64,000 nucleotides of DNA from an uncultured bacterium (GCA_964499705.1 CAZCME010000015.1:1-64000); one strand, 5' to 3'. Counted from the first letter of the stretch, positions 1 through 64,000 are shown. The notes: a model not told the origin generated them from the sequence alone. Translations and numbers: made by a program.

Positions 1-676
1 CCGCGACCAATTCTTCCTGCGAGTAATCACCGTCTCCGAAGTGGCCGCCACTCACGATCGCCGGCCGAGCAAGCCGCTTCACGCTTCCAGTCGCGTGACC
101 GATCTCATGCAGCAGGGTGGAGTAATACGCTGAGCTCGAAGTGAAGGCCGAGCGAGGCGGCATCGATACGATGTCGCCGCGAGAGTTGTAGGAAGCGTGC
201 GCTCCAACGTGCCGGATCTCGGGAGGATCCGGCATCTCGGCGATGACCTTCTCGACTGCCTCGATGGGATTGAATGTCGACGCGTCGTCGTCCTGCTTCG
301 GCACGTCGATCCCCTCAGTCTGGTCGAGGTTGAAGACCGTGTAGTGGCGCATGAGCGGAACGCGATCCTCTCGAATCTCGCCCGACTCAACGCGTTCGAT
401 CGCGCGCAGGAATTTCCAGAAGACAACCGTCGTTCCCTTCTCACCGACCTTGATTCGCCCGCCGAGTTCCTTCGCCTGGTTGAACGTCGCCCAGAAAGGG
501 GAGGTGTGACCGCTCATCGACAAGACGAGGAGATTGATCCCCCGATAAACCTTCTTGCTCCTGAAATTCGTCGGCAAGAGCCCCGCGATCTTCCAAGGCC
601 TCCGCCAGGGCGCCCCAACTTTCTCCAACATCTCAATGACCCGTTCCGTGACCTCGCTGTAAACGTCGCGCTTCAT
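1..676 (-). CDS. ardC: ArdC-family antirestriction / ssDNA-binding protein with zincin-like domain (runs off the window; not in the ORF track)
   Basis: Manual translation from ATG 676 (GGAGG RBS at 683-687): MKRDVYSEVTERVIEMLEKVGAPWRRPW...YRGINLL...WATFNQAKELGGRIKVGEKG...YTVFNLDQTEG...YYSTLLHEIGHATG...YSQEELVA, matching ArdC N-terminal and HExxH motifs. Confidence 0.9.
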   Translation of the reverse strand, partial: MKRDVYSEVTERVIEMLEKVGAPWRRPWKIAGLLPTNFRSKKVYRGINLLVLSMSGHTSPFWATFNQAKELGGRIKVGEKGTTVVFWKFLRAIERVESGEIREDRVPLMRHYTVFNLDQTEGIDVPKQDDDASTFNPIEAVEKVIAEMPDPPEIRHVGAHASYNSRGDIVSMPPRSAFTSSSAYYSTLLHEIGHATGSVKRLARPAIVSGGHFGDGDYSQEELVA

Positions 677-712
677 ATCGCGCCTCCTCACTATGGGATA
701 TGAGGCGCGGCA

Positions 713-747
713 GCATCTCCGCCCTCGCGTCAGCGGGGCGGGGATGC
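713..747. promoter_or_regulatory. GC-rich imperfect hairpin upstream of ardC
   Basis: gcatctccgccctcgc-gtca-gcggggcggggatgc forms a near-perfect stem with a 4-nt loop. Confidence 0.4.
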
Positions 748-911
748 GGGCAATTGGGAATGTCTAATCTCACATGACAAGACGTTATCAGGTCGAGTCC
801 GACACCAGATTACCGAAAAAATATCACTGAGCGAGTCGAGTGGCAGCACTCATTTGCGCCCGCTTCTCAGTGCTTACCCTTGACGCACGTCGCGAAAATG
901 TGAATATTTCT

Positions 912-1652
912 ATGTCCATGAACGACATGAAGAAATCTTCCGAAGCAATCGAATGCGGGCACTGCGGTGAAATAAATCGAATGCGCGTGATCGGTGCCGT
1001 CACTGATACTGAGGGATATGATATCGACGCGCCGAATGAGGCGGGAATATTATATGAGGTATACGCTTGTTCGAACTGCAAGCAGCCTATGTTGGTAGGT
1101 GGATTCTGGCATGACGGGATGGACGATCCCTCAGAGTGGAAGCCAAACTTATGGTTACCCGATGGAACAAATCGAATCGCTCGTCTAGAACATAAGGAAC
1201 GCATCGCAGACCGTGAGTTCATGAAGTTGGCTATCATGGAAGCTCGTAAATCAAAAAGCGAGGCGGGTATCAAACCAAAAGTGGGCGCCGTTGTCTCTCG
1301 TGCGGGTGCGCTTTTAGCGTTTGGTCACCGAGGCGAGCTTGCAGCGGGAGACCATGCCGAATTCACCGTGCTTGAGGGGAAGTGCAAGGACGAGATGCTT
1401 GCAGGAGCGACGGTTTATACGACGCTTGAACCCTGCACGACTCGCACAGATCCAAAAATACCCTGCGTTAATCGCTTGGTAGGTAGGAAGGTTGCACGCG
1501 TTGTTATAGGCATGCTCGACCCAAATGAGACTATTCGTGGTCGGGGCGTATTAGCGCTTCGGAAGGCAAATATACAGGTCGATCTTTTTCCGCCGGATCT
1601 AATGAATCAATTGGAAGAGTTGAACCGAGAGTTTATCGCCGAGCACGAGTGA
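912..1652 (+). CDS. Zn-ribbon plus RibD-like (cytidine/dCMP deaminase fold) protein lacking the reductase domain
   Basis: N-terminal CGHC...CSNC; C-terminal PKVGAVV, HAE, TLEPC-x8-C, DPN and GRG motifs. Start taken at ATG 912 (ORF track starts at 840). Confidence 0.8.
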   Translation: MSMNDMKKSSEAIECGHCGEINRMRVIGAVTDTEGYDIDAPNEAGILYEVYACSNCKQPMLVGGFWHDGMDDPSEWKPNLWLPDGTNRIARLEHKERIADREFMKLAIMEARKSKSEAGIKPKVGAVVSRAGALLAFGHRGELAAGDHAEFTVLEGKCKDEMLAGATVYTTLEPCTTRTDPKIPCVNRLVGRKVARVVIGMLDPNETIRGRGVLALRKANIQVDLFPPDLMNQLEELNREFIAEHE

Positions 1653-1871
1653 TCCGAAGGGAAGCGTGGCACATTGCATTCCGCAATCCCCGCGTCGTTG
1701 TCTCCATTATTCATGATGAAATGTTACCTTCGCCTTGTTTGACCGGAAATCGCGAGCGGGTAGAGGGCTCCAATCCGATCCTTGAGTTACTTTTGCACGG
1801 CAGCTTCGTTTTTCCAAACGATCCACCGGAACCCCGTTGATCGTCAGCCCGGAAAGATACACAATTGTCGG

Positions 1872-4322
1872 GTGAACGATGAAGATGGAGTTGCATTTTT
1901 CGAAGTCCGGCCGATCTCGGCAGCGTACCTGATTCCGAAAAACGATGCCGGCGCCATAGTTCAGCTCGACGCCATCATTCGGCACGCCCACGAGACCTGG
2001 GGCGGCCGCTTCTATCCCATTATTTTGACCGACGGAACGAGTTTGTCAGATGCGGACTGGAATCTCCTTAATGCCGCAGACCCCGATATCATCACGTCTT
2101 CGATCCCGCTGGAGAAAGAGCTTCTGCAGGAACTCGACAGAAAGCTGACGCCCCTGTCGATCGAATTGCCCCGTGACCAGGGCACGACACGCAGCGCTTT
2201 CGAAGCAGGCAGATCCGGGTATGAGGGATTCCCGATTTTTCCTTCCGCTCTCAATGTCCGCAGCGTCCTAGGAATTCCGGCCATTGCGCGGCAACCATCG
2301 CTTGTGAAATTCGACATCGATACTGACGCCGATCCGGTATGCAGGAATTTTATCGACCGTAATTTCGGGCAATTCTCAGCAATCTGGGCGGCGGAGTCGG
2401 CACTGAATGAAAATCAGGTTGAATCGCACACGATCAAGGATCTCGCCTCATTGACGGCCGCGCTATCAAAGTTGTCACGCTGGGACCCGCTAATGTATCC
2501 CGTGCATTTCTGTTCACACCCTTGGAAATGGTTTCGCTCAAACGAGGGTCATCGAAGGGACGTATTCACCGTTGTCGTCGGCGATCAGCTCACTGATCTT
2601 GCCTGCTTCTGGAATCGCGTTTTCCTCAATGATTTCGGAGATCGGTCGAAACTGAAGCAACTGTGGCTTCCGACTCGTCTGGCAGAAGACGCAAGTTTCT
2701 GTCGCGTTCTCTCAAAGTGGCTATCAATCGTGTCGCACTCCTTCACAAATTCTCACGATGAAATCTTGATCACCAGCACCAGCATGACGTCGGCCGAACT
2801 TGGCGGACTAGAGGCTCGCCTTCGCGACGGCTCCTATCTTCGCACTTCCCAGGAGCAAACTCTACCGATGCCCATGTTCGAGAAGACCTACGCCTTCATT
2901 AATCGTCCTAGGGATATGAGGCCGACCCCCATGCCTGTGGGTAAACAGTCGCATTTCAACATCTCAGCTCCGGAAGTGTTCTCGAAGAATTTATCAAATG
3001 GTCACTGGATGGTTGACTGCTTCATCGAACACCGTTCCAGAATGCATGACGGTGTCCGTGGGAGCACGTTATGGTGGCAGCTCCCTCAACGCCGGCAATT
3101 AGCCCGCGAGATATTCGCCCGGCCGGCTCGTATCCGCCGCGAAGGCATACCTTCAGTTCTGATGGACAGCAATTCCCATTGCCCCTGGGATTCACCGGAA
3201 ACGATCAGCATTACGTCTCCGTCGCCGGGTAAGCTTTTTTCCGCTCTCTGTTGCGGCGAACGCCAGCCCCAATATCTGAGGTCGAAAGAGCAGCCTTCAG
3301 AGCACATTGGTCCGTACCGGGGTTTAGCGATCTCCGACAAGGGAGGCTATCTTCGGGGCGTTGTCGAGCTACTCGGCGGTCTCTATTCCGCAAGCCGGAC
3401 TTTCGAATCACGGCTGTGGCGAAGAATCCTGTTCAATCTTGGCCGCAGCAACCCAGACGCCGACACGTCGCTACGAGAACAGGTGGAAAGAATATGGCTC
3501 GAGACGAAGACGCAGGTGGTCGACGAAGCCGAACGTCTTAATGCGATCTCCCAACGGCTTGCGGGCCTTGTGCGAAGCGCCGCTAAAGAAATGAGCTCTA
3601 AAGCTCGTTCCATGACGTTCAAAGGCATTTTGCAAGAAGCAAGCCGCGAGATGAAGGACTACAATACTCTCGCGAAAACTTACGGGGGTCCGATATTCCA
3701 AAATAACCCGAAGGCTGTTCAACGCTCTTTGTCGGAGCTGACGGAGCAAAATGTGATCCGGATAGGATATGAACTTTCTTGTGATCACTGCTTCTTCAAG
3801 AACTGGAAGCATATAGACGAGACGCGACAATCGGTTATTTGCGACGGCTGCGGTAAGTCTTTCTCGTTTCCGCCCGAAACCAGGATGAGTTATCGACTGA
3901 ACCATCTCGTGCACCTTGCCGTCAATCATCAAGGGGTCGTACCGGTCTTGCTTGTGTTGGGCGACCTTTTTCGGCGCTCAAGGTCGTCATTCGTCTATAT
4001 ACCCAGCCTCGACCTATTTGAGGAATCGTCCGGAGGACCATCGTCCGAGCTCGACATCGTATGTATTCAAGACGGTCAATTCATCATCGGCGAGGTCAAG
4101 ACCTCGTCTGACTCGTTTCGCCAAAGCGACTTCGACAAGATGAGGAATGTCGCCGCAAAACTGCGACCCGAAGTCGTTCTATTTTCGGCGCTTGACGGCA
4201 AGAACACTCAGAATATTTCCGAAATGATGAATGCTCTTCAAGCGGCACTCACTGGGCAGAATACCAAAGTGATCTGGCACGAGCTTATGTCCAACATTCA
4301 CGAGCCGGATCCTGAACGGTAG
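1872..4322 (+). CDS. Large (~816-846 aa) uncharacterised protein with C-terminal Zn ribbon and PD-(D/E)xK-like nuclease domain
   Basis: Long ORF; CDHC...CDGC followed by ELDIVCIQDGQFIIGEVK (D...ExK). Start uncertain (GTG 1872 or TTG 1782). Confidence 0.65.
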   Translation: MNDEDGVAFFEVRPISAAYLIPKNDAGAIVQLDAIIRHAHETWGGRFYPIILTDGTSLSDADWNLLNAADPDIITSSIPLEKELLQELDRKLTPLSIELPRDQGTTRSAFEAGRSGYEGFPIFPSALNVRSVLGIPAIARQPSLVKFDIDTDADPVCRNFIDRNFGQFSAIWAAESALNENQVESHTIKDLASLTAALSKLSRWDPLMYPVHFCSHPWKWFRSNEGHRRDVFTVVVGDQLTDLACFWNRVFLNDFGDRSKLKQLWLPTRLAEDASFCRVLSKWLSIVSHSFTNSHDEILITSTSMTSAELGGLEARLRDGSYLRTSQEQTLPMPMFEKTYAFINRPRDMRPTPMPVGKQSHFNISAPEVFSKNLSNGHWMVDCFIEHRSRMHDGVRGSTLWWQLPQRRQLAREIFARPARIRREGIPSVLMDSNSHCPWDSPETISITSPSPGKLFSALCCGERQPQYLRSKEQPSEHIGPYRGLAISDKGGYLRGVVELLGGLYSASRTFESRLWRRILFNLGRSNPDADTSLREQVERIWLETKTQVVDEAERLNAISQRLAGLVRSAAKEMSSKARSMTFKGILQEASREMKDYNTLAKTYGGPIFQNNPKAVQRSLSELTEQNVIRIGYELSCDHCFFKNWKHIDETRQSVICDGCGKSFSFPPETRMSYRLNHLVHLAVNHQGVVPVLLVLGDLFRRSRSSFVYIPSLDLFEESSGGPSSELDIVCIQDGQFIIGEVKTSSDSFRQSDFDKMRNVAAKLRPEVVLFSALDGKNTQNISEMMNALQAALTGQNTKVIWHELMSNIHEPDPER

Positions 4323-4337
4323 TTCCGTCGGTATGCC

Positions 4338-7244
4338 TCAGTAGTATTGCTTGATATACCCGTAAGCTCTGTCGAAGAGTTCCTGGTCCTTGATCTGGTA
4401 TTTCACGTAGATCACCTTCCGTAGCGCCTTCTGAACCTCGCGCTCGCCGGCGTTCGTGGTCTGCCACCCGGGGAAGCGCACGATGCGAACGAGGTCGTCG
4501 ATGTCGGCGACGACGCGTTCAACCATCACGGGCGTCTTCTCGGTTCGTGCCTCGGCGAAGAGCTCGGTCAGCGCGGCCTTGGCTTTGTCCTGCTCCTCTG
4601 CGGGCTCGACCTCCTTCTCGGTCTCGACCACGTCCTTGGCCAGCTGGAGCAGTTCCTTCAGGAACTCGATGCTCGTCAATAGCCCCTGCTCATGACGCTC
4701 CTTGATCTTCTCGAGGCGCTCACCCAGAGCCACGAACTTCGAATCGCCGGCATGCTTACGGAGTCGCGCCACGATCTTGACCTGGACTTCCTTTGACTTT
4801 TTGTCCGGATTCTTCGCGCCTTGGAGATCAGCCAGGACCTCGGCGTCCATGACGAGCGTGTCGAGGTCATCGCGGACCGTTTCCAGGTGCACGTGCTCGT
4901 GCACTAATTCGATCGTCTTCGCTCCGAGCGCGTGCCAGATCAATTTTCCGTTTCCGCTCGCGGGTTTGACTGACTCGTAGACCTGCGAGAGCCAGCGGTA
5001 GTCGGTCTTATGCGGGCCGAGGCATGAATCAGGCGAGAGCGCTTCCCAGAGCCGGCTCAGAGCAGAGAACTCCGCCGCGAATCGGTCGCGGACTTCGTTG
5101 TTCGGAAGGCAATCCTGTGCAGCAATGAGCCCCTCATACCCACCCACAGTGCGATCCACGTTCGGGAAGAAACTGAGACACTTCATGACTTGCCCCGGCA
5201 GATCCTTCTTCAGCTCATCGAGGTTTGTGATAACGCGTTGAACCGCCGCTTCGTCGAAGTCGAGCGCCGTGGCCACATCATCGAAGATGCCGAGGTAATC
5301 CACGATGAGACCGTGGGTCTTTTCCGGATAGACCCGATTCGTGCGGCAGATGGCCTGGAGCAGGTTGTGATCCTTCACGGGTTTATCGAGATACATCGTC
5401 TGGAGGATGGGCGCGTCGAAACCGGTGAGGAGCTTGGAGGTGACGATCAGGAAGTTGAGCGGGTCAGCGGGGTCGCGGAAGCGATCGAGGAGCTTCTCTT
5501 CCTCGTCTTTTGAAAGGCGGTGATCGGCATACTCGTCGGCCTTGCTGCCCTTCGTGTGCATGACGATCGCGCTCGCCTCCGGCCCCACGATTGCATCCAT
5601 CGCGTTTTTGTAGAGCACGCAGCACTCCCGGTCGAAGGTCACGACCTGGGCCTTGAAGCCGTTCGGCTCCACCTTCTCGCGGAAGTGATCCGTGATGTGT
5701 CGGCAGATCGCCGTGACCCGTTCCGGGGACTTGATGAGAACGGCCATCTTCGCCGCGCGCTTCGCGAGGTCATCCCGATCCTGCTCGCTGAGTTGATCCG
5801 TGATCTGGGCATAGGCCTCATCGATGGCCGCTCGATCGATCTTGAGCTTCACGTCGACGGTCTCGAAATGGAGCGGGAGCGTCGCCTTGTCGCGGATCGA
5901 GTCCTCGAACGAGTATCGGCTCATGTAGCCTGATTCATCCTCGTCCGCGCCGAAGGCCCAGAACGTATTGCGGTCCCTCTTGTTTATGGGCGTTCCGGTC
6001 AGGCCGAAGAGGAACGCATGAGGCAGGGCCTCGCGCATCTGTCGGCCGAGATCGCCCTCCTGCGTGCGGTGGGCCTCGTCGACCATAACGATGATATTGG
6101 AACGGTCGTTCAGTCGACCGCCGGACTCGGCGAACTTGTGGATGGTTGTGATGATGATCTTGCGCGTGTCCTTGGCGAGGAGGTCCTGGAGTTCCTGCCG
6201 ATTGGCGGTTCCGACCGTATTTGGAACGTCGGTCGCGTTGAAGGTAGCCGTGATCTGAGTATCGAGGTCGATACGATCCACGACGATGAGGACCGTGGGG
6301 TTCTGCAGTTCCGGATGCATGCGCAGCTTCTGCGCGGCGAAGACCATGAGCAGGGACTTACCCGAGCCCTGGAAGTGCCAAAGCAAACCCTTCTTCGTCT
6401 TGCCGCGCACGACGCGCTCGACCATAAGGTTGGCACCCTCGAACTGCTGGTATCGTGCGATGATCTTGATACGTCGGTGCTTCTTGTCCGTGGCGAAGAC
6501 CGTGAAGTTCCGCAGAAAATCGAGGACGACTTCCGGCCGCAACATGCTTCGGACGCTCCGTCGGACATCGGCCATTGTCCCTTCCGACTTGTTGCCGGGC
6601 TCATGCCAGGGTCCCCAGAGTTCGATCGGCATCTGGACCGAGCCATAGCGGAAGCACTTTCCTTCGGTGGCGAAGTTGAAGATGTTCGAGACGAAGACCT
6701 GTGGGATGCTGTGCTCGTATCCGTTCCTGATATCGGCCGCGCCATCGACCCACGTGACCGCGGGGCGCACCGGCGTCTTGGCCTCGCCGATAACGACCGG
6801 CAGCCCATTGATGAGCAGGACAACATCGAGCCGCTTGCCGCCTTGTTTGGTCGGATAGACCCACTGGTTCGTGACGACATACTGGTTGTTGGCTGAAACC
6901 TTGAAGTCGATGAGATTGACCGAGACATGCTCGCCCCTCTCGCCGAACGGCATGCTCTTCTCGCCACGCAACCACTCCGCGAACTCTTCATTCGCCCGCA
7001 CCAGGCCCGAGTTCCGGACCGAGAGCGCGATCGCGCGCAGCTTGTACAAAACCTCATCCGCCCGATCCGGCGACTTCGCAATCTCCGGATTGAGCCGGAT
7101 CAGCGCATCCCGCACTATCGACTCCACGAAGACGGCCGAGTCCTCCCGCGGCAGATCGTCGGCGGAGATGAACGTCCAGGGGCTTCCAGTGCCAGATAGC
7201 GCGTCGATAACCATCTGCTCGACGGTGTTTTCTTCGTTAAACAT
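4338..7244 (-). CDS. hsdR: Type I restriction endonuclease subunit R
   Basis: LDVVLLINGLPVVIGEAK nuclease motif, HFQGSGKS Walker A, DEAHR, LTGTP, LLTGFDAP, QAICRTNR. ATG 7244 has an AGGAGAGG RBS and overlaps the hsdS stop. Confidence 0.96.
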   Translation of the reverse strand: MFNEENTVEQMVIDALSGTGSPWTFISADDLPREDSAVFVESIVRDALIRLNPEIAKSPDRADEVLYKLRAIALSVRNSGLVRANEEFAEWLRGEKSMPFGERGEHVSVNLIDFKVSANNQYVVTNQWVYPTKQGGKRLDVVLLINGLPVVIGEAKTPVRPAVTWVDGAADIRNGYEHSIPQVFVSNIFNFATEGKCFRYGSVQMPIELWGPWHEPGNKSEGTMADVRRSVRSMLRPEVVLDFLRNFTVFATDKKHRRIKIIARYQQFEGANLMVERVVRGKTKKGLLWHFQGSGKSLLMVFAAQKLRMHPELQNPTVLIVVDRIDLDTQITATFNATDVPNTVGTANRQELQDLLAKDTRKIIITTIHKFAESGGRLNDRSNIIVMVDEAHRTQEGDLGRQMREALPHAFLFGLTGTPINKRDRNTFWAFGADEDESGYMSRYSFEDSIRDKATLPLHFETVDVKLKIDRAAIDEAYAQITDQLSEQDRDDLAKRAAKMAVLIKSPERVTAICRHITDHFREKVEPNGFKAQVVTFDRECCVLYKNAMDAIVGPEASAIVMHTKGSKADEYADHRLSKDEEEKLLDRFRDPADPLNFLIVTSKLLTGFDAPILQTMYLDKPVKDHNLLQAICRTNRVYPEKTHGLIVDYLGIFDDVATALDFDEAAVQRVITNLDELKKDLPGQVMKCLSFFPNVDRTVGGYEGLIAAQDCLPNNEVRDRFAAEFSALSRLWEALSPDSCLGPHKTDYRWLSQVYESVKPASGNGKLIWHALGAKTIELVHEHVHLETVRDDLDTLVMDAEVLADLQGAKNPDKKSKEVQVKIVARLRKHAGDSKFVALGERLEKIKERHEQGLLTSIEFLKELLQLAKDVVETEKEVEPAEEQDKAKAALTELFAEARTEKTPVMVERVVADIDDLVRIVRFPGWQTTNAGEREVQKALRKVIYVKYQIKDQELFDRAYGYIKQYY

Positions 7245-8430
7245 CGATGCCTCTCCTGAAATCAAATATCCCGTTAACCAGGATAAGAGCAATTTGTCGC
7301 AAGTTGGCGACATGATTTCCCGCAGCGGCTGCCCCATTTCTTACAGCGGTCATGGTTGCGGCGATTTGGCGCTGAACATTTAGCGAAGGTAGCGGCACGC
7401 GAAGAGCATGAATATCTTCCTGGGTGATGTTTTTCATCGCTCCTCCTGTGCCGGTCGCACAGCCTATCAGTTGGCGACGCATATCCCGAGAACGAAGCAT
7501 TTCGAAAATGAACCTTGGTTCCGCCATTTCGTCATTCACTACTAGCTGAAGCGTCTTGTCGCACAACATCAGATTCGGATAATCCTGGGTAGTCCAACAT
7601 ACTCGTCCAACTAGTTCGGCAGTGTTACATCTGGTCATTAAGAGCGAGTCTTTCTTCACTCCGAATCTGGTCACGAATAGGCTTGCATCCAAGAGTCGTT
7701 TGTTCTCGCTAGGTTGAAATCCATCGGGGCCAACGGCACTCACCTTAAGAACTCCATATTCGCCAACTCCTGCGGGGGAGCTGGCCCCGACAACGCTTTT
7801 TCCCGCGACAATTGCCTTGAGTGCAGGTCTGAGATGTCTTCGAACGTGCTGTCCGGTCCCAAAACATTCGGTTCGCATGGAGTCAAGAAGCACGTTTGCG
7901 TCGCGCCATATGTGCTCGATGTGGCTTGCCGCCTCATCCGCCGCCCAGAGGATTTCGGCGAGGCGTTTTTGCTCGGCGAGCGGGGGGAGGGGGAATTCGA
8001 AGTTCTTAAGAGCGCCCCAGCTTGTACGCGGCGAGAGCGAGCCTGCGGACGTTCCAAGCGCGTAATCGAAAAACTTATCGGTCTTGCAGATGAACGGAAG
8101 CAGTTCGGGCAATAGGATCTTCGGATCAACGGGCTCGAACGTCAGAATGTCTCCGGAGCAGATCCCATCGAACTCCGCAAAGGCGACTTTGCGCTGATAG
8201 GCGCGGCGCTTTCCGAAGAGCGTCTGGCCTTGTACGAATTTGCGTGAAAATGACGATGCATCGCCGGGACTGTCCCACCGCCGGATGTGCAGATTCTCAG
8301 GCTCCATATGCTCGAGCCCCACAATCCGTTTGAGCCCGGCCGCCGCCGCATCCCGCTCGACAAGGTTAGCGTTTCGCACCACGTCCCCGAACTTCACGAG
8401 AGTCCGCTGATGTTTTCCGGCGCGAACCAT
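7237..8430 (-). CDS. hsdS: Type I R-M specificity subunit S
   Basis: Two TRDs with conserved PLPPLAEQKRLAEIL and PLPSLNVQRQIA repeats. ATG 8430 overlaps the upstream TAA (TAATG). Confidence 0.93.
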   Translation of the reverse strand: MVRAGKHQRTLVKFGDVVRNANLVERDAAAAGLKRIVGLEHMEPENLHIRRWDSPGDASSFSRKFVQGQTLFGKRRAYQRKVAFAEFDGICSGDILTFEPVDPKILLPELLPFICKTDKFFDYALGTSAGSLSPRTSWGALKNFEFPLPPLAEQKRLAEILWAADEAASHIEHIWRDANVLLDSMRTECFGTGQHVRRHLRPALKAIVAGKSVVGASSPAGVGEYGVLKVSAVGPDGFQPSENKRLLDASLFVTRFGVKKDSLLMTRCNTAELVGRVCWTTQDYPNLMLCDKTLQLVVNDEMAEPRFIFEMLRSRDMRRQLIGCATGTGGAMKNITQEDIHALRVPLPSLNVQRQIAATMTAVRNGAAAAGNHVANLRQIALILVNGIFDFRRGIDV

Positions 8431-11400
8431 TACGCCAGGCTCCATGCATTTCGAAGATCGGCAAATGAATCCGGTGACGAGCAGATTTCTTTCCACTGCT
8501 CAATCACGCCGGGGATCTCCTGACCTTCTGCCGTGAAGAACTTGTGAAGGACGGATGCAAGATGCGCCGCGGCCGTCCTCACTAACATTAGCTCATTTAC
8601 GTCGTCGCTGAAGGGCTCCAAATTCAGATCGGTCTCTCGAAGCAAAGCGCCGAGTCCCACCAACAGCCGCGTCAGTGTCTCGTGTGAAAGTACTATCTTA
8701 TTCCGAATCATTTGGCGCGCGAGGAACCTCAGTGCATGAACCAATGCCGCCCGTCGTCGCCACTCTACTTGTTGAACCACGATATCAACAAGACTGTCGC
8801 GCTCGATCTTTTCTATTTCGCCAAGCTTCTTAGTCGAATCAAGTAATACATAGATCGCATCGAAGGCGTCATTGATTTGGTCCTCATCTGTCAGATGAAA
8901 CATCTCATAGATGGAAACGAGAATGCTTCCGCTGCTATCCCGGGTTAAATGCACAGCCGCCGCGCGAGCCCTCATTGCCGGAACTCTATGCGAGTCAAAC
9001 TCAGCAAAAAGTCGGTCGACATTCGTCTTGATCCGGTCATCGGCGTCAGTATCCAACCGGGGCAGTACGACATAGGTAAGCACGTTCACGAGTGTTTCGA
9101 ATCGCGAATAGAATTCCCCCTTTATCGACCCGAGGAGCCCCTCCCGTTCCTCTTGAAGAAGCACATGCTTATCGGCATCCCACCATGACACCAACCGTGA
9201 GAAAAGGGACGTAATCTCGTCTTTCGTCCAGCCAATCGAGTCGCCGATCCGAGTTGCGCCCAATATCTCCGCACACAATGGATCGTGACCGCCCGATATC
9301 GGTATTCCGGGTTCACCGGACCCTGATACGACTGGAAAACCTGCTCTTTGCACGTAATCTTTGAATAGTCGAATGACATCAACATCCCTCGGATGTAACT
9401 CGTCGATGAATGCGAACTTGTAGCGATCGACGTTGGATGGAAAGCCGTCCTCATCCGTCATTGTCCACAATGCCCGAATGAATCCATCTCTTTGTGGTTG
9501 CGTCAAAAGGTGTGCGTCATTCAAGACAAACAGCCGAGTTGCTGCGCGCGCGCGGGTCTCGATCCTATCGGGAGCCACAGCCCCGATAAGTGTTTCTACC
9601 AGCAAAGGGTCTATGGCGGGTAATGGATGCCCGTCGTCATTCCGCGCATTGAGCTGGATGTACTTGAAGGGTTCCGGAAGGTCATGCTGACTCCGCGGGT
9701 GGGTATCCCCCATTACCGGAATACGAATAAGGCTCCCAACGAGTGGAGTCAATTCTGACTGAGAATACGAGTGGATAAGCCTCGCGAATAGATGGTCTAT
9801 ACTTCCGTATTTGCCTTTCTGAGGGCTCGTATACACCGTCGTCAAGAAATCCAGCATTCTTTGACGAGTGGCAATAGAACACTTAACGCATAGCCTGGAC
9901 AACGCTTCGGGAAGTATTTTGGCTATACGTATGGCAAGATTGTAATTGCCGAAATCGTTCGCGATCCCCAAGTCTGGAGTGATGCAATTCAGAACATCGA
10001 GATAATTCGTCGCGATTTGATCAGCTTGGTCGGCTGACATCAGCCATAGAGACTTGCGATTATAGATTGGCTCAATGTTCTTGTCCTCGCCGGTCCGTAT
10101 CATTGTCGCAACGGCCCAGTACGGCGAGTAATCGGCAATCCGGCGGATTGCCCCCTGTGCGGCCTTCGTGCTCGCCGTGACACTCGATATCCGAAACGGC
10201 ATACTACATTCCTCGACATGCCGTAAGAAGGCGTACGCCACGTCCGCTTCCAGATCGGTTTCCCCTATGTGGTGAGTTGTCGTTACATGGCCGACATCGA
10301 ATCCGAATGTCGTTTTCCTCATCGGTGAGTACTCTGGTTCTCGCTCTAGGTTAGCTTCGAACAGTTTGCGCTCCGCCCACGGGTCGCACCTGTATTGTTT
10401 GAGTTCGTTCCATCGCTCTCTGAATTCATCGCGAATATGGTCGAGACCTTCAAACTTGTAGGCTCCGATTGCTTTGGCATGCTTGACGTATTGAAGCAAT
10501 TGCATCGTGTAGGCTTCCTGGGATACCAGCGTGAAATCACTCATAGTCGGGCGGAGGTTCAGTTTTTGTCTAATGGAGGATAGGGATCGCTCAAGGATGA
10601 GTTCGGCGCCTGATAGCTCTCCAAGTTCCGCTAATAGTCCAGCCCGTTTTGCCTCCCAAAAGGGTAGCCCCTCATCTACCGACCACTCCTCCAGACGCGA
10701 TCGCAGATCGGATGTTCTCAATGAGAAGAGAGCGAACAGGCACCGCTCGTATTTGTATCGTGCAGCGAGCTCACTGGTGAACATCGGCAATCCTCGTGCT
10801 ATTATTTCATCTGTCCTCCGCCAATTGCCCAGGTCCCCATTTTCTCGGTAATATCGGAGAAGCGAGAGAATCAATTCCATCCATTGCTGGCTGATGGACT
10901 TCCACGGGAGCGCAAGGTGTGACTCGGGTGTTACGGTAGCAGACTGATCTTTCACAAGCTGAGGGAATGGGTTATACGCGCAAACCAGCTTCTCGTAGTA
11001 TCGCGCAACGTCGTTTGGAATTGGATAGAGGCACCTTTCCATTCGCCAGTTCAACTCATATAGAAACTGGATATCGAAAGGAGGATTTAGCTCGCTCACT
11101 TTCTTGAGAACGCCGGTCCAATGATCAGTGTGCATCCACAAGGATGCCCGCAGTTCCTCAGGAAGGACGACCCAGTTGGGATATCGATTACGAGTGCCGC
11201 GCCACGTTTCGGCAATCTGTCGGATGCTATCTTCATTAACATTAAGCTGCGGCAGCGCTCCGTTCTCTTTGCCGGGCCAGCCTAAGGCGTCAGGTAATTC
11301 TCTCTTCTTAGTTAGATGCGCAATGAAAAACTCCAACGCTTTTGAGTGATCATCCTTACTTCCGATGCAGTCTGCCAAATCTACCAAGACAATGTTTCTC

Positions 11401-11717
11401 TGCTCGAGAAGCTTTTTCTGAGGTTCTGAAATGTCAAAGAGTCCGATTAGGTATATTCTTGCGGAGTTAGCGTTACCCAGATTGTCGCGTATCCAACCAA
11501 TCCACCTTAGAAAGTTCGGGTCATCGCCCGAAAAGCCAATCAAGCAAAGAGTGTTTTCCAGTAATGACTGCTGAACAGTGTTAACAAACGCGGCGTAATC
11601 AGTCGGGTATCTGCGGTAATCTTCTTCCGTGACAACGAATGGGCGTTGAGACGGGAAACTGCCGTGAAGCTTGATAATTCGAGGCCTACTTGAGTAAACC
11701 ATGTCTTCTTGATTAAC

Positions 11718-13140
11718 GGCAATGTCCCGACCCCTGTTGAACTTTAAATGGCGGCTCTCCGCCCGAGATTGTAAAACCTCGGGAGAAGAGAGACCTCGTT
11801 GCCTTGCAGGGCAACAAAAGGAGAGCCACCGATGGGAAGATACAGGAACGCCCCGAGCAGGGGCAATGTCATTCACGCGCAGGATCGATTTGAGAATCTC
11901 GCAGCCAGTCTCAAGGGCAGCTTGATGTCGGCGTTCATGCGATGCGGAGTCGAGGCATTCAACGAGATGCTGCGTAAGGAGGCCGAGGCACTGGCGGGGC
12001 CCAAGGGCAAGCATAATGCCGACCGCGGCGCGCATCATTGGGGCGCGACGCCGTCCGAGGTTATCCTTGGAGGGGGAAAGCTCAAGGTCATGCGACCGCG
12101 CATTCGAGCGACGGACAACCGGGAACTGTCCTTGGCTTCTTTCGAGCACGCTTCGAGCGAGGACTTGCTGAGCGATACCATGATGGAAGGCATCCTCTGC
12201 GGCCTTTCCACGAGAAGCTATGGCCGCTTCGTTGAGAAGGTGCAGGAGCGGAACGTGCGCGCGATGTCGAAGTCGGCGGTAAGTCGCCGCCTCGTCAAGG
12301 GAACACGGAAACGGATGGGCGAGATCCTCGGGCGTTCGCTGGCCGGTTTCGATCTTCTCGTTCTGATGATGGACGGCGTGGCGATCGGCGATCATACGAT
12401 CGTGGTCGCGCTCGGGATCGACAGGAACGGCCACAAGCAAGTTCTGGGGCTTCGAGAAGGCTCCACAGAGAACGCGGCCGTCGCGACCGCGTTGCTGAAC
12501 GATCTTGTGGAACGAGATCTGAAGATCGAAAAATGCCTGGCGGTCATCGACGGCGGCAAGGGAATCCGAAAAGCCATCATCGACGTCATGGGAAAGGACA
12601 CTCCGATTCAACGGTGCCGGCTTCACAAGGAACGGAACATCCTTGATCACCTTCCAAGAGAAAAAAGATCCTGGGTGAAGCTCCTGATCCAGAAGGCCTG
12701 GAACGCGGAAGGGGCTGACACGGCGAAGAACACGATGCTGAATCTGGCGAAGACGCTGGAAAACGATTACCCCGGCGCGGCGGGCAGTATTCGAGAAGGG
12801 CTCGATGATCTCTTCACCATCAAGAAGCTCGGGTTGAAAGGACCGCTTGCCGCGTGCCTGAGCTCCACGAATATCATTGAGGCGTTGATCGGTCGCGGTC
12901 GCGTGATCACGGGCAAGGTAAAGCGGTGGCGCAGCGGCGGAATGGCGATGCGTTGGATGGCTACGGCACTGGTAGAAGCGGAACGAGGATTCCGCCGCAT
13001 CAGAGGTCATCGAGAAATTCCATTCTTAGCAAATGTTCTCGGCCGCGGAGAACGCTTGGCCATGGCCGAGAAGACGGCGTAAGATCGAAATGAAATTGGA
13101 GAGCCGCCATTCAAAGTTCAACAGGAGCCGGGACATTGCC
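11718..13140 (+). mobile_element. IS256-family insertion sequence, 1423 bp
   Basis: 43-bp terminal inverted repeats (11718-11760 and 13098-13140, 3 mismatches) and an 8-bp target duplication TGATTAAC at 11710-11717 and 13141-13148. Confidence 0.96.
11832..13082 (+). CDS. IS256/mutator-family DDE transposase
   Basis: GLSTRSY, LMMDGV, VALGI, VIDGGKG, IQRCRLHKERN and STNIIE motifs; AAGGAGAG RBS before ATG 11832. Confidence 0.93.
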   Translation: MGRYRNAPSRGNVIHAQDRFENLAASLKGSLMSAFMRCGVEAFNEMLRKEAEALAGPKGKHNADRGAHHWGATPSEVILGGGKLKVMRPRIRATDNRELSLASFEHASSEDLLSDTMMEGILCGLSTRSYGRFVEKVQERNVRAMSKSAVSRRLVKGTRKRMGEILGRSLAGFDLLVLMMDGVAIGDHTIVVALGIDRNGHKQVLGLREGSTENAAVATALLNDLVERDLKIEKCLAVIDGGKGIRKAIIDVMGKDTPIQRCRLHKERNILDHLPREKRSWVKLLIQKAWNAEGADTAKNTMLNLAKTLENDYPGAAGSIREGLDDLFTIKKLGLKGPLAACLSSTNIIEALIGRGRVITGKVKRWRSGGMAMRWMATALVEAERGFRRIRGHREIPFLANVLGRGERLAMAEKTA

Positions 13141-13585
13141 TGATTAACGACTACATCGTATCTTCGAGATGGGACGTTGACGGTTGCGCGCTCAAGGAGA
13201 GTATCGTAGTTAGTCGTGAAGACATCGGACCACGGCAACTTCATTAGGCTGACATGAAGTGGCGACGGCTCGTACTCCGTGTCGGGTATTTCGGATCTCA
13301 ATATTTGGTCTAACGCTGGTCTTCCGAAGGCGGCTTGAACTTCATCTGCAAGTTTCAGCAAACTCAAGTAGTGATCAGTGTCTTTAGGAGCTTGCCCGTG
13401 AATCTTCTTATAGAAGATATTTCCTAATTCCGCCCAATCGGGAATCCTCTTGGCGGACGGATCAGCTTTCCTTGCATTTTTGCTAAATCCGGCACCGACC
13501 ATCACTGCCGCATGGCCTGACCACAGCCGCCTTGCTACTTCGTCCAAAAATGGCTCCATTTTGCAAGGGAGAGGTGATGCGTCGT

Positions 13586-15109
13586 TCATTTTCCATCACC
13601 TGAGGCTACCGCAGAATTCTCTAATATCTCAAATAGGCCTCGCATGGATTTTCGCAACTCCTTAGAACTCTTCTGCCAGTCGGCAATGGCCTGATTCAGG
13701 TCGCCGTCGGTGGCGCCGGCCTTGGATTCACCGTTTGACTTGAGCGGCTGGACGTACATAGGAATGCTCAGGTTGCACTTCTTCTCGCGGATCTCGTCAT
13801 TCGTCGCTACTTGAGCGAAGCCTGGAATGTTCGTGAAATCGCGATACGCGGTGACGATACGCTCGATGTGGTCGTTGGTCAGGAAACTCTGCGCGCGCTC
13901 GCGGGTCACTTCGTCCACGGCGTTGATGAAGAGAACCTTGTTGCGCCGCTCCTTTGGTTTACTCCGGCGGCAGACGACGACGCAGGCCTCCATCGGCGAG
14001 TTGTAGAAGAGGTTGGGGCCGAGGCCGAGCACGCACTCGACGACATCGTGCGCCACGAGTTTCTCGCGCATCTCGGACTCTTCGTTCCGGAAGAGGACGC
14101 CGTGCGGGAAGAGAATAGCGCAACGGCCCGTCTTCGGCTTCAGGCTCTGGATGATGTGCTGCCAGAATGCGTAGTCGGCACGGCCCTGGGGCGGAGTGCC
14201 GTAGATGTTGCGGCCCCACGGATCGGCCGACCAGGCGTCACGGTCCCACTGCTTGATTGAATATGGTGGATTCGCCAGGATCAGGTCGAACTGCTGGAGG
14301 CGGTCACCCTCGACGAAGGCCGGATGTGCGAGCGTGTCCGCCCTCGCGATCCGGAAGTCCTGGATGCCGTGCAGGAAGAGATTCATCCGGCCGATCGCCG
14401 ACGTCAGAAGGTTGCGTTCCTGGCCGGAGAGCTTGAGATTCCGCCACTCCTTCTTCCGCCGCTTCAGGTGCGTGACCGCGGAGAGGAGCATGCCTCCGGA
14501 ACCGCAGGTCGGATCGTAGATGGATTCGCCGGGGCGGGGTTCGAGCATCTCGGTCATCAGGTGAACGACCGTGCGATTCGTGTAGAACTCGGCCGCGGTG
14601 TGCCCCGAGTCGTCGGCGAACTTCTTGATGAGAAACTCGTAGCCTACGCCGAGTTCATCCTCCGGGCAGTTCGCGAGCGACAAAGTACGGGAGCTGAAGT
14701 GCTCTACCAGTTCTCTCAGCATCCGGTCAGGCAGACGATCCTTGTTCGTCCACTGAGCGTCGCCGAAGACGCCGAAGAGCGTCTCGGGGTTGGCCTGCTC
14801 GATTGCGCGCAACGCGTCCTGTATCTCCTTGCCGACATTACTGACCTTCGAGCGCGTCGCGCTCCATTGCGCTTCAGGCGGAATCTGGAAGCGGTGCTGT
14901 TCCGGCAGAGCCGCATATTGTTCGTCGCCACCTGATTCTTCAAGTGCGGCGGCCCGCTCCTCGTCGTGCACGTCGCAAAGCCTTTTGTAGAAGAGCAGCG
15001 GGAAGATGAATTGCTTGTAGTCCCCAGCGTCGATGGTTCCCCGTAGTAGCACGGCAGCGCCCCAGAGGTAGGACTCGAGTTCATTCTGTGTGATGCGGGC
15101 TACGCTCAT
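13586..15109 (-). CDS. hsdM: Type I R-M methyltransferase subunit M (NPPY motif; candidate m4C subunit)
   Basis: LESYLWGAA, EFYTNR, YDPTCGSGGML, ANPPY, PHGVLFR; ATGA overlaps with both neighbours. Confidence 0.95.
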   Translation of the reverse strand: MSVARITQNELESYLWGAAVLLRGTIDAGDYKQFIFPLLFYKRLCDVHDEERAAALEESGGDEQYAALPEQHRFQIPPEAQWSATRSKVSNVGKEIQDALRAIEQANPETLFGVFGDAQWTNKDRLPDRMLRELVEHFSSRTLSLANCPEDELGVGYEFLIKKFADDSGHTAAEFYTNRTVVHLMTEMLEPRPGESIYDPTCGSGGMLLSAVTHLKRRKKEWRNLKLSGQERNLLTSAIGRMNLFLHGIQDFRIARADTLAHPAFVEGDRLQQFDLILANPPYSIKQWDRDAWSADPWGRNIYGTPPQGRADYAFWQHIIQSLKPKTGRCAILFPHGVLFRNEESEMREKLVAHDVVECVLGLGPNLFYNSPMEACVVVCRRSKPKERRNKVLFINAVDEVTRERAQSFLTNDHIERIVTAYRDFTNIPGFAQVATNDEIREKKCNLSIPMYVQPLKSNGESKAGATDGDLNQAIADWQKSSKELRKSMRGLFEILENSAVASGDGK

Positions 15110-16599
15110 GCCATGAACCCTTCGCGTCGCAACAGCGCGGTAAGACGATCCTCGGCGGCATAGGCCGCTTCAAGAGACTTCTTTAGCTGGGACACGGCCT
15201 CCGCGACTGTGATCGTCTCCTCCTCCAGAACAGGTTCGACGTAGCGGGGTATGTTTAGGTTTCCGTCGTTCTCGCGGATCGCATCGAGCGTCGCGACGTG
15301 ACAATTTCCGGGGACGTCCGCGTATGACTCATACCACCCGTGAATACGATCGACCTGTTCGGGAAGCAGCTCGTTCTGGGCCCGGCCAGTCTTGAACTCC
15401 CGCGAGGCATCGATGAAAAGCACTTTCCCGCGGCGCGACTTCGGTTTCGCGTCGCGAAAGATTAGGATGCAGGCGGCAAGCCCGGCCCCGTAGAAGAGGT
15501 TCGGGGCGAGGCCGATGATTGCGTCAAGGATGTCCATTTCCAATATCTTTTCGCGGATTTTGCCTTCCTTCGACATTCGGAAGAGCACGCCATGTGGGAG
15601 GACAACGGCCATGCGCCCCTTCTTCTTCGCCATTGACTTGATCATGTGCTGGACCCAGGCGAAGTCGCCGCTTTTGGACGGCGGGACGCCGGCGAAGTTG
15701 CGGCCATAGGGATCGCTCGCCCAGAGATCATCGCCCCAGTTCTCGAGCGAGAAGGGCGGATTGGCGATCACGCAATCGAAGGTCGCGAGACTGTCGCCCG
15801 TATAGAAGGCAGGCTCCCGGAGCGTATCGCCACGCTCGATATGGAAATCCTCGGCGCCATGCAGGAAGAGATTCATGCGCGCGATAGCCGAGGTCGTCAG
15901 GTTCTTCTCCTGCCCGAAGAGTTTCCCGAGCATGAGCTGAGTGTCGCCGCCATGCTCGTTCACATGATGCAGCGCCTCCAACAGCATTCCGCCAGTCCCG
16001 CAGGCGGGATCGTAGATCGTTTCGCCCTCCGCCGGAGCGAGGATCCTGACCATCAACGCTACTACGGCCCGCGGCGTATAGAACTCGCCGGCTTTCTTGT
16101 TGGTAAGGTCGGCGAACTTCTTGATGAGGTATTCGTACGCCTGCCCGAGCAGATCAGCCCGGCACGCCTCGTTGCCAAGCTTTAGCCGTGAGAAATGCTC
16201 GATCAAGTCCTTGAGGAGCGCGTCGGAGAGGCGCTCCTTGTTCGTCCAGGGCGCATCGCCGAAGATGGCGTGCAGCGTATCGGGATTGGCCTTTTCGATC
16301 GCGCGCATGGACTTCTGAATCGCCGCGCCCAGGTTGGCGTTTCGCTCGCGGACCAGAGACCAGTGGCACCCCTCCGGAATCTGGAACCGATGGTTCTCGG
16401 GAAAATGCGCAAAGTCATAGTCCCCGTTCGACTCCTTGAACGCGATCTCAAATTCCTCGTCGTACACGTCGCAGATCCTCTTGAAGAAGAGGAGCGGGAA
16501 GATGTAGGTCTTGAAGTCCGCGGCGTCGACAGGCCCGCGCAGTATGTTGGCGGCCTCCCAAAGGTAGGACTCGAGCTGCTGCTGAGTCAGTTGGGGCAT
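15106..16599 (-). CDS. hsdM: Type I R-M methyltransferase subunit M (NPPF motif; m6A subunit)
   Basis: LESYLWEAANILRG, GEFYTPR, YDPACGTGGML, ANPPF, PHGVLFR. Confidence 0.95.
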   Translation of the reverse strand: MPQLTQQQLESYLWEAANILRGPVDAADFKTYIFPLLFFKRICDVYDEEFEIAFKESNGDYDFAHFPENHRFQIPEGCHWSLVRERNANLGAAIQKSMRAIEKANPDTLHAIFGDAPWTNKERLSDALLKDLIEHFSRLKLGNEACRADLLGQAYEYLIKKFADLTNKKAGEFYTPRAVVALMVRILAPAEGETIYDPACGTGGMLLEALHHVNEHGGDTQLMLGKLFGQEKNLTTSAIARMNLFLHGAEDFHIERGDTLREPAFYTGDSLATFDCVIANPPFSLENWGDDLWASDPYGRNFAGVPPSKSGDFAWVQHMIKSMAKKKGRMAVVLPHGVLFRMSKEGKIREKILEMDILDAIIGLAPNLFYGAGLAACILIFRDAKPKSRRGKVLFIDASREFKTGRAQNELLPEQVDRIHGWYESYADVPGNCHVATLDAIRENDGNLNIPRYVEPVLEEETITVAEAVSQLKKSLEAAYAAEDRLTALLRREGFMA

Positions 16600-16606
16600 G
16601 GGGGTC

Positions 16607-16720
16607 TCATCTTAGAATCTCCCGGAAGGTCACGACTAGCCAGGTGCGGGCGCGAACGCGGATGATGTCGCCTTGCTTGGGGAGTTTGGTGGTGGGCTTG
16701 GATGCGGTTGTGGCGGGCAA
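16607..16720 (-). pseudogene. 37-codon remnant resembling the N-terminus of SNF2/DrmD-like helicases
   Basis: TTG-started frame just after the gmrSD-like stop: LPATTASKPTTKLPKQGDIIRVRARTWLVVTFREILR*. P..G.I.RVR.R.WLV resembles DrmD-type N-termini as I recall them. Confidence 0.4.
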
Positions 16721-16723
16721 GGA

Positions 16724-19345
16724 CTACTCTACCCCGAGGCGCTTCGAGAAGCCGCTTCGAAACTTCAAGGCCGTGTCTCGGATCCACTGATGGAAGCGTA
16801 GCCACTCGTCAGAGTTTTCAAGGTGAAAGTCGATGTAGGTGGAGAAATACTGTTCGGAGGTCTCGATCTTCGCGTCAATCTCTGCTTCGAGCTCCGACAA
16901 CGGCGATTGGGAAAGCTCCTTGAACTTGGACTTGTATTTGCGACTCGCGCGGTTCGCGATGCCGAAGTAGATCCCGACATACGGCTCGCCCGCGGTAATC
17001 TCGGCACCGAAAAGCAGGCCGTTGTCGATGTTCTCGAATCGGCAGTAGCGGTGGCCGGCGCCGGGGTCATTCTCTCGAAATGCCAGTCCGCTGCCTTCGA
17101 GAACTAGCGCGCAGGCCTGCCAGAAGGACTTCATTCGTAGTTGCTGTTCGACGCGCTGTCTCAAACCCGAATCCTTGAGCGCTTCAGCCTCGTATTCCTT
17201 CACTCTGGGCGCAAAGACCCGAAGGTAGTCTTCAAGCCGATCGCCAAACCAATCGTGCTGCACCGGCCAGTCCTCTTTGTCCTTAAGCTGGAGGCCCTCG
17301 TCGGCCGCCTTGATCTCCGATGAGCGTTTCGCGATTTCCCAATGGAGCGGATAGCCGATCTCCTGCTCGAGAGCGGACTTCTGGTCCTGGAGACGATTAG
17401 CGATTCGCTCGCCCAGCTCACCGGGGAGAAAGAGCGAGACGTGGATTCGCCCATGTTGATGATTCAGTCCGAGTTGGATGCGAAGCAGTCCGGTATCTCC
17501 GACCGCGATGTCGATGGTGCTCTTCGTGGTCGGCACGATGAGGTTGGCGGGGACGCCTCGCTCTTCGAGTTGACTGTCGAGATGGCGCCAATATTCAAGC
17601 CGGACTTTTTCCCCTGAGGAGAGGCGCTCCGGGGAAGGCAGAGCCTCGGCGGATGCGGTGTATTCCTGACCCACCGCCGGCCGCGGCCAGAGTCGGAGTA
17701 TCTCTTCGGTCAGAGCTGATGCTCTCGCCTTAATGGCCGGTTCGTTCCATTCGGACAGATTTGCGAAGTGGCGGTTCAACTCAAGGTGACTCTGCGCGAG
17801 AAGCTCCTTCTTGTCGGAGAAGCTCGAGTTGCTGAGATCGGGGTTATAGCCGGTCAGGGAGAGATTTCCGAGCGTATGAAGGAGTCGAGCATGAACGTCC
17901 TCCCATTGCGGTCCGAGCATTGCCTTCCAGTTCTTTCCGGGCGCATTGTTGGAGATCGTCTGTGGCATGACGTGCTCGATAGAGAGGTTGGCCATGTCCA
18001 CCTTCTCTTTGTGTCCGAAAGATTCTTCGATGGTCTCGAGAATGATTCTGGCCTTCCGCTTTTCGCGCGAATAGAGGGCGAAGTCCGCGATGCGTTGGCG
18101 CACCGTGGCATCATCCGGCCAGCGCCTCGCGAGAAGATAGTTCCGGAGGTCGTGCCTGGGATTGTCCTTCAATGCTGGTATCGCCTCGGTGAACCAACGG
18201 CCGTAGGTTCGCGTGGATTCTCCGCAGATGGAGCGGCGTAGAGCGAAACTGGCAAGGTCGGACAAAGCGCCGACAATGTCGTCGTCGTTCATAAGGCCGC
18301 GGGCATGTCTGTCGAGAAGGTTGAGGATGAGGGGATACGCGGTCGTGATCTCCATGCTGTCGATCTGGGTCAGGGCCGCGCGTAGCCGCTCGTGCTTCAC
18401 AGCGCGCGGCCTTCGAATCATCAGTTCAAGCGCGGCGTAATGAATCAACTCCTTGACCTGATCCTCAGGCGAGAGGTTCGCATCCTTCTGGTAGTTCTTG
18501 AAGTCGACGAAGGTCGAATCTTCCTTTGAGTAGAAACCGTTTCGCATGATGAAGTCGCGGTAGAAGGGAGTCATGGGAACTGCCGGCTGACCCTCTGCTG
18601 CGGCGAAGAGGCCCTCCAACTTCTTCCAGAATTGTTCGTCGAACTCGTGTTGACGAGCGTGCGGAATCTGCATGAAGACGAAGTTCCGGATCAGATCGGA
18701 TTCCTCGAGTGGAAGACCGGTTGAGTTGAGGCTCTCGAAGATCTCATAGGGGTTTTCGCCCTCGATGGTCACGACGACGAGCGATAGCCGCCGCGATACC
18801 GTGTCGAGGAGACGGTGCAACTGCTGTTCACTGTCCTTCCGCGCCCAATGTTCGACGTGACGTCGGAAATATTTCCAAGCATGGAAGACCTGACGGTCGG
18901 AGTAGGGCGTCAGGTCCTGGCCTTCGACGATGGCATTGAGCGCCTCGCGGTCGCCGAAACGCGGGAGGACTTTGAATCGTTCGGACCCTTGCTTGCGCTT
19001 GTGCAGGAGATAATCCTCGGTGACTTCCTCCGCCAGCGACGAAAGATTGCGCATAACGGCGACATCGCGAATCGCGGCCAGCAAAATCGTAAGCGTGGTC
19101 AACCGCTGTTGGCCATCGATGAGCTGGTATGCCGGAACGGATCCGGGAAAATGCGAAGTCGGCGTGCAGACGAGCGGGCCGAGAAAATGGACATCTTTCT
19201 CGTGATCGTCCATCAGCGCCCAGAGGTCCTTGCGGATGCGGTCCCAGTGTTCCTTCTTCCAGGAGTAGTAGCGCTGGAAAAGCGGGATGACGTATTGGTC
19301 GCCGGTGTGAAGGATGTCTCGAATCGACTTCGGTCTAGCGTCCAA
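16724..19345 (-). CDS. GmrSD-like modification-dependent restriction endonuclease (DUF262 + DUF1524/HNH) with C-terminal DUF4268-like domains
   Basis: YVIPLFQRYYSW, LIDGQQRLTT, IFESLNSTG, SIEHVMPQ and LGNLSL..N motifs, plus a ~300-aa C-terminal extension containing two YW/FW-started repeats. Confidence 0.88.
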   Translation of the reverse strand: MDARPKSIRDILHTGDQYVIPLFQRYYSWKKEHWDRIRKDLWALMDDHEKDVHFLGPLVCTPTSHFPGSVPAYQLIDGQQRLTTLTILLAAIRDVAVMRNLSSLAEEVTEDYLLHKRKQGSERFKVLPRFGDREALNAIVEGQDLTPYSDRQVFHAWKYFRRHVEHWARKDSEQQLHRLLDTVSRRLSLVVVTIEGENPYEIFESLNSTGLPLEESDLIRNFVFMQIPHARQHEFDEQFWKKLEGLFAAAEGQPAVPMTPFYRDFIMRNGFYSKEDSTFVDFKNYQKDANLSPEDQVKELIHYAALELMIRRPRAVKHERLRAALTQIDSMEITTAYPLILNLLDRHARGLMNDDDIVGALSDLASFALRRSICGESTRTYGRWFTEAIPALKDNPRHDLRNYLLARRWPDDATVRQRIADFALYSREKRKARIILETIEESFGHKEKVDMANLSIEHVMPQTISNNAPGKNWKAMLGPQWEDVHARLLHTLGNLSLTGYNPDLSNSSFSDKKELLAQSHLELNRHFANLSEWNEPAIKARASALTEEILRLWPRPAVGQEYTASAEALPSPERLSSGEKVRLEYWRHLDSQLEERGVPANLIVPTTKSTIDIAVGDTGLLRIQLGLNHQHGRIHVSLFLPGELGERIANRLQDQKSALEQEIGYPLHWEIAKRSSEIKAADEGLQLKDKEDWPVQHDWFGDRLEDYLRVFAPRVKEYEAEALKDSGLRQRVEQQLRMKSFWQACALVLEGSGLAFRENDPGAGHRYCRFENIDNGLLFGAEITAGEPYVGIYFGIANRASRKYKSKFKELSQSPLSELEAEIDAKIETSEQYFSTYIDFHLENSDEWLRFHQWIRDTALKFRSGFSKRLGVE

Positions 19346-19415
19346 GGGCTTTCCTGCCTTTCTTCGTCAGCCGGTATTTCTGGAGGCGGCTGTTGGGTTT
19401 GTCGGGGATGATCAT
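19335..19415 (-). pseudogene. C-terminal remnant of a Fic-associated/winged-helix protein
   Basis: MIIPDKPNSRLQKYRLTKKGRKALGR* is the IPDKPxSRxQKYRLT tail typical of Fic-family proteins; the rest of the gene is absent. Confidence 0.65.
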
Positions 19416-19420
19416 ATGGC

Positions 19421-20323
19421 TCACATTTTCTTCCATGGTCCCGGTGCCGTCCATGCGCGCGTGGACGTGTTCGCGGGCGATTGGCCTGCGGCGACTACGG
19501 GGCCAAGAAAGCCGTCGATGGCACGAACGATCTCTCCAAATGGTTCCGGAATCTGTTCCTGCTTGAGCCGCTTTCGAAATGCCGTCCACTGGACTTGCTT
19601 CGCCTCGATGAAATTCGGAGTGAAGAGGTCGATCTTCGCTGGGAGGTCCGTGGAACGTTGGCGGAACGTCTGCGTCAGCGCCTCTGCCAGGTCGGCCTCT
19701 GTGAAGTCGAATTGACGCGAGAGCAGCCAGATGTCGTAAAAATCCTTCATGCGGCTGTTGAGTTCGCCCAATTTGATCATGGCGTGGAATTTCTCGGCGA
19801 TAGCGCTTTCCCGGCTATAGCAGAGGAGCTGCGGGGCGGGAAAGTGAAGAAGCGTGGGGATGTCCGCGAGCTTCGGAGTTGGATAGACGACATCTCCGAA
19901 TCCGATGTCGATCTGCATGTGGATGATCGCCGAGTCGAGCTGGCCCTTGAAGAGAATCCGCAGTCCATCATATTCGGCGTCGTCGGTGATCGTTTCCGAT
20001 TCGACAGAATCTGAATCGAAGATGAGTCCGTCCGGCTCCACTTCGGCACCGATGATCTCGCGAATCTGGACGATCACTGCCTCCGATTCGTTGCTCGTTT
20101 TTCCGAGCATGTCGATGTCCATTGTTGGACGTATCTGAGGAGACTTCCAGACTCTCAAGAGCAAGGCACCCTTGAGGACGAATCGATCGGCATGCTTCGA
20201 TGAGGCAAGGCGATACAGGAATCGCTCCATCGCGAAATACTGGAGCAGTTCGTTGAATGGTCGCTGATCCTCCTTAGAACGGTTCAGGAGCTTCTGTCGT
20301 ACCGACGCGGGGAGGTTCTTCAC
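19421..20323 (-). CDS. abiEii: AbiEii-family nucleotidyltransferase toxin (type IV TA)
   Basis: MERFLYRL, FVLKGALLL, RPTMDIDML, IDIGFGD, AEKFHAM, NSRMKDFYDI; GTG start overlaps the antitoxin TGA. Confidence 0.92.
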   Translation of the reverse strand: MKNLPASVRQKLLNRSKEDQRPFNELLQYFAMERFLYRLASSKHADRFVLKGALLLRVWKSPQIRPTMDIDMLGKTSNESEAVIVQIREIIGAEVEPDGLIFDSDSVESETITDDAEYDGLRILFKGQLDSAIIHMQIDIGFGDVVYPTPKLADIPTLLHFPAPQLLCYSRESAIAEKFHAMIKLGELNSRMKDFYDIWLLSRQFDFTEADLAEALTQTFRQRSTDLPAKIDLFTPNFIEAKQVQWTAFRKRLKQEQIPEPFGEIVRAIDGFLGPVVAAGQSPANTSTRAWTAPGPWKKM

Positions 20324-20937
20324 ACCGTGGCCTCGAGATATGGACGCATCACTTTCTCGACGCGGCAAATGCGAGCGTAGTGGAGGAGCTCGCCGGCGTT
20401 GAACTTCTTCCGCGCCTTATAGAACTTCAGCGCTTCGAGAACGATATCCAGTCCGAGCTTGTTCCGGAACTTGAAGCAGTCAGCGAGCGTTTTCTCGGGG
20501 GAGTAGATCCGGACGCGCACGCCATCGATGACATGAACCTGAACACCTTCGTTCAGGGCGGATTCGGCAAAGCGATGGACCGAGATCGGTGGATGAGCCA
20601 GGCGAGGAGTCTCCGCGCCCTTCTTCAGAGCGACCGAGACGGCATGCGGTATCTGCGTTGTGATGCCATGAAACGCCAGCGCGGAGATCAAGCAGATCAC
20701 GCCTTTGGGAACGCGCGATGCGACGGTGACCAGGTCGGGATTGGTGATCGGGCCGAACTCCGCGAGTCGATAGATGCCGCGCGAAATCTTCTCGAGATCG
20801 CCGGCCTCATGGAGGCGACAGAGGGTGCGGGGATGTATTCCGGCGGCGATGGCCTCGGCGGTGCGAATCATGCCGCTTCGCTTTTTGATGATCCGCAGAG
20901 CTTGGCTGGAATCGTGCGCCTGGGTTGCGGTGGTCAT
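20320..20937 (-). CDS. abiEi: AbiEi-family antitoxin / transcriptional regulator
   Basis: LEKISRGIYRL, GVICLISALAFHGITTQIP, YSPEKTLADCFKFRNKLG; coupled to the toxin gene. Confidence 0.92.
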   Translation of the reverse strand: MTTATQAHDSSQALRIIKKRSGMIRTAEAIAAGIHPRTLCRLHEAGDLEKISRGIYRLAEFGPITNPDLVTVASRVPKGVICLISALAFHGITTQIPHAVSVALKKGAETPRLAHPPISVHRFAESALNEGVQVHVIDGVRVRIYSPEKTLADCFKFRNKLGLDIVLEALKFYKARKKFNAGELLHYARICRVEKVMRPYLEATV

Positions 20938-20944
20938 TTAGGAA

Positions 20945-20980
20945 ATATTACCGATACTTCGTCATAAGTATAGTTAATAT
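20945..20980. promoter_or_regulatory. Inverted-repeat operator upstream of abiEi
   Basis: atattaccgatactt-N6-aagtatagttaatat (15-bp arms, 2 mismatches), AT-rich, 7 nt upstream of the antitoxin ATG. AbiEi proteins are known to autorepress through promoter inverted repeats. Confidence 0.65.
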
Positions 20981-21012
20981 TAACCGGACGCGCTGCGGAG
21001 TAATGAGCGGAT

Positions 21013-21054
21013 CCTGTGATGGCTACGCTCGTGCACGAGCGTAGCCATCACAGG
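21013..21054. repeat. Perfect 42-bp palindrome with no loop
   Basis: cctgtgatggctacgctcgtg|cacgagcgtagccatcacagg. Confidence 0.95.
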
Positions 21055-21182
21055 GAGATAAGTCAACGCATTGCAAATAATGTGAGCCGAATACGACGAT
21101 TTATGGCGTTGGCAGGTGTTCGGATGCTGAGGTGAAGAACACGCGGTTGATGGGCCCGAGGAGCCACGACTCGTTCATCGCG

Positions 21183-22964
21183 CTACAGGGCGAGTCTCAG
21201 GCCGAGCAAAGCGACGGTCGAGATGATTCCGATGAAGGTCCGGAGGTCGTTCATGCCTTGTCTGCGGGGTTCGTCGGACTCGACGTAGACGGTCGAGTTG
21301 GCGGGGAGTGTGGGGTTGTCCTGTTTGCCGGAAGTGATTCGGGTGAGATCGTACGTGGTGGCGCGGCCGTCGGGGAATCGGACGCGGATCGCGCTCGTTC
21401 GGGATGTGTTCGTCACGCCGCCGGCGGAGGCGAGGACTTGGGTGAGGGTGCCGGGCTGGAACTGGCCGGGGGTCTTCACGTCGCCGATGACGGTCACGGT
21501 CTGCGGTGTGTCGGCCTGACCTGCGGCGGCAACTGGAAGACGCGGAATGAGCACGCGGTCGCCTTCGCGGAGGTCGGTGTCGGGATCGTGGCCGAGGGCG
21601 ATGTCGCGGGCGTTAACGGTGGCTGTGTCGCCGTGGCCGCGGTCGATTATGACGCTGGTGAGATCGGCACGGGTGTCTGGCTTGGCTTCCCGGACGGCGT
21701 CAGCGACGGTGAAGGCTTCGGTTGTGCCGGGATGTTGCACGGGGCCGTAGACCTGCACGTTGGGGACGAGTGCGCGAGCGCGGATCGGGATTGTGATGCG
21801 GTCGCGGTCGTCCAGTCTGGGGTCGTCAAGTTTTCCGGAGAAGATTGCCTGGACGTTGATGCGCACGGATGTTTCGGCACCTGAGCGGAATTCTACGTTT
21901 TCGAGGTCGGCTTCGGGGATTGGGCCGCCGGCGGCGGAGATGGCTTCGGAGAGAAAGAGCGCGGTGACCCAGTTCGGTTTCGATACGGCGCCGGAGACGA
22001 GGATTCTTGGGAGCGTGGGAACGACGATGATCTCGCCGCCCTGCAGTTCGATGTCGCGTTCGACGCCGGCCATGATTCTGGCGGCGTTGTAGAGCGTGGT
22101 GCTTTCTCCGGAGGTGATGCGGACTTCTGTGGGATTGGCTTCGTATGTGAATCCTTCGGCGGCGGAGATTGCGCCGAGGAGGGTTGTCGCGGGAAACGTG
22201 CCGGACTTCTTTACGGCACCCAGGACGACGGCGTTGCGCTGAATCTTAACCGGGGGTGCGAGGTAGAAGACGGTGACGGGACTGGCGGCGATGCCCTTCG
22301 CGCGGATCGTGGAGTCGAGGTCCGTGGTGGCTATTGCCGCGGTCTTGCTCGCGACACGAAAGACACCGAGGCCGCGGATGAGAATCTCGCCGTCGGGATT
22401 GATCGTGAAATCCTGTGTCTGGTTGCCCACAACAATTCGTATGCGATCACCTGGGGAGAGGACGTGACCGGCTACGGTCACGTCATCGAGGGGCGCGGCT
22501 CGCCGCGCCCCTTCTGCCTCGATTGTTGAGGCGGCGTTTCGAAATGCTGATTCGTCTATCATGGGCGAAAGGTCGACGTAGCGGATCTCCGCATTGCCGT
22601 TGCGGACCATCTCGATGTTTACGTCCTTGTCGCCGTGCATGACGAGTGCCACGGTGCGGCCGTAGCGATCTGTGGAATGCGCTTGATCGATGAGCACGGT
22701 GACGCGCTCGCTGAGGATCATTTGCTTCAGAGCATCCGACGATTCTTCGCCGCCCGGTTCGCCGGTGGGCTTGTTGTGCTCGGGGTGGGCGACCTCGGGC
22801 GCGTTGATTCCGGCGAGGCGGTAATTGATCCCATCTGCGCCCTTGAACGTGTCGCCGTCGTATATGAATTCGACGGCGACCGTTCTTCGCTCAATGTCGG
22901 CTTCGGCGCGAAGGTAGGATGGACTCGATATCTGAGCGATGAGTGCGAGGATGAGAAACGTCAT
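21183..22964 (-). CDS. Thermonuclease (SNase) fused to a Wza/OPX-like protein (Poly_export domain + 4 SLBB/beta-grasp repeats + C-terminal hydrophobic helix)
   Basis: Hydrophobic N-terminus; YDGDTF, RLAGINAPE, DRYGR, NIEMVRNG (SNase); LSPGDRIRIVV...INPDGEILIRGLG (Poly_export); four V.G.V..(P)G repeats. ATG 22964 overlaps the radA-like TGA. Confidence 0.82.
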   Translation of the reverse strand: MTFLILALIAQISSPSYLRAEADIERRTVAVEFIYDGDTFKGADGINYRLAGINAPEVAHPEHNKPTGEPGGEESSDALKQMILSERVTVLIDQAHSTDRYGRTVALVMHGDKDVNIEMVRNGNAEIRYVDLSPMIDESAFRNAASTIEAEGARRAAPLDDVTVAGHVLSPGDRIRIVVGNQTQDFTINPDGEILIRGLGVFRVASKTAAIATTDLDSTIRAKGIAASPVTVFYLAPPVKIQRNAVVLGAVKKSGTFPATTLLGAISAAEGFTYEANPTEVRITSGESTTLYNAARIMAGVERDIELQGGEIIVVPTLPRILVSGAVSKPNWVTALFLSEAISAAGGPIPEADLENVEFRSGAETSVRINVQAIFSGKLDDPRLDDRDRITIPIRARALVPNVQVYGPVQHPGTTEAFTVADAVREAKPDTRADLTSVIIDRGHGDTATVNARDIALGHDPDTDLREGDRVLIPRLPVAAAGQADTPQTVTVIGDVKTPGQFQPGTLTQVLASAGGVTNTSRTSAIRVRFPDGRATTYDLTRITSGKQDNPTLPANSTVYVESDEPRRQGMNDLRTFIGIISTVALLGLRLAL

Positions 22965-24730
22965 TGCAGATTTCTTCTCGCCGGCTCGGTCGCCTTCGAC
23001 GACACGCAGTCGTTCCATACTTTGTGTAGCTGATACGCCTTTCGGATGCCGACGTTGAGCTGCCTTCGGAGAAGGTCGGGCGTGACATCGTGGTGGCGTT
23101 GAACAAGCTCGGCGATGCGCGCAATCAGCGGGTCGATGGGTGGACAAGCTGGGCGAGTGGGCGGTAGTGGGGCAGGCGGAATGATCGCCGGCGGTTCTGG
23201 AATCTGAACGGGTGCGCTTTCTGGCTTCGGTTTCTCCGGTTCGACTGGCGACTTCAATTTCCTGATCCTCTTCGAGTGCTGTTTACGCTTCGTGTCCTTC
23301 TCGAGAGATTTCGCTTTTGCCTCGATGGACTTGGCTTTGGACTGTCGCGTTTCTTTTGGACGACCAGACTCGCTTTGCTCGATTGGGAATTCGATGGCGC
23401 GTAAGGCATCGAGGAGAGTCTTCGCGCGAAACGTCGTGAGCTTCGCGCTCGGGGGGAGCGCGTCGCTGCCGATGTGAGGGACGATGACGTTCTGGATTCC
23501 GAGGATCTCGAGTTCGCGGTAGCGCGAGACGAAGTCGCGCGGCGGTAGAAGTCTTCCGTCGAGCGCTACTTCGCCGATTGCTCCCCAGCTTGTGGGCATG
23601 GGCATGGCTTTGACCGCGTGTGCCGTTGCGATCGCGACGGCGAGATCGGCGGCGGAATCCGAAATCTTGTAGCCGCCCAGGACGGTGAGCGCGATGGTGT
23701 TCGGAGCCTTGATGCCGTATCCGTCGAGGATTGTCTGGATGAGTCGGAGCCGCTCCTTCGGGTAGCCGACCACGGCTTCGGAGAGATCGCCGCGTTGGAG
23801 AAATCCGACCTGAATCTCGGTCGCGATGGGCTTCGTGCCTTCCATCGCGACAGCGATGATGCCCTTCCCGCCGCCTTTCAGAATCTCGGCACCGGGGCTG
23901 GCGACTTCCTCGATGCCGTGCGAGGTCATGCGAAAACTTCCGACCTCCTCCTTCGAGCCGAAGCGATTCTTTTCGACACGGAGGAGGATGAAACCGGGGA
24001 GGGTCATCTCGTCGAGGTGAAAAACGGCATCGTATAGATGCGGGACGGACATGGGGCCGGCGAACTCGCCGGTCTTCACGATCTGGCCGGCGACAAGAAA
24101 TGGTATGCCGGACATTTTCGCGAGCTCGACTATCTTGGCGGAGACTTCTTTGACCTGGGCCGGACTGCCGGGCTCGTTGTTGCAGGATTTCGTGCGCATT
24201 CGCTGAAGCGAGTCAATGATGACGATTACGGCCTTGAGCGCATACATCTCGTGGACGGTTTCCTCGAAACCTTTGTCCGCGAGGATGAATAGTTTGGGAT
24301 CTCGCGCATCGATACGTTTCGATCTCGCCGCGGCTTGCGGGAGCGATTCTTCCGCGGAGACGTAGAGCACGGGGCCGTGCTTCTCGGCGATGCGCGAGGC
24401 GATTTGCATGAGCATGGTGGACTTTCCGACTCCGGGTGCGCCCGTGAAAATGACGGCGGATCCCTCGCAGATGCCTCCTGCCTCGGGCGGTCCGCCGAGA
24501 ACGCGGTCGACCTCGGGGTAACAGGTCGAGATGCGCGGAGGATCTTTGACGTCGGCGTCACTTACCGAGAGCGCCGGCATTCTCGGCGCAACCCGATGCA
24601 TTGTCTGCTCGGACTCCTCGACGCGAATCTCGCTCGGATCGAGCCACTTGCCGCACGCGGGGCAACGGGGGAAGTATTCGGACTCCTGGTGCCCGCAGGA
24701 CGGACAGGAGTAGATGGCGCGGTTGCTCAT
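22961..24730 (-). CDS. radA: RadA/Sms-family ATPase with a Lys/Pro-rich linker and FtsK-gamma-like C-terminal winged helix
   Basis: CPSC...CPAC Zn finger, GAPGVGKST, YVSAEES, IIDSLQ, KNRFG signature, Lon-like ADLAVAIA...GEVALDG; extra tail DPLIARIAELV...LLRRQLNVGIRKAYQL. Confidence 0.85.
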   Translation of the reverse strand: MSNRAIYSCPSCGHQESEYFPRCPACGKWLDPSEIRVEESEQTMHRVAPRMPALSVSDADVKDPPRISTCYPEVDRVLGGPPEAGGICEGSAVIFTGAPGVGKSTMLMQIASRIAEKHGPVLYVSAEESLPQAAARSKRIDARDPKLFILADKGFEETVHEMYALKAVIVIIDSLQRMRTKSCNNEPGSPAQVKEVSAKIVELAKMSGIPFLVAGQIVKTGEFAGPMSVPHLYDAVFHLDEMTLPGFILLRVEKNRFGSKEEVGSFRMTSHGIEEVASPGAEILKGGGKGIIAVAMEGTKPIATEIQVGFLQRGDLSEAVVGYPKERLRLIQTILDGYGIKAPNTIALTVLGGYKISDSAADLAVAIATAHAVKAMPMPTSWGAIGEVALDGRLLPPRDFVSRYRELEILGIQNVIVPHIGSDALPPSAKLTTFRAKTLLDALRAIEFPIEQSESGRPKETRQSKAKSIEAKAKSLEKDTKRKQHSKRIRKLKSPVEPEKPKPESAPVQIPEPPAIIPPAPLPPTRPACPPIDPLIARIAELVQRHHDVTPDLLRRQLNVGIRKAYQLHKVWNDCVSSKATEPARRNLQ

Positions 24731-25818
24731 TCGCTTCCATCGCCTTGTCTGTGCTCCGAGGTTGTGACGGTCAGCTGGCCGTGGAGGACGAAAATGCCGC
24801 GCGAGAAGAGCGCTGCGCGGAACCGCTCCGCAGTGCAGTACGTGATGACGATCTCGTTCGCGTCTTTGCTTCTCGACTTGATCAGGACCGTGGGAAACTC
24901 CTCCGATGCGGCGAGGTAGTTCTCCTCGCGCTGGTCTTCGTCGAGTGGTTCCGTCACGAGAAGCCCGGTGACAATGGCGCTGTCCGGAATTTTGTCAGCG
25001 ATCTCATCCACGAGCAGGTGGTCGATCTCGACGTGGCTCGACTTTCTCGTGATGGGGCGAGCGCGCTCTACGAGGATGCGGTCGAGGGTGACGGACGGTG
25101 ACGACGTGCCGGTCGTGAAGACGGCATCGCCTCTGGCGAAGTAGAGCGTGGACTGCTCCACGGCAACGACACGGAATTTCTCCTCGTAGTCGGTGGGGAG
25201 AAGTGTGTCGCGCCAGGTGCCGCGGATCTTGGCGGTGAGTTCGTAGTCGGGGAAGAAGCGACGGGCCTCGCGGGAGGCGGAATACACGTCGCGCGTGAGA
25301 AGGTAGAAGCTCGAGCGCAAACCCATGACGGAGATCGGCGTAAAAGCGGTCGTGACGAGGAAGAGGAGAGCGCAGAGGATGAACTCGGGGACGCTGCCGA
25401 CGTTGATGCGGTAATCCTCGGACGCGGGAAAGACCCAGCGGGCGCGGTGCGGCCAGAAGAGTGGAACGCCGGGGATATTCGCCATGTCGATCAAGATGTG
25501 CGAGAGAACGCCGAACCATGCGGCGAGGTAGTAGAGAAGGCCCCATCCGATCCAGAGCGGTATGAAGAGGAAGAGACACGCGACTAAAAAGACCCACGAG
25601 TGCGTCACAGTGCGATGGCCGAGTTTTCGCTCGAGGAACTGCGGGATGCCGGTGAAGTAGAAGAGAAATCCGATGGTTGAGCGTGGGTGGTCGATGTCGG
25701 GGAGAAGTGAACCGATCGCGGCAAGAGCGAGCGCGGTGCCGTCCATCTCGAACTCGAAAGACGAGCACGCGAATTCGGCGGTGAGCAGGCCGAAGGGAAT
25801 GTGAGTGATCGAGGTCAT
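24727..25818 (-). CDS. YdjM-like inner-membrane metal-dependent hydrolase with a C-terminal soluble domain
   Basis: TH, GSLLPDIDH, HRTVTHS, SHILID and GVPLFWP motifs with several TM segments. Confidence 0.85.
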   Translation of the reverse strand: MTSITHIPFGLLTAEFACSSFEFEMDGTALALAAIGSLLPDIDHPRSTIGFLFYFTGIPQFLERKLGHRTVTHSWVFLVACLFLFIPLWIGWGLLYYLAAWFGVLSHILIDMANIPGVPLFWPHRARWVFPASEDYRINVGSVPEFILCALLFLVTTAFTPISVMGLRSSFYLLTRDVYSASREARRFFPDYELTAKIRGTWRDTLLPTDYEEKFRVVAVEQSTLYFARGDAVFTTGTSSPSVTLDRILVERARPITRKSSHVEIDHLLVDEIADKIPDSAIVTGLLVTEPLDEDQREENYLAASEEFPTVLIKSRSKDANEIVITYCTAERFRAALFSRGIFVLHGQLTVTTSEHRQGDGSE

Positions 25819-26711
25819 CAGTTACTTCTCGATGTCCGCATCATGAACCAGCGGACGAGGAGCATCATTCCGGAGAGCGCTCCGAAGATGGCGTACATGT
25901 CGAACTGGTACATGCCTCGGTTTATGTAGCGCATGATGATGAGAAATGCGAAGAACGTAAGGATGAGCGGCGCTGCGTCGAAATACGAATTGCCGGACCG
26001 ATGAACGAAGAGTTCACGGATGTAGGACTTGTCGATTCGCTCGGCGCCGCGGAGGCGGTCGGCGGATTCGACGATAGCGCTCGGGACTCCGCTCGAGAGC
26101 GTGGCAATCTGGTTCAGGAGAAAATCCTTCGTGCCCTTGTCGATGGGTTTCACGCCAGGGACGGTCTGTATAACGTGCGCGGCCAAATCGCGCGCGTGCT
26201 GAGGCGAGAGCGGGTTCACGATGACCTCGTCGAAGCGCCAGAAGAGGCGGTTGAATCTTGGATGCCTGTGGCGGTTTCGCGCGGCGGCGATGATCGCGAC
26301 TTTCTCGGCGAGAACCTCGATGACGGGGACCGCGAGGACGGGAAGCTGATCGAATTCGTCGAGGAGGAGAACGACTTTCTTGCCGCTCATCTGCGGGAGC
26401 GCGAGAATTTCAGCGATCATGTGGCCGAGTTCCACTATTCGTGTGGCGTGTCCGACCTTCCGCGGCTTTGAGACGCCGGCGGTGATGCAGAGCCAGGAGT
26501 AGATCGAGTCGATGATCTCCTTTGCGGGCACGGGACGGCGAACGTAGTGAATCGCTGTGTCGGTCTTCTTGATCTTGCGCTGAAGGTCGAGGAGGAGATG
26601 GGTCTTGCCGATACCGTTTCTTCCAATGAGCAAGGTGTGGTGCCCCTGCATGGTGTTCCGGAGCAAAGTCTCGATCTCGTTATCGCGACCGATGGTGGCA
26701 TCGAGGATCAC
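25818..26711 (-). CDS. AAA+/P-loop ATPase with two C-terminal transmembrane helices
   Basis: IGRDNE, GRNGIGKT Walker A, LLLDEFD Walker B, SSGVP; hydrophobic tail. Confidence 0.8.
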   Translation of the reverse strand: MILDATIGRDNEIETLLRNTMQGHHTLLIGRNGIGKTHLLLDLQRKIKKTDTAIHYVRRPVPAKEIIDSIYSWLCITAGVSKPRKVGHATRIVELGHMIAEILALPQMSGKKVVLLLDEFDQLPVLAVPVIEVLAEKVAIIAAARNRHRHPRFNRLFWRFDEVIVNPLSPQHARDLAAHVIQTVPGVKPIDKGTKDFLLNQIATLSSGVPSAIVESADRLRGAERIDKSYIRELFVHRSGNSYFDAAPLILTFFAFLIIMRYINRGMYQFDMYAIFGALSGMMLLVRWFMMRTSRSN

Positions 26712-27730
26712 GAGTCGCTCTTTGGTGAGGTGCCGACGGATACCGTGAAGTACGCGGCGGGTTTGCCGGGCTCGTGGACGTAGATCGGGATCGAGTAGAA
26801 ATCCTGTGGCTTGGTGAAGACGACTTCGAATGTGACCGTGTCGCCCTGGCGAAGGTCCTGACCGAGGACGAGGACGTTGGCCTGCACGTATCGATACTGC
26901 GTACCTTCCTTGTCGGTGCGGGAGACGGGGCGGAGGAGAAATCCGTCGACGCGCACTTCGACGGATTTCTGCGAGGTGACGGTGAGCAAGTGGGTGGCGG
27001 GGTTGTACGTTGCCGCGATACCCGGTGGCGCGGGTTCAGCGGTGGATGCTCCGGACTGTGCGACGGCAGCAACTCCATGCGTGGTCCCCGCCACCCGCTC
27101 GCTTCCACCGACGGTGCCGGAAGTTCCGGCCCCCTGGAAAGAGCGCGTGGCGCGTTTGGTCTGACCGTCTTCGATCCACTCGAACTGAACCGAAAAGTTG
27201 TCGGCGGGAAGTTCGATGGTTTGGTTTGGGGCGAGAGTGCCGATCAGGCGATAACGCGGCTTCGTCACCTCGAGATTGATCGCGGGCACGTCGCCGGCAT
27301 TCGTGAGCTTGCCGTTTTGCACGACGATGAGCGGGCGACCGTTGTTCTGGCTTGCACCGGGCATAAGCGTCGTGAGGTCGATCTCGCTTCGCGCGACATG
27401 GGCGGTGATGATCGCGGCGAGGAAGATCGTGGCGGCGATGACGGTGACGCGGATCGGAGGCGCGGATGTGGCGGCGCGAGTGAGTTTCGCTGTCCACACA
27501 CACACGGATTTCGCGAGCACGCGTAAAAATCTCGTAATTAATGAGTCCGGAACTGGTGCGGCATGAGTTACGAGCGGTATGGAATAGGGCGTCTTGACGG
27601 TCGACCTGCGCGCTTCACGGAATTCCGGATCATCGAGTGGAATCTCAACGACAGAGACTGCGCGTGCGTGGGGCGTGCCGGATGAGCGCACGCTCGTGGC
27701 GACGCGCTGGCCGTAGATCATTCGACTCAT
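26708..27730 (-). CDS. Single-pass membrane protein of unknown function with beta-rich extracytoplasmic domains
   Basis: TM segment VTVIAATIFLAAIITAHVA; ATGA/GTGA overlaps with both neighbours. Confidence 0.7.
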   Translation of the reverse strand: MSRMIYGQRVATSVRSSGTPHARAVSVVEIPLDDPEFREARRSTVKTPYSIPLVTHAAPVPDSLITRFLRVLAKSVCVWTAKLTRAATSAPPIRVTVIAATIFLAAIITAHVARSEIDLTTLMPGASQNNGRPLIVVQNGKLTNAGDVPAINLEVTKPRYRLIGTLAPNQTIELPADNFSVQFEWIEDGQTKRATRSFQGAGTSGTVGGSERVAGTTHGVAAVAQSGASTAEPAPPGIAATYNPATHLLTVTSQKSVEVRVDGFLLRPVSRTDKEGTQYRYVQANVLVLGQDLRQGDTVTFEVVFTKPQDFYSIPIYVHEPGKPAAYFTVSVGTSPKSDS

Positions 27731-28380
27731 GGTGTGAGTCGATTCGCGCGGAGCACTTCGATCACGTCTCGCCATGCCGCATCGGCTGATTTACCATCCG
27801 CGCCGGCGACGGCGACCGTGAGTCCTATGTCGATCGGCTTGCCGTTTCCGGGCGTGACGAGACAGACGGATTTGGCGATTCTGTCGGAGATCTCCGCGGC
27901 ACTCTCCGTGTCCGAATTGCGGAGTATAAGACCGAAGATGCCAGGATCGATACGGGCGAGGTCATCGCCTGTTCGTATGGCCGAGAGAAGCGAGGCCGCG
28001 AGATTCTTCACGACGATGTCTCCTCGCTGCGCGCCGAATCGAATGTAGATCCCCTCAATGTCGAATGCGAACGCGGCGATGCTGATGAAGAAGCGATGGC
28101 TCGCGGTTGCGATCTCGGCGGCCAGACGGTGGAAGAAGAATGCTCGACTTTTTGTCTGCGTGAGCGGGTCGATTGCATTCTCGCGGCGGATGTTCTCGAC
28201 GATGGGACGGAATATGCGAGTGAGGTCGATGTTGCGCCGGGGATCGGCGAGAATCGCGGCGTCAAACGCTACGCCGAGGCACTCCGGGCAGATGAAGACG
28301 ATGAGTTCTCCCGCTTCCACGACGCGCGCGTCAGTGACCGCGCCGCACGAGAGCGGGCATGTATGACGAAGAAGGCTCAT
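27727..28380 (-). CDS. Zn-finger plus degenerate GGDEF-domain protein (I-site retained)
   Basis: CPLSC...CPEC; DPLT, FDIE, G...GD; RTGD I-site followed by DLARIDPGIF in place of GGDEF. Confidence 0.8.
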   Translation of the reverse strand: MSLLRHTCPLSCGAVTDARVVEAGELIVFICPECLGVAFDAAILADPRRNIDLTRIFRPIVENIRRENAIDPLTQTKSRAFFFHRLAAEIATASHRFFISIAAFAFDIEGIYIRFGAQRGDIVVKNLAASLLSAIRTGDDLARIDPGIFGLILRNSDTESAAEISDRIAKSVCLVTPGNGKPIDIGLTVAVAGADGKSADAAWRDVIEVLRANRLTP

Positions 28381-28664
28381 TGAAGAACCATCCCGACGAT
28401 CCAATTATCTGTGAGGGGCGACCGTTTTCGATGTAGCCGGACGATTACAGCGCCGTGTGTCTCGCCGTGAAGGGTAAGCGAGATCGGCGCGCGTAGATCT
28501 TCGACAGTCCATGACAGGAACGCGGGATCATGGATTCGGACAGCGCAATTTGTCGCGGAGAAATCGAGGAGATTGCCTTTGCACCGCTTGTCGCCGCGCG
28601 TGAGTTTTACGAGCGCGAGCGATGATGTCCTCATCCGCACGGAGACGCGATCGCGGCGGATCAT
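28377..28664 (-). CDS. PilZ-like small protein (divergent motifs)
   Basis: 95 aa; N-terminal RRDRVSV, GNLLDFSATNCAVRI (DxSxxG-like with N), AVIVR and terminal WIVGMVL follow the PilZ barrel pattern; ATGA-coupled on both sides. Confidence 0.55.
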   Translation of the reverse strand: MIRRDRVSVRMRTSSLALVKLTRGDKRCKGNLLDFSATNCAVRIHDPAFLSWTVEDLRAPISLTLHGETHGAVIVRLHRKRSPLTDNWIVGMVLQ

Positions 28665-29287
28665 CCGTCCCTCCTGCGCCAGTCGGGGGCGCTCCAGGTG
28701 AGCCGAAGGCCTTCGCAAAGTCGCGAGAGGGCGCGGGGATACCGTTCCTCGAAGGCGGCCATGTCGAGATTTGTGGCGATGAGCGTGGGGAGCCGCCGGC
28801 GGTATCGCTGATCGAGGATTCGGTCGGCGAGTTCGCGCGTCCAGTCGGACCGACCCTCGGCCCCGAGGTCGTCGAGGATGAGGAGGTGCTGATACTCGCC
28901 AAGGTTGGGCACGATGGCGCCGTGGTCTGAGATCGCGTTACGGTGCCGTTCGACGAGGTCCGGATGATACCAGTACCAGACCTCCTTTCCGGACTCGATC
29001 CAGCTCGTTGCAAAGGCGAGGAGGGCGTGGGTCTTTCCTGAACCGAAGTTCGTTTTGCCTCGGTCTGAGTGGAGAAAGGCACTCCACTCCGCGAATCTCC
29101 ACGTCCGGAGCATCGGTGTCTGCTCGCGGAGTTCGAGAATCTCCTGCCACGTCGCCCAGGTGCAATTCTCGCGGCCGGCCTGCGCGGCGAGTCGGTCGAG
29201 CAGGCATTGCTTGCACCGTCGGACAGACTCACGTCCCTGCGGATCCTTGGTGTAGAGCCAGCCGCTCATGCATCCGTGTTCGGTCAT
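28661..29287 (-). CDS. DnaC/IstB-like ATPase (helicase loader)
   Basis: N-terminal Cys/His, FGSGKTHA, LLILDDLGAE, RYRRRLPTLIATN; GGAGG RBS; follows the replication initiator. Confidence 0.85.
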   Translation of the reverse strand: MTEHGCMSGWLYTKDPQGRESVRRCKQCLLDRLAAQAGRENCTWATWQEILELREQTPMLRTWRFAEWSAFLHSDRGKTNFGSGKTHALLAFATSWIESGKEVWYWYHPDLVERHRNAISDHGAIVPNLGEYQHLLILDDLGAEGRSDWTRELADRILDQRYRRRLPTLIATNLDMAAFEERYPRALSRLCEGLRLTWSAPDWRRRDG

Positions 29288-30291
29288 GATTTCCTCCTCG
29301 TCGATGGATGCGGGAAGGTCTTGAGGACCGCCCCTGATTCGATGTCGTATTGCTCGCGCATGAGCTGGCCGTCGATGAGCCGGTCGCGGATGTCGGTCTT
29401 TCTCTGAGGGGCCGATGGCGCGGCGCATTCTCTCCGACCGCTTCTCGTCGAACTCGGCCTGCCGCTGTCCTGTTGAGTCGTGAGCCAGCTCGTGACGAAG
29501 CGGCCGATGCCCGCGGCGGTCTTCCGGCGTTTCGGGTTGCCGATGAGCCACGCGCGCATTTTGCCAAGCTCGTGTCGAACATCGACGCCGGGGAAGGCTT
29601 TCTCCATCTCGGTGATGAAGTCTTCGGTGACAGGCGCTTCCTTGTCGCTTGTCAGCGGGAGCATCACGACGATTTCGCCGGTGCATTGTGTAGCGGGCTT
29701 GACTCCTCCATGTCGCTTCAGTTTTGCCACTTGTGCAACCGGCTTGGAGGAATCGCCACTCGTCGGCGATCCCTCCGAGCTACCAGATTCCTGCTCCTGT
29801 TCTTGCTCCTGCTCCTGCTCTTTAACCCCCTCAGGTGCGGGTGACCTCGTTTCGACACGTGGGGGGACAGGTGTCGGGGAGTAGGATTCGAAGATCCCGT
29901 GCAGGTGCCGGGACAGGTGCGCTGTATTGGCGAAGAAGTGGCTGAGGAGATGCGTCGATGGCAGGTCGTGGAGGTCGTTCAGGCAGTTCTTGAAGACGCT
30001 GGGGTTCTCCGGCGCGTTGTACTTCCACCAGGTGGGGATGTAGAGGACGCGGAGTTGGTTGTCGAAGCGCCATTCGAAGGTCCGGCAGACCTTGTCGAAG
30101 AAGAGGAGGAAGACGTTCGGCTCGAGGTTCAGGTCCTCGGCAGCGAGTGCGGGAGAAAAGTTGAAGAGGCCGATGCGATTGGATTGCGCGGTGAAGGCGT
30201 AGATCGCGACCAGCTTTTCGATGTGATCCAGCTTGCGGATGTTCTCGTCACGCCACATTCGGGGATCGATCTTTCGGTATCGCTGAGCCAT
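29284..30291 (-). CDS. Phage-type replication initiator protein
   Basis: MAQRYRKIDPRMWRD N-terminus, WWKYN, EQEQEQEQE linker, C-terminal ELGKMRAWL..NP.RRKT..GI.RF..SWL domain; directly upstream of the DnaC-like gene. Confidence 0.8.
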   Translation of the reverse strand: MAQRYRKIDPRMWRDENIRKLDHIEKLVAIYAFTAQSNRIGLFNFSPALAAEDLNLEPNVFLLFFDKVCRTFEWRFDNQLRVLYIPTWWKYNAPENPSVFKNCLNDLHDLPSTHLLSHFFANTAHLSRHLHGIFESYSPTPVPPRVETRSPAPEGVKEQEQEQEQEQESGSSEGSPTSGDSSKPVAQVAKLKRHGGVKPATQCTGEIVVMLPLTSDKEAPVTEDFITEMEKAFPGVDVRHELGKMRAWLIGNPKRRKTAAGIGRFVTSWLTTQQDSGRPSSTRSGRRECAAPSAPQRKTDIRDRLIDGQLMREQYDIESGAVLKTFPHPSTRRKS

Positions 30292-30292
30292 C

Positions 30293-31060
30293 TCAGTGGT
30301 CCGGCTTCGCCACGACGCGCTTTGCGCGTTCTTCGTCCGTGAGGTCGCCGGCGTAAACGGATGTCGCGCGGCCACGATCCTTCGCGGCGTAGAGCGCGGC
30401 ATCGGCGAGATCGAAAATGCGGTCGTGGAGTTCGATGGCGTCGTCAGGAGGAGTCTCGCCGAAGTCGGGCGGATACGAGGAGATGCCGCATGAAACATTG
30501 ATGCTGCTCTTCAGAGATCGACCCGTGATCGCGTGGAATTGGTATTCGGACGTTTCCTTCACGATGCGCTCGGCAATGGCTTTGGCGCCGACGACATCGG
30601 TCTCGGGGAGGATGAGGCCAAACTCGTCGCCTCCGACGCGGGCGGCGCAATCGCTCTTACGGGTGAAGTGCGCGAGGAGTTCTCCGAACTCCTTCAAGAC
30701 GAAATCACCGGTTGCGTGGCCGAAATCGTCGTTTGCGGCCTTGAAGCCATCGAGGTCCATGAGGACGAGCGAGAGAAAGTGCGAGCCTTTCGCGCGAGCG
30801 AGCTCGGCGGTGAGTTGCCGATCGAAGAACTTGCGATTGCCGAGGCCTGTGAGTTTGTCGATGTACGCGCCCTTCTCGATCTGGCGGATGCGGCCGAGGA
30901 GTGTGGTCATGAACTGATCCGCGGGCATTCCGCGCTCGGCGACGATGCCGATGACGGCCTGCGACGGAAGCCAGATTCCGAGGCATGTCTGGCAGATGTC
31001 GAAGTTGACGGACGCGATCTTCTGCGTCTCGATCGGCACACGACAGCAGGGACAGTCCAT
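30293..31060 (-). CDS. zf-TFIIB-like Zn finger plus diguanylate cyclase (intact GGDEF)
   Basis: CPCC...DICQTCLGIWL; DKLTGLGNR, DLDGFK.AND.FGH.TGD, RKSD I-site, ARVGGDEF, ADAALYAAK. Start at 31060 or 31111. Confidence 0.92.
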   Translation of the reverse strand: MDCPCCRVPIETQKIASVNFDICQTCLGIWLPSQAVIGIVAERGMPADQFMTTLLGRIRQIEKGAYIDKLTGLGNRKFFDRQLTAELARAKGSHFLSLVLMDLDGFKAANDDFGHATGDFVLKEFGELLAHFTRKSDCAARVGGDEFGLILPETDVVGAKAIAERIVKETSEYQFHAITGRSLKSSINVSCGISSYPPDFGETPPDDAIELHDRIFDLADAALYAAKDRGRATSVYAGDLTDEERAKRVVAKPDH

Positions 31061-31070
31061 CAGACGCGTT

Positions 31071-31433
31071 TCACTTCGCTGGCGGCGTTTCGGTTTCATC
31101 GTGTGATCCATTTCGTTCGGCGACCAGTTTTTCGACGACGGCGCCGACCTTCTCGCGGATGTCGGAGGCCTGAAGGACCTGACCGCCGCGGAGCTCGTTC
31201 ACCTTGTCGCGGAGGTAGAAGTGCGCGAGAACCAGGTCCCGGTCTTTACTGTCCCATGCGTACGGATCGGCCTCGACGTATGCGTCATCGTCGATCGCGA
31301 TCATGTAGAGACCTTCCGTAGTGATGCCGACATCGGCGGTGCGATCGTCGGCGAGTTTTGCAAAGTTGATCGGGATGAGCGCGACGAGATAGTGGCGATC
31401 GCCGGTCTCGAGGCGGAAGTGTTTTACGCGCAT
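31071..31433 (-). CDS. Hypothetical protein (120 aa)
   Basis: Protein-like ORF that fills its slot in the operon. Confidence 0.65.
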   Translation of the reverse strand: MRVKHFRLETGDRHYLVALIPINFAKLADDRTADVGITTEGLYMIAIDDDAYVEADPYAWDSKDRDLVLAHFYLRDKVNELRGGQVLQASDIREKVGAVVEKLVAERNGSHDETETPPAK

Positions 31434-31798
31434 GGGGAGCTTCGATCCTCGAAGAGTGAGGACTGGCGTGGAAGGGCTACGCTCTGGCGGAACGCGGTTT
31501 CGAGGGCTTTGAGTCGCTCGCTCAGCGCGACAATGCGCGCGGTGAGTTCGTGCCGCGCGGCTTCGAATTCCGCTTCGTTTGCGATGATGAAGTAGCCGTT
31601 TACGGGATCCGCGCCGATGGGCACTCGATGAGTCTTGATGAGCGCCTCGATGGTCTCGCGCAGGCGACGGTTGGGGAGATCGAGTTTTTCCTGAAGAGCT
31701 TTGCCGCCGATGCCGTTTCCGGAACCGGTGTGGTCTCTTTGCAGGGCGGAGAGGACTGCATCCTCGTTGGGCGTGAGCTTCATGTGTCTGTCATCCAC
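31424..31798 (-). CDS. Winged-helix DNA-binding protein of phage/satellite type
   Basis: HTG..NGI..KAL...L....RRLRETIEAL.....PIGA....GYFI pattern followed by a coiled-coil tail. Confidence 0.7.
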   Translation of the reverse strand: MDDRHMKLTPNEDAVLSALQRDHTGSGNGIGGKALQEKLDLPNRRLRETIEALIKTHRVPIGADPVNGYFIIANEAEFEAARHELTARIVALSERLKALETAFRQSVALPRQSSLFEDRSSPCA

Positions 31799-32045
31799 GT
31801 TTCTTCGCGGGTTTCTTCAGGGCCGCCGGCGTGTGATCAGGCCTATCGTCGGGATCGAACGGGAGCTTCTCTTCGGGGGTCGGGCTGTCAGACGGCGGAA
31901 TCGGGAGCGCGATTGCGATCCGGACTTCCTGGTCGACGAGGTCGGCGAGAAGCGAGATGTCGGGCGGGGAGATGTCGAGCACGGCCTGCATTCCGGAGTC
32001 TGTGATCTCGAGGCTCTTGATGATCGCGGGGAACGAGAAGGTCAC
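31791..32045 (-). CDS. Hypothetical protein (84 aa)
   Basis: GTG start overlaps the upstream TGA; stop overlaps the next gene. Confidence 0.6.
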   Translation of the reverse strand: MTFSFPAIIKSLEITDSGMQAVLDISPPDISLLADLVDQEVRIAIALPIPPSDSPTPEEKLPFDPDDRPDHTPAALKKPAKKRG

Positions 32046-32197
32046 GGTGTTCTCCGGCGGTAGTGGCGCCGGCGGTCGACTCGGCGACGGTCGCCGTATC
32101 GCCGGCGGCCGTGTTCGAGCATTGTGATGCGATGCCGGCGGTTGGCGGTGCCTCGTCGCTCTTGAGTGCGGCGCTCGCCGGTGCGTCGGCTATTCAT
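32042..32197 (-). CDS. 51-aa arginine-repeat peptide (not in the ORF track)
   Basis: MNSRRTGERRTQERRGTANRRHRITMLEHGRRRYGDRRRVDRRRHYRRRTP*; GGAGG RBS at 32205-32209; ATGA overlap upstream and GTGA overlap downstream. Confidence 0.7.
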   Translation of the reverse strand: MNSRRTGERRTQERRGTANRRHRITMLEHGRRRYGDRRRVDRRRHYRRRTP

Positions 32198-32370
32198 TTG
32201 GCCGCCTCCGTCTGGAATTCGACTTCACGGGCAAGACGGAGGAGGCGAGCCCACGCCCAGAGGCAATCGGGGGAGGAGGAGTAGACGACGCCTTTGGGCA
32301 ATGTCGGTTGGGAAGCGGCGTCATTCCGGACATCGGCGGCTCGGTCCGTGTTGGGCTGATCGTCAAGCAT
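32194..32370 (-). CDS. Hypothetical protein (58 aa)
   Basis: ATG 32370 with AGGAG RBS, overlapping the cro-like stop. Confidence 0.55.
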   Translation of the reverse strand: MLDDQPNTDRAADVRNDAASQPTLPKGVVYSSSPDCLWAWARLLRLAREVEFQTEAAK

Positions 32371-32653
32371 CGCGTCTCCTTCGCGCCTGCGGACGATCAC
32401 GGCGGGGGAGATTTGGCCGTGCGCTGGATTGCTCGGACCAGCGGCAACCCGCTTCGGTGAACATTCGGGGGAATAGAACGTAGGGAGGCACACCGAGAGC
32501 TTTGGCGATGCGAAGTGCGGTAGCCGGTCTGGTATGGGCGCGAGCTTCAATCCTGGCAATTCCACCGCGAGTGAGGCCCACGCGGCGTGCCAGTTCCCCA
32601 AGCGACCATCCCTTGGCGAGGCGGATTTCTTTCAGTGGTTCTTTCAGTTCCAT
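32363..32653 (-). CDS. Cro-like XRE helix-turn-helix regulator
   Basis: LKEIRLAKGWSLGELARRVGLTRGGIARIE...IAKALGV; first gene of the long operon. Confidence 0.85.
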   Translation of the reverse strand: MELKEPLKEIRLAKGWSLGELARRVGLTRGGIARIEARAHTRPATALRIAKALGVPPYVLFPRMFTEAGCRWSEQSSARPNLPRRDRPQARRRRDA

Positions 32654-32762
32654 ATCAATTATGAATGACAGATATGAACTACAAATTAGCATTCTGTCAA
32701 CATTAGATTTCATACGCGTTATTTGTGTTGACAAACGTTGACAAACCGCTACATTTCCACTC
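32654..32762. promoter_or_regulatory. Divergent promoter/operator region of the switch
   Basis: AT-rich; TTGACA on the minus strand (32695-32700) and twice on the plus strand (32728, 32738, in a tandem GTTGACAAAC repeat); TACATT at 32750-32755, 7 nt before the ATG. Confidence 0.7.
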
Positions 32763-33158
32763 ATGAAAGTCATCGAGTTTCTCAAGCAGACGTTAAAGGA
32801 CTGTGACAAGCCTCAATACGAGGTGTGCAATAGCGTGAACGTCGCGCAATCGACGCTCAGCCATGTGATGCGCGGGCGCAGCGATCCCAGACTGGACACC
32901 TTTGTGAAGCTTGGTGGTCCGCTCGGCTACGAGGTGCAGGTCGTCACAAGGAAGGCGGCCTTCATGCTCGGGATCAAGGGAGGCAAGGCGGATCTTGTCG
33001 AAGAAAATAGCAGGCGCAAGGAAACTCGATTGGAACGGCTCGCGACCTTCTACTCACGGCGATTATCTCCCCTGGAGCTCGAAGGCTTGTGCGAGGAGCT
33101 GGAGATGCGCGCAGATCACATCGACAAACAAAAAAAGCGCGTCGCGAAAGCGAGCTAA
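32763..33158 (+). CDS. XRE-family HTH repressor (CI-like, no peptidase domain)
   Basis: QYEVCNSVNVAQSTLSHVMRGRSDPRLDTFVKL; divergent from the cro-like gene and upstream of the integrase. Confidence 0.8.
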   Translation: MKVIEFLKQTLKDCDKPQYEVCNSVNVAQSTLSHVMRGRSDPRLDTFVKLGGPLGYEVQVVTRKAAFMLGIKGGKADLVEENSRRKETRLERLATFYSRRLSPLELEGLCEELEMRADHIDKQKKRVAKAS

Positions 33159-33323
33159 CCCCTTGGACGCCCACGCTGATCCTGGGCGGCAAGCCGGAAT
33201 CGGCACCGGTGCTCGAACTTGCGAAGCCGCGAAAGCCGCGAAAACGTCGGTCCCCTTCGGTGCCGGCGATCAGCAATCCGGAATCTGGTCCGGTGATATG
33301 CACTGATCCGGGAGGGTCGAACT

Positions 33324-34907
33324 ATGAATAAGAAATCAGAGGAGAACGCGGAAGGCGTTATTATGCCGCCCGAACGTCGCGCCATCATCTACTGTCGCGT
33401 CTCGACGGAAGAGCAGGCCAAGGGCGGCATCTCGATCGAGATGCAGATGGAAAAATTGCACCACCTTGCGAAAGTTCACGACCTCACTGTCACCGAAACC
33501 ATCTGTGACGCCGGCGTCTCAGCGAAAAACCTCCATCGCAAGGGAGTCGAGAAAGCGCTTGAACTTGTGCGCGAAGGCCATGTCTCGCATCTCCTCATCT
33601 ATAAGCTGGATCGCCTCTCGCGTTCCATTCGAGATATCGGCGTGCTCATCGACCTCTTTCAAGAAAAGGGAGTGGCTCTCATCTCAGCAACCGAAAGTAT
33701 CGACACTGCTTCGCCAATGGGGCGGATGATCTGCAACATCCTCGGGTCGTTTGCGCAATTCGAACGTGAACTTATCGCGGAGCGGACGCGTGATGCTATG
33801 GAGCAACTTTGGAAGGCCGGTCGCTGGACAACGCGCGCTCCATTCGGATACATCTTCGATGATAATCGCCGGCTACTCCCGCATCCGGAGCAGGCTCCAC
33901 TGGTGCGCGAGCTATTCGAGCGAACGGCCGATGAACGACTGACGACGAGAGACGCATTTCACTCGGTTATCGACGACAGCCGCTACACTGCGGCGCGAAA
34001 GTGGAACAAGTCTGGTGTTTACTTCGTCCTGACATCTCGCGTTTACCTGGGCGAGGTGAAGCGAGGCAAGAAGTGGGGGCGCGGGATGCACGACGGTATC
34101 ATCGACGCCGAACTCTTTGATCGTGTTCAGGGTCAGCTCAGCGCGCGCAACAATATCGGGACGATTACGCGCGGACTCTCCGCGAATGTGCTGGCGGGTA
34201 TCGCGGTGTGCGGGCATTGCGGCCGGAAGCTAATCGCACGAACCGGGCGCAGGAAAGGTTCGAAGACCGACAAGGATCGTCAGACCGCGCGCTACGCTTA
34301 TTACGTCTGCCCAAGTTCTGCGGATCGAAAAGACTGCGTGCTTGCGCCGGTTCCAGCACCTGCAATCGAGGAGGCGATCTTCTCCGAGATGGCGAGCATC
34401 GGGCAGAACCGGGCCTTGGTGGCTGCCATCGTTCGTGATGCTGAAACGTTGCTCGAGACCAGAACTCGCGGCGAACGGGTCGAGATCAAGACGGCGCGCC
34501 GGCGACTCACGCTTCTCGAGAAGAAAGTTCGCGTCGTCATGGATCACCTTTCGGAGATTCCTCCGAGTGATCCGCGCGCCAAGGAATTCACGACCGAGCT
34601 CGATCGGTTGAGCGCGGAGAAGGACTTGGTGAGCAACCGCGTCAGCGAGATCGAGGCACAGCTCTTCACGAAGCGCCGCGACCGGATGAACGTGGATCTG
34701 CTGGTCTCCCTGCTGATGTATCCCAGGCTCTACCTGCCGAAGCTGAACGGGAAAGACCTGCGTGAGGTCATGAAGGGGATCATCCACAAAGCGACGATCT
34801 GGAGCCGTGAGGAGATCGAAATCGAGGTCGCCGTGCCCGCAGGCTCGCGCGGGGTTATGATGGCGTCCAATGGAGCGTCCCCAACGGGATTCGAACCCGT
34901 GTTTTAG
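33324..34907 (+). CDS. Large serine recombinase (integrase)
   Basis: IYCRVSTEEQ catalytic Ser, KLDRLSR, FAQFERELIAERT, APFGY, CGHCG Zn ribbon, coiled coil; GGAGG RBS; last codons read antisense through the tRNA. Confidence 0.95.
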   Translation: MNKKSEENAEGVIMPPERRAIIYCRVSTEEQAKGGISIEMQMEKLHHLAKVHDLTVTETICDAGVSAKNLHRKGVEKALELVREGHVSHLLIYKLDRLSRSIRDIGVLIDLFQEKGVALISATESIDTASPMGRMICNILGSFAQFERELIAERTRDAMEQLWKAGRWTTRAPFGYIFDDNRRLLPHPEQAPLVRELFERTADERLTTRDAFHSVIDDSRYTAARKWNKSGVYFVLTSRVYLGEVKRGKKWGRGMHDGIIDAELFDRVQGQLSARNNIGTITRGLSANVLAGIAVCGHCGRKLIARTGRRKGSKTDKDRQTARYAYYVCPSSADRKDCVLAPVPAPAIEEAIFSEMASIGQNRALVAAIVRDAETLLETRTRGERVEIKTARRRLTLLEKKVRVVMDHLSEIPPSDPRAKEFTTELDRLSAEKDLVSNRVSEIEAQLFTKRRDRMNVDLLVSLLMYPRLYLPKLNGKDLREVMKGIIHKATIWSREEIEIEVAVPAGSRGVMMASNGASPTGFEPVF

Positions 34908-34948
34908 CCTTGAAAGGGCCATGTCCTGGGCCTCTGGACGATGGGGAC
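34876..34948 (-). tRNA. tRNA-Glu (anticodon TTC); CCA not contiguous
   Basis: GTCCCCATCGTCCAGAGGCCCAGGACATGGCCCTTTCAAGGCTAAAACACGGGTTCGAATCCCGTTGGGGACG: 7-bp acceptor stem, CTTTCAA loop, GTTCGAATC T-loop. Confidence 0.95.
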
Positions 34949-35010
34949 TGGATGCAGGTCGAAAAACGACGGGGAATTATCCCATGGGCGGCGGCGTTCC
35001 GCCACCGAAA

Positions 35011-35907
35011 TCAGCTTTGGAATTTCTCCAGCGTGGCGATGGCTTCGTCGACCTTCTTCTGCGTGGCTTGCGTCGCCTGCGTCAACGGCCGCCGGACGAT
35101 GTTCTGGCATTTGCCGAGCCTGGCGACGGCGGCCTTTACCGGGATCGGATTGGTTTCGGCGAAGAGCGCCTTCGCCAGCGGGAGCATCGCGTAGTGGATC
35201 TTCTTCGCGCGCTCGGTGTCGCCCGCTTCCCACGCGCGGATCAGCTCGGCGTTCAGGCGCGGCGCGACGTTGGCGGTCACGGAGATGACGCCCTTGCCTC
35301 CGATGGCTAATGTCGGAAGGATCGTGAAGTCGTCGCCGGAAAGGACGACGAACTCGCGAGGGGTCGTCGCGATCACCTCGGAGATCTGCTCCAGGTTCGC
35401 CGTGGCTTCCTTGATGCCGACGATCTTCTGGTGCGAGGCGCAGGCCGCGACAGCGGGAGGCAGCATATTCACGCAGGTTCGGCCCGGGACATTGTACAGG
35501 ATGATCGGAATGTTCGACGCGTGCTCGATCGCCTGGAAGTGCTCGATCAAGCCCGCCTGCGTCGGCTTGTTGTAATACGGCGTGATCGAGAGAACGAAAT
35601 CCGCTCCGACCTTCGATGCGAAATTCGTCAGCCGGATCGCTTCGTCCGTCGAATTGGATCCGGCGCCGGCGACGACCGGAACGCGTTTGGCCACCTGCTT
35701 CACCACAAGCTCGACGACATGGTTGTGCTCGTCGTGCGTCAACGTCGCGGATTCGCCGGTCGTTCCGCACGGCACGATGCCGTCGGTTCCCTCGGCGATG
35801 TGCCACTCCACGAGTTCCTTCAGCGCGTCGTCGTCGATCGATCCGTCCCGTTTGAAGGGCGTTATGAGCGCGACGAACGAGCCGCGCAGTTTTTCAAGGC
35901 CTCGCAT
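35011..35907 (-). CDS. dapA: 4-hydroxy-tetrahydrodipicolinate synthase
   Basis: ALITPF, CGTTGES, PYYNKP, LYNVPGRT, GIKEA, SGDD, TNPIPVK. Confidence 0.97.
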   Translation of the reverse strand: MRGLEKLRGSFVALITPFKRDGSIDDDALKELVEWHIAEGTDGIVPCGTTGESATLTHDEHNHVVELVVKQVAKRVPVVAGAGSNSTDEAIRLTNFASKVGADFVLSITPYYNKPTQAGLIEHFQAIEHASNIPIILYNVPGRTCVNMLPPAVAACASHQKIVGIKEATANLEQISEVIATTPREFVVLSGDDFTILPTLAIGGKGVISVTANVAPRLNAELIRAWEAGDTERAKKIHYAMLPLAKALFAETNPIPVKAAVARLGKCQNIVRRPLTQATQATQKKVDEAIATLEKFQS

Positions 35908-37165
35908 TTTTCTTCTCCAGTTCCATTTCAGGTTGCAGCATATCTTCGTATGTTTCCCGGCGGCGGACAAGACTCGCCTTCGTGCCCGCCACGAGCACTT
36001 CCGCGGCCCGGGGGCGCAGATTGTAGTTCGACGACATCGCCATGCCGTACGCTCCGGCTGATCCGATCGCCAGCAGGTCGCCTGCCGCCGGCAGGGGCAT
36101 GACGCGCCCCTTCGCGATGAAGTCTCCGGTCTCGCAGACGGGGCCGACGATCTCGCACGTCGTCTCCTGCCGTCCCACCGGCGTCTTGACGTGCCAGACC
36201 GGATGATAGGCGTCGTACAGCGCGGGGCGCATCAGGTCGTTCATCGCGGCGTCGACGACGACATACCGATGAATCGGCGTTTCCTTCACGTAGTGGACTT
36301 TCGTCAGCAGGACGCCCGCCTCTCCGACAAGCGACCGGCCCGGCTCGAGTATCAGCCGGCAGCCGGCCGCGTCCAGGAACGGCGCGATCGCGGCCGCGAG
36401 ATCCTGGGGCGAAGGCGGAGTCTCGTTGTTGTAGGTGATCCCGAGCCCGCCTCCGAAGTCGAGGATGCGGAGATCGATGCCGACCGAACGGATCTCCTTG
36501 ATGACCCGCGTGATTTTCTCGGCGGCCTGGACGAAGGGCTCGATCTTCGTGATCTGGCTCCCGATGTGGCAATGGATCCCGATCGGATCAATGTTCGGCA
36601 GGTCCTTCGCCAGCTTGTAGGTCTCGATGGCGGCCTTGATGTCGAGCCCGAACTTGGATTCCTTCTTGCCCGTGGAGATGTAGGCGTGCGTCCGGGGATC
36701 GACGTCGGGATTGACGCGGATGGCGATCGGCGCCTTGACGCCGGTTCGCGCGGCAACATCGTTCAGGAGTTTCAGCTCCGGGATGGATTCGACGTTGAAC
36801 ATGAGGATCTTCTTCGCCAGCGCCGATTCCATCTCCTCTGCCGCTTTTCCGACGCCGGCGAAGACGATCCGCTCGGGCGGGATTCCCGCCGTCAAGGCGC
36901 GGTGCAATTCGCCGCCGGAGACGATATCGGCTCCGCCGCCGGATCGGGCCACCTCCCTGATGATCGCGAGGTTGAAGTTCGCCTTGATGGCGAAGGCCAC
37001 GATCGGGTCGTAGGCCTTGAACGCGGTTTGATACGCGGAGAGGATTCCGAGGACGGAGTTGAGGGAGTAGACGAAGAGGGGAGTTCCGTGGTCCCGGGCG
37101 AGCTGCGACAGAGCCACGCCCTCGCAGTGGAGCTCGCCGTTGCGTTCTGAAATGAAGTTGGCCAT
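35894..37165 (-). CDS. lysA: Diaminopimelate decarboxylase
   Basis: FAIKAN, DIVSGGE, SKFG, HCHIGSQ, EPGRS, GPVCETGD, GAYG. Confidence 0.97.
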   Translation of the reverse strand: MANFISERNGELHCEGVALSQLARDHGTPLFVYSLNSVLGILSAYQTAFKAYDPIVAFAIKANFNLAIIREVARSGGGADIVSGGELHRALTAGIPPERIVFAGVGKAAEEMESALAKKILMFNVESIPELKLLNDVAARTGVKAPIAIRVNPDVDPRTHAYISTGKKESKFGLDIKAAIETYKLAKDLPNIDPIGIHCHIGSQITKIEPFVQAAEKITRVIKEIRSVGIDLRILDFGGGLGITYNNETPPSPQDLAAAIAPFLDAAGCRLILEPGRSLVGEAGVLLTKVHYVKETPIHRYVVVDAAMNDLMRPALYDAYHPVWHVKTPVGRQETTCEIVGPVCETGDFIAKGRVMPLPAAGDLLAIGSAGAYGMAMSSNYNLRPRAAEVLVAGTKASLVRRRETYEDMLQPEMELEKKNARP

Positions 37166-37344
37166 GAGCGCGGAAAAGTGTATCAGGATGCGGCGCGCAG
37201 GAAAAGAAAAAGGCCGGGAATTCCAGAGGGGCCCCGGGCTGAGGGTTCGGTTGACACGCCCTCCGCCACACCTGATAGTGATTCATCGTGACGGGGTTTC
37301 AAACCAGGTTCGACCGGCAGGCGCGCCGTTTCCGAAGGGAAGGG

Positions 37345-38967
37345 ATGCTCCGCGCGTGGAGCGCTCTTGCGCTGATCTTCTGCGCCGCCGCGATCGCGGG
37401 CGCCGCCGTCCAGGTGAGCCGCGTGGAGAACGCCGGGGAGGATGAACCGGAACTGTATGACGTCACCTTCACCTTCCGGTATCCCTACGCCGATTCTGTG
37501 TATGTTCTGGGGACCTTCAACGGCTGGGAACTGGCCGACTCCAGCTCCATGGTTCGTAGCGGAGATAGCTGGGTCAAGACGGTGCGACTCGCGCGCGGCG
37601 ATTACCAATACAAGTTCCGGGTGATCGACAACCCTCCGCTGGCGGATGACGGCTGGATGCACGATCGCGAGAATCCGCAATATGCCGTCAATGAGTTCGG
37701 CACATTCAACTCGCTTGTGTCAGCGGGAGGACTGCTCGGCGCGTTTCACAACCGGGAATTCGCTTCGATCGAGGACGCCATCCTGAAGCTGGTGGAACAT
37801 CAATCGGACCGGCGCGAAGCGCGGAAGTTGAGCGCGCTGTATGAATCTCTCGTTCCCAGGGTGGATGAGGAGACATGGAACAGGCTCGACGAATGGGCGA
37901 CGGCGTCTCCAGAATTCCACGGTGTCCATATTTTGCGCGGGACATTTCTCATCGATCGAGCCTGGAAGTCGCGCGGATCAGGATGGGCATATACCGTCGC
38001 GGATGACAGCTGGGCCATGTTCAAGGCGGATCTGGACGCGGCCAGGGTGGAGCTGGAGAAGGCCTTCAGGCTCGAGCCCCGCGATCCCAATTCCTCGGCT
38101 TATCTCATCACAGTGTCGATGGGACAAGGATCGTCCTACGAGGTCATGGACGCGCACTTCATGGACGCGATTCAGGCATCGCCCGCTCACACGTCAGCGC
38201 ACATCCGGAAGGCTCAATACCTCTACGGGCGCTGGATGGGTCGGGGCACGCAGCTGCGGGATTTCGTCCGCGAATTCGCGGAAAAAATCCGCGACAATCC
38301 GGATCTGTTCACCGTCGCCCTCAACGCGCACCGGGACCTCTACAATTATCCGCAGAGAAATCCTGAATATTACCGCCTTCCCGGAGTCTGGGACGAGCTG
38401 CTGCTTGTCTATGGTTACGCCTTCGAGTCGCACCCGGACAAGGATTACGTGTATACCAATTTCATTCACGATGCCATGCGGGCCGAACCGCGCGCGCAGC
38501 GGCCCGTCCAGGCCAATCGCTTGAAGATAGACCGCGTCTACTGGGCGGAGATGAACGATCTCGCGTACATGCTGGCGACGCATCCGCGCGCCGATCATCG
38601 CCGGGGCGACGCCGCGGTTGCGATCGCGCTTCGTGTTACCGGGATCGTCCGGCTGCCGCAGACGCTCGATACGCTATCCGCCGCTTACGCCGAGGAGGGC
38701 GATTTCGCCTCCGCTCTCCAGGTGATGGACGAGGCTCTCAAGATGCCGATGGCCGATAAGCTGCGGCGCGAGCTTGCGGCGCACGCGGAGACGTTGAGGC
38801 GCGGCGAGCCGATTCGCGAAGGCGCGGCCCGGGCGGCGTCACCGGACAGGCAGAACCCGGGCAAGGAGAAGAAACCGTCCGTGGCTCCGGAAGAGGGGAG
38901 ACAGGTCCCGAAAGAAGACTATGACGACAGGATCAGGCCTTCCGAGTCCATCAGCAATACGATATGA
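37345..38967 (+). CDS. Exported protein with CBM48/AMPK-like glycogen-binding domain, DUF4034-like helical domain and TPR-like tail
   Basis: Signal peptide; VYVLGTFNGW...YQYKF...W.HD..NP; AWKSRGSGWA motif; LDTLSAAYAEEGDF. Confidence 0.7.
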   Translation: MLRAWSALALIFCAAAIAGAAVQVSRVENAGEDEPELYDVTFTFRYPYADSVYVLGTFNGWELADSSSMVRSGDSWVKTVRLARGDYQYKFRVIDNPPLADDGWMHDRENPQYAVNEFGTFNSLVSAGGLLGAFHNREFASIEDAILKLVEHQSDRREARKLSALYESLVPRVDEETWNRLDEWATASPEFHGVHILRGTFLIDRAWKSRGSGWAYTVADDSWAMFKADLDAARVELEKAFRLEPRDPNSSAYLITVSMGQGSSYEVMDAHFMDAIQASPAHTSAHIRKAQYLYGRWMGRGTQLRDFVREFAEKIRDNPDLFTVALNAHRDLYNYPQRNPEYYRLPGVWDELLLVYGYAFESHPDKDYVYTNFIHDAMRAEPRAQRPVQANRLKIDRVYWAEMNDLAYMLATHPRADHRRGDAAVAIALRVTGIVRLPQTLDTLSAAYAEEGDFASALQVMDEALKMPMADKLRRELAAHAETLRRGEPIREGAARAASPDRQNPGKEKKPSVAPEEGRQVPKEDYDDRIRPSESISNTI

Positions 38968-38993
38968 CGCGGTTGCTCCGGCTGGAGTGAGAG

Positions 38994-41585
38994 GTGGAAG
39001 GGGAGCCCGACGCTGAGCAATCGGGGCGTTCGATTATCGCTGCATCGTTGACGGAGGATGCGCCGATTCCGGAGTCGGGCCCGGCTTTGATACCTGTCGC
39101 GCGCCGCCGGGGCTTTTTCGAATGGTTCGCCGCGTCGTATGACGCGATCATCTTCGCGATACTCCTGTTTGAATATCTCTTCATTCAACTCGTCTTCACG
39201 ACGTACACCCAGAACATCGTCATCATGAAGGAGATCGCTCTCTTCGTCTGCCCTTTATCGATCTTGTCGGTCTGGTTGATCGGCGACTTCGCCCGCTACG
39301 GCCGCTTTAATCTTCCACGACATGGGTTTGTAAGCGTCTCGGTGGCCGCGCTTCTGTTTTGGGGAGCGTTGGTCTTCGCGTCGCCCTCGACACCGATAGC
39401 GGTCTACTATTGGGGATTCTACTTTTCGCTCTTCGTCAACGTCTGGGCCATTCTCAAGGTGCTCGACTCAACACTTCGGCTGATGGTCCTGCTGAGAATC
39501 GTGCTCGTCACGAATGTGCTGATGATTCTGTACGGATTGAATCAGCTTTGCGGAAGCGATGTCCTCGTGGAGCTGGGCGTCATTCCGGACTGGGGATCGA
39601 ATGTCTTCGTTTCGACCTACGGCAGCCCGAATTTCTTCTCCGGTTACATGATCGTCACCGTTCCGCTGCTCGTGGGGTACTGGTTCCTGACGCGGAATCT
39701 GTTTCTCCGCCTCTTCCTGCCGGCACTCGTCGCCGTCAATCTCTTCGAGATCGTGAAGTCGACGGCGCGCGGAGCTTACATGGCAATGGCGTGGTATCTC
39801 GTCCTGTATCCGGTTCTGCTTGTCCTGGGGCGAGGTGTCCGCAGCATCGCGGACGACTACGATTGGAAACGAATCCTCCGCACCGGCATGATGATCCTGG
39901 TCATGGTGGCGTTGATCCTCGCCGTCGTTGCGCCGCATAAGACGCGCGAATTCGGCACCCAGGTCTATCAGCAGTTTTACTCGTTATGCGACTTCGAGGG
40001 GAATTACACCAACTGGGTTCGGATGGTCTTCTTTCAGATGGGGATCGATGGAGCTTTGCGCGCGCCTTTCTTCGGCCGCGGACTGGGCAGCTTCAATTTC
40101 CAGATGCCCGAGTCTCGCGCTATCTGGTATCACCGGACAGGCGTGTCGCATAATACGGATCACCCTCACAACGAGCACTTCGAGTGGCTCCACGACACCG
40201 GGATCTTCGGCCTCACGTTTTTCTGGGCGATTCTCGCTGCTTATGGCTGTCTCGGGCTCCGCGGCATTCGCCGTCATCGTGGCGGAATATTCTATGCCTT
40301 TCTCATATCCGCCTTCATGGGTCCGTGGAATGAATGGTGGCAGTCCACGTTCGATGTCGAGTCGCGCTGGACGGGGCCGGCTTTGACGCAGTGGTTCAGC
40401 GTCGGGATCGTTCTCGCGGTCGCAAGACTCCCCTTGATCCGGACCCGGGAGGAACTGGAACACGCATGCGCGGAGCGGCGACCCGCGCCTCCTGTTCCGA
40501 TCGGTTCGGAATTTCTGCCGCTCGTCATCATCGCGTGCGCTCTACCGCTCTATTTCCTCTGTTATGTATGCTACGACTTCTGGATGGCCGATCATCATCT
40601 CAGGAACAACATGGCGTATACGGACGCCAACCAGGGGAGCGTCAACAGCGCGCTCCACGAAGCGGAAACCGCGCGGTCGCTCTGCTACATGAACCCGTCG
40701 AACTATTACAAGCTCGCCTACACGTATCTCGTCGCGGGCCAACTCGAACATGCCATGAATTCCTACCGCGATCTTCAGTCCTTCGCGCCCAACTACGCGC
40801 AAATCCATATCAACCTCGCGTTCCTTAACGATCAGATGGGACTTCGAACGGCCTCCGCCTGGGAACGTGATCGCGCCGCGACGATCGAGCACAACACGAA
40901 GAATCATCGCGACGCGGCGCAATACTGGCTGCAACTGGGCGATTCGAATCGCGCTCTCGCTCATTTGAGACACTGTTTCACGATCGAGCTGGATCGGCTG
41001 GAAGATGGGTATCACTTCTGGTACGATCACGACAACCTCCGGTCGGAAGCGGCGCGAATTTACATGCAACGCGGCGAGAGAACGATTGCCGAGATGGAAC
41101 TGGCGCTTGCGCTCCAATCGAATCCGAACAATGTCCTTGCCGCCGTGCTTCTGACGCAGCTCCGCACGGAGGAGCAGGATCACGAGCGGACGACGGAACT
41201 GGAGGAGATGCTCCAGAAGTACGCGCCAGCGAATCCCGCGCTCCTCCTCCTGAAAATGTCCCGCGCCGTCGCCTCGAGGGATTATGCTACCGCATTGCTG
41301 ATCGCGGACGAGGCGTCTTCAGGGCTGCCGCTTCCTCCGCAGGGCGGTCAGCCTTCTCAGGAAACCGCCCACCTTGGAAATTCTCTTCTCTCGATGACCC
41401 AGGTCATTTTCGGAGCCCATCACGACCAGGCGAAATGTTTCGATATCGCCGGGTGGGTCTACGCGACGCAGGGGCGGTATGAGGAATCGGATCAATTTCT
41501 CGCGCGTGCCTTTATGATGACACAGGACGCCCGAACAGGGGAGAGACTGGGCAGAGTCAGGGCGGCGCGGAAGATCAAGCCGTGA
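38994..41585 (+). CDS. O-antigen ligase/Wzy_C-like membrane protein with TPR region
   Basis: Many TM helices; STYGSPNF, STARGA, PFFGRGLGSF, HPHNEHFE...GIFG; C-terminal TPR-like repeats. Confidence 0.8.
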   Translation: MEGEPDAEQSGRSIIAASLTEDAPIPESGPALIPVARRRGFFEWFAASYDAIIFAILLFEYLFIQLVFTTYTQNIVIMKEIALFVCPLSILSVWLIGDFARYGRFNLPRHGFVSVSVAALLFWGALVFASPSTPIAVYYWGFYFSLFVNVWAILKVLDSTLRLMVLLRIVLVTNVLMILYGLNQLCGSDVLVELGVIPDWGSNVFVSTYGSPNFFSGYMIVTVPLLVGYWFLTRNLFLRLFLPALVAVNLFEIVKSTARGAYMAMAWYLVLYPVLLVLGRGVRSIADDYDWKRILRTGMMILVMVALILAVVAPHKTREFGTQVYQQFYSLCDFEGNYTNWVRMVFFQMGIDGALRAPFFGRGLGSFNFQMPESRAIWYHRTGVSHNTDHPHNEHFEWLHDTGIFGLTFFWAILAAYGCLGLRGIRRHRGGIFYAFLISAFMGPWNEWWQSTFDVESRWTGPALTQWFSVGIVLAVARLPLIRTREELEHACAERRPAPPVPIGSEFLPLVIIACALPLYFLCYVCYDFWMADHHLRNNMAYTDANQGSVNSALHEAETARSLCYMNPSNYYKLAYTYLVAGQLEHAMNSYRDLQSFAPNYAQIHINLAFLNDQMGLRTASAWERDRAATIEHNTKNHRDAAQYWLQLGDSNRALAHLRHCFTIELDRLEDGYHFWYDHDNLRSEAARIYMQRGERTIAEMELALALQSNPNNVLAAVLLTQLRTEEQDHERTTELEEMLQKYAPANPALLLLKMSRAVASRDYATALLIADEASSGLPLPPQGGQPSQETAHLGNSLLSMTQVIFGAHHDQAKCFDIAGWVYATQGRYEESDQFLARAFMMTQDARTGERLGRVRAARKIKP

Positions 41586-41601
41586 TCGCGGTGTTCTCCC
41601 G

Positions 41602-42213
41602 CTACGGAGCGTCCGGCTGGTAGGCTTCGATGCCCAGCCGGATCCGGACTTCATCTCCGATGACAGCCGTCTCGGCGAAGCTTCCCGATCCCACGCCGAA
41701 ATCGTTCCGCTTGATCACGAATTCCGATATCGCTCCGGCAACCTGGTGGCCCTTCTTCGCGGGATGAGCTTTTATTCCCTCGAGTCGGAATGGAATCGTG
41801 ATCCGTTTCGTGACGCCGTGGATCGTCATGTCGCCTGTCACCTTGTACGTCGACTTGCCGGCGCGACGGAAGTGATCCGCCACGAAGGTCATGTCGGGAT
41901 ACTTTTCGACATCGAAAAAGTCAGCGCTTTTCAGATGCGAATCCCTCCGGTCGACTCGGGTGCTGATCGTCGCCACGGGGATGCGGACGTTCATCCGGCT
42001 GCCGGAAAGATTCTTCGGATCGAAGTTGAGCTTGCCGGAGAGCGATGAGAACGAACCGTAAACGGGAGTGAAGATATGCCGGACGGAAAACGTGATGCTG
42101 GAATGAGCCGGATCGATGGTCCATTCCGGCGCATCCTCCGCGTCTTGACGCTCCGCGATGGCCGCGAGCGGCGTGAAGATCAATAATGCAATAACCAGAC
42201 AGTTCCTGAACAT
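41602..42213 (-). CDS. YceI-family polyisoprenoid-binding periplasmic protein
   Basis: WTIDPAHSSITFSVRH, RDSHLKSADFFDVEKYP, GDMTIHGVTK, KRNDFGVG. Confidence 0.93.
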   Translation of the reverse strand: MFRNCLVIALLIFTPLAAIAERQDAEDAPEWTIDPAHSSITFSVRHIFTPVYGSFSSLSGKLNFDPKNLSGSRMNVRIPVATISTRVDRRDSHLKSADFFDVEKYPDMTFVADHFRRAGKSTYKVTGDMTIHGVTKRITIPFRLEGIKAHPAKKGHQVAGAISEFVIKRNDFGVGSGSFAETAVIGDEVRIRLGIEAYQPDAP

Positions 42214-42354
42214 GGAGTCCCTCCTCAGATGGTGTTGAATGACATTATAGGCTTCCCGGGCTGAAAAATGTTCGAACCCGAGCCGTAATATCCACTTGTC
42301 CGATTTCGTCGGGCAGGAATTGTGGAAAACCAGGGTCCTGATTCCACCGGGCGC

Positions 42355-43830
42355 TTATCGCCCCAGGTAATTCCTTGCCCAGCGATTCGTAGGGTTGACT
42401 TCCAGCGTCCTCTCGAAGGCTTCACGGGCGGACATCTCGTCGCCCAATTTCAGGCGGCTCATTCCGAGGTAGAACCACGCATCGCCGTCCGAAGGTTCGT
42501 GGCGCGCAACTTCCGCATACAGATGAGCGGCATCGTAAAAATCCTCCCTGTTGTACTGGATCGTCGCGAGATTATACAGCGCCGTGGTGTTGGCGGGATC
42601 CAGGAGGATAATCCTGCGATAAAGTCCGGCTGCATTTTCGACATCGCCCTTGTCGGAAGCATGTCTCGCGTCGATCAACAGGGCGTTGATCCGCTCTTCG
42701 ACCGGGACGACGTCGGCGGGCGTGGGCTTCGCGGGAGCCGAAAATACCGCTCGCGGCGGCGTCCTTTCTTCACCCGGCATCGCGCTCATCTTGGGGCGGC
42801 GTGGACCCTGCGAAACTTCGCGCCTCATCGTCTCTTCGAAGTAACCTGACCGCGCGACCTTCGGACGGACGGTGATCTCCCCGAATGCCCACTCCGCGGA
42901 GACACGATGCTCGTCACCCAGGTCTCCAAGCGGTATGAACGCGTAATCGATCTGCAGGTCCTTCATCCGGAATCCCGTTCCGAATGTGATTCCATATCCC
43001 GCTTCGTTCCGGCCGTCATAGCCCAGCCGGAGCGCGAGCGACACGACCGGCCGATACTCCACGCCTGCCTTGATGGCGCCTTCCATCGACCGCACCGCTT
43101 CGTAGTCCGCCGTGAGGAGCCACCGCCCGGTCGGTTGCCAGGCCGCGCCCAGGTCGAAGGTCAGCGGCAGCTTCTCCGGTTCGGTCTGGAACTTCGCGTT
43201 GGATCCGATATTCCGGACGGCGCCGCCGATTTTCAATCCCTCAATAGGAGATATGTACATTCCTGATAAGTCAACGGTGACGCCGCGCGCCGCGACATCG
43301 TCCAGTTCCAGGCTGTAGAAGGCGACGGAGCCGCCCAGGGAGATCCGATGGCTCACGAACCGGCCGTACGCCGCGCGCAACAGCCAGTCCGACGCTCCGA
43401 AGGTTCCCGCTCCCGTCTTCGATGTTGTGGTCGTCCTGACGATCGAACCGTAATCGAGGTAGGATATCGAAACGCCGAGGCCGCCGTCGAGCCATGGCGT
43501 TGTTCCCGCGAGATCGGACCGGTTGATATCGAGTATGGAGACAGCGTGCTGGGCGAAGAGCCGGAATCGATCGGTGCGTCCCGTTTCGTCTTCCGCTTCA
43601 TCCAGAAGGGAAAGCGAGGCCGGATTATACCGCACGGCAAGCGGTCCTTCGGCCACGGCGGAGTAGGCGCCGCCCAGGGCCGCCGGACGCGCGCCGACGA
43701 CTCCGCGCAGGAGCGCGTCGCCGGAGGAACTGCCCGCGCGGCCTCGTGCGGCGGCCGGCAGGACGGATGCAGCAAGAAGCGCCGCGGCGAAGAATACGCG
43801 GGTTCCTGCGGCCGACCGCCGGCTCGTCAT
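42355..43830 (-). CDS. PorV/PorQ-like (UPF0164) outer-membrane beta-barrel with C-terminal TPRs
   Basis: Signal peptide; GARPAALGGAYSA, YNPASL, LDYG, GVEY, LRLGY, IDYAFIP.GDLG..HRVS; ATGA overlap with the giant gene. Confidence 0.8.
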   Translation of the reverse strand: MTSRRSAAGTRVFFAAALLAASVLPAAARGRAGSSSGDALLRGVVGARPAALGGAYSAVAEGPLAVRYNPASLSLLDEAEDETGRTDRFRLFAQHAVSILDINRSDLAGTTPWLDGGLGVSISYLDYGSIVRTTTTSKTGAGTFGASDWLLRAAYGRFVSHRISLGGSVAFYSLELDDVAARGVTVDLSGMYISPIEGLKIGGAVRNIGSNAKFQTEPEKLPLTFDLGAAWQPTGRWLLTADYEAVRSMEGAIKAGVEYRPVVSLALRLGYDGRNEAGYGITFGTGFRMKDLQIDYAFIPLGDLGDEHRVSAEWAFGEITVRPKVARSGYFEETMRREVSQGPRRPKMSAMPGEERTPPRAVFSAPAKPTPADVVPVEERINALLIDARHASDKGDVENAAGLYRRIILLDPANTTALYNLATIQYNREDFYDAAHLYAEVARHEPSDGDAWFYLGMSRLKLGDEMSAREAFERTLEVNPTNRWARNYLGR

Positions 43831-46800
43831 CGGATCACCACGAGCTTGCCGGTCCGTCGCTCGCCCGACGGCGAGATGATGAGGTAGATGTAGACGCCGC
43901 TGGCCATCTTGATGCCGCGGGAATTCCGGACATCCCATTGCGCGCCTCCGGACGCGTCAACGGACACTTCCGCCGCCTGCTCCCCGAGAGCCGAGTAGAT
44001 CCTGATGATTGAACCCTGGGGCAGATTCTCGAAGGTAATGCCCGTGTTCGCGACTCCCGGGATGTACTCCGCGCCGTTAGTGGCGTCCCCGTCGTTCGGC
44101 TTGAATGGATTCGGATAAACGACGAAGGTCGCGAGATTCGTTGTCGCCGCGACCGGAGCGGCCAGAGTGAAGAAGGAGAAGTGACGCGTCCTGAAGCGCG
44201 CGGTCCCGGCGGTGAGATCGATCTCCGGGGCGCCGAGCTCCTCCCAGCGTCCCGTGTCGCTCGAATAAGTCCAGATCTTCAGATCGAAGACGGATACCTT
44301 CGATCCCTGGACGCTCACCTTGTTGTCGGCGTCGAGCTCGGGCAGCGGGATCGTGATCCAGACGTCGGCGCCGGGCTGCGAACTGTCGGAGAAAGCGACC
44401 TCGGCCACCAATCCCACTTCCTGCCGCTGCGAATTCCGGATCGCCTGCGTCTCGATGGGGCTGGTGGGCGAGAGAGCCACGCGCAGCTTGACGGGCCGGG
44501 TATCGGATGCCGCTGGAGCGGCGCCGGAATCGAGCATGACCTCGCAGCGCCGGCCCGACGGAGTGATCGCGACGATCGTATCCTGCCGGGTCCTGAAGAC
44601 GACATGGTCGACACGGAAGGTGTCCGCCGCGTGGTTCGCATCGCTGTGAACATTCGCGTCGTCGGCGTTGGAGACCAGTTCGATCCGGACAACCTCGGAC
44701 ATCGAATCGGCGGAGAACCCGCCCGAAAGCATCGGGATGGCGCGGATATCGACGAGGCCGTCCGCGAGGGCCTGCGCGTTCCAGTGGACGTTGGAATTTC
44801 CCGTGCCGCCGTAGGTCGTGGGATTCGACTGGCGCGAGGAAACGAGCATGTCGGTCCAGTTTCCGCCGGAGGGTCGGTACTGGAAGCGGACCGCCGCCAC
44901 CCCGGACTTCTGCGCCGGCGTTCCGAGAACGCGCGTCACAACCTCCACGCCGCCCGTGCGCGTGACGCGGTGTCCGGAATGCGGCGTGATGATCTGCGTC
45001 TGCGCATAAGGCGGAGCGCCGCCGAGAACGCGCACCTCGACGAGATTCGTATTGAGATCGGAATTTCCGAGCGCGTCGACGGATTGGATGCGAAATCGAT
45101 ATATCGAATCGGTTGCCAGGATGCCGGTGATGTATGTGATGGGACCCGCCGCTTGATGCGCGACATAGTCGAGGATGGTATCGGCGGATGTGCGAAGACC
45201 GGAGTCCCAGTAGATGCGATAGCCTCCTCCGGACATGTCGGAAGAAGGAGAAGGCTGCCAGGAGAGTTTGACTCCGCCGGTTTCCAACGCCACCCCGCGA
45301 AGCTCCAGAGGCGGCTGCGGCGGGATCGTGTCCGCCGGAACGGCGCGTTGGAAGGAACTGGCGGTGACGGCGCGGTTACCGAGCCGATCGACTGCGGCAA
45401 CCTGCCAGTAGATCGCGCCCGAATCCGAATGGGCGAGCAAAATCAACGCGTGCGTTTCCGTCGTCGTGTCATTTGCAATAAACGACGAGTAGCCCGGCGA
45501 ACGCGACAACTGGAGATTGTAGCGAACCTGGTTCGACGCAGCCGAGAGCGCAAGCGCAGAATTGCCGGCCGGAGTATCGAACGAAGCGTCCCATCGGAAA
45601 TCCAGCGTGGATGTCGTGATCGTCGCGCCGTTTGTCGGCGCGCGAAGGGGAGGATTCGACGGCGCCTGCGGATCGACGGCGAAAACGCGTGTTTCGGAAA
45701 CGACCTGATTGCCGAAGGAATCGCTCGCGATGACGCGCCAGGCCTGCCACGCGCTCGCCGTGAATAATATCATCGCGGATGTCTGCGCAAGCCCGGGCGA
45801 ATCGATCGCCAGCGAAGTGAACGAGGCATTGTTCGCGACCTGCAATCGATACATCACCGAACTGGAATCCGAAGACGGGCTCCACTGGAAGCGCAGCGAC
45901 GCCGAAGTTGTTTCCGCGCCATGCTCGGGTTGAATCAGCGTGAACGGAGACGGCGTATTGGACTCCGGATCGGTCCGAGCGGTCGCGATCGAATCAGAGT
46001 AGAAGGATTCATTCGGAAAGGGCGCGTGCGCATCGAAGGAAGTGACGCGATAGTATCGGCGGTCGCTCATCGCAAGACCCGAATCGTCGAACGATGTCGT
46101 CCCTGCGCCCACGGTTGCATGCCGCACCCAGAGCGAAGTATCTGCCGCAAGGGAACGATACAGATGGTATCCCGCCAGTCCGTGCGCCGCTTCCTGCTCC
46201 TCCGAACTCGACACCGCGGACCAAGTTACGCGGATCCCGCTTTGGCCGAGTGCCGCGGCCGTAACGGTCGTGGGAGCGCGAGGCGCGACCGTGTCCGAAC
46301 CGGCCGTCGTGTCCACGGTGCCAAGGCGGTACGGAGTGAAAGTAACCATCCCGGCCGTTCCCCATATGCGGCTTCTCAAGATTGAGCTGTCGACGGTGCC
46401 CCACCAGTTTCGCGCCATGGCAACGGAAGCGCTTCCCGCATTGAAGACGGCATAGCTCGTACCCGGAATCGCGAGATTATTCTTCTCAAATGTGTTTCCG
46501 CCGCCGAAGGCTCCAATCCTTACGTCATACTGCCCGCACCCGCGGATTTCGTTGCCGGAAACAAGATTCTGCGTTCCGGATGCGAGATGGATCCCGTCGA
46601 TCACGGAAGATTCGATGATATTGCCGGCAATTATGTTCCGGTCGGAAGCATCGCCGAAGAGGATGCCCGTGCTGTTTTCTCTGATGAGGTTTCCCGCGAC
46701 GATCGTACCGCGGGCAAGGGCGAGATCGATACCGCGATTCCCGATCGAAACGATCCTGTTCCACCGGATGATGTTGGAGTCGGATTTCAGGATGATGATG

Positions 46801-49800
46801 CCCCGGGACGCCTGGGTCCGGATGAGCGACGATTCGATCGTGTTGTTGTTATTCGGCGCATAAGTCGAATCCAGCGTCACGCCGTGGCTGGCGCCGTCGG
46901 AGATTTCAAGATCCCGCAGAACATTCCCGTCGGAACCCCGGACCAGGTATACGCCCGCCTCGTAGCAGCCGGAAGCGTTTGAGTTCTCGATGACCGACTG
47001 ATCGGTCGAGGTGAAGCGGATCCCATCGAATGCTCCGGCGGTTCCTACATTGCGGATGCGAACGCCGGCCACGCCGGTGCAGTGCAGCGCGAACAGGCCG
47101 GGAATCGAGGAATCCCCGGGAGGATCGATCCTGGTGGACGCGGAGTCCTTTCCGATGATCGCGATATTGCTCGTGGAAATAACGACAGCCTCCGCGAACA
47201 ACCCCGAGTCAACGAGGACGATATCCCCGGCGGAGAGAAGCGACATGACCGCCGCGATCGTCCGCTTTGGAGTAGCCATCGTCAGACCATTGTTGGCGTC
47301 GTTTCCGACGGCTGACGTGAAACTGTCGCCCGATGTCGATCCATCATTCACATACCAGAAGTTCGCGATGGAAGTATCGACGGCATCCGTTGTGGCGGAC
47401 GCGATCGAGTCGGAGTAGAAGCTTTGGTTCTCATATGGCGTCCAGGAGTCGACAGCCGTGACCCGATAGAACCATGTTGCGTTTGCCTGAAGGCCCGTGT
47501 CGTCATACGAAAGAGAAGCCGCCGCGACAGAGGCGAGCGGAGACCAATAGGATGTATCGGCAAGGGGGGAACGGTAGATCTTGTATCCAGCCAGGTTGGT
47601 CGAATAAGCGTCAGGCTCCTCGTCCATTATCGTCGGCGACCAAGAAACCCGGATCGACGTCGTCGTCAGCGGCGCCGCCATGACGGTGTCAGGAGCCTTC
47701 GGCGCCACTGTGTCGGCGCCGGGCGCCGTGTCCACGGGTCCGAGGCGATAGGGAATGAAAATAATGAAATCCCGGCCCGGACCGCGAATCTTCGACTTGA
47801 TCTGCAGCGAATCCGTCGTTCCCCACCAATTGCGAGGATAATCGAATCGCGCCGGCGTGTTATTATACAAGATGGAATCCGGTCGGGCGACGCTTCCGCT
47901 GAAGTTATTCTTGCGGCATGTATCGCCGCCCGACGCGCCGTCGATGGAGTGCGACCAAGCGGTATTCGCATACATCGCATTGGCTTCGAAACGATTGCTG
48001 TTGGACGATTCGAGCCTGAGACCATTCACCGCATTCATCGATGCCGTGTTCCGAAGGAAGACATTATTGTCCGCGCCGGTCGCAACGAAGAATCCGTAGA
48101 TCTTGTTAGAATCGGCGGCATTTCCGGCGAACGTGTTGTTCGTCGTCGCGTCGATGTAGATGCCGTAATTGAGATTCGAATCTGCGCGATTGTCCCGGAC
48201 CGTGTTGTACATCGTCTGCGCATGGAGATAGATGCCGACGGCGCCGTTGGAATCCGATACGTTGTTTGCGATCAGATTCGAATCGCAGCCATTCCTGAGA
48301 TAGATGCCATGCAGCCCGTTGAGACATGTGCGGTCGTTCCGAATCGTCGAGCGATCCACGTTATAGAACTTGATTCCCTCATACGCGCCTTGGATTCCCA
48401 GGCCTTGCACCGTGATTCCGGACTGCGTATCCGCATAGACTCCGAATAGGCCGACCGTTGCGCCGGAACCGGCCGGATCGATGACCGTCGAAAGCGAATC
48501 CTTTCCGACGATCCAGACATTATCGGTGTCGATCCTGGCGACCGCGAATTCCGAACTGTTCACGGAGGAATGGGAGTCAAACGTTCCCGCATCGATGTAG
48601 ACCGTGTCCCCAGAAGACAGAAGCGCCATGACGATATGCAGATCCCTTTTCGGCGTCGCGATCGTAAGCCCATCGTTGGCATTGTTTCCCACGGCGGATG
48701 TGAACGAATCCCCCGCGGTCGATGTGTCGTTGACATACCAGATATTAGGCCCGGAGGTATCTACTACTGAAGTGGACGCCGACGCAATCGAATCCGAGTA
48801 GAAGCTTTGATTCTCGAAAGGCGAGTGATTGTCAAAAGCGGTGACGCGATAGTGATAGGGCGTATTTGCGGCCAGGCCTGAGTCGGTGAAACTTGTCGAC
48901 GGAGTCGCGCCATGCAGGATCCAGAGCGATGTGTCGGCCGATGTCGAACGGAAGACGCGGTAGCCGGCCAGGTCGACCGAAGATTCGGCTTCTTCCGACG
49001 CCGTCACTGCTGCCCACGTGACTAGAATGCGAGATGAGTCGAGCGCGGCGGCTGTTACTGTATCGGGCGCGCGCGGCGCGACCACATCGGCGCCGCAGGC
49101 GGTGTCGATCATGCCGAGGCGGTACGGCCAGTAGACGATGGAGTCGCGGCCCAGTCCCCAGATCTTCGCCCTGATCGCGGCCGAGTCTGTGGTACCCCAC
49201 CAGTTGCGCGTGAAATCGAAGCGATTCAGCGTGCCATTGAACACCGCCGAATCGGGCGTCGCGATCGTTCCGAGAATCGTACTCTTGTTGACAGTGTCGG
49301 CCGATGAGGTGTCCTCGATATAGAAACCGGCGCCCCATCCCTCTTCCGTGGCGCTTGTCTGGTGTGTGAAGATGCGATTGTTCGAGCATTGCGAGAGCCT
49401 CACGCCTGGGTTTCGGTCCCGATTGATGTTATTGACGAGCAAATTGTGACTCCCGCCAAGAATCCAATAACCGGCTCCCCCCTGGTACCCGCCGGCTTGA
49501 TTGCATGTGAGCGTGTTCCATGAGCCGGCAATGAGAAAGGCATCTCCCACGTTGCTTTCAGAGCGGTTTTCCACGAATAGATTGGTGTCGGAACTGTTGA
49601 GGTAGACTCCGTAACCCGAGTTGTTGTTGATCTGGTTGAGACGGAACGTGTTTCGATTCGAAAGGCGCGAGTAGACGCCCATGGCCGTATTGATGACAAT
49701 TTGATTCCGCTCGAACGTGTTCGAGTCGCAACCGAAATTGAGGTAGATCCCATACTGAAGAGATCTCGTCACGGTGAGATCGGAAATGACGGACGAATCG

Positions 49801-52800
49801 ACATTGAGGAGATAGAGGCCGTGCCGGCCTTGCAGAATCTGGAAATGCTGCAGGCGGATCCGGGCGGCGTTGCGCGCATGAAATGACGGCGCCGTCGGAG
49901 CGCTGTCCGCCTCATTGAAAACGATGATCGTCGAGAAGGAATCTTTGCCGATGACGACGACATCGGAGCAGCTGATCGTGACCGTGTCCGGCTCGTAGTA
50001 CCACCCCGCATCCACCAGGATCGTGTCGCCCGGTGAGAGGAGGCCTTCCACGTCATTCAGCGTCCGCTTCGGCGTGGATGGCGATCGTCCATCGTTGGTC
50101 GAGGCGCCCGCCGCCGATGTGAAGGAATCGCCGGCGGTCGAGGTATCATTCACATACCAGACGTTGGGAATCGTGTCCCTCGTGCTGGCGCGGACGATCG
50201 AATCGGAATAGAAGCTCTGATTCTCGAACGGCGCGTGATTATCGAATGCCGTGACGCGATAGCACCACGTCTGTGATTCCAGCAGTCCAGTATCGTCGTA
50301 AAGAAGAATACCGGCCGTGGCGGCTCCGCGCAGCACCCAGAGCGACGTGTCCGCCGTTCGAGAGCGATAGATCTTGTAGCCTGAGAGGCCAAGTTCGGTT
50401 TCCGATTCTTCGGACGCAACCGTCGCCGACCAGGTGACCCGGATTGCCCTCGAGTCTCGCGCGACTGCGGCAACGGTGTCCGGCGCTCGGGGGGCGATCG
50501 TATCGGCGCGAGGCGACGTATCAACGATGCCCAGCCGCCAGGGAAAGTATAAGACCGATGTTGCAGTGGAACCAGCGATTCGGTTGCGAAGAGAAACCGA
50601 ATCCACAGTGGCGAACCAGTTTCGGCGGAACAATAGCCCGCCCGCCGCTGAACTGGCGGCCATCGTTTCCGCTGGAGCGCCGCTCGAGATGAAATTGTTC
50701 TTCTCATGCAGATTCGTGGTTCCGGGCCCCAGAACGAAGAAGCCGGCCAACGCGTTCGCGCGGACAGTATTCTGAGCGAGATAACAGCCATCGACATCTC
50801 CCAGATAAAATCCCGCGCGCGCATTAGACAATGCAGAGTTGTTTGTGAAACGATTGCTGTCCCCCGTGACGTAGAATCCATCCTCGCCGTTTGACTCGGC
50901 ACGATTCTCGCTCAGCGTCGTCAGATTCATGCCGATGTCGAACCCGTCGGTCGTGTTGTTGCGGGCCATGGACCGCATGACAGTGTTGTTGGATCCCGTA
51001 TTGACCACGTAGATCGCTGAAAGAAGAATTTCCTCCGCCAGCACGCGATCGAGCGTATTGCCGCTGGAGGATCCCCTGATAAAGAATCCATGGCGTCCCG
51101 CCCGGCTCGCCGCGCAACCTTCGATCCGGGAATTCATGACGTTGTTGAAGTCGATCCCCTTGTAGACGTCTCTGACGCGCAGATCCCGTATCAGAAGATT
51201 GGATCGTCCTGTTGCCGCAATGCCGATTGCGTTCGTGCCGGCTGAACTGTCGTTCAGATCGATGACCGTGCCTGCCGCGGATGAATCCTTTCCTATGAGG
51301 GCGACGCTATCGACGGAGAAGACGACTGCTTCAGCGTAGTTTCCCGCATCGACGAGGATCGTGTCTCCGGATGTTGCGAGAGTCATTACGGCGCCGATCG
51401 TTCGTTTCGGCGCCGACGGAAAATACCCGCTCTGCGTGTCATATCCCGCGGCGCTCGTGAAGGAATCTCCCGATGTGGAAAGATCGTTCACATACCAGAT
51501 GTTCGGCCCGGAGGTGTCGATCGTCGAAGCGGTTGCGACGGAGTCGGAATAAAAGCTCTCGTTCGGATACGCCGCATGATTATCGATGGCCGTCACGCGA
51601 TAATACCGCGTCGTTCCAGCCGCCAATCCCGTATCGTCGAACTGGAGGGTGCCGGAACCGACCGAACCGTGCAGGATCCAGAGCGTCGTGTCGCTTGTTT
51701 GAGAACGGTAGATCCTGTATCCGGCAAGATTGACCGCGCTCTCCGCTTCTTCGGACGCGGTCACGACCGACCAGGAGATTCGAATATCGTTTAACCCCAT
51801 CAACATCGCGGCCACGGTGTCCGGATCTCGCGGCGCCACAATATCCGCGCCGCAGGTAGAATCGAGCGGCCCGAGTCGGTAGGGAATGAAGACGACCGAC
51901 TCCGCGCCGAACCCGGTTATCCGGGAGCGAATGACGCCGGAGTCGATCATTCCCCACCAGTTGCGTGTCATATCGAATCTCTTCGTCGAAAGCACGTGCA
52001 CGCCTGCTGCTCCGATGTTGCACTTGTTGAATGTGTCGGATGAAGCTACGCTTCGAAAAGTGATTTCCGTATCGGCGTTGCCGGTTATGTCGATTCTGGA
52101 AAACGAATTACCGATGCCGCTCAGATCGATGCCTTCGGTGAAACCATACGTGGCGTTCCCGGAGAAGATGTTGCATGTGAACTGGTTATTGGTCGAGCTA
52201 TCATCCACCATGATCCCTTCATCCCAATTGGCGCTTGCCCTGTTGCCGCGCACGATGTTGCGATGACTGCCCACGCCGTTCCAGTCGCCGATCCGAAGCG
52301 CGCGTCGATTCCCGTAGCCGACGTTGTCTTCGACGACGTTGTCGATCGTGGAATAGAGATTAATTCCTGTCGTGACGTTTGAGTCGGTCCGGTTATTCGC
52401 GACCGTATTCGTGTCCGCGCCATAACCGGCGACTTCACCGGATCCGATGACGATTCCATGCCCGTTATTCGTACGCGTCGTATTGAAGCTGATTGTGTTG
52501 CGGTCGCTTCTCTTTCCGCCAAAAGGCACATCGCCCTCGACATTGATTCCTCGGCGGCCATTGCCGCTGGCGAGATTTCCATGCACCGTGCTGCCGGAAG
52601 ATCCTCTCAGATCAATGCCGTGTCCCCACCCGCCATTGATGTTGGAATCGCAAATGTTATTAGTGACCGTGGCGAAGTCGGAATTGCGGAGCCAGAGGCC
52701 GTAGTCGCCGTTATGGCTCAGACTGTCGGATCGGATGACGCAGGAATCGGAATAGACGAGGTAAACGCCATTGAGCGCTCCATGAACGGCCAGGTTCTCG

Positions 52801-53201
52801 ATACGGAGCCCGTTCTTACCATACGCATAGATGCCCGTTAACGCCGTCGCTGTAGTGGGACCGGGAGGATCTATTATCGTGAATCGTGAGTCGGCTCCGA
52901 TCAGGCTGACGTACGAATCCTGGATGGCAATCGTCTCGTAGTAGTATCCGTTATCGATGTAGACGGTGTCGCCCGGCGTCAATAACTGCGCAACGGAATC
53001 GATGCTGCGCTTTGGAGTCGCGATCGTGAGACCGTCGTTGATGTTGTTTCCGACAGCGGAGGTGTACGAATCGCCCGAAGTCGACGTGTCGTTCACATAC
53101 CAGACTGTCGCGCGGGCCGGCGAAGAGCCGATGCTGAGAATCAATATCGCAAGAGAAAGCCGTAAAAGAGGAATGCATTTTATCCATTCCCAAAGCGCCA
53201 T
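43827..53201 (-). CDS. 3124-aa secreted/surface protein: five (right-handed beta-helix + FN3) modules, Ig-like domains and a T9SS/FlgD-like C-terminal domain
   Basis: Signal peptide; five WYVND.ST.GDS.TSA.G-started modules, each ending in NWW/FG..DS, PY/WRLG, APR/KAP and YRVTA/S.D...N.SFYSDS; terminal VYPNPFKP...IRIYS...WD.RN..G...ASGVYIY...KLVVIR. Confidence 0.88.
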   Translation of the reverse strand: MALWEWIKCIPLLRLSLAILILSIGSSPARATVWYVNDTSTSGDSYTSAVGNNINDGLTIATPKRSIDSVAQLLTPGDTVYIDNGYYYETIAIQDSYVSLIGADSRFTIIDPPGPTTATALTGIYAYGKNGLRIENLAVHGALNGVYLVYSDSCVIRSDSLSHNGDYGLWLRNSDFATVTNNICDSNINGGWGHGIDLRGSSGSTVHGNLASGNGRRGINVEGDVPFGGKRSDRNTISFNTTRTNNGHGIVIGSGEVAGYGADTNTVANNRTDSNVTTGINLYSTIDNVVEDNVGYGNRRALRIGDWNGVGSHRNIVRGNRASANWDEGIMVDDSSTNNQFTCNIFSGNATYGFTEGIDLSGIGNSFSRIDITGNADTEITFRSVASSDTFNKCNIGAAGVHVLSTKRFDMTRNWWGMIDSGVIRSRITGFGAESVVFIPYRLGPLDSTCGADIVAPRDPDTVAAMLMGLNDIRISWSVVTASEEAESAVNLAGYRIYRSQTSDTTLWILHGSVGSGTLQFDDTGLAAGTTRYYRVTAIDNHAAYPNESFYSDSVATASTIDTSGPNIWYVNDLSTSGDSFTSAAGYDTQSGYFPSAPKRTIGAVMTLATSGDTILVDAGNYAEAVVFSVDSVALIGKDSSAAGTVIDLNDSSAGTNAIGIAATGRSNLLIRDLRVRDVYKGIDFNNVMNSRIEGCAASRAGRHGFFIRGSSSGNTLDRVLAEEILLSAIYVVNTGSNNTVMRSMARNNTTDGFDIGMNLTTLSENRAESNGEDGFYVTGDSNRFTNNSALSNARAGFYLGDVDGCYLAQNTVRANALAGFFVLGPGTTNLHEKNNFISSGAPAETMAASSAAGGLLFRRNWFATVDSVSLRNRIAGSTATSVLYFPWRLGIVDTSPRADTIAPRAPDTVAAVARDSRAIRVTWSATVASEESETELGLSGYKIYRSRTADTSLWVLRGAATAGILLYDDTGLLESQTWCYRVTAFDNHAPFENQSFYSDSIVRASTRDTIPNVWYVNDTSTAGDSFTSAAGASTNDGRSPSTPKRTLNDVEGLLSPGDTILVDAGWYYEPDTVTISCSDVVVIGKDSFSTIIVFNEADSAPTAPSFHARNAARIRLQHFQILQGRHGLYLLNVDSSVISDLTVTRSLQYGIYLNFGCDSNTFERNQIVINTAMGVYSRLSNRNTFRLNQINNNSGYGVYLNSSDTNLFVENRSESNVGDAFLIAGSWNTLTCNQAGGYQGGAGYWILGGSHNLLVNNINRDRNPGVRLSQCSNNRIFTHQTSATEEGWGAGFYIEDTSSADTVNKSTILGTIATPDSAVFNGTLNRFDFTRNWWGTTDSAAIRAKIWGLGRDSIVYWPYRLGMIDTACGADVVAPRAPDTVTAAALDSSRILVTWAAVTASEEAESSVDLAGYRVFRSTSADTSLWILHGATPSTSFTDSGLAANTPYHYRVTAFDNHSPFENQSFYSDSIASASTSVVDTSGPNIWYVNDTSTAGDSFTSAVGNNANDGLTIATPKRDLHIVMALLSSGDTVYIDAGTFDSHSSVNSSEFAVARIDTDNVWIVGKDSLSTVIDPAGSGATVGLFGVYADTQSGITVQGLGIQGAYEGIKFYNVDRSTIRNDRTCLNGLHGIYLRNGCDSNLIANNVSDSNGAVGIYLHAQTMYNTVRDNRADSNLNYGIYIDATTNNTFAGNAADSNKIYGFFVATGADNNVFLRNTASMNAVNGLRLESSNSNRFEANAMYANTAWSHSIDGASGGDTCRKNNFSGSVARPDSILYNNTPARFDYPRNWWGTTDSLQIKSKIRGPGRDFIIFIPYRLGPVDTAPGADTVAPKAPDTVMAAPLTTTSIRVSWSPTIMDEEPDAYSTNLAGYKIYRSPLADTSYWSPLASVAAASLSYDDTGLQANATWFYRVTAVDSWTPYENQSFYSDSIASATTDAVDTSIANFWYVNDGSTSGDSFTSAVGNDANNGLTMATPKRTIAAVMSLLSAGDIVLVDSGLFAEAVVISTSNIAIIGKDSASTRIDPPGDSSIPGLFALHCTGVAGVRIRNVGTAGAFDGIRFTSTDQSVIENSNASGCYEAGVYLVRGSDGNVLRDLEISDGASHGVTLDSTYAPNNNNTIESSLIRTQASRGIIILKSDSNIIRWNRIVSIGNRGIDLALARGTIVAGNLIRENSTGILFGDASDRNIIAGNIIESSVIDGIHLASGTQNLVSGNEIRGCGQYDVRIGAFGGGNTFEKNNLAIPGTSYAVFNAGSASVAMARNWWGTVDSSILRSRIWGTAGMVTFTPYRLGTVDTTAGSDTVAPRAPTTVTAAALGQSGIRVTWSAVSSSEEQEAAHGLAGYHLYRSLAADTSLWVRHATVGAGTTSFDDSGLAMSDRRYYRVTSFDAHAPFPNESFYSDSIATARTDPESNTPSPFTLIQPEHGAETTSASLRFQWSPSSDSSSVMYRLQVANNASFTSLAIDSPGLAQTSAMILFTASAWQAWRVIASDSFGNQVVSETRVFAVDPQAPSNPPLRAPTNGATITTSTLDFRWDASFDTPAGNSALALSAASNQVRYNLQLSRSPGYSSFIANDTTTETHALILLAHSDSGAIYWQVAAVDRLGNRAVTASSFQRAVPADTIPPQPPLELRGVALETGGVKLSWQPSPSSDMSGGGYRIYWDSGLRTSADTILDYVAHQAAGPITYITGILATDSIYRFRIQSVDALGNSDLNTNLVEVRVLGGAPPYAQTQIITPHSGHRVTRTGGVEVVTRVLGTPAQKSGVAAVRFQYRPSGGNWTDMLVSSRQSNPTTYGGTGNSNVHWNAQALADGLVDIRAIPMLSGGFSADSMSEVVRIELVSNADDANVHSDANHAADTFRVDHVVFRTRQDTIVAITPSGRRCEVMLDSGAAPAASDTRPVKLRVALSPTSPIETQAIRNSQRQEVGLVAEVAFSDSSQPGADVWITIPLPELDADNKVSVQGSKVSVFDLKIWTYSSDTGRWEELGAPEIDLTAGTARFRTRHFSFFTLAAPVAATTNLATFVVYPNPFKPNDGDATNGAEYIPGVANTGITFENLPQGSIIRIYSALGEQAAEVSVDASGGAQWDVRNSRGIKMASGVYIYLIISPSGERRTGKLVVIR

Positions 53202-53343
53202 GAGTGTCAGGATATCTTAGGGTAGCACCCGTTCCCAAAGATAAATTAGCTATGTAAGAAAATGCACATAGATGGTTGGTCTTACCCTCCGGATATTTCA
53301 GCGAGTGTCCGCCGTTAGAATTAATGTCACAGGAGATTTCGTA

Positions 53344-54693
53344 TTAAAGCTTGCGTCGTCTCGCGGCTTCGTGAGGATCCAGGCGTGAACGGCTGTTCTT
53401 CAGGGAAGGGTGAACTTTGGCCAGTGATTCGTCGTCGCTGGCCGCGAGATCCGCGCCGGAATGCACGAGGCGCGCCACGATCTCGTGGGCGTGGCGGAAC
53501 GGCACGCCCTGCTCCACGAGGTGCTCCGCCAGGTCCGTCGCCAGCATCGACGGATCGATTGCCTTTTCGGCTCGCTCGGAGTTGAACTGCATCGTCTCCA
53601 CCGCCAGGGCCATTGCTTCCGACGCCGCCAGGATCGTATCGATCGAGTCGAAGACCGGCTCCTTGTCCTCCTGCATGTCGCGGTTGTAGGTCATCGGGAG
53701 GCCCTTCATCGTGGTGAGGAGCGCCACGAGGTTGCCGACGACGCGGCCCGTCTTGCCCCGGGTCAATTCGCAGACATCCGGATTCTTCTTCTGCGGCATG
53801 AGCGAGGAACCCGTCGTCACGGAATCGGCGAGCTGGATGAATCCGAATTCCTTCGACGAGAAGATGATGAGATCTTCCGCCAGGCGCGAGAGATGGACCT
53901 GGAAGAGGCTCGCCGCGAAGAGAAGCTCCAGCGCGAAATCGCGATCGGCGACGGAATCCATCGGATTCCGGGATGGGTGGGCGAATCCCAGCTTGCGGGC
54001 CGTGAACGCGCGGTCGATCGGGAGCGTGGAACCGGCCAGCGCGCCGCTGCCGAGCGGGCAGATGAAGAGCGCTTCGAGCCGGGCCGCGAGGAAACGCTTC
54101 ATGTCCCGCACGAACATCTCCCGATACGCGCCGAAATGTGTCCGGAACCGGACGGGCTGGGCCTGCTGCAGGTGCGTGTATCCGGGCATGATCTTCTCGC
54201 CGTAGATGCTGATGACGCGCGCCAGGGCATGCACGAGTCCCTCAACTCTCTTCAACGCCTTCTCCGCGGCGTCCGCGCAATACAGCTTGAAGGCGGTCGC
54301 GACCTGGTCGTTGCGGCTTCGCGCCGTGTGAACCCGAGCGCCCGCGTCGCCGATCTTTCTCGTCAGCGCCGACTCGATGTTCATGTGGACGTCTTCCAGC
54401 GATTCGTTCCAGGAGAATTCCCCGTCCTCGATCTCCTGAAGGATGTCCTTCAGTCCCTTCACGATCTTCTGGGCGTCCGGCAACGGGATGATCTTCTGCT
54501 TGCCGAGCATCTCGGCGTGAGCGATGGAACCGCGGATATCGAAAGGCGCAAGCCGCTTGTCGAAGGAGACGGATTCGGTGAACTTCTCGACGACCGCGGA
54601 CGTCCGGGCGGCGTAACCTCCGCCCCACAACTTGGCTGATCCGGTCTTGTCCCTGACTTTTGCTTTTTTCTTTTTGCCTCTTGCCTTCTTCAT
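53344..54693 (-). CDS. argH: Argininosuccinate lyase
   Basis: [54 protein letters not shown]. Confidence 0.98.
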
Positions 54694-55892
54694 TTCCCCC
54701 GGCGCACCATCTCCCGGATGCGGAGCCTCAGTGCGTTCAACTTGATGAAACCGGTCGCGTCCGCCTGGTTGTACGATCCGCCCGCCTCGAACGTGACAAT
54801 GTCGGGACGATAGAGCGAGTTCTTCGACTTGCGTCCCGCGACGTGGCAGTTGCCCTTATAGAGCCTCAACCGGACGGTGCCGTTCACGACCTTCTGCGAT
54901 TCGTCGCAGGCGGTCTGCAGCATTTCCCGTTCCGGAGCGAACCAGTAGCCGTAGTAGCACATCTCCGCATAGCGGGGAATCCAGGAATCCCGGAGGTGCA
55001 TCACTTCGCGATCGAGCGTGATGGATTCGAGCGCGCGGTGCGCGACATGGAGAATCGTCCCGCCGGGCGTCTCATACACGCCTCGCGATTTCATTCCCAC
55101 GTAACGGTTTTCCACGCAGTCCGCACGGCCGATTCCGTTCCTGCCGCCGATCTGGTTCAGTTTTTCCAGGAGCTTTGCGGGGGAGAGTTTCCTGCTGTCG
55201 ACGGCGATCGGATTGCCAGCCTTGAAGTCGATCTCCACATACGTCGGCTTGTTCGGCGCTTTCTCCGGGGAGACCGTCAGCTGATAAATATCCGCTGGCG
55301 GCTCCGCCCAGGGATCCTCCAGGATTCCGCCCTCGAAGGAGATGTGAAAGAGATTCCGGTCGGAGGAATACGGCTTGCCCGCGAACTTGGGCACGGAGAT
55401 CCCGTGCTTCTTCGCGTACGAGATGAGGTCGGCGCGGCCCTGGAAGGTCCATTCGCGCCATGGCGCCACGACCTCGATGTCCGGATCCAGCGCATAGCAT
55501 GTCAGCTCGAACCGAACCTGGTCATTTCCCTTGCCGGTCGCTCCGTGCGACACCGCGCGCGCGCCTTCCTTGCGCGCGATCTCGATGTGAGTCTTCGCGA
55601 TGCAGGGTCGCGCCAGGGATGTTCCCATCAGGTACGTACCCTCGTAGACCGCGTTCATCCGGAGCGCGGGGAAGACGTAGTTCGCGACGAAGTCTTCCTT
55701 CAGGTCGACGATGACGGTCTTCAGCGCGCCCGTCGCCTTCGCCTTCCGGCGCACTTCGTCGACCTCGGCGCCCTGCCCGAGATCCGCGGCATACGCGATG
55801 ACTTCGTAGCCCTTCTCCTCGATGAGCCACTTCAAGATGACCGATGTATCCAACCCGCCTGAATAGGCGAGAACGACTTTCTTCTTAGACAT
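54690..55892 (-). CDS. argG: Argininosuccinate synthase
   Basis: [41 protein letters not shown]. Confidence 0.98.
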
Positions 55893-55904
55893 GTTGACTC
55901 CTTG

Positions 55905-56495
55905 TTATAGTACGCCCTTGGTCGACGGCACTCCGCTGATTCTCGGGTCGATGAACGTCGCCTCCCGGAGCGCCACGGCGACGGACTTGAACGACGATTC
56001 CACGACGTGGTGCGGATTCGTGCCGCCGGTCAGGTCCATGTGCATCGTGATCCCGGCCTGCGAAGCGAAGGCGCGGAAAAAATCCTCCGCGAGATAGCAG
56101 TCGAACGATCCCGTTTTTTCGCGCGGAAAGGCGCCGCGCAGATACAGGCCGCCGCGGCCGGAAATATCGATGTCGACGCGCGTCAGGGCTTCATCCAGGG
56201 GGACGCTTGCCGAGGCGAAGCGGCGGATCGATCGTTTATCTCCGAGCGCCTTCAGGAGGGCCTGTCCGAGAATGATGCCGACGTCCTCCACCGTATGGTG
56301 GTCGTCGATGTGCGTGTCGCCCTTGGCTTTCACGATGAGGTCGATGAGGCTGTGGCGGCCGAGCTCGCCGAGCATGTGATCGAAGAATCCGATCCCCGTT
56401 TCCGCGGTCACCTCGCCGCGGCCGTCGAGCCGGACCGTGGCGCTGATATCGGTTTCCCGCGTCTTCCGCTCCACTCTTCCGATTCTGTCAGCCAT
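55905..56495 (-). CDS. hisB: Imidazoleglycerol-phosphate dehydratase
   Basis: RKTRET, TGIGFFDHML, DDHHTVED, NPHHVVE, PSTKGVL. Confidence 0.97.
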   Translation of the reverse strand: MADRIGRVERKTRETDISATVRLDGRGEVTAETGIGFFDHMLGELGRHSLIDLIVKAKGDTHIDDHHTVEDVGIILGQALLKALGDKRSIRRFASASVPLDEALTRVDIDISGRGGLYLRGAFPREKTGSFDCYLAEDFFRAFASQAGITMHMDLTGGTNPHHVVESSFKSVAVALREATFIDPRISGVPSTKGVL

Positions 56496-57531
56496 GGCGC
56501 TCGATTACCTCCAGCAGTCTGTCGATCTCTTCGTCCGTTCCGACCGTGATCCGGATGCCTTCCGAGATGCGCGGATCGGTTTCGAACCAGCGGACGATGA
56601 TATTCTCTTTTCTCAAAAAGTCATAGACGCGTCGACCGTTCTTGTCAGGAGGGACGGCGAAGATGAAATTTGCCCCGCTTTTATGCACCATGAACCCGAG
56701 TTCCGTCAACCGCTTTTCCAGCCGGGACCGGGTGGAAACCACCTTTTGGCGCAGTGCCACGGCGTAATCGACGTCGCGGAGCGCCGCCGCCGCGCCGGCG
56801 TCGGCCAGGAGGCTGACATTATAGGAGTCCTTCAGCTTCTGGAAATCGGCGATGAGATCCGGGGACGCGACCGCGAATCCGACCCGGAGGCCGGCCAAAG
56901 CATAGGACTTCGAGAGAGTCCGGACGACGATGAGGTTATCGTGCCGCCGGACGAGATCCATCGCGCTCGTTCCCTGGAAATCCGCGTACGCCTCGTCCAC
57001 AAGGACGAGGCCGCCAAACGACAGAAGCGTCTCGATCTCGTCGAGCGGCGTCACCGTTCCCGTGGGCGAATTCGGCGTGGCCAGGATCGTCAGTTTCGCG
57101 CCGACGGATCCCAGCTGGCGGATGTTCACGGCGAAATCCGCCTCGGCCCTCGGCACGTCGATGATCTTCGCTTCCGCGAAGTTGGCGAGAATCTCGTAGA
57201 GCGTGTATGTCGGCGTCGACCACGCGACGCGGTCGCCCGGAGCCACGTAGGCCTGGAAGGCGATCCGCAGGATTTCGTCGGATCCGTTTCCGACAAAGAC
57301 CATATTCTCCGGCAATCCCGCGGTTTCCGCGAAGGCTCTTCGCGCGTTGTCCGCATCCGGCCGGGGATAGCGCATCAGCCGCGGAGCAACCTCTTGCACG
57401 GCGGCGATGACCGCGGACGACGGAGGATACGGGCACTCGTTCGTGTTCAGCTTGATGACCGGCCGGGTAAGCTGTTCGCCAGGCACGTAAGGCGGAGCCG
57501 CGGCTAGGTGCGGACGCAGATAGCGGCTCAT
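56488..57531 (-). CDS. hisC: Histidinol-phosphate aminotransferase
   Basis: KLNTNECP, GNGSDE, PNSPTG, DEAY, RTLSKSYALAGLRVG. Confidence 0.96.
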   Translation of the reverse strand: MSRYLRPHLAAAPPYVPGEQLTRPVIKLNTNECPYPPSSAVIAAVQEVAPRLMRYPRPDADNARRAFAETAGLPENMVFVGNGSDEILRIAFQAYVAPGDRVAWSTPTYTLYEILANFAEAKIIDVPRAEADFAVNIRQLGSVGAKLTILATPNSPTGTVTPLDEIETLLSFGGLVLVDEAYADFQGTSAMDLVRRHDNLIVVRTLSKSYALAGLRVGFAVASPDLIADFQKLKDSYNVSLLADAGAAAALRDVDYAVALRQKVVSTRSRLEKRLTELGFMVHKSGANFIFAVPPDKNGRRVYDFLRKENIIVRWFETDPRISEGIRITVGTDEEIDRLLEVIERHG

Positions 57532-58829
57532 CCACGGCCTTTAAAAAAGGGATCAGACACCTTTTTCTTAGCAGAACGGCGAGCGTTTGTTCTCGCTTCC
57601 GCGGCGCGGGCGTGCGCTTCCAGGCTTTCGGCGCGGGCCAGGCGCGCGGCGGGCGCGGCGAGTTTTCGAGCGGCCTTCGGCGCGAACCACTGGATGGAGG
57701 AGACGGCGACGAAATCGCGAGCGGAGAGCGGAGCGGCGAATCGGGCGGTCCGCGACGTGGGCAGGACGTGATTCGGCCCGGCGATATAATCGCCGAATAC
57801 TTCCGGGGCATCCGGACCGACGAAGATGGCGCCCGCGGCGTTGATCTCCTCCGCGATTTCCCACGGTTCCGCCGTGAGGATCTCCAGGTGTTCCGGCGCC
57901 GCCTGGTTGGCCAGGCCGACCATCTGGTTCCTGTTTTCGCAGAGGACGATGCAGCCATTCCTCAGCAGCGAGGCGCGGGCGATCCCGTGGCGCGGAAGCG
58001 TGGCGAGTTGGGCCAGGAGCTCGTGCGCGATGTCGGGGATCGCATCGCGATATGTCGTCAGGAGCATCGCGCGGGCGTCGGGGTCGTGCTCGGCCTGCGC
58101 CAGGAGATCCGACGCGATAAGGCGCGGATCGGACGTGTGATCGGCCAGGATGAGAATTTCGCTCGGGCCCGCGATGGAGTCGATGCCGACGTGGCCGAAG
58201 ACCTGCCGCTTGGCTTCGGCGACAAAACGATTTCCCGGACCGACGATCTTGTCGACGGGCTCGATCGATTCCGTTCCGTACGACAGCGCCGCGATCGCCT
58301 GAGCTCCACCCACCTGGTGGATCTCCGAAATGCCGCAGATTTTCGCCGCGGCGAGGATGACATCGGCGACAGGGGGCGGCGTCGCGACGGCGATGTTCGT
58401 GACGCCGGCCGCCCTGGCGGCGGCGCCGGCCATCAGGAGCGTCGAGAAAAGCGGCGCGGTGCCGCCAGGGACATAAATGCCTACGCGCCGCAGCGGTTTC
58501 ACGATCCGTCCGAAAGCGGCCGATTTCCCATCCCTCCAGAAGAGGGACGCATCGGCCGTTCGCAGGTGGTAATCCAGGATGCGCCTGAAGGCGAGTTTCA
58601 TATCCTTCAGCAAAGCAGGGGAGATGCGTGGCGCTTTCCGCTTGAGCCGGACCGACTTGATGGAGACCCCGTCGTATTTTCGTGTGAGTTTCATAAGCGC
58701 GCGATCGCCGCCGGCGCGCACCTCGTCGATAATGCGCGTCACATCGGAGGAGGTCGAGGCGGACTGAGCCGGAGCATTGATGCGCCGCAGAAATTCCGAA
58801 GGAGACAAAACTGAGACGATGCTCTTCAT
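57528..58829 (-). CDS. hisD: Histidinol dehydrogenase
   Basis: YVPGG, GGAQAIAAL.YGT, KIVGPGN, AGPSE, QAEHD, APEHLE, GPNHVLPT. Confidence 0.97.
   Translation of the reverse strand: MKSIVSVLSPSEFLRRINAPAQSASTSSDVTRIIDEVRAGGDRALMKLTRKYDGVSIKSVRLKRKAPRISPALLKDMKLAFRRILDYHLRTADASLFWRDGKSAAFGRIVKPLRRVGIYVPGGTAPLFSTLLMAGAAARAAGVTNIAVATPPPVADVILAAAKICGISEIHQVGGAQAIAALSYGTESIEPVDKIVGPGNRFVAEAKRQVFGHVGIDSIAGPSEILILADHTSDPRLIASDLLAQAEHDPDARAMLLTTYRDAIPDIAHELLAQLATLPRHGIARASLLRNGCIVLCENRNQMVGLANQAAPEHLEILTAEPWEIAEEINAAGAIFVGPDAPEVFGDYIAGPNHVLPTSRTARFAAPLSARDFVAVSSIQWFAPKAARKLAAPAARLARAESLEAHARAAEARTNARRSAKKKVSDPFFKGRG
57544..57566. repeat. Short REP-like hairpin inside the hisD 3' end
   Basis: AAAAAGG-GATCAGACA-CCTTTTT, translated as KKVSDPFF. 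Confidence 0.45.
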
Positions 58830-59458
58830 TTCAGTGCCGCCTCGATCCGATCTGTCAGTGTGCGGAGAGGTTCGGCGTTAATCTTGTAGGCTACACGGTT
58901 GGCGATGAGGCGCGCGCTCGACGAGTCGATCTCCTCGATCACCTTCAAACCGTTCGCGGCCAGCGTGGAGCCCGTCTCGACCAGGTCGACCACGATATCC
59001 GCGATTCCGGCCTGCGGCGCGAGCTCCACGGAACCGTAAAGCTTCACGATCTCCACGGGCCGCCCGCGCTTCTGAAAAGCCCGCTCTGCCGAGAGGGGAT
59101 ACTTGGTTGCGACTCTCCAGACCGGATAGGAGGGAATGACTCCTCCCGGCGAAGCTGCGACGAGCCGGCACCTGCCGAATCCGAGATCCAGGAGCTCATA
59201 CAGCGAAGCGTCGAAATCGTTGAATTCCCAGAGCACATCCTTCCCGACGACGCCCAGATCCGCCGCGCCATACGCGACATAGGTCGGAACATCCGCGGAC
59301 CGGACCGCCAGCGCCTCCAGCCGGCCGTCCGCGCTCAGGACACTGAGAGCCTTCGTCGCTTCGATGCCCGGAAACTCATACCCGAGCCGCGCCAGGATCG
59401 AGAGCATTTCCGTGAAGATGCGGCCCTTGGGAAGTGCGATTTTGATGGGGGAAGACAT
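58826..59458 (-). CDS. hisG: ATP phosphoribosyltransferase (short form)
   Basis: IALPKGR, DVPTYV, ADLGVVGKD, ATKYP, KLYGSVELAP, DLVETGSTL; 210 aa. Confidence 0.96.
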   Translation of the reverse strand: MSSPIKIALPKGRIFTEMLSILARLGYEFPGIEATKALSVLSADGRLEALAVRSADVPTYVAYGAADLGVVGKDVLWEFNDFDASLYELLDLGFGRCRLVAASPGGVIPSYPVWRVATKYPLSAERAFQKRGRPVEIVKLYGSVELAPQAGIADIVVDLVETGSTLAANGLKVIEEIDSSSARLIANRVAYKINAEPLRTLTDRIEAALK

Positions 59459-59490
59459 TCCGGAAGCATATAAGAGGATGGACGTTAACT

Positions 59491-59533
59491 AAATGTGAAA
59501 TGTGAATTGTGAAATCGTTTCACATTTCACATT
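59491..59533. repeat. Heptamer-periodic inverted repeat (possible terminator)
   Basis: aaatgtgaaatgtgaattgtgaaa-tcg-tttcacatttcacatt, between the CsgG-like gene and hisG. Confidence 0.65.
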
Positions 59534-59555
59534 CTCGTTTACTGGCGCCGACCGA

Positions 59556-60560
59556 TCACCTCGTCACTCGATCGTTCGCCATGAATCCTTCCCCCTCGAT
59601 CACCCGTCCCTCGGACCATCGATTCTCGACGCGTGTGATTTCGATGGTGCCGACCGTGAGCTTGGTTTCGCCGAGCATCTCGCCGGATTCGGGATCGACG
59701 AGTTCCTCGGTGACGCGGCTGATGCGGAAGCGGTCGCCGACTTTGACTCCGTCGGATATACCCCTGTTGATGACGATCCGGTCCGCGCTTTCGGCCTTCA
59801 CGACGCGCCCCTCGAACTTCTGCGTGACGAGAATCTCGATCGTTCCTGTATCGAGCGTCTTCGTGATGAACGCGGTCATTTCGCCGATCAGCTGCCGGAC
59901 GGCCTGGCCCATCGGATGATTCTCGCTTCCGCCGCCGGAGAAGGAGAAGCCCTGCAGGGTGCCGGCGACGTTGGCTCCGGACGACTTGATCTCCGCAGCC
60001 TGGTCATGCGTCTTCACGATCTCGCCGGTCATGGGATCGATCAGGCGGATGTCCGCCGCGATCCGCGCCTTGGCCTGAGTCACGCCGATGCCGAATCCGC
60101 CGAAGCCGATCCCGGCATTCCGGTTGCTGACGTTGTAGGAGAATTCCGTCACGGCGCCCTTGATCAGGAGCTGCGCGCCCTTGACGCGACCCGTGGCGAT
60201 CTGCTGCCCGCGCTGCGCCCGTCCGCTGTTGGTGAAGTCCTGCTCACCGAGTACTTCCGCCAGCGCGGCGCGTTCCAGCACGGTGTATCGGCCGGTCTTC
60301 TTCAGCTCGCGGATGAGCATTTCCGCCATGCCGGATCCGACATCGTTCAAGCTGCCGGGGACCTTGTTCTCGAAATCCAGGACGGCGACGCGGAGAAGAT
60401 TCTTCGGGGCTTCCGCGGCCGCCCTCGTTTCCGCCGTCGCAACCGCATCGGCGGAGACCGATGTCGCGTCGGAGGAGGGCGAAGCGGGGGCTGCTCCCAC
60501 CGATGCCGTAATCGACGCCGCCAGAATCATGCCCGTAGTGATGAAAATATTCTGCCTCAT
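59556..60560 (-). CDS. CsgG/HfaB-family protein with FlgT-like C-terminal domain
   Basis: Signal peptide; RVAVLDFEN, VLER..L..VL.EQ, GAQLLIKGAVTEF, DIRLID..TGEI; INRG..DGVKVGD, DPESGE.LG. Confidence 0.85.
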   Translation of the reverse strand: MRQNIFITTGMILAASITASVGAAPASPSSDATSVSADAVATAETRAAAEAPKNLLRVAVLDFENKVPGSLNDVGSGMAEMLIRELKKTGRYTVLERAALAEVLGEQDFTNSGRAQRGQQIATGRVKGAQLLIKGAVTEFSYNVSNRNAGIGFGGFGIGVTQAKARIAADIRLIDPMTGEIVKTHDQAAEIKSSGANVAGTLQGFSFSGGGSENHPMGQAVRQLIGEMTAFITKTLDTGTIEILVTQKFEGRVVKAESADRIVINRGISDGVKVGDRFRISRVTEELVDPESGEMLGETKLTVGTIEITRVENRWSEGRVIEGEGFMANDRVTR

Positions 60561-61015
60561 TGACCGCTCTCCTCCCAGGTACGCCTGTTGGATGAAATCA
60601 TCTTCTTAAGATCTTCAAGCTGTTTCTCGATATCTGTCAATTTCTTTTCCAGGAACTGAACGCGCTCCGTCAATCTCTGGCGCTCCGATAATAGCTCATT
60701 GCGTTCCTTCTGCCACGAAGTCCAACCCGAGTTCTGCAGGTAAGCGTTGGCACGGAGGATGCCCGACTGCTCCGCCGCGACCGGATAAGGATACGCGTTG
60801 GGCGCATGCGGATACCCGCTCCCGAAAGCCGCCGGTCCCACGGCCGCGTTATTCAGGGGGCGCAGGTACAGCGTCGATGCCGTGTCGTTGCCGAAAGTGC
60901 CGGGGCCGGACGGCGGCGTGTAGATGATGGTGGTGTTGTCGGAAGTGCACGGGAGCGAGACTCCCAGAGCAAGGGCTCCCGCCGAAATCATAGTTCTCAA
61001 ATGTGTGGCGCGCAT
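60557..61015 (-). CDS. Hypothetical exported protein with C-terminal coiled coil
   Basis: GGAGG RBS before ATG 61015; hydrophobic N-terminus; ATGA overlap with the CsgG-like gene. Confidence 0.55.
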   Translation of the reverse strand: MRATHLRTMISAGALALGVSLPCTSDNTTIIYTPPSGPGTFGNDTASTLYLRPLNNAAVGPAAFGSGYPHAPNAYPYPVAAEQSGILRANAYLQNSGWTSWQKERNELLSERQRLTERVQFLEKKLTDIEKQLEDLKKMISSNRRTWEESGQ

Positions 61016-61145
61016 GAGAAGCCTCCCTTCAGCCTGATAGACCGATCGCGGATCGAAAAGTTTCCAAGTCATTTTACCGCGAATTGATCCCGAATACACC
61101 GCTCAAATTCATCAGACGGAACTTCCCCATCCGATGGCAGGAAAA

Positions 61146-61267
61146 TTAACAGGATGGGCAGGATGGGAAGGATTTGAGAGGAATGAAAACCACTTCCCGA
61201 TCACAGGAATTAATTGCCTGTAATTCCACCCTGAATCAATCCTGCCTATCCTGACCATCCTGTTTAA
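61146..61267. repeat. Small element bounded by 9-bp-periodic inverted repeats
   Basis: ttaacaggatgggcaggatgggaaggat (61146-61173) ... atcctgcctatcctgaccatcctgtttaa (61239-61267). Confidence 0.75.
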
Positions 61268-61293
61268 CATTTTTGATGGGGAAATTCTGTTCA

Positions 61294-61653
61294 TCAGAGC
61301 TTCTTTCCGTCAAATTTCGTAAGGACCAGGGATTCCGGATCCACGCCTTCGAGACAGCGGACGTTCACAGCGCGCATCTCCTGTCCGTTCGGCCCCGTGC
61401 CCGCTCCGAAGGGATGGATGCCGCAGGAAGGGCAGAAGTAATGGTGAATCCGCTTCTTCCCGAACTGGTAGTCCGCGAGCGCGTCTTCGCCCGAAAGCAG
61501 CGTGAACTGGTCCGCAGGCACGAACGCGAGGAGCCATCCCGCCTTGGAGCAGATCGAGCAATTGCAAGCGATCGCCTTCTCCAGAGCCAGCTTCACCTCG
61601 AAGCGGATCTTCCCGCAGTGACATGATCCGCTATACATCCCTGGTTCCGTCAT
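61294..61653 (-). CDS. GFA/CENP-V family protein
   Basis: GSCHCG, CNCSIC, HYFCPSCGIHPF, AVNVRCL; ATGA overlap with the upstream gene. Confidence 0.92.
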   Translation of the reverse strand: MTEPGMYSGSCHCGKIRFEVKLALEKAIACNCSICSKAGWLLAFVPADQFTLLSGEDALADYQFGKKRIHHYFCPSCGIHPFGAGTGPNGQEMRAVNVRCLEGVDPESLVLTKFDGKKL

Positions 61654-64000
61654 CTTGACGTTCCTCCTGTTTGCCCGCTCGCCGTCACTTCTCCCGTCAA
61701 CCGGTTCATCATTCCGAATACGGAATCGATGTACGCCTGCGCGCCTTTTTCGCCGAAGCGCTTTTCGAGGACTTTCTTGAAATTGTCCATGTTGTCGCGG
61801 TTCGCGTCCAGCTCGCACGTCGCCTCGACGACGTCACGATAGGCTTCCAGTTCCACGCCGGAGATGCGCGCCGCGTCGAGCGCGCGGATGAAATACTTCG
61901 CGACCTTCGTCGCCAGTTTCGCCGGATCGCCGCCGTGGTTGTACTCCTTCAGCATGTTGGCGATCTGTTCGTTGTAGCTCTGGCGTCCCTGCGCTTCTGT
62001 AAGCGGAATCGAGAGCTGCGGCCTTTCGGGCGAGAGTAACGACGCGGCCGTGATCTTCCGGCCCGCGGCCTGAATCGAGAGGACCACGTGCTTGATCGCG
62101 GCCTCGGTCTGATAGGCCTCCGCCGCGAAATAGAGCGCGCGAGACTGCGCGTCGCGCAATTGCTGAGCGATCGCCTCCTTTTCCGCGGGAGCGGCATTCT
62201 CGTGCGCCTCTTTCAAGCGGATGATTTCCCGCAGGTTTTCTTCGTACAACCTGTTCCGTGCGGCCCATTCGATGTTTTCGTTGTCGACTCGCGCGCCCGC
62301 CAGTTCCTTCGCGCGCGCCTCGGCCTCGGCGCGCAGCTCCGCCTCGAAGCGCGATATCTTCCCGTTGGCTTCCTTGACCATTCCTTCGATCCGGTCGAGC
62401 CGCGCGTTGAGATCCGCTCGCTGCGCTTCCGGTATGTTCTCCAGGATCGTTCGGCGATGCTCGCCCCATTGCCGGTCGTTCAGATATTTTCTTGCGGCCA
62501 TGTATCCGAAATCGTCCTGGCGCGCGATATCGTCCTTGCCGCCGCGGAAGAGGTCGAAGACGGGATTCGTGTAGAAGTTGACGTCGAGAGTTCCTGCCGA
62601 TTCCTTGCCGCCCAGCTCGAGCGCGCGGCCCCAGCGCGAGCCGAACCGCGCGTTGAAGAGGATGACCGCGAGCTCGGCCTTCGGCCCGTAGAACGAGAGG
62701 TCGTAATCGCTCGTCAGGTTCGACGATCCGAACGCCTTCACGCTCGCCTCGCCGAACGATTCCTTCAGTTCCTTCACGATCTCGGCCGCGAGATCGTCGA
62801 TGACCTCCTTCCGGAGATTGAAGACCGCGCGCATCTGCGCGTCCGAGACGTCGTGATGGAGAAACGCCTTCTTCAGGGCGTTCCACGATCCGCCGTACTG
62901 TTCCATCAGACGCCGCACCGGCAAATATTCGTCCGTGAGGAATCGGTCGAATATCTCCATCGCGTCCCGCGTCTGAGAGACGCGGCCCTGTCCCTGTTCG
63001 CCGCCGATGTGGGAGGCGCGGAGCATGGCGACGGTGAGGAGATTTCCGATGAAGTCATCCTGCGTGATCTGGTTTCCCGAGAGCAGGCGGTTGAGGCCGG
63101 TCAGGAGCGCGGCTTCGCCGGTGGCGGTGATCGAGCCCGCGGCGGCACGGAAGAGCGCTTCCGCGCCCTCGGACGAGATGCGATCGCCGATCGCGCGGCG
63201 GATCCCTTCCTGCCCGAGCCGCATCGCGCCGCCGCCGAGGTTCAATGCGGATATGACGGCCGCGTTGTGGAGGAACTCCGATCCGAGCGCGCGCATCGAC
63301 CAGAGCCTGTCGTCGAGGATCATCTCGGGATTGATGGCGGTCCGCGCGCCGCGCGAGAGCGCCGTGAAGAGCGCCGCTTCGAGCGTTTTCTCCGCGCCCC
63401 ACGTCGCGATATACGCCGCGCCCGTTCGCGACACGAGATACCGTGCCGTGACCTTGATGCCCTCACGCTGGATGATCTCGCCCAGCGCCACGCGTCCGAA
63501 CGCGCCGGCGGCGAAGCGCCCGGAAATTCCGCCGGGAAGGACGACGGTCGCCGCGAGCTCGGCGGCGAACGCGGCGTTGACGTACTTGTCGATCGCCGCG
63601 AGCTTGCCTTCGTTCGCGAGCTCCGCCGCGGCTTTCGTGGGTTCCAAGGTGATCTCGCTCGGGATCCGATATCGCCCGTTCACGATGAAGCCGCGCTCCT
63701 CGAGGAATGCGCGATCGGCCTCCGCCAAGGCATCGACGGGCCGATACGCGGCGCGGATGAGCACCTGGTGGAGCTGAGCGATATCGTCGGATGCGGCGAG
63801 CAGTTCCTTCGCCGTCTCCTCGTGATACAGGCCGATCCGCGCGCCGCGCACCGGCCCGCGCCGATACCACGGCACGTCGAGATAATTGACGTAGGCTTCG
63901 TATTGCCCCGCGAGCGATGCCTCGCGAAGCTGGACGAGCGCAAGGAATCCCTTCTGGGGATCGTTTTCGCGCCGGGAAGCATCGAGGTCGTCGCGGAGCC
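61650..64000 (-). CDS. 3' part of a large protein (>780 aa) with a Gly/Ala-rich hydrophobic region and a C-terminal nucleotidyltransferase-like domain
   Basis: Frame stays open from 63875 to the window edge (LRDDLDASRRENDPQKG...); motif FGSSNLTSDYDLS...LDVNFY. Confidence 0.6.
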   Translation of the reverse strand, partial: LRDDLDASRRENDPQKGFLALVQLREASLAGQYEAYVNYLDVPWYRRGPVRGARIGLYHEETAKELLAASDDIAQLHQVLIRAAYRPVDALAEADRAFLEERGFIVNGRYRIPSEITLEPTKAAAELANEGKLAAIDKYVNAAFAAELAATVVLPGGISGRFAAGAFGRVALGEIIQREGIKVTARYLVSRTGAAYIATWGAEKTLEAALFTALSRGARTAINPEMILDDRLWSMRALGSEFLHNAAVISALNLGGGAMRLGQEGIRRAIGDRISSEGAEALFRAAAGSITATGEAALLTGLNRLLSGNQITQDDFIGNLLTVAMLRASHIGGEQGQGRVSQTRDAMEIFDRFLTDEYLPVRRLMEQYGGSWNALKKAFLHHDVSDAQMRAVFNLRKEVIDDLAAEIVKELKESFGEASVKAFGSSNLTSDYDLSFYGPKAELAVILFNARFGSRWGRALELGGKESAGTLDVNFYTNPVFDLFRGGKDDIARQDDFGYMAARKYLNDRQWGEHRRTILENIPEAQRADLNARLDRIEGMVKEANGKISRFEAELRAEAEARAKELAGARVDNENIEWAARNRLYEENLREIIRLKEAHENAAPAEKEAIAQQLRDAQSRALYFAAEAYQTEAAIKHVVLSIQAAGRKITAASLLSPERPQLSIPLTEAQGRQSYNEQIANMLKEYNHGGDPAKLATKVAKYFIRALDAARISGVELEAYRDVVEATCELDANRDNMDNFKKVLEKRFGEKGAQAYIDSVFGMMNRLTGEVTASGQTGGTSR

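Follow-up and report, generated by a model that had tools for sequence, protein, structure and literature searches.

A putative zinc-ribbon diguanylate cyclase and two candidate c-di-GMP receptors encoded in the replication operon of an integrated mobile element from an uncultured bacterium

Among the cyclases known from mobile DNA, DgcK and DgcL of the SXT/R391 ICEs and Dgc137, Dgc139 and Dgc140 of a Vibrio alginolyticus genomic island are active GGDEF enzymes that can alter host c-di-GMP traits, and they are described there as cargo (PMC10672970). The locus reported here lies in a 64,000-nucleotide stretch of DNA from an uncultured bacterium (GCA_964499705.1, CAZCME010000015.1:1-64000; hereafter, the window), and it resembles those systems in that a GGDEF cyclase is carried by an integrated mobile element. 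Unlike them, the cyclase is part of the conserved core, 1-4 nt before the gene for the replication initiator, it has a zinc-ribbon N-terminus, and two candidate receptors are encoded by the same element.

Each of the remaining parts also has described relatives. PopA of Caulobacter ties c-di-GMP to the control of replication initiation via degradation of CtrA, and the c-di-GMP-binding motifs of PilZ domains are given as RxxxR and (D/N)xSxxG (PMC12564702). PopA and PelD of Pseudomonas are receptors with a degenerate GGDEF domain whose RxxD I-site binds c-di-GMP, and in a 217-aa protein of our locus the GGDEF fold likewise has a dead A-site, with an RxxD kept five residues upstream of it. PopA, however, has two receiver domains, and PelD a transmembrane region and a GAF domain, whereas the 217-aa protein has, besides its GGDEF domain, no more than a linker and a four-Cys zinc ribbon, and is encoded by a mobile element. 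Similarly, a 95-aa protein is predicted to form a small six-stranded barrel with a flexible, Arg-rich N-terminal tail, as in MapZ/PA4608, PA0012, the C-domain of PP4397 and XAC1133-type adaptors but, unlike those stand-alone PilZ proteins, it falls under the Pfam PilZ threshold and has Asn in place of the motif Gly. Finally, the replication genes are laid out as in the lambda-type O/P early operons of temperate phages and satellites, with a divergent HTH switch followed by leftward genes for a DnaD/O-like initiator and a DnaC-like loader, the loader start overlapping the initiator stop codon by four nucleotides as ATGA; in contrast to those operons, the island carries a defence block as well as a conserved envelope/DNA-handling block, and no phage structural genes occur in the 35 kb of island contained in the window. 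The parts are thus well known, yet a writer and two candidate readers within the replication operon of a mobile element form an arrangement not described before. The features of the locus are collected in Table 1.

Table 1. Features of the island in the window, with their positions, strands and supporting evidence
Feature	Position	Strand	Evidence or remarks
SNase + Poly_export/SLBB exporter-like protein	21183-22964	(-)	Pfam/NCBIfam
RadA/Sms-like ATPase	22961-24730	(-)	Pfam/NCBIfam
YdjM-like membrane hydrolase	24727-25818	(-)	Pfam/NCBIfam
AAA ATPase, hydrophobic C-terminus	25818-26711	(-)	Pfam/NCBIfam
340-aa protein, one hydrophobic helix	26708-27730	(-)	ATGA overlap with stop codon of degenerate GGDEF gene
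Degenerate zinc-ribbon GGDEF protein, 217 aa	27727-28380	(-)	Cyclase paralogue; RTGD I-site kept, GGDEF replaced by DPGIF
Stand-alone PilZ-fold protein (predicted fold), 95 aa	28377-28664	(-)	R6xxxR10; D34-F-S36-A-T-N39
DnaC/IstB-like AAA+ helicase loader, 208 aa	28661-29287	(-)	Pfam IstB_IS21 4e-7; PHROG 50 DnaC-like 4e-23
Initiator/replisome organiser, DnaD-like, 335 aa, (EQ)n acidic linker	29284-30291	(-)	PHROG 1701 4e-17
Putative diguanylate cyclase, 255 aa	30293-31060	(-)	N-terminal four-Cys zinc ribbon, helical linker, GGDEF domain; RKSD I-site
Three small upstream ORFs (84, 124, 120 aa), same operon	31071-32045	(-)	Mutual overlaps of 8-10 nt
Divergent HTH regulator pair, cro/cI-type-like	32363-32809; 32763-33158	(-); (+)	Pfam HTH_3 2.9e-12, 1e-4; PHROG repressor families
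Large serine recombinase	33324-34907	(+)	Pfam Resolvase 2e-41, Recombinase, Zn_ribbon_recom; PHROG 95 integrase 7e-101
tRNA-Glu	34875-34948	(-)	ARAGORN and Rfam; overlapped by recombinase 3' end

The overlap between the serine recombinase and tRNA-Glu genes marks the right end of the island, beyond which lie housekeeping genes (dapA, lysA, arg, his). At the other side an ArdC-like gene is cut by the left edge of the window, and the island therefore extends beyond it. Defence cargo, made of a type I R-M system, a Dsr2-like SIR2 protein, GmrSD and AbiE, occupies positions 4338-20937, and a perfect tandem GTTGACAAAC x2 is found between the two HTH regulators, at 32727-32746. With regard to the type of element, an ICE would have a coupling protein, a relaxase and a type IV secretion system in addition to an integrase beside its insertion site. 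The serine recombinase at tRNA-Glu fits the last of these, no relaxase or type IV secretion domains were seen in the 27 island ORFs scanned, and the element is at most a candidate ICE. It does not look like a temperate phage or prophage, as no structural, lysis or packaging genes (capsid, portal, terminase, tail) were found in the 35 kb of island in the window, using Pfam for the island ORFs scanned and PHROGs for the 16 ORFs of 21183-34907, and only the integrase, the repressors and the replication proteins are phage-like.

The main leftward operon begins with the three small ORFs and continues through the genes for the cyclase, initiator, loader, PilZ-fold protein, degenerate GGDEF protein, 340-aa membrane protein, AAA ATPase, YdjM-like hydrolase and RadA-like ATPase to that for the exporter-like protein. 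All consecutive genes from that of the initiator onwards overlap, seven times by 4 nt and once by 1 nt, and for this reason these genes are probably made together; a scan for promoters and terminators gave results at chance level. Among the replication proteins, the initiator had no Pfam match, while the loader also has NCBIfam matches of DnaI/DnaC type, which are partial. The 340-aa protein had no match in Pfam, PHROG, NCBIfam or PADLOC, and the 124-aa upstream ORF matches PHROG 2113, a family of unknown function.

Much of what the first-pass annotation of this DNA had proposed held when the individual genes were analysed. It had described an intact zinc-finger cyclase ending 1 nt before the initiator ATG, and indeed the motifs are complete and the gap, measured between the cyclase stop codon (30295-30293) and the initiator ATG (30291), is exactly 1 nt. 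It had placed a PilZ-like ORF directly after the DnaC-like gene, an order we confirmed, with a PilZ fold predicted by AlphaFold2 and Atlas models, and after it a degenerate GGDEF protein with RTGD kept and DPGIF in place of GGDEF, which is exactly how the sequence reads. The idea that writer and reader candidates sit within the replication operon is borne out by their being co-oriented with, and tightly joined to, the replication genes: those for the cyclase, initiator, loader, 95-aa and degenerate GGDEF proteins are all read from the minus strand and contain no internal stop codons. The reported absence of an EAL/HD-GYP gene agrees with our finding no such domain in the 46 ORFs of the window that were scanned, a set without the short ORFs and with gaps in places. 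A c-di-GMP riboswitch was likewise not detected. The description of the module as self-contained rests only on this negative finding, that is, on no phosphodiesterase being seen in the scanned ORFs, and c-di-GMP turnover must therefore depend on the host.

By its sequence, the 255-aa protein is an intact-looking, active-type GGDEF cyclase and a putative maker of c-di-GMP. Its GGDEF domain scores 137.7 bits in Pfam (E=4e-40, cutoff 23.8) and its N-terminal Zn_ribbon_TFIIB domain 25.7 bits (E=7e-6, cutoff 22), with a further match to TIGR00254 at 129 bits (cutoff 37.4). The motifs read RKSD...GGDEF, the latter intact, and alignment to the WspR GGDEF domain and to another solved cyclase shows that RxxD and GGDEF are kept together with the D-x-D...K...N...D residues, to which work on PleD and WspR has assigned metal- and GTP-binding roles. 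The family comprises 24 orthologue clusters and, in an alignment of the window protein with 23 orthologues, the catalytic and I-site positions, GGDEF and R..D included, are invariant in 24/24 sequences. The start at 31060 (MDCPCC) matches those of the orthologues. No orthologue was found in a phage collection, and the matches from phages and plasmids were generic GGDEF proteins, at up to about 42% identity among the 10 of 106 phage records listed and up to about 30% among the 8 of 36 plasmid records listed; one further search gave no match.

The degenerate paralogue is 32% identical to the cyclase, ribbon included (E=9e-15), and its start codon is the one in the ATGA overlap at 28380, not a TTG at 28404. 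Pfam recognizes its GGDEF domain at 45.3 bits (E=1e-11, cutoff 23.8), gives the zinc ribbon an E of only 0.033, which fails the cutoff, and detects no extra output domain. The profile of the degenerate protein aligns over chain residues 45-204 of the solved cyclase 4zmm, and in this alignment the Lys, the Asn and the first of the metal-binding Asp residues are missing and EPDVF or DPGIF stands in place of GGEEF; judging from these residues, the protein is a GGDEF fold with a destroyed A-site, and catalytically dead. All 19 members of the family share CPLxCG...CxECLG and RxGD without exception, and their A-sites follow the pattern (E/D)-P-x-x-F. That R136, G138 and D139 are kept in 19/19 dead paralogues, down to 38% identity, argues for a retained, putative ligand-binding function. 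No relatives of this protein were among the matches listed for the phage or plasmid collections.

In the case of the 95-aa protein, whose start overlaps the loader stop codon as ATGA, a PilZ beta-barrel is predicted from models. Pfam gave nothing even at E<=10, the best sequence match in the PDB, the CeSA PilZ domain, was not significant (E=0.6), and the family member that does best on Pfam PilZ (PF07238), the distant P0146, reaches 20.7 bits against a cutoff of 22.5. An AlphaFold2 model built from 8 sequences, however, has a pLDDT of 85, and nine of its ten top Foldseek rows in the PDB are PilZ-containing entries, PP4397, MapZ, MrkH and MotI among the structures matched, with TMq of 0.60-0.67 (0.59-0.67 for the matches to stand-alone PilZ proteins) and E-values of about 1e-3 to 6e-3 (none <=0.001); for an independent ESM Atlas model, 6/10 rows are PilZ clusters (TM 0.66-0.77). 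A search of 1.84 billion representatives, together with close matches, yielded only 8 members of the family. RxxxR is present in 7/8 of them, and at the DxSxxG positions D/N occurs in 8/8, Ser in 6/8 and Gly in only 1/8. The window protein, in which D-x-S comes about 24 residues after RxxxR, reads D-F-S-A-T-N, with N at the canonical G, and its putative ligand binding is therefore uncertain. In Xanthomonas, a PilZ protein bridges FimX and PilB, and by analogy the 95-aa protein may be a non-binding adaptor.

A synteny survey had also been suggested by the first-pass annotation, and the one related locus that we read (L001) supports the proposed arrangement in part: the cyclase, initiator and loader genes are kept, while the PilZ and dead GGDEF genes are absent, and the next conserved gene begins 3 nt beyond the loader. 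That locus has a different integrase and adjoins a tmRNA gene, and the conserved stretch that begins with the 120-aa ORF and ends with the exporter-like gene is found there too, with identities of 59% for the 120-aa ORF (the 84-aa one is weakly similar), 40% for the C-terminal domain of the initiator, whose N-terminal domain differs, 51% for the 340-aa protein and 55-69% for the four genes of 21183-26711, which are in the same order. Cyclase and initiator are adjacent in all three places where this could be read, namely the window, the related locus (with a 4-nt gap) and P0046, in which the N-domain of an initiator is fused to a cyclase. Among contigs longer than 5 kb, 8/10 with a dead GGDEF gene have a cyclase orthologue on a contig of equal length, and all three close PilZ homologues lie on contigs (8283, 11654 and 32351) equal in length to those of the cyclase and dead GGDEF genes, a shared contig being inferred in these counts from equal lengths. 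Conversely, 5/13 cyclase contigs longer than 5 kb are without a dead GGDEF partner, which was verified for the related locus, while the others may be truncated. The cyclase and dead GGDEF trees share a congruent deep split. Because relatives of all three c-di-GMP genes are conserved, apparently on common contigs, the arrangement is more than chance. Within this family of elements the cyclase is an ancestral core gene. The two reader genes are old too, but accessory, and were probably lost from the lineage of the related locus. Since that locus keeps the cyclase, initiator, loader and downstream block, the readers are needed neither for replication nor for the downstream block, and their absence counts against a strict replication-timer view. 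The first-pass annotation had proposed that c-di-GMP might time the cycle of the element or else drive the host into a sessile state.

On balance, we consider it somewhat probable that the three genes form a c-di-GMP signalling unit which a mobile element integrated at tRNA-Glu encodes as part of its main leftward operon. Once the operon is switched on, presumably via the upstream cro/cI-like switch, the zinc-ribbon cyclase would dimerise and make c-di-GMP, with its own RxxD I-site limiting the output. The nucleotide made locally would have two receptors, the dead paralogue binding it at the invariant RxxD and the PilZ-fold protein at RxxxR and DxS. As for what c-di-GMP controls in the element, we infer that the readers could relay the signal to partners from the same operon, either the replication proteins or the envelope/DNA-handling block or, alternatively, that they could tune the cyclase itself, while surplus c-di-GMP would act on host effectors too.

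Taken further, such tuning would make the dead paralogue a regulator of the cyclase and the PilZ-fold protein a sink that helps soak up the product, limiting or shaping the c-di-GMP pulse and sparing the host, which we regard as unlikely although several observations agree with it. GGDEF enzymes require two active protomers, and the dead protein, which shares the ribbon-linker-GGDEF layout of the cyclase from the ribbon onwards, has no output domain of its own and co-diverges with the cyclase, could act by forming heterodimers without one active half-site or through a c-di-GMP cross-link via both I-sites; loss of the pair while the cyclase stays is also what one would see for a modulator rather than an essential effector. 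Two replication genes, however, stand between the cyclase and its paralogue, and a true receptor would show strict invariance at RxGD, and at other surface residues such as W203, just as well.

That same invariance speaks against a plain cargo role, which we find doubtful, in which the cyclase would manipulate the host as in SXT/R391, raising global c-di-GMP to give more biofilm and less motility or pili, its position beside the initiator would be meaningless, and the PilZ-like and dead GGDEF proteins would be adaptors past nucleotide binding. Mobile-element cyclases that alter biofilm and motility are documented (PMC10672970), and the degenerate PilZ motif, the missing Pfam match and the loss of the readers from the related locus would all fit; in both loci, however, the cyclase gene lies outside any variable cargo region, in a core operon that is conserved and has overlapping genes, despite different integrases and insertion sites, and the defence cargo is located elsewhere. 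The defence load of the island would in turn suit a conflict system, with the three genes as a defence or counter-defence unit whose nucleotide signal leads to growth arrest on phage attack. We deem this very improbable, as PADLOC had no match for any of the three proteins, no nuclease, pore or NADase effector domain accompanies their genes, and these lie in the replication operon, outside the defence block.

Returning to the signalling unit that we favour, a bolder extension, which we offer as quite unlikely, is that c-di-GMP is the private signal of a new family of integrative elements, in which the core cyclase would fire on induction of the element's operon and the receptors would gate the replication proteins or the conserved AAA/YdjM/RadA-like/nuclease-exporter block, itself perhaps an apparatus for DNA handling or export that has so far gone unrecognised. 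If this were true, a bacterial second messenger would directly time the replication or transfer of a mobile element.

An intact-looking c-di-GMP writer and two candidate readers are, in this element, operon-coupled to the replication genes, and these genes are conserved in relatives. The genes belong to a minus-strand run in which no gene carries an internal stop, and where, as the first-pass annotation had it, a single nucleotide separates the stop of the cyclase from the ATG of the DnaD-like initiator. From the initiator to the last gene, the junctions consist of seven 4-nt overlaps (six ATGA and one GTGA) and one 1-nt overlap. Such a layout bears the signature of a single operon, in which translational coupling would be possible. 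A promoter and terminator consensus scan inside the operon returned nothing above shuffled controls, and nothing convincing in the way of iterons or tandem repeats was found around the initiator, except for the hexamer repeat that codes for (EQ)n.

Genes of the operon run, from its first genes onward, and their matches in L001, the locus of a related element
Gene	Position	Strand	Remarks	Match in L001
Three small ORFs	31071-32045	minus	first genes of operon run	
84-aa ORF				weak
120-aa ORF				59%
Cyclase, 255 aa	30293-31060	minus	Pfam GGDEF and Zn_ribbon_TFIIB	60%
Initiator, 335 aa	29284-30291	minus	directly 3' of cyclase	C-domain 43% (tblastn), 40% (BLASTP); N-domain different
Loader, 208 aa	28661-29287	minus		56%
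PilZ-like protein, 95 aa	28377-28664	minus		
Degenerate GGDEF protein, 217 aa	27727-28380	minus	Pfam GGDEF	
340-aa protein	26708-27730	minus	membrane-anchored	51%
AAA ATPase	25818-26711	minus	hydrophobic C-terminus	55%
YdjM-like membrane hydrolase	24727-25818	minus		69%
RadA/Sms-like ATPase	22961-24730	minus		57%
SNase (staphylococcal-nuclease) and Poly_export/SLBB protein (exporter-like)	21183-22964	minus	signal peptide, hydrophobic C-terminal helix	68%

In the case of the cyclase, both Pfam matches are over threshold (GGDEF at 4e-40, Zn_ribbon_TFIIB at 7e-6), and alignment to the GGDEF domain of WspR and to another solved cyclase indicates that the D-x-D, Lys, Asn and Asp residues are kept together with the RKSD I-site and the GGDEF motif; the roles given to these residues follow the PleD/WspR literature. 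A database search retrieved relatives in 24 clusters at E <= 7e-72 and 49-100% identity, the next hits being generic cyclases at 1e-27, and the zinc-ribbon Pfam label was carried by 14 of the 24 orthologue clusters vs none of the 96 other hits listed. When the window protein and 23 orthologues were aligned in 24 rows, no variation was seen in the GGDEF motif, at the I-site residues R134 and D137, or in the second Cys pair. The phage collection yielded no orthologue; tblastn there gave generic GGDEF proteins only, at <60% identity among the matches listed.

The 217-aa protein, which starts at the ATGA overlap at 28380 and not at the TTG upstream, matches GGDEF at 1e-11 and the zinc ribbon below threshold (E=0.033), even though the four Cys of the ribbon are invariant within its family of 19 members (38-100% identity). 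Invariant in the same family are R136, G138 and D139 of the RxxD I-site, and likewise the Arg of the 'IAxRI' helix, which we take to be the second I-site Arg. At the A-site, (E/D)-P-x-x-F is found instead of GGDEF, and in a profile alignment to the solved cyclase 4zmm the first metal-binding Asp is missing too, along with the Lys and the Asn. From the ribbon onward, the 217-aa protein and the cyclase of the same element share 32% identity (E=9e-15), which makes them paralogues of one architecture, one predicted to be live and the other dead. Scanning genome contigs with the family alignment matched 175 pattern stretches and no relatives, while tblastn of this protein gave no phage match and, against plasmids, generic cyclases only, at <= ~30% identity among the 8 of 36 records listed. 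The first-pass annotation had described an intact zinc-finger cyclase with RKSD and GGDEF, a degenerate zinc-finger GGDEF protein with RTGD kept and DPGIF in place of GGDEF, and the lack of any EAL/HD-GYP gene; at the level of sequence the first two descriptions hold, A-site loss extending throughout the family of the latter protein, and the third is borne out among the ORFs scanned in the window, where no other GGDEF was in view either.

The 95-aa ORF is, on the strength of its homologues, a real and conserved gene: three close ones are 76-91% identical, and a profile search run exhaustively over 1.84 billion representatives added four further small ones (E 8e-34 to 2e-8) and no fusion proteins. 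Two giant SpaA-repeat proteins that the PilZ-family profile also hit (E 3e-4 and 7e-4) were set aside as beta-rich chance matches. Pfam gave nothing for the protein even at E<=10, and the most distant family member scored 20.7 bits on Pfam PilZ vs a cutoff of 22.5, so that membership in PilZ is not obtained by sequence. An AlphaFold2 model built from 4 close sequences was unusable (pLDDT 41); one built with 8 sequences (pLDDT 85) shows a beta-barrel preceded by a disordered N-terminal tail, and the top Foldseek matches of this model in the PDB are PilZ proteins, namely PP4397 with c-di-GMP, MapZ, MrkH, MotI, PlzA, BcsA and YcgR (TMq 0.60-0.67, probability 1.00, E 1e-3 to 1e-2, none <=0.001). 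The ESM Atlas model agrees, with PilZ clusters in 6 of 10 rows. As for the c-di-GMP motifs of PilZ proteins, as defined in PMC12564702, R6xxxR10 is present in seven of the eight family members, and the second motif, which reads D-F-S-A-T-N in the window protein, has Asp/Asn in 8/8, Ser in 6/8 and Gly in 1/8. The PilZ-like character that the first-pass annotation gave this ORF is thus well supported as a predicted fold, but not as a Pfam assignment.

Whether these genes travel together was judged from contigs, two protein hits being taken to share one when the longest contig recorded for each was of exactly equal size. Among degenerate-GGDEF hits on contigs >5 kb, 8 of 10 match the contig size of a cyclase orthologue exactly (99556, which is the window's own, 8283, 11654, 32351, 57537, 8432, 15110 and 5907 nt); the two without a match are 54630 and 15353 nt. 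All three close PilZ homologues have sizes (8283, 11654 and 32351) common to cyclase and degenerate-GGDEF hits, and 5 of 13 cyclase contigs >5 kb have no degenerate-GGDEF partner of equal size. In most relatives the cyclase appears to be paired with its own candidate receptors. A tree of 74 rows was built without P0023, whose sequence equals that of the window protein, and without the fusion P0046, generic hits being thinned to one in three (32 of 96). In it, the cyclases form two clades with supports of 83 and 95, and the partners of each fall in matching degenerate-GGDEF groups, a 12-row clade (support 98) vs the rest. These matching splits suggest that the pair has been co-travelling since before the clades separated. 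The dead paralogue, which might be a duplicate of the element's cyclase, is on a branch 4.0 long in this tree, and three groups join at one node.

Only one cyclase orthologue, P0039, comes from a public assembly, and it leads to L001 on contig CAZJQD010000015.1, where the window proteins find their matches in conserved order. There, 4 nt separate the cyclase stop from the initiator ATG, initiator and loader overlap by ATGA, and the homologue of the 340-aa protein follows the loader after 3 nt, with no PilZ or degenerate GGDEF gene between them. Because P0039 is nested among cyclases that have partners, the absence of the reader pair would most simply be a loss, and because L001 replicates without the pair, the candidate readers are, on this comparison, modulators outside the replication machine. 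In P0046, a predicted protein, the cyclase runs into the initiator N-domain, so that in a third relative the two genes would lie side by side. The initiators themselves (29284-30291 in the window, 10809-11951 in L001) have a C-terminal domain in common, at 40% identity, and unrelated N-terminal domains, and each contains an acidic linker of repeated dipeptides, (EQ)n in the window protein and (QD)n in that of L001; the N-terminal difference looks like a domain swap, perhaps one that changed origin specificity. The five-gene block from the 340-aa to the exporter-like protein (21183-27730) is 51-69% identical at L001 12581-18951, in the same order. Its SNase/Poly_export/SLBB protein is presumably Wza-like, and the block might be an envelope-spanning device for DNA handling or export. 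An ESM Atlas search with the 340-aa protein was uninformative (scores <=0.78, TM <=0.29).

To the right of the operon lie a divergent pair of HTH regulators and a large serine recombinase (from 33324) whose final 33 nt are shared with the 3' end of tRNA-Glu (to 34948), its last ~11 residues being tRNA-encoded. The stretch between the divergent genes contains two perfect tandem copies of GTTGACAAAC (32727-32746); they overlap a promoter-like site (TTGACA/TACATT) of the regulator on the plus strand and are a possible operator. Housekeeping genes (dapA, lysA, argH, argG, his) follow the tRNA, and farther on are a 3124-aa host protein with seven Beta_helix/NosD repeats, fn3 and Ig-like domains (43827-53201, minus) and a CsgG-like gene (59556-60560). 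No direct repeat of the tRNA-Glu end of >=12 nt was found elsewhere in the window, hence the island's left boundary is undefined and its left end lies outside. At L001 3447-8882 the related element borders on a tmRNA gene and encodes, besides a tyrosine integrase, a protein of 467 aa carrying a Gp3-like recombination directionality domain; the core operon thus pairs with different integration modules. Leftward of the window's operon, the island carries AbiEi/AbiEii, GmrSD and a type I R-M system, along with a deaminase and, truncated at the edge of the window, an ArdC-like gene. The type I system includes two tandem full-length hsdM genes (N6_Mtase and HsdM_N) with a 4-nt overlap (13586-16599, minus), and nested between hsdM and hsdS is an apparently split Dsr2-like SIR2 defense gene (8430-13589, minus): a 187-aa ORF (13026-13589) covers Dsr2 profile positions 6-148, and a 1526-aa ORF (8430-13010) covers positions 142-1220 only from residue 428, leaving ~427 residues unmatched. 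On the plus strand, the cytidine/deoxycytidylate deaminase-like gene (840-1652) precedes, within 840-4322, one whose 846-aa product was matched by none of Pfam, NCBIfam and PADLOC. The ArdC-like anti-restriction protein (2-691, minus, running off the left end; ArdcN and zincin-like metallopeptidase domains) hints that the island continues leftward and possibly transfers as single-stranded DNA. The element is classed here as a mobile island in the integrated state, whose switch and replication module are phage-like. An ICE is a possible reading. The island ORFs scanned in the window included no gene for phage structural proteins, a relaxase or type IV secretion.

In the mechanism we favor, induction of the operon would cause the cyclase to make c-di-GMP, its own I-site limiting the output; the dead paralogue, via RxxD, and the PilZ-fold protein would bind the c-di-GMP so made, both would act on the cyclase itself or on other products of the operon, and host effectors might be reached by any surplus. 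Complex prediction for the two candidate readers scored 0.00 vs a mark of 0.32, which, in a run without controls, speaks neither for nor against binding. PilZ receptors and degenerate-GGDEF I-site receptors such as PopA and PelD are textbook (PMC12564702), and it is the latter that the 217-aa protein is proposed to resemble. The dead paralogue could be a brake or buffer instead, which seems to us unlikely.

That the cyclase is plain cargo, accompanied by non-binding adaptors, would agree with DgcK/DgcL of SXT/R391 and Dgc137 of a Vibrio island, known mobile-element cyclases presented as cargo in PMC10672970. The window cyclase, however, is a conserved core gene before the initiator, and we find the cargo explanation improbable. 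Far less credible still is a conflict system made of the three genes; the island does carry genes such as AbiEi/AbiEii, but PADLOC gave no match for the cyclase, PilZ-like or degenerate GGDEF genes.

A literature search of limited depth returned no account of a mobile-element replication operon in which a cyclase is joined by PilZ and dead-GGDEF proteins. What appears to be new is the cyclase as a conserved core gene just 5' of the initiator (1-4 nt in both loci read), the predicted zinc-ribbon architecture common to the live and the dead paralogue, and the presence of a putative writer and two candidate readers within one mobile-element operon. Until now, the cyclases of mobile elements were viewed as cargo that changes host behavior, and the core position seen here departs from that view; this placement holds in the window and in L001 despite differing integrases and insertion sites. 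Our results point to a family of islands, coming so far from one public MAG (that of L001) and metagenome-derived protein records only, that carries a conserved envelope/DNA-handling block. If the readers do bind c-di-GMP and act on their operon partners, the three genes would be a compact and transferable system for local c-di-GMP signalling, and the messenger would be tied to the life cycle of a mobile element.
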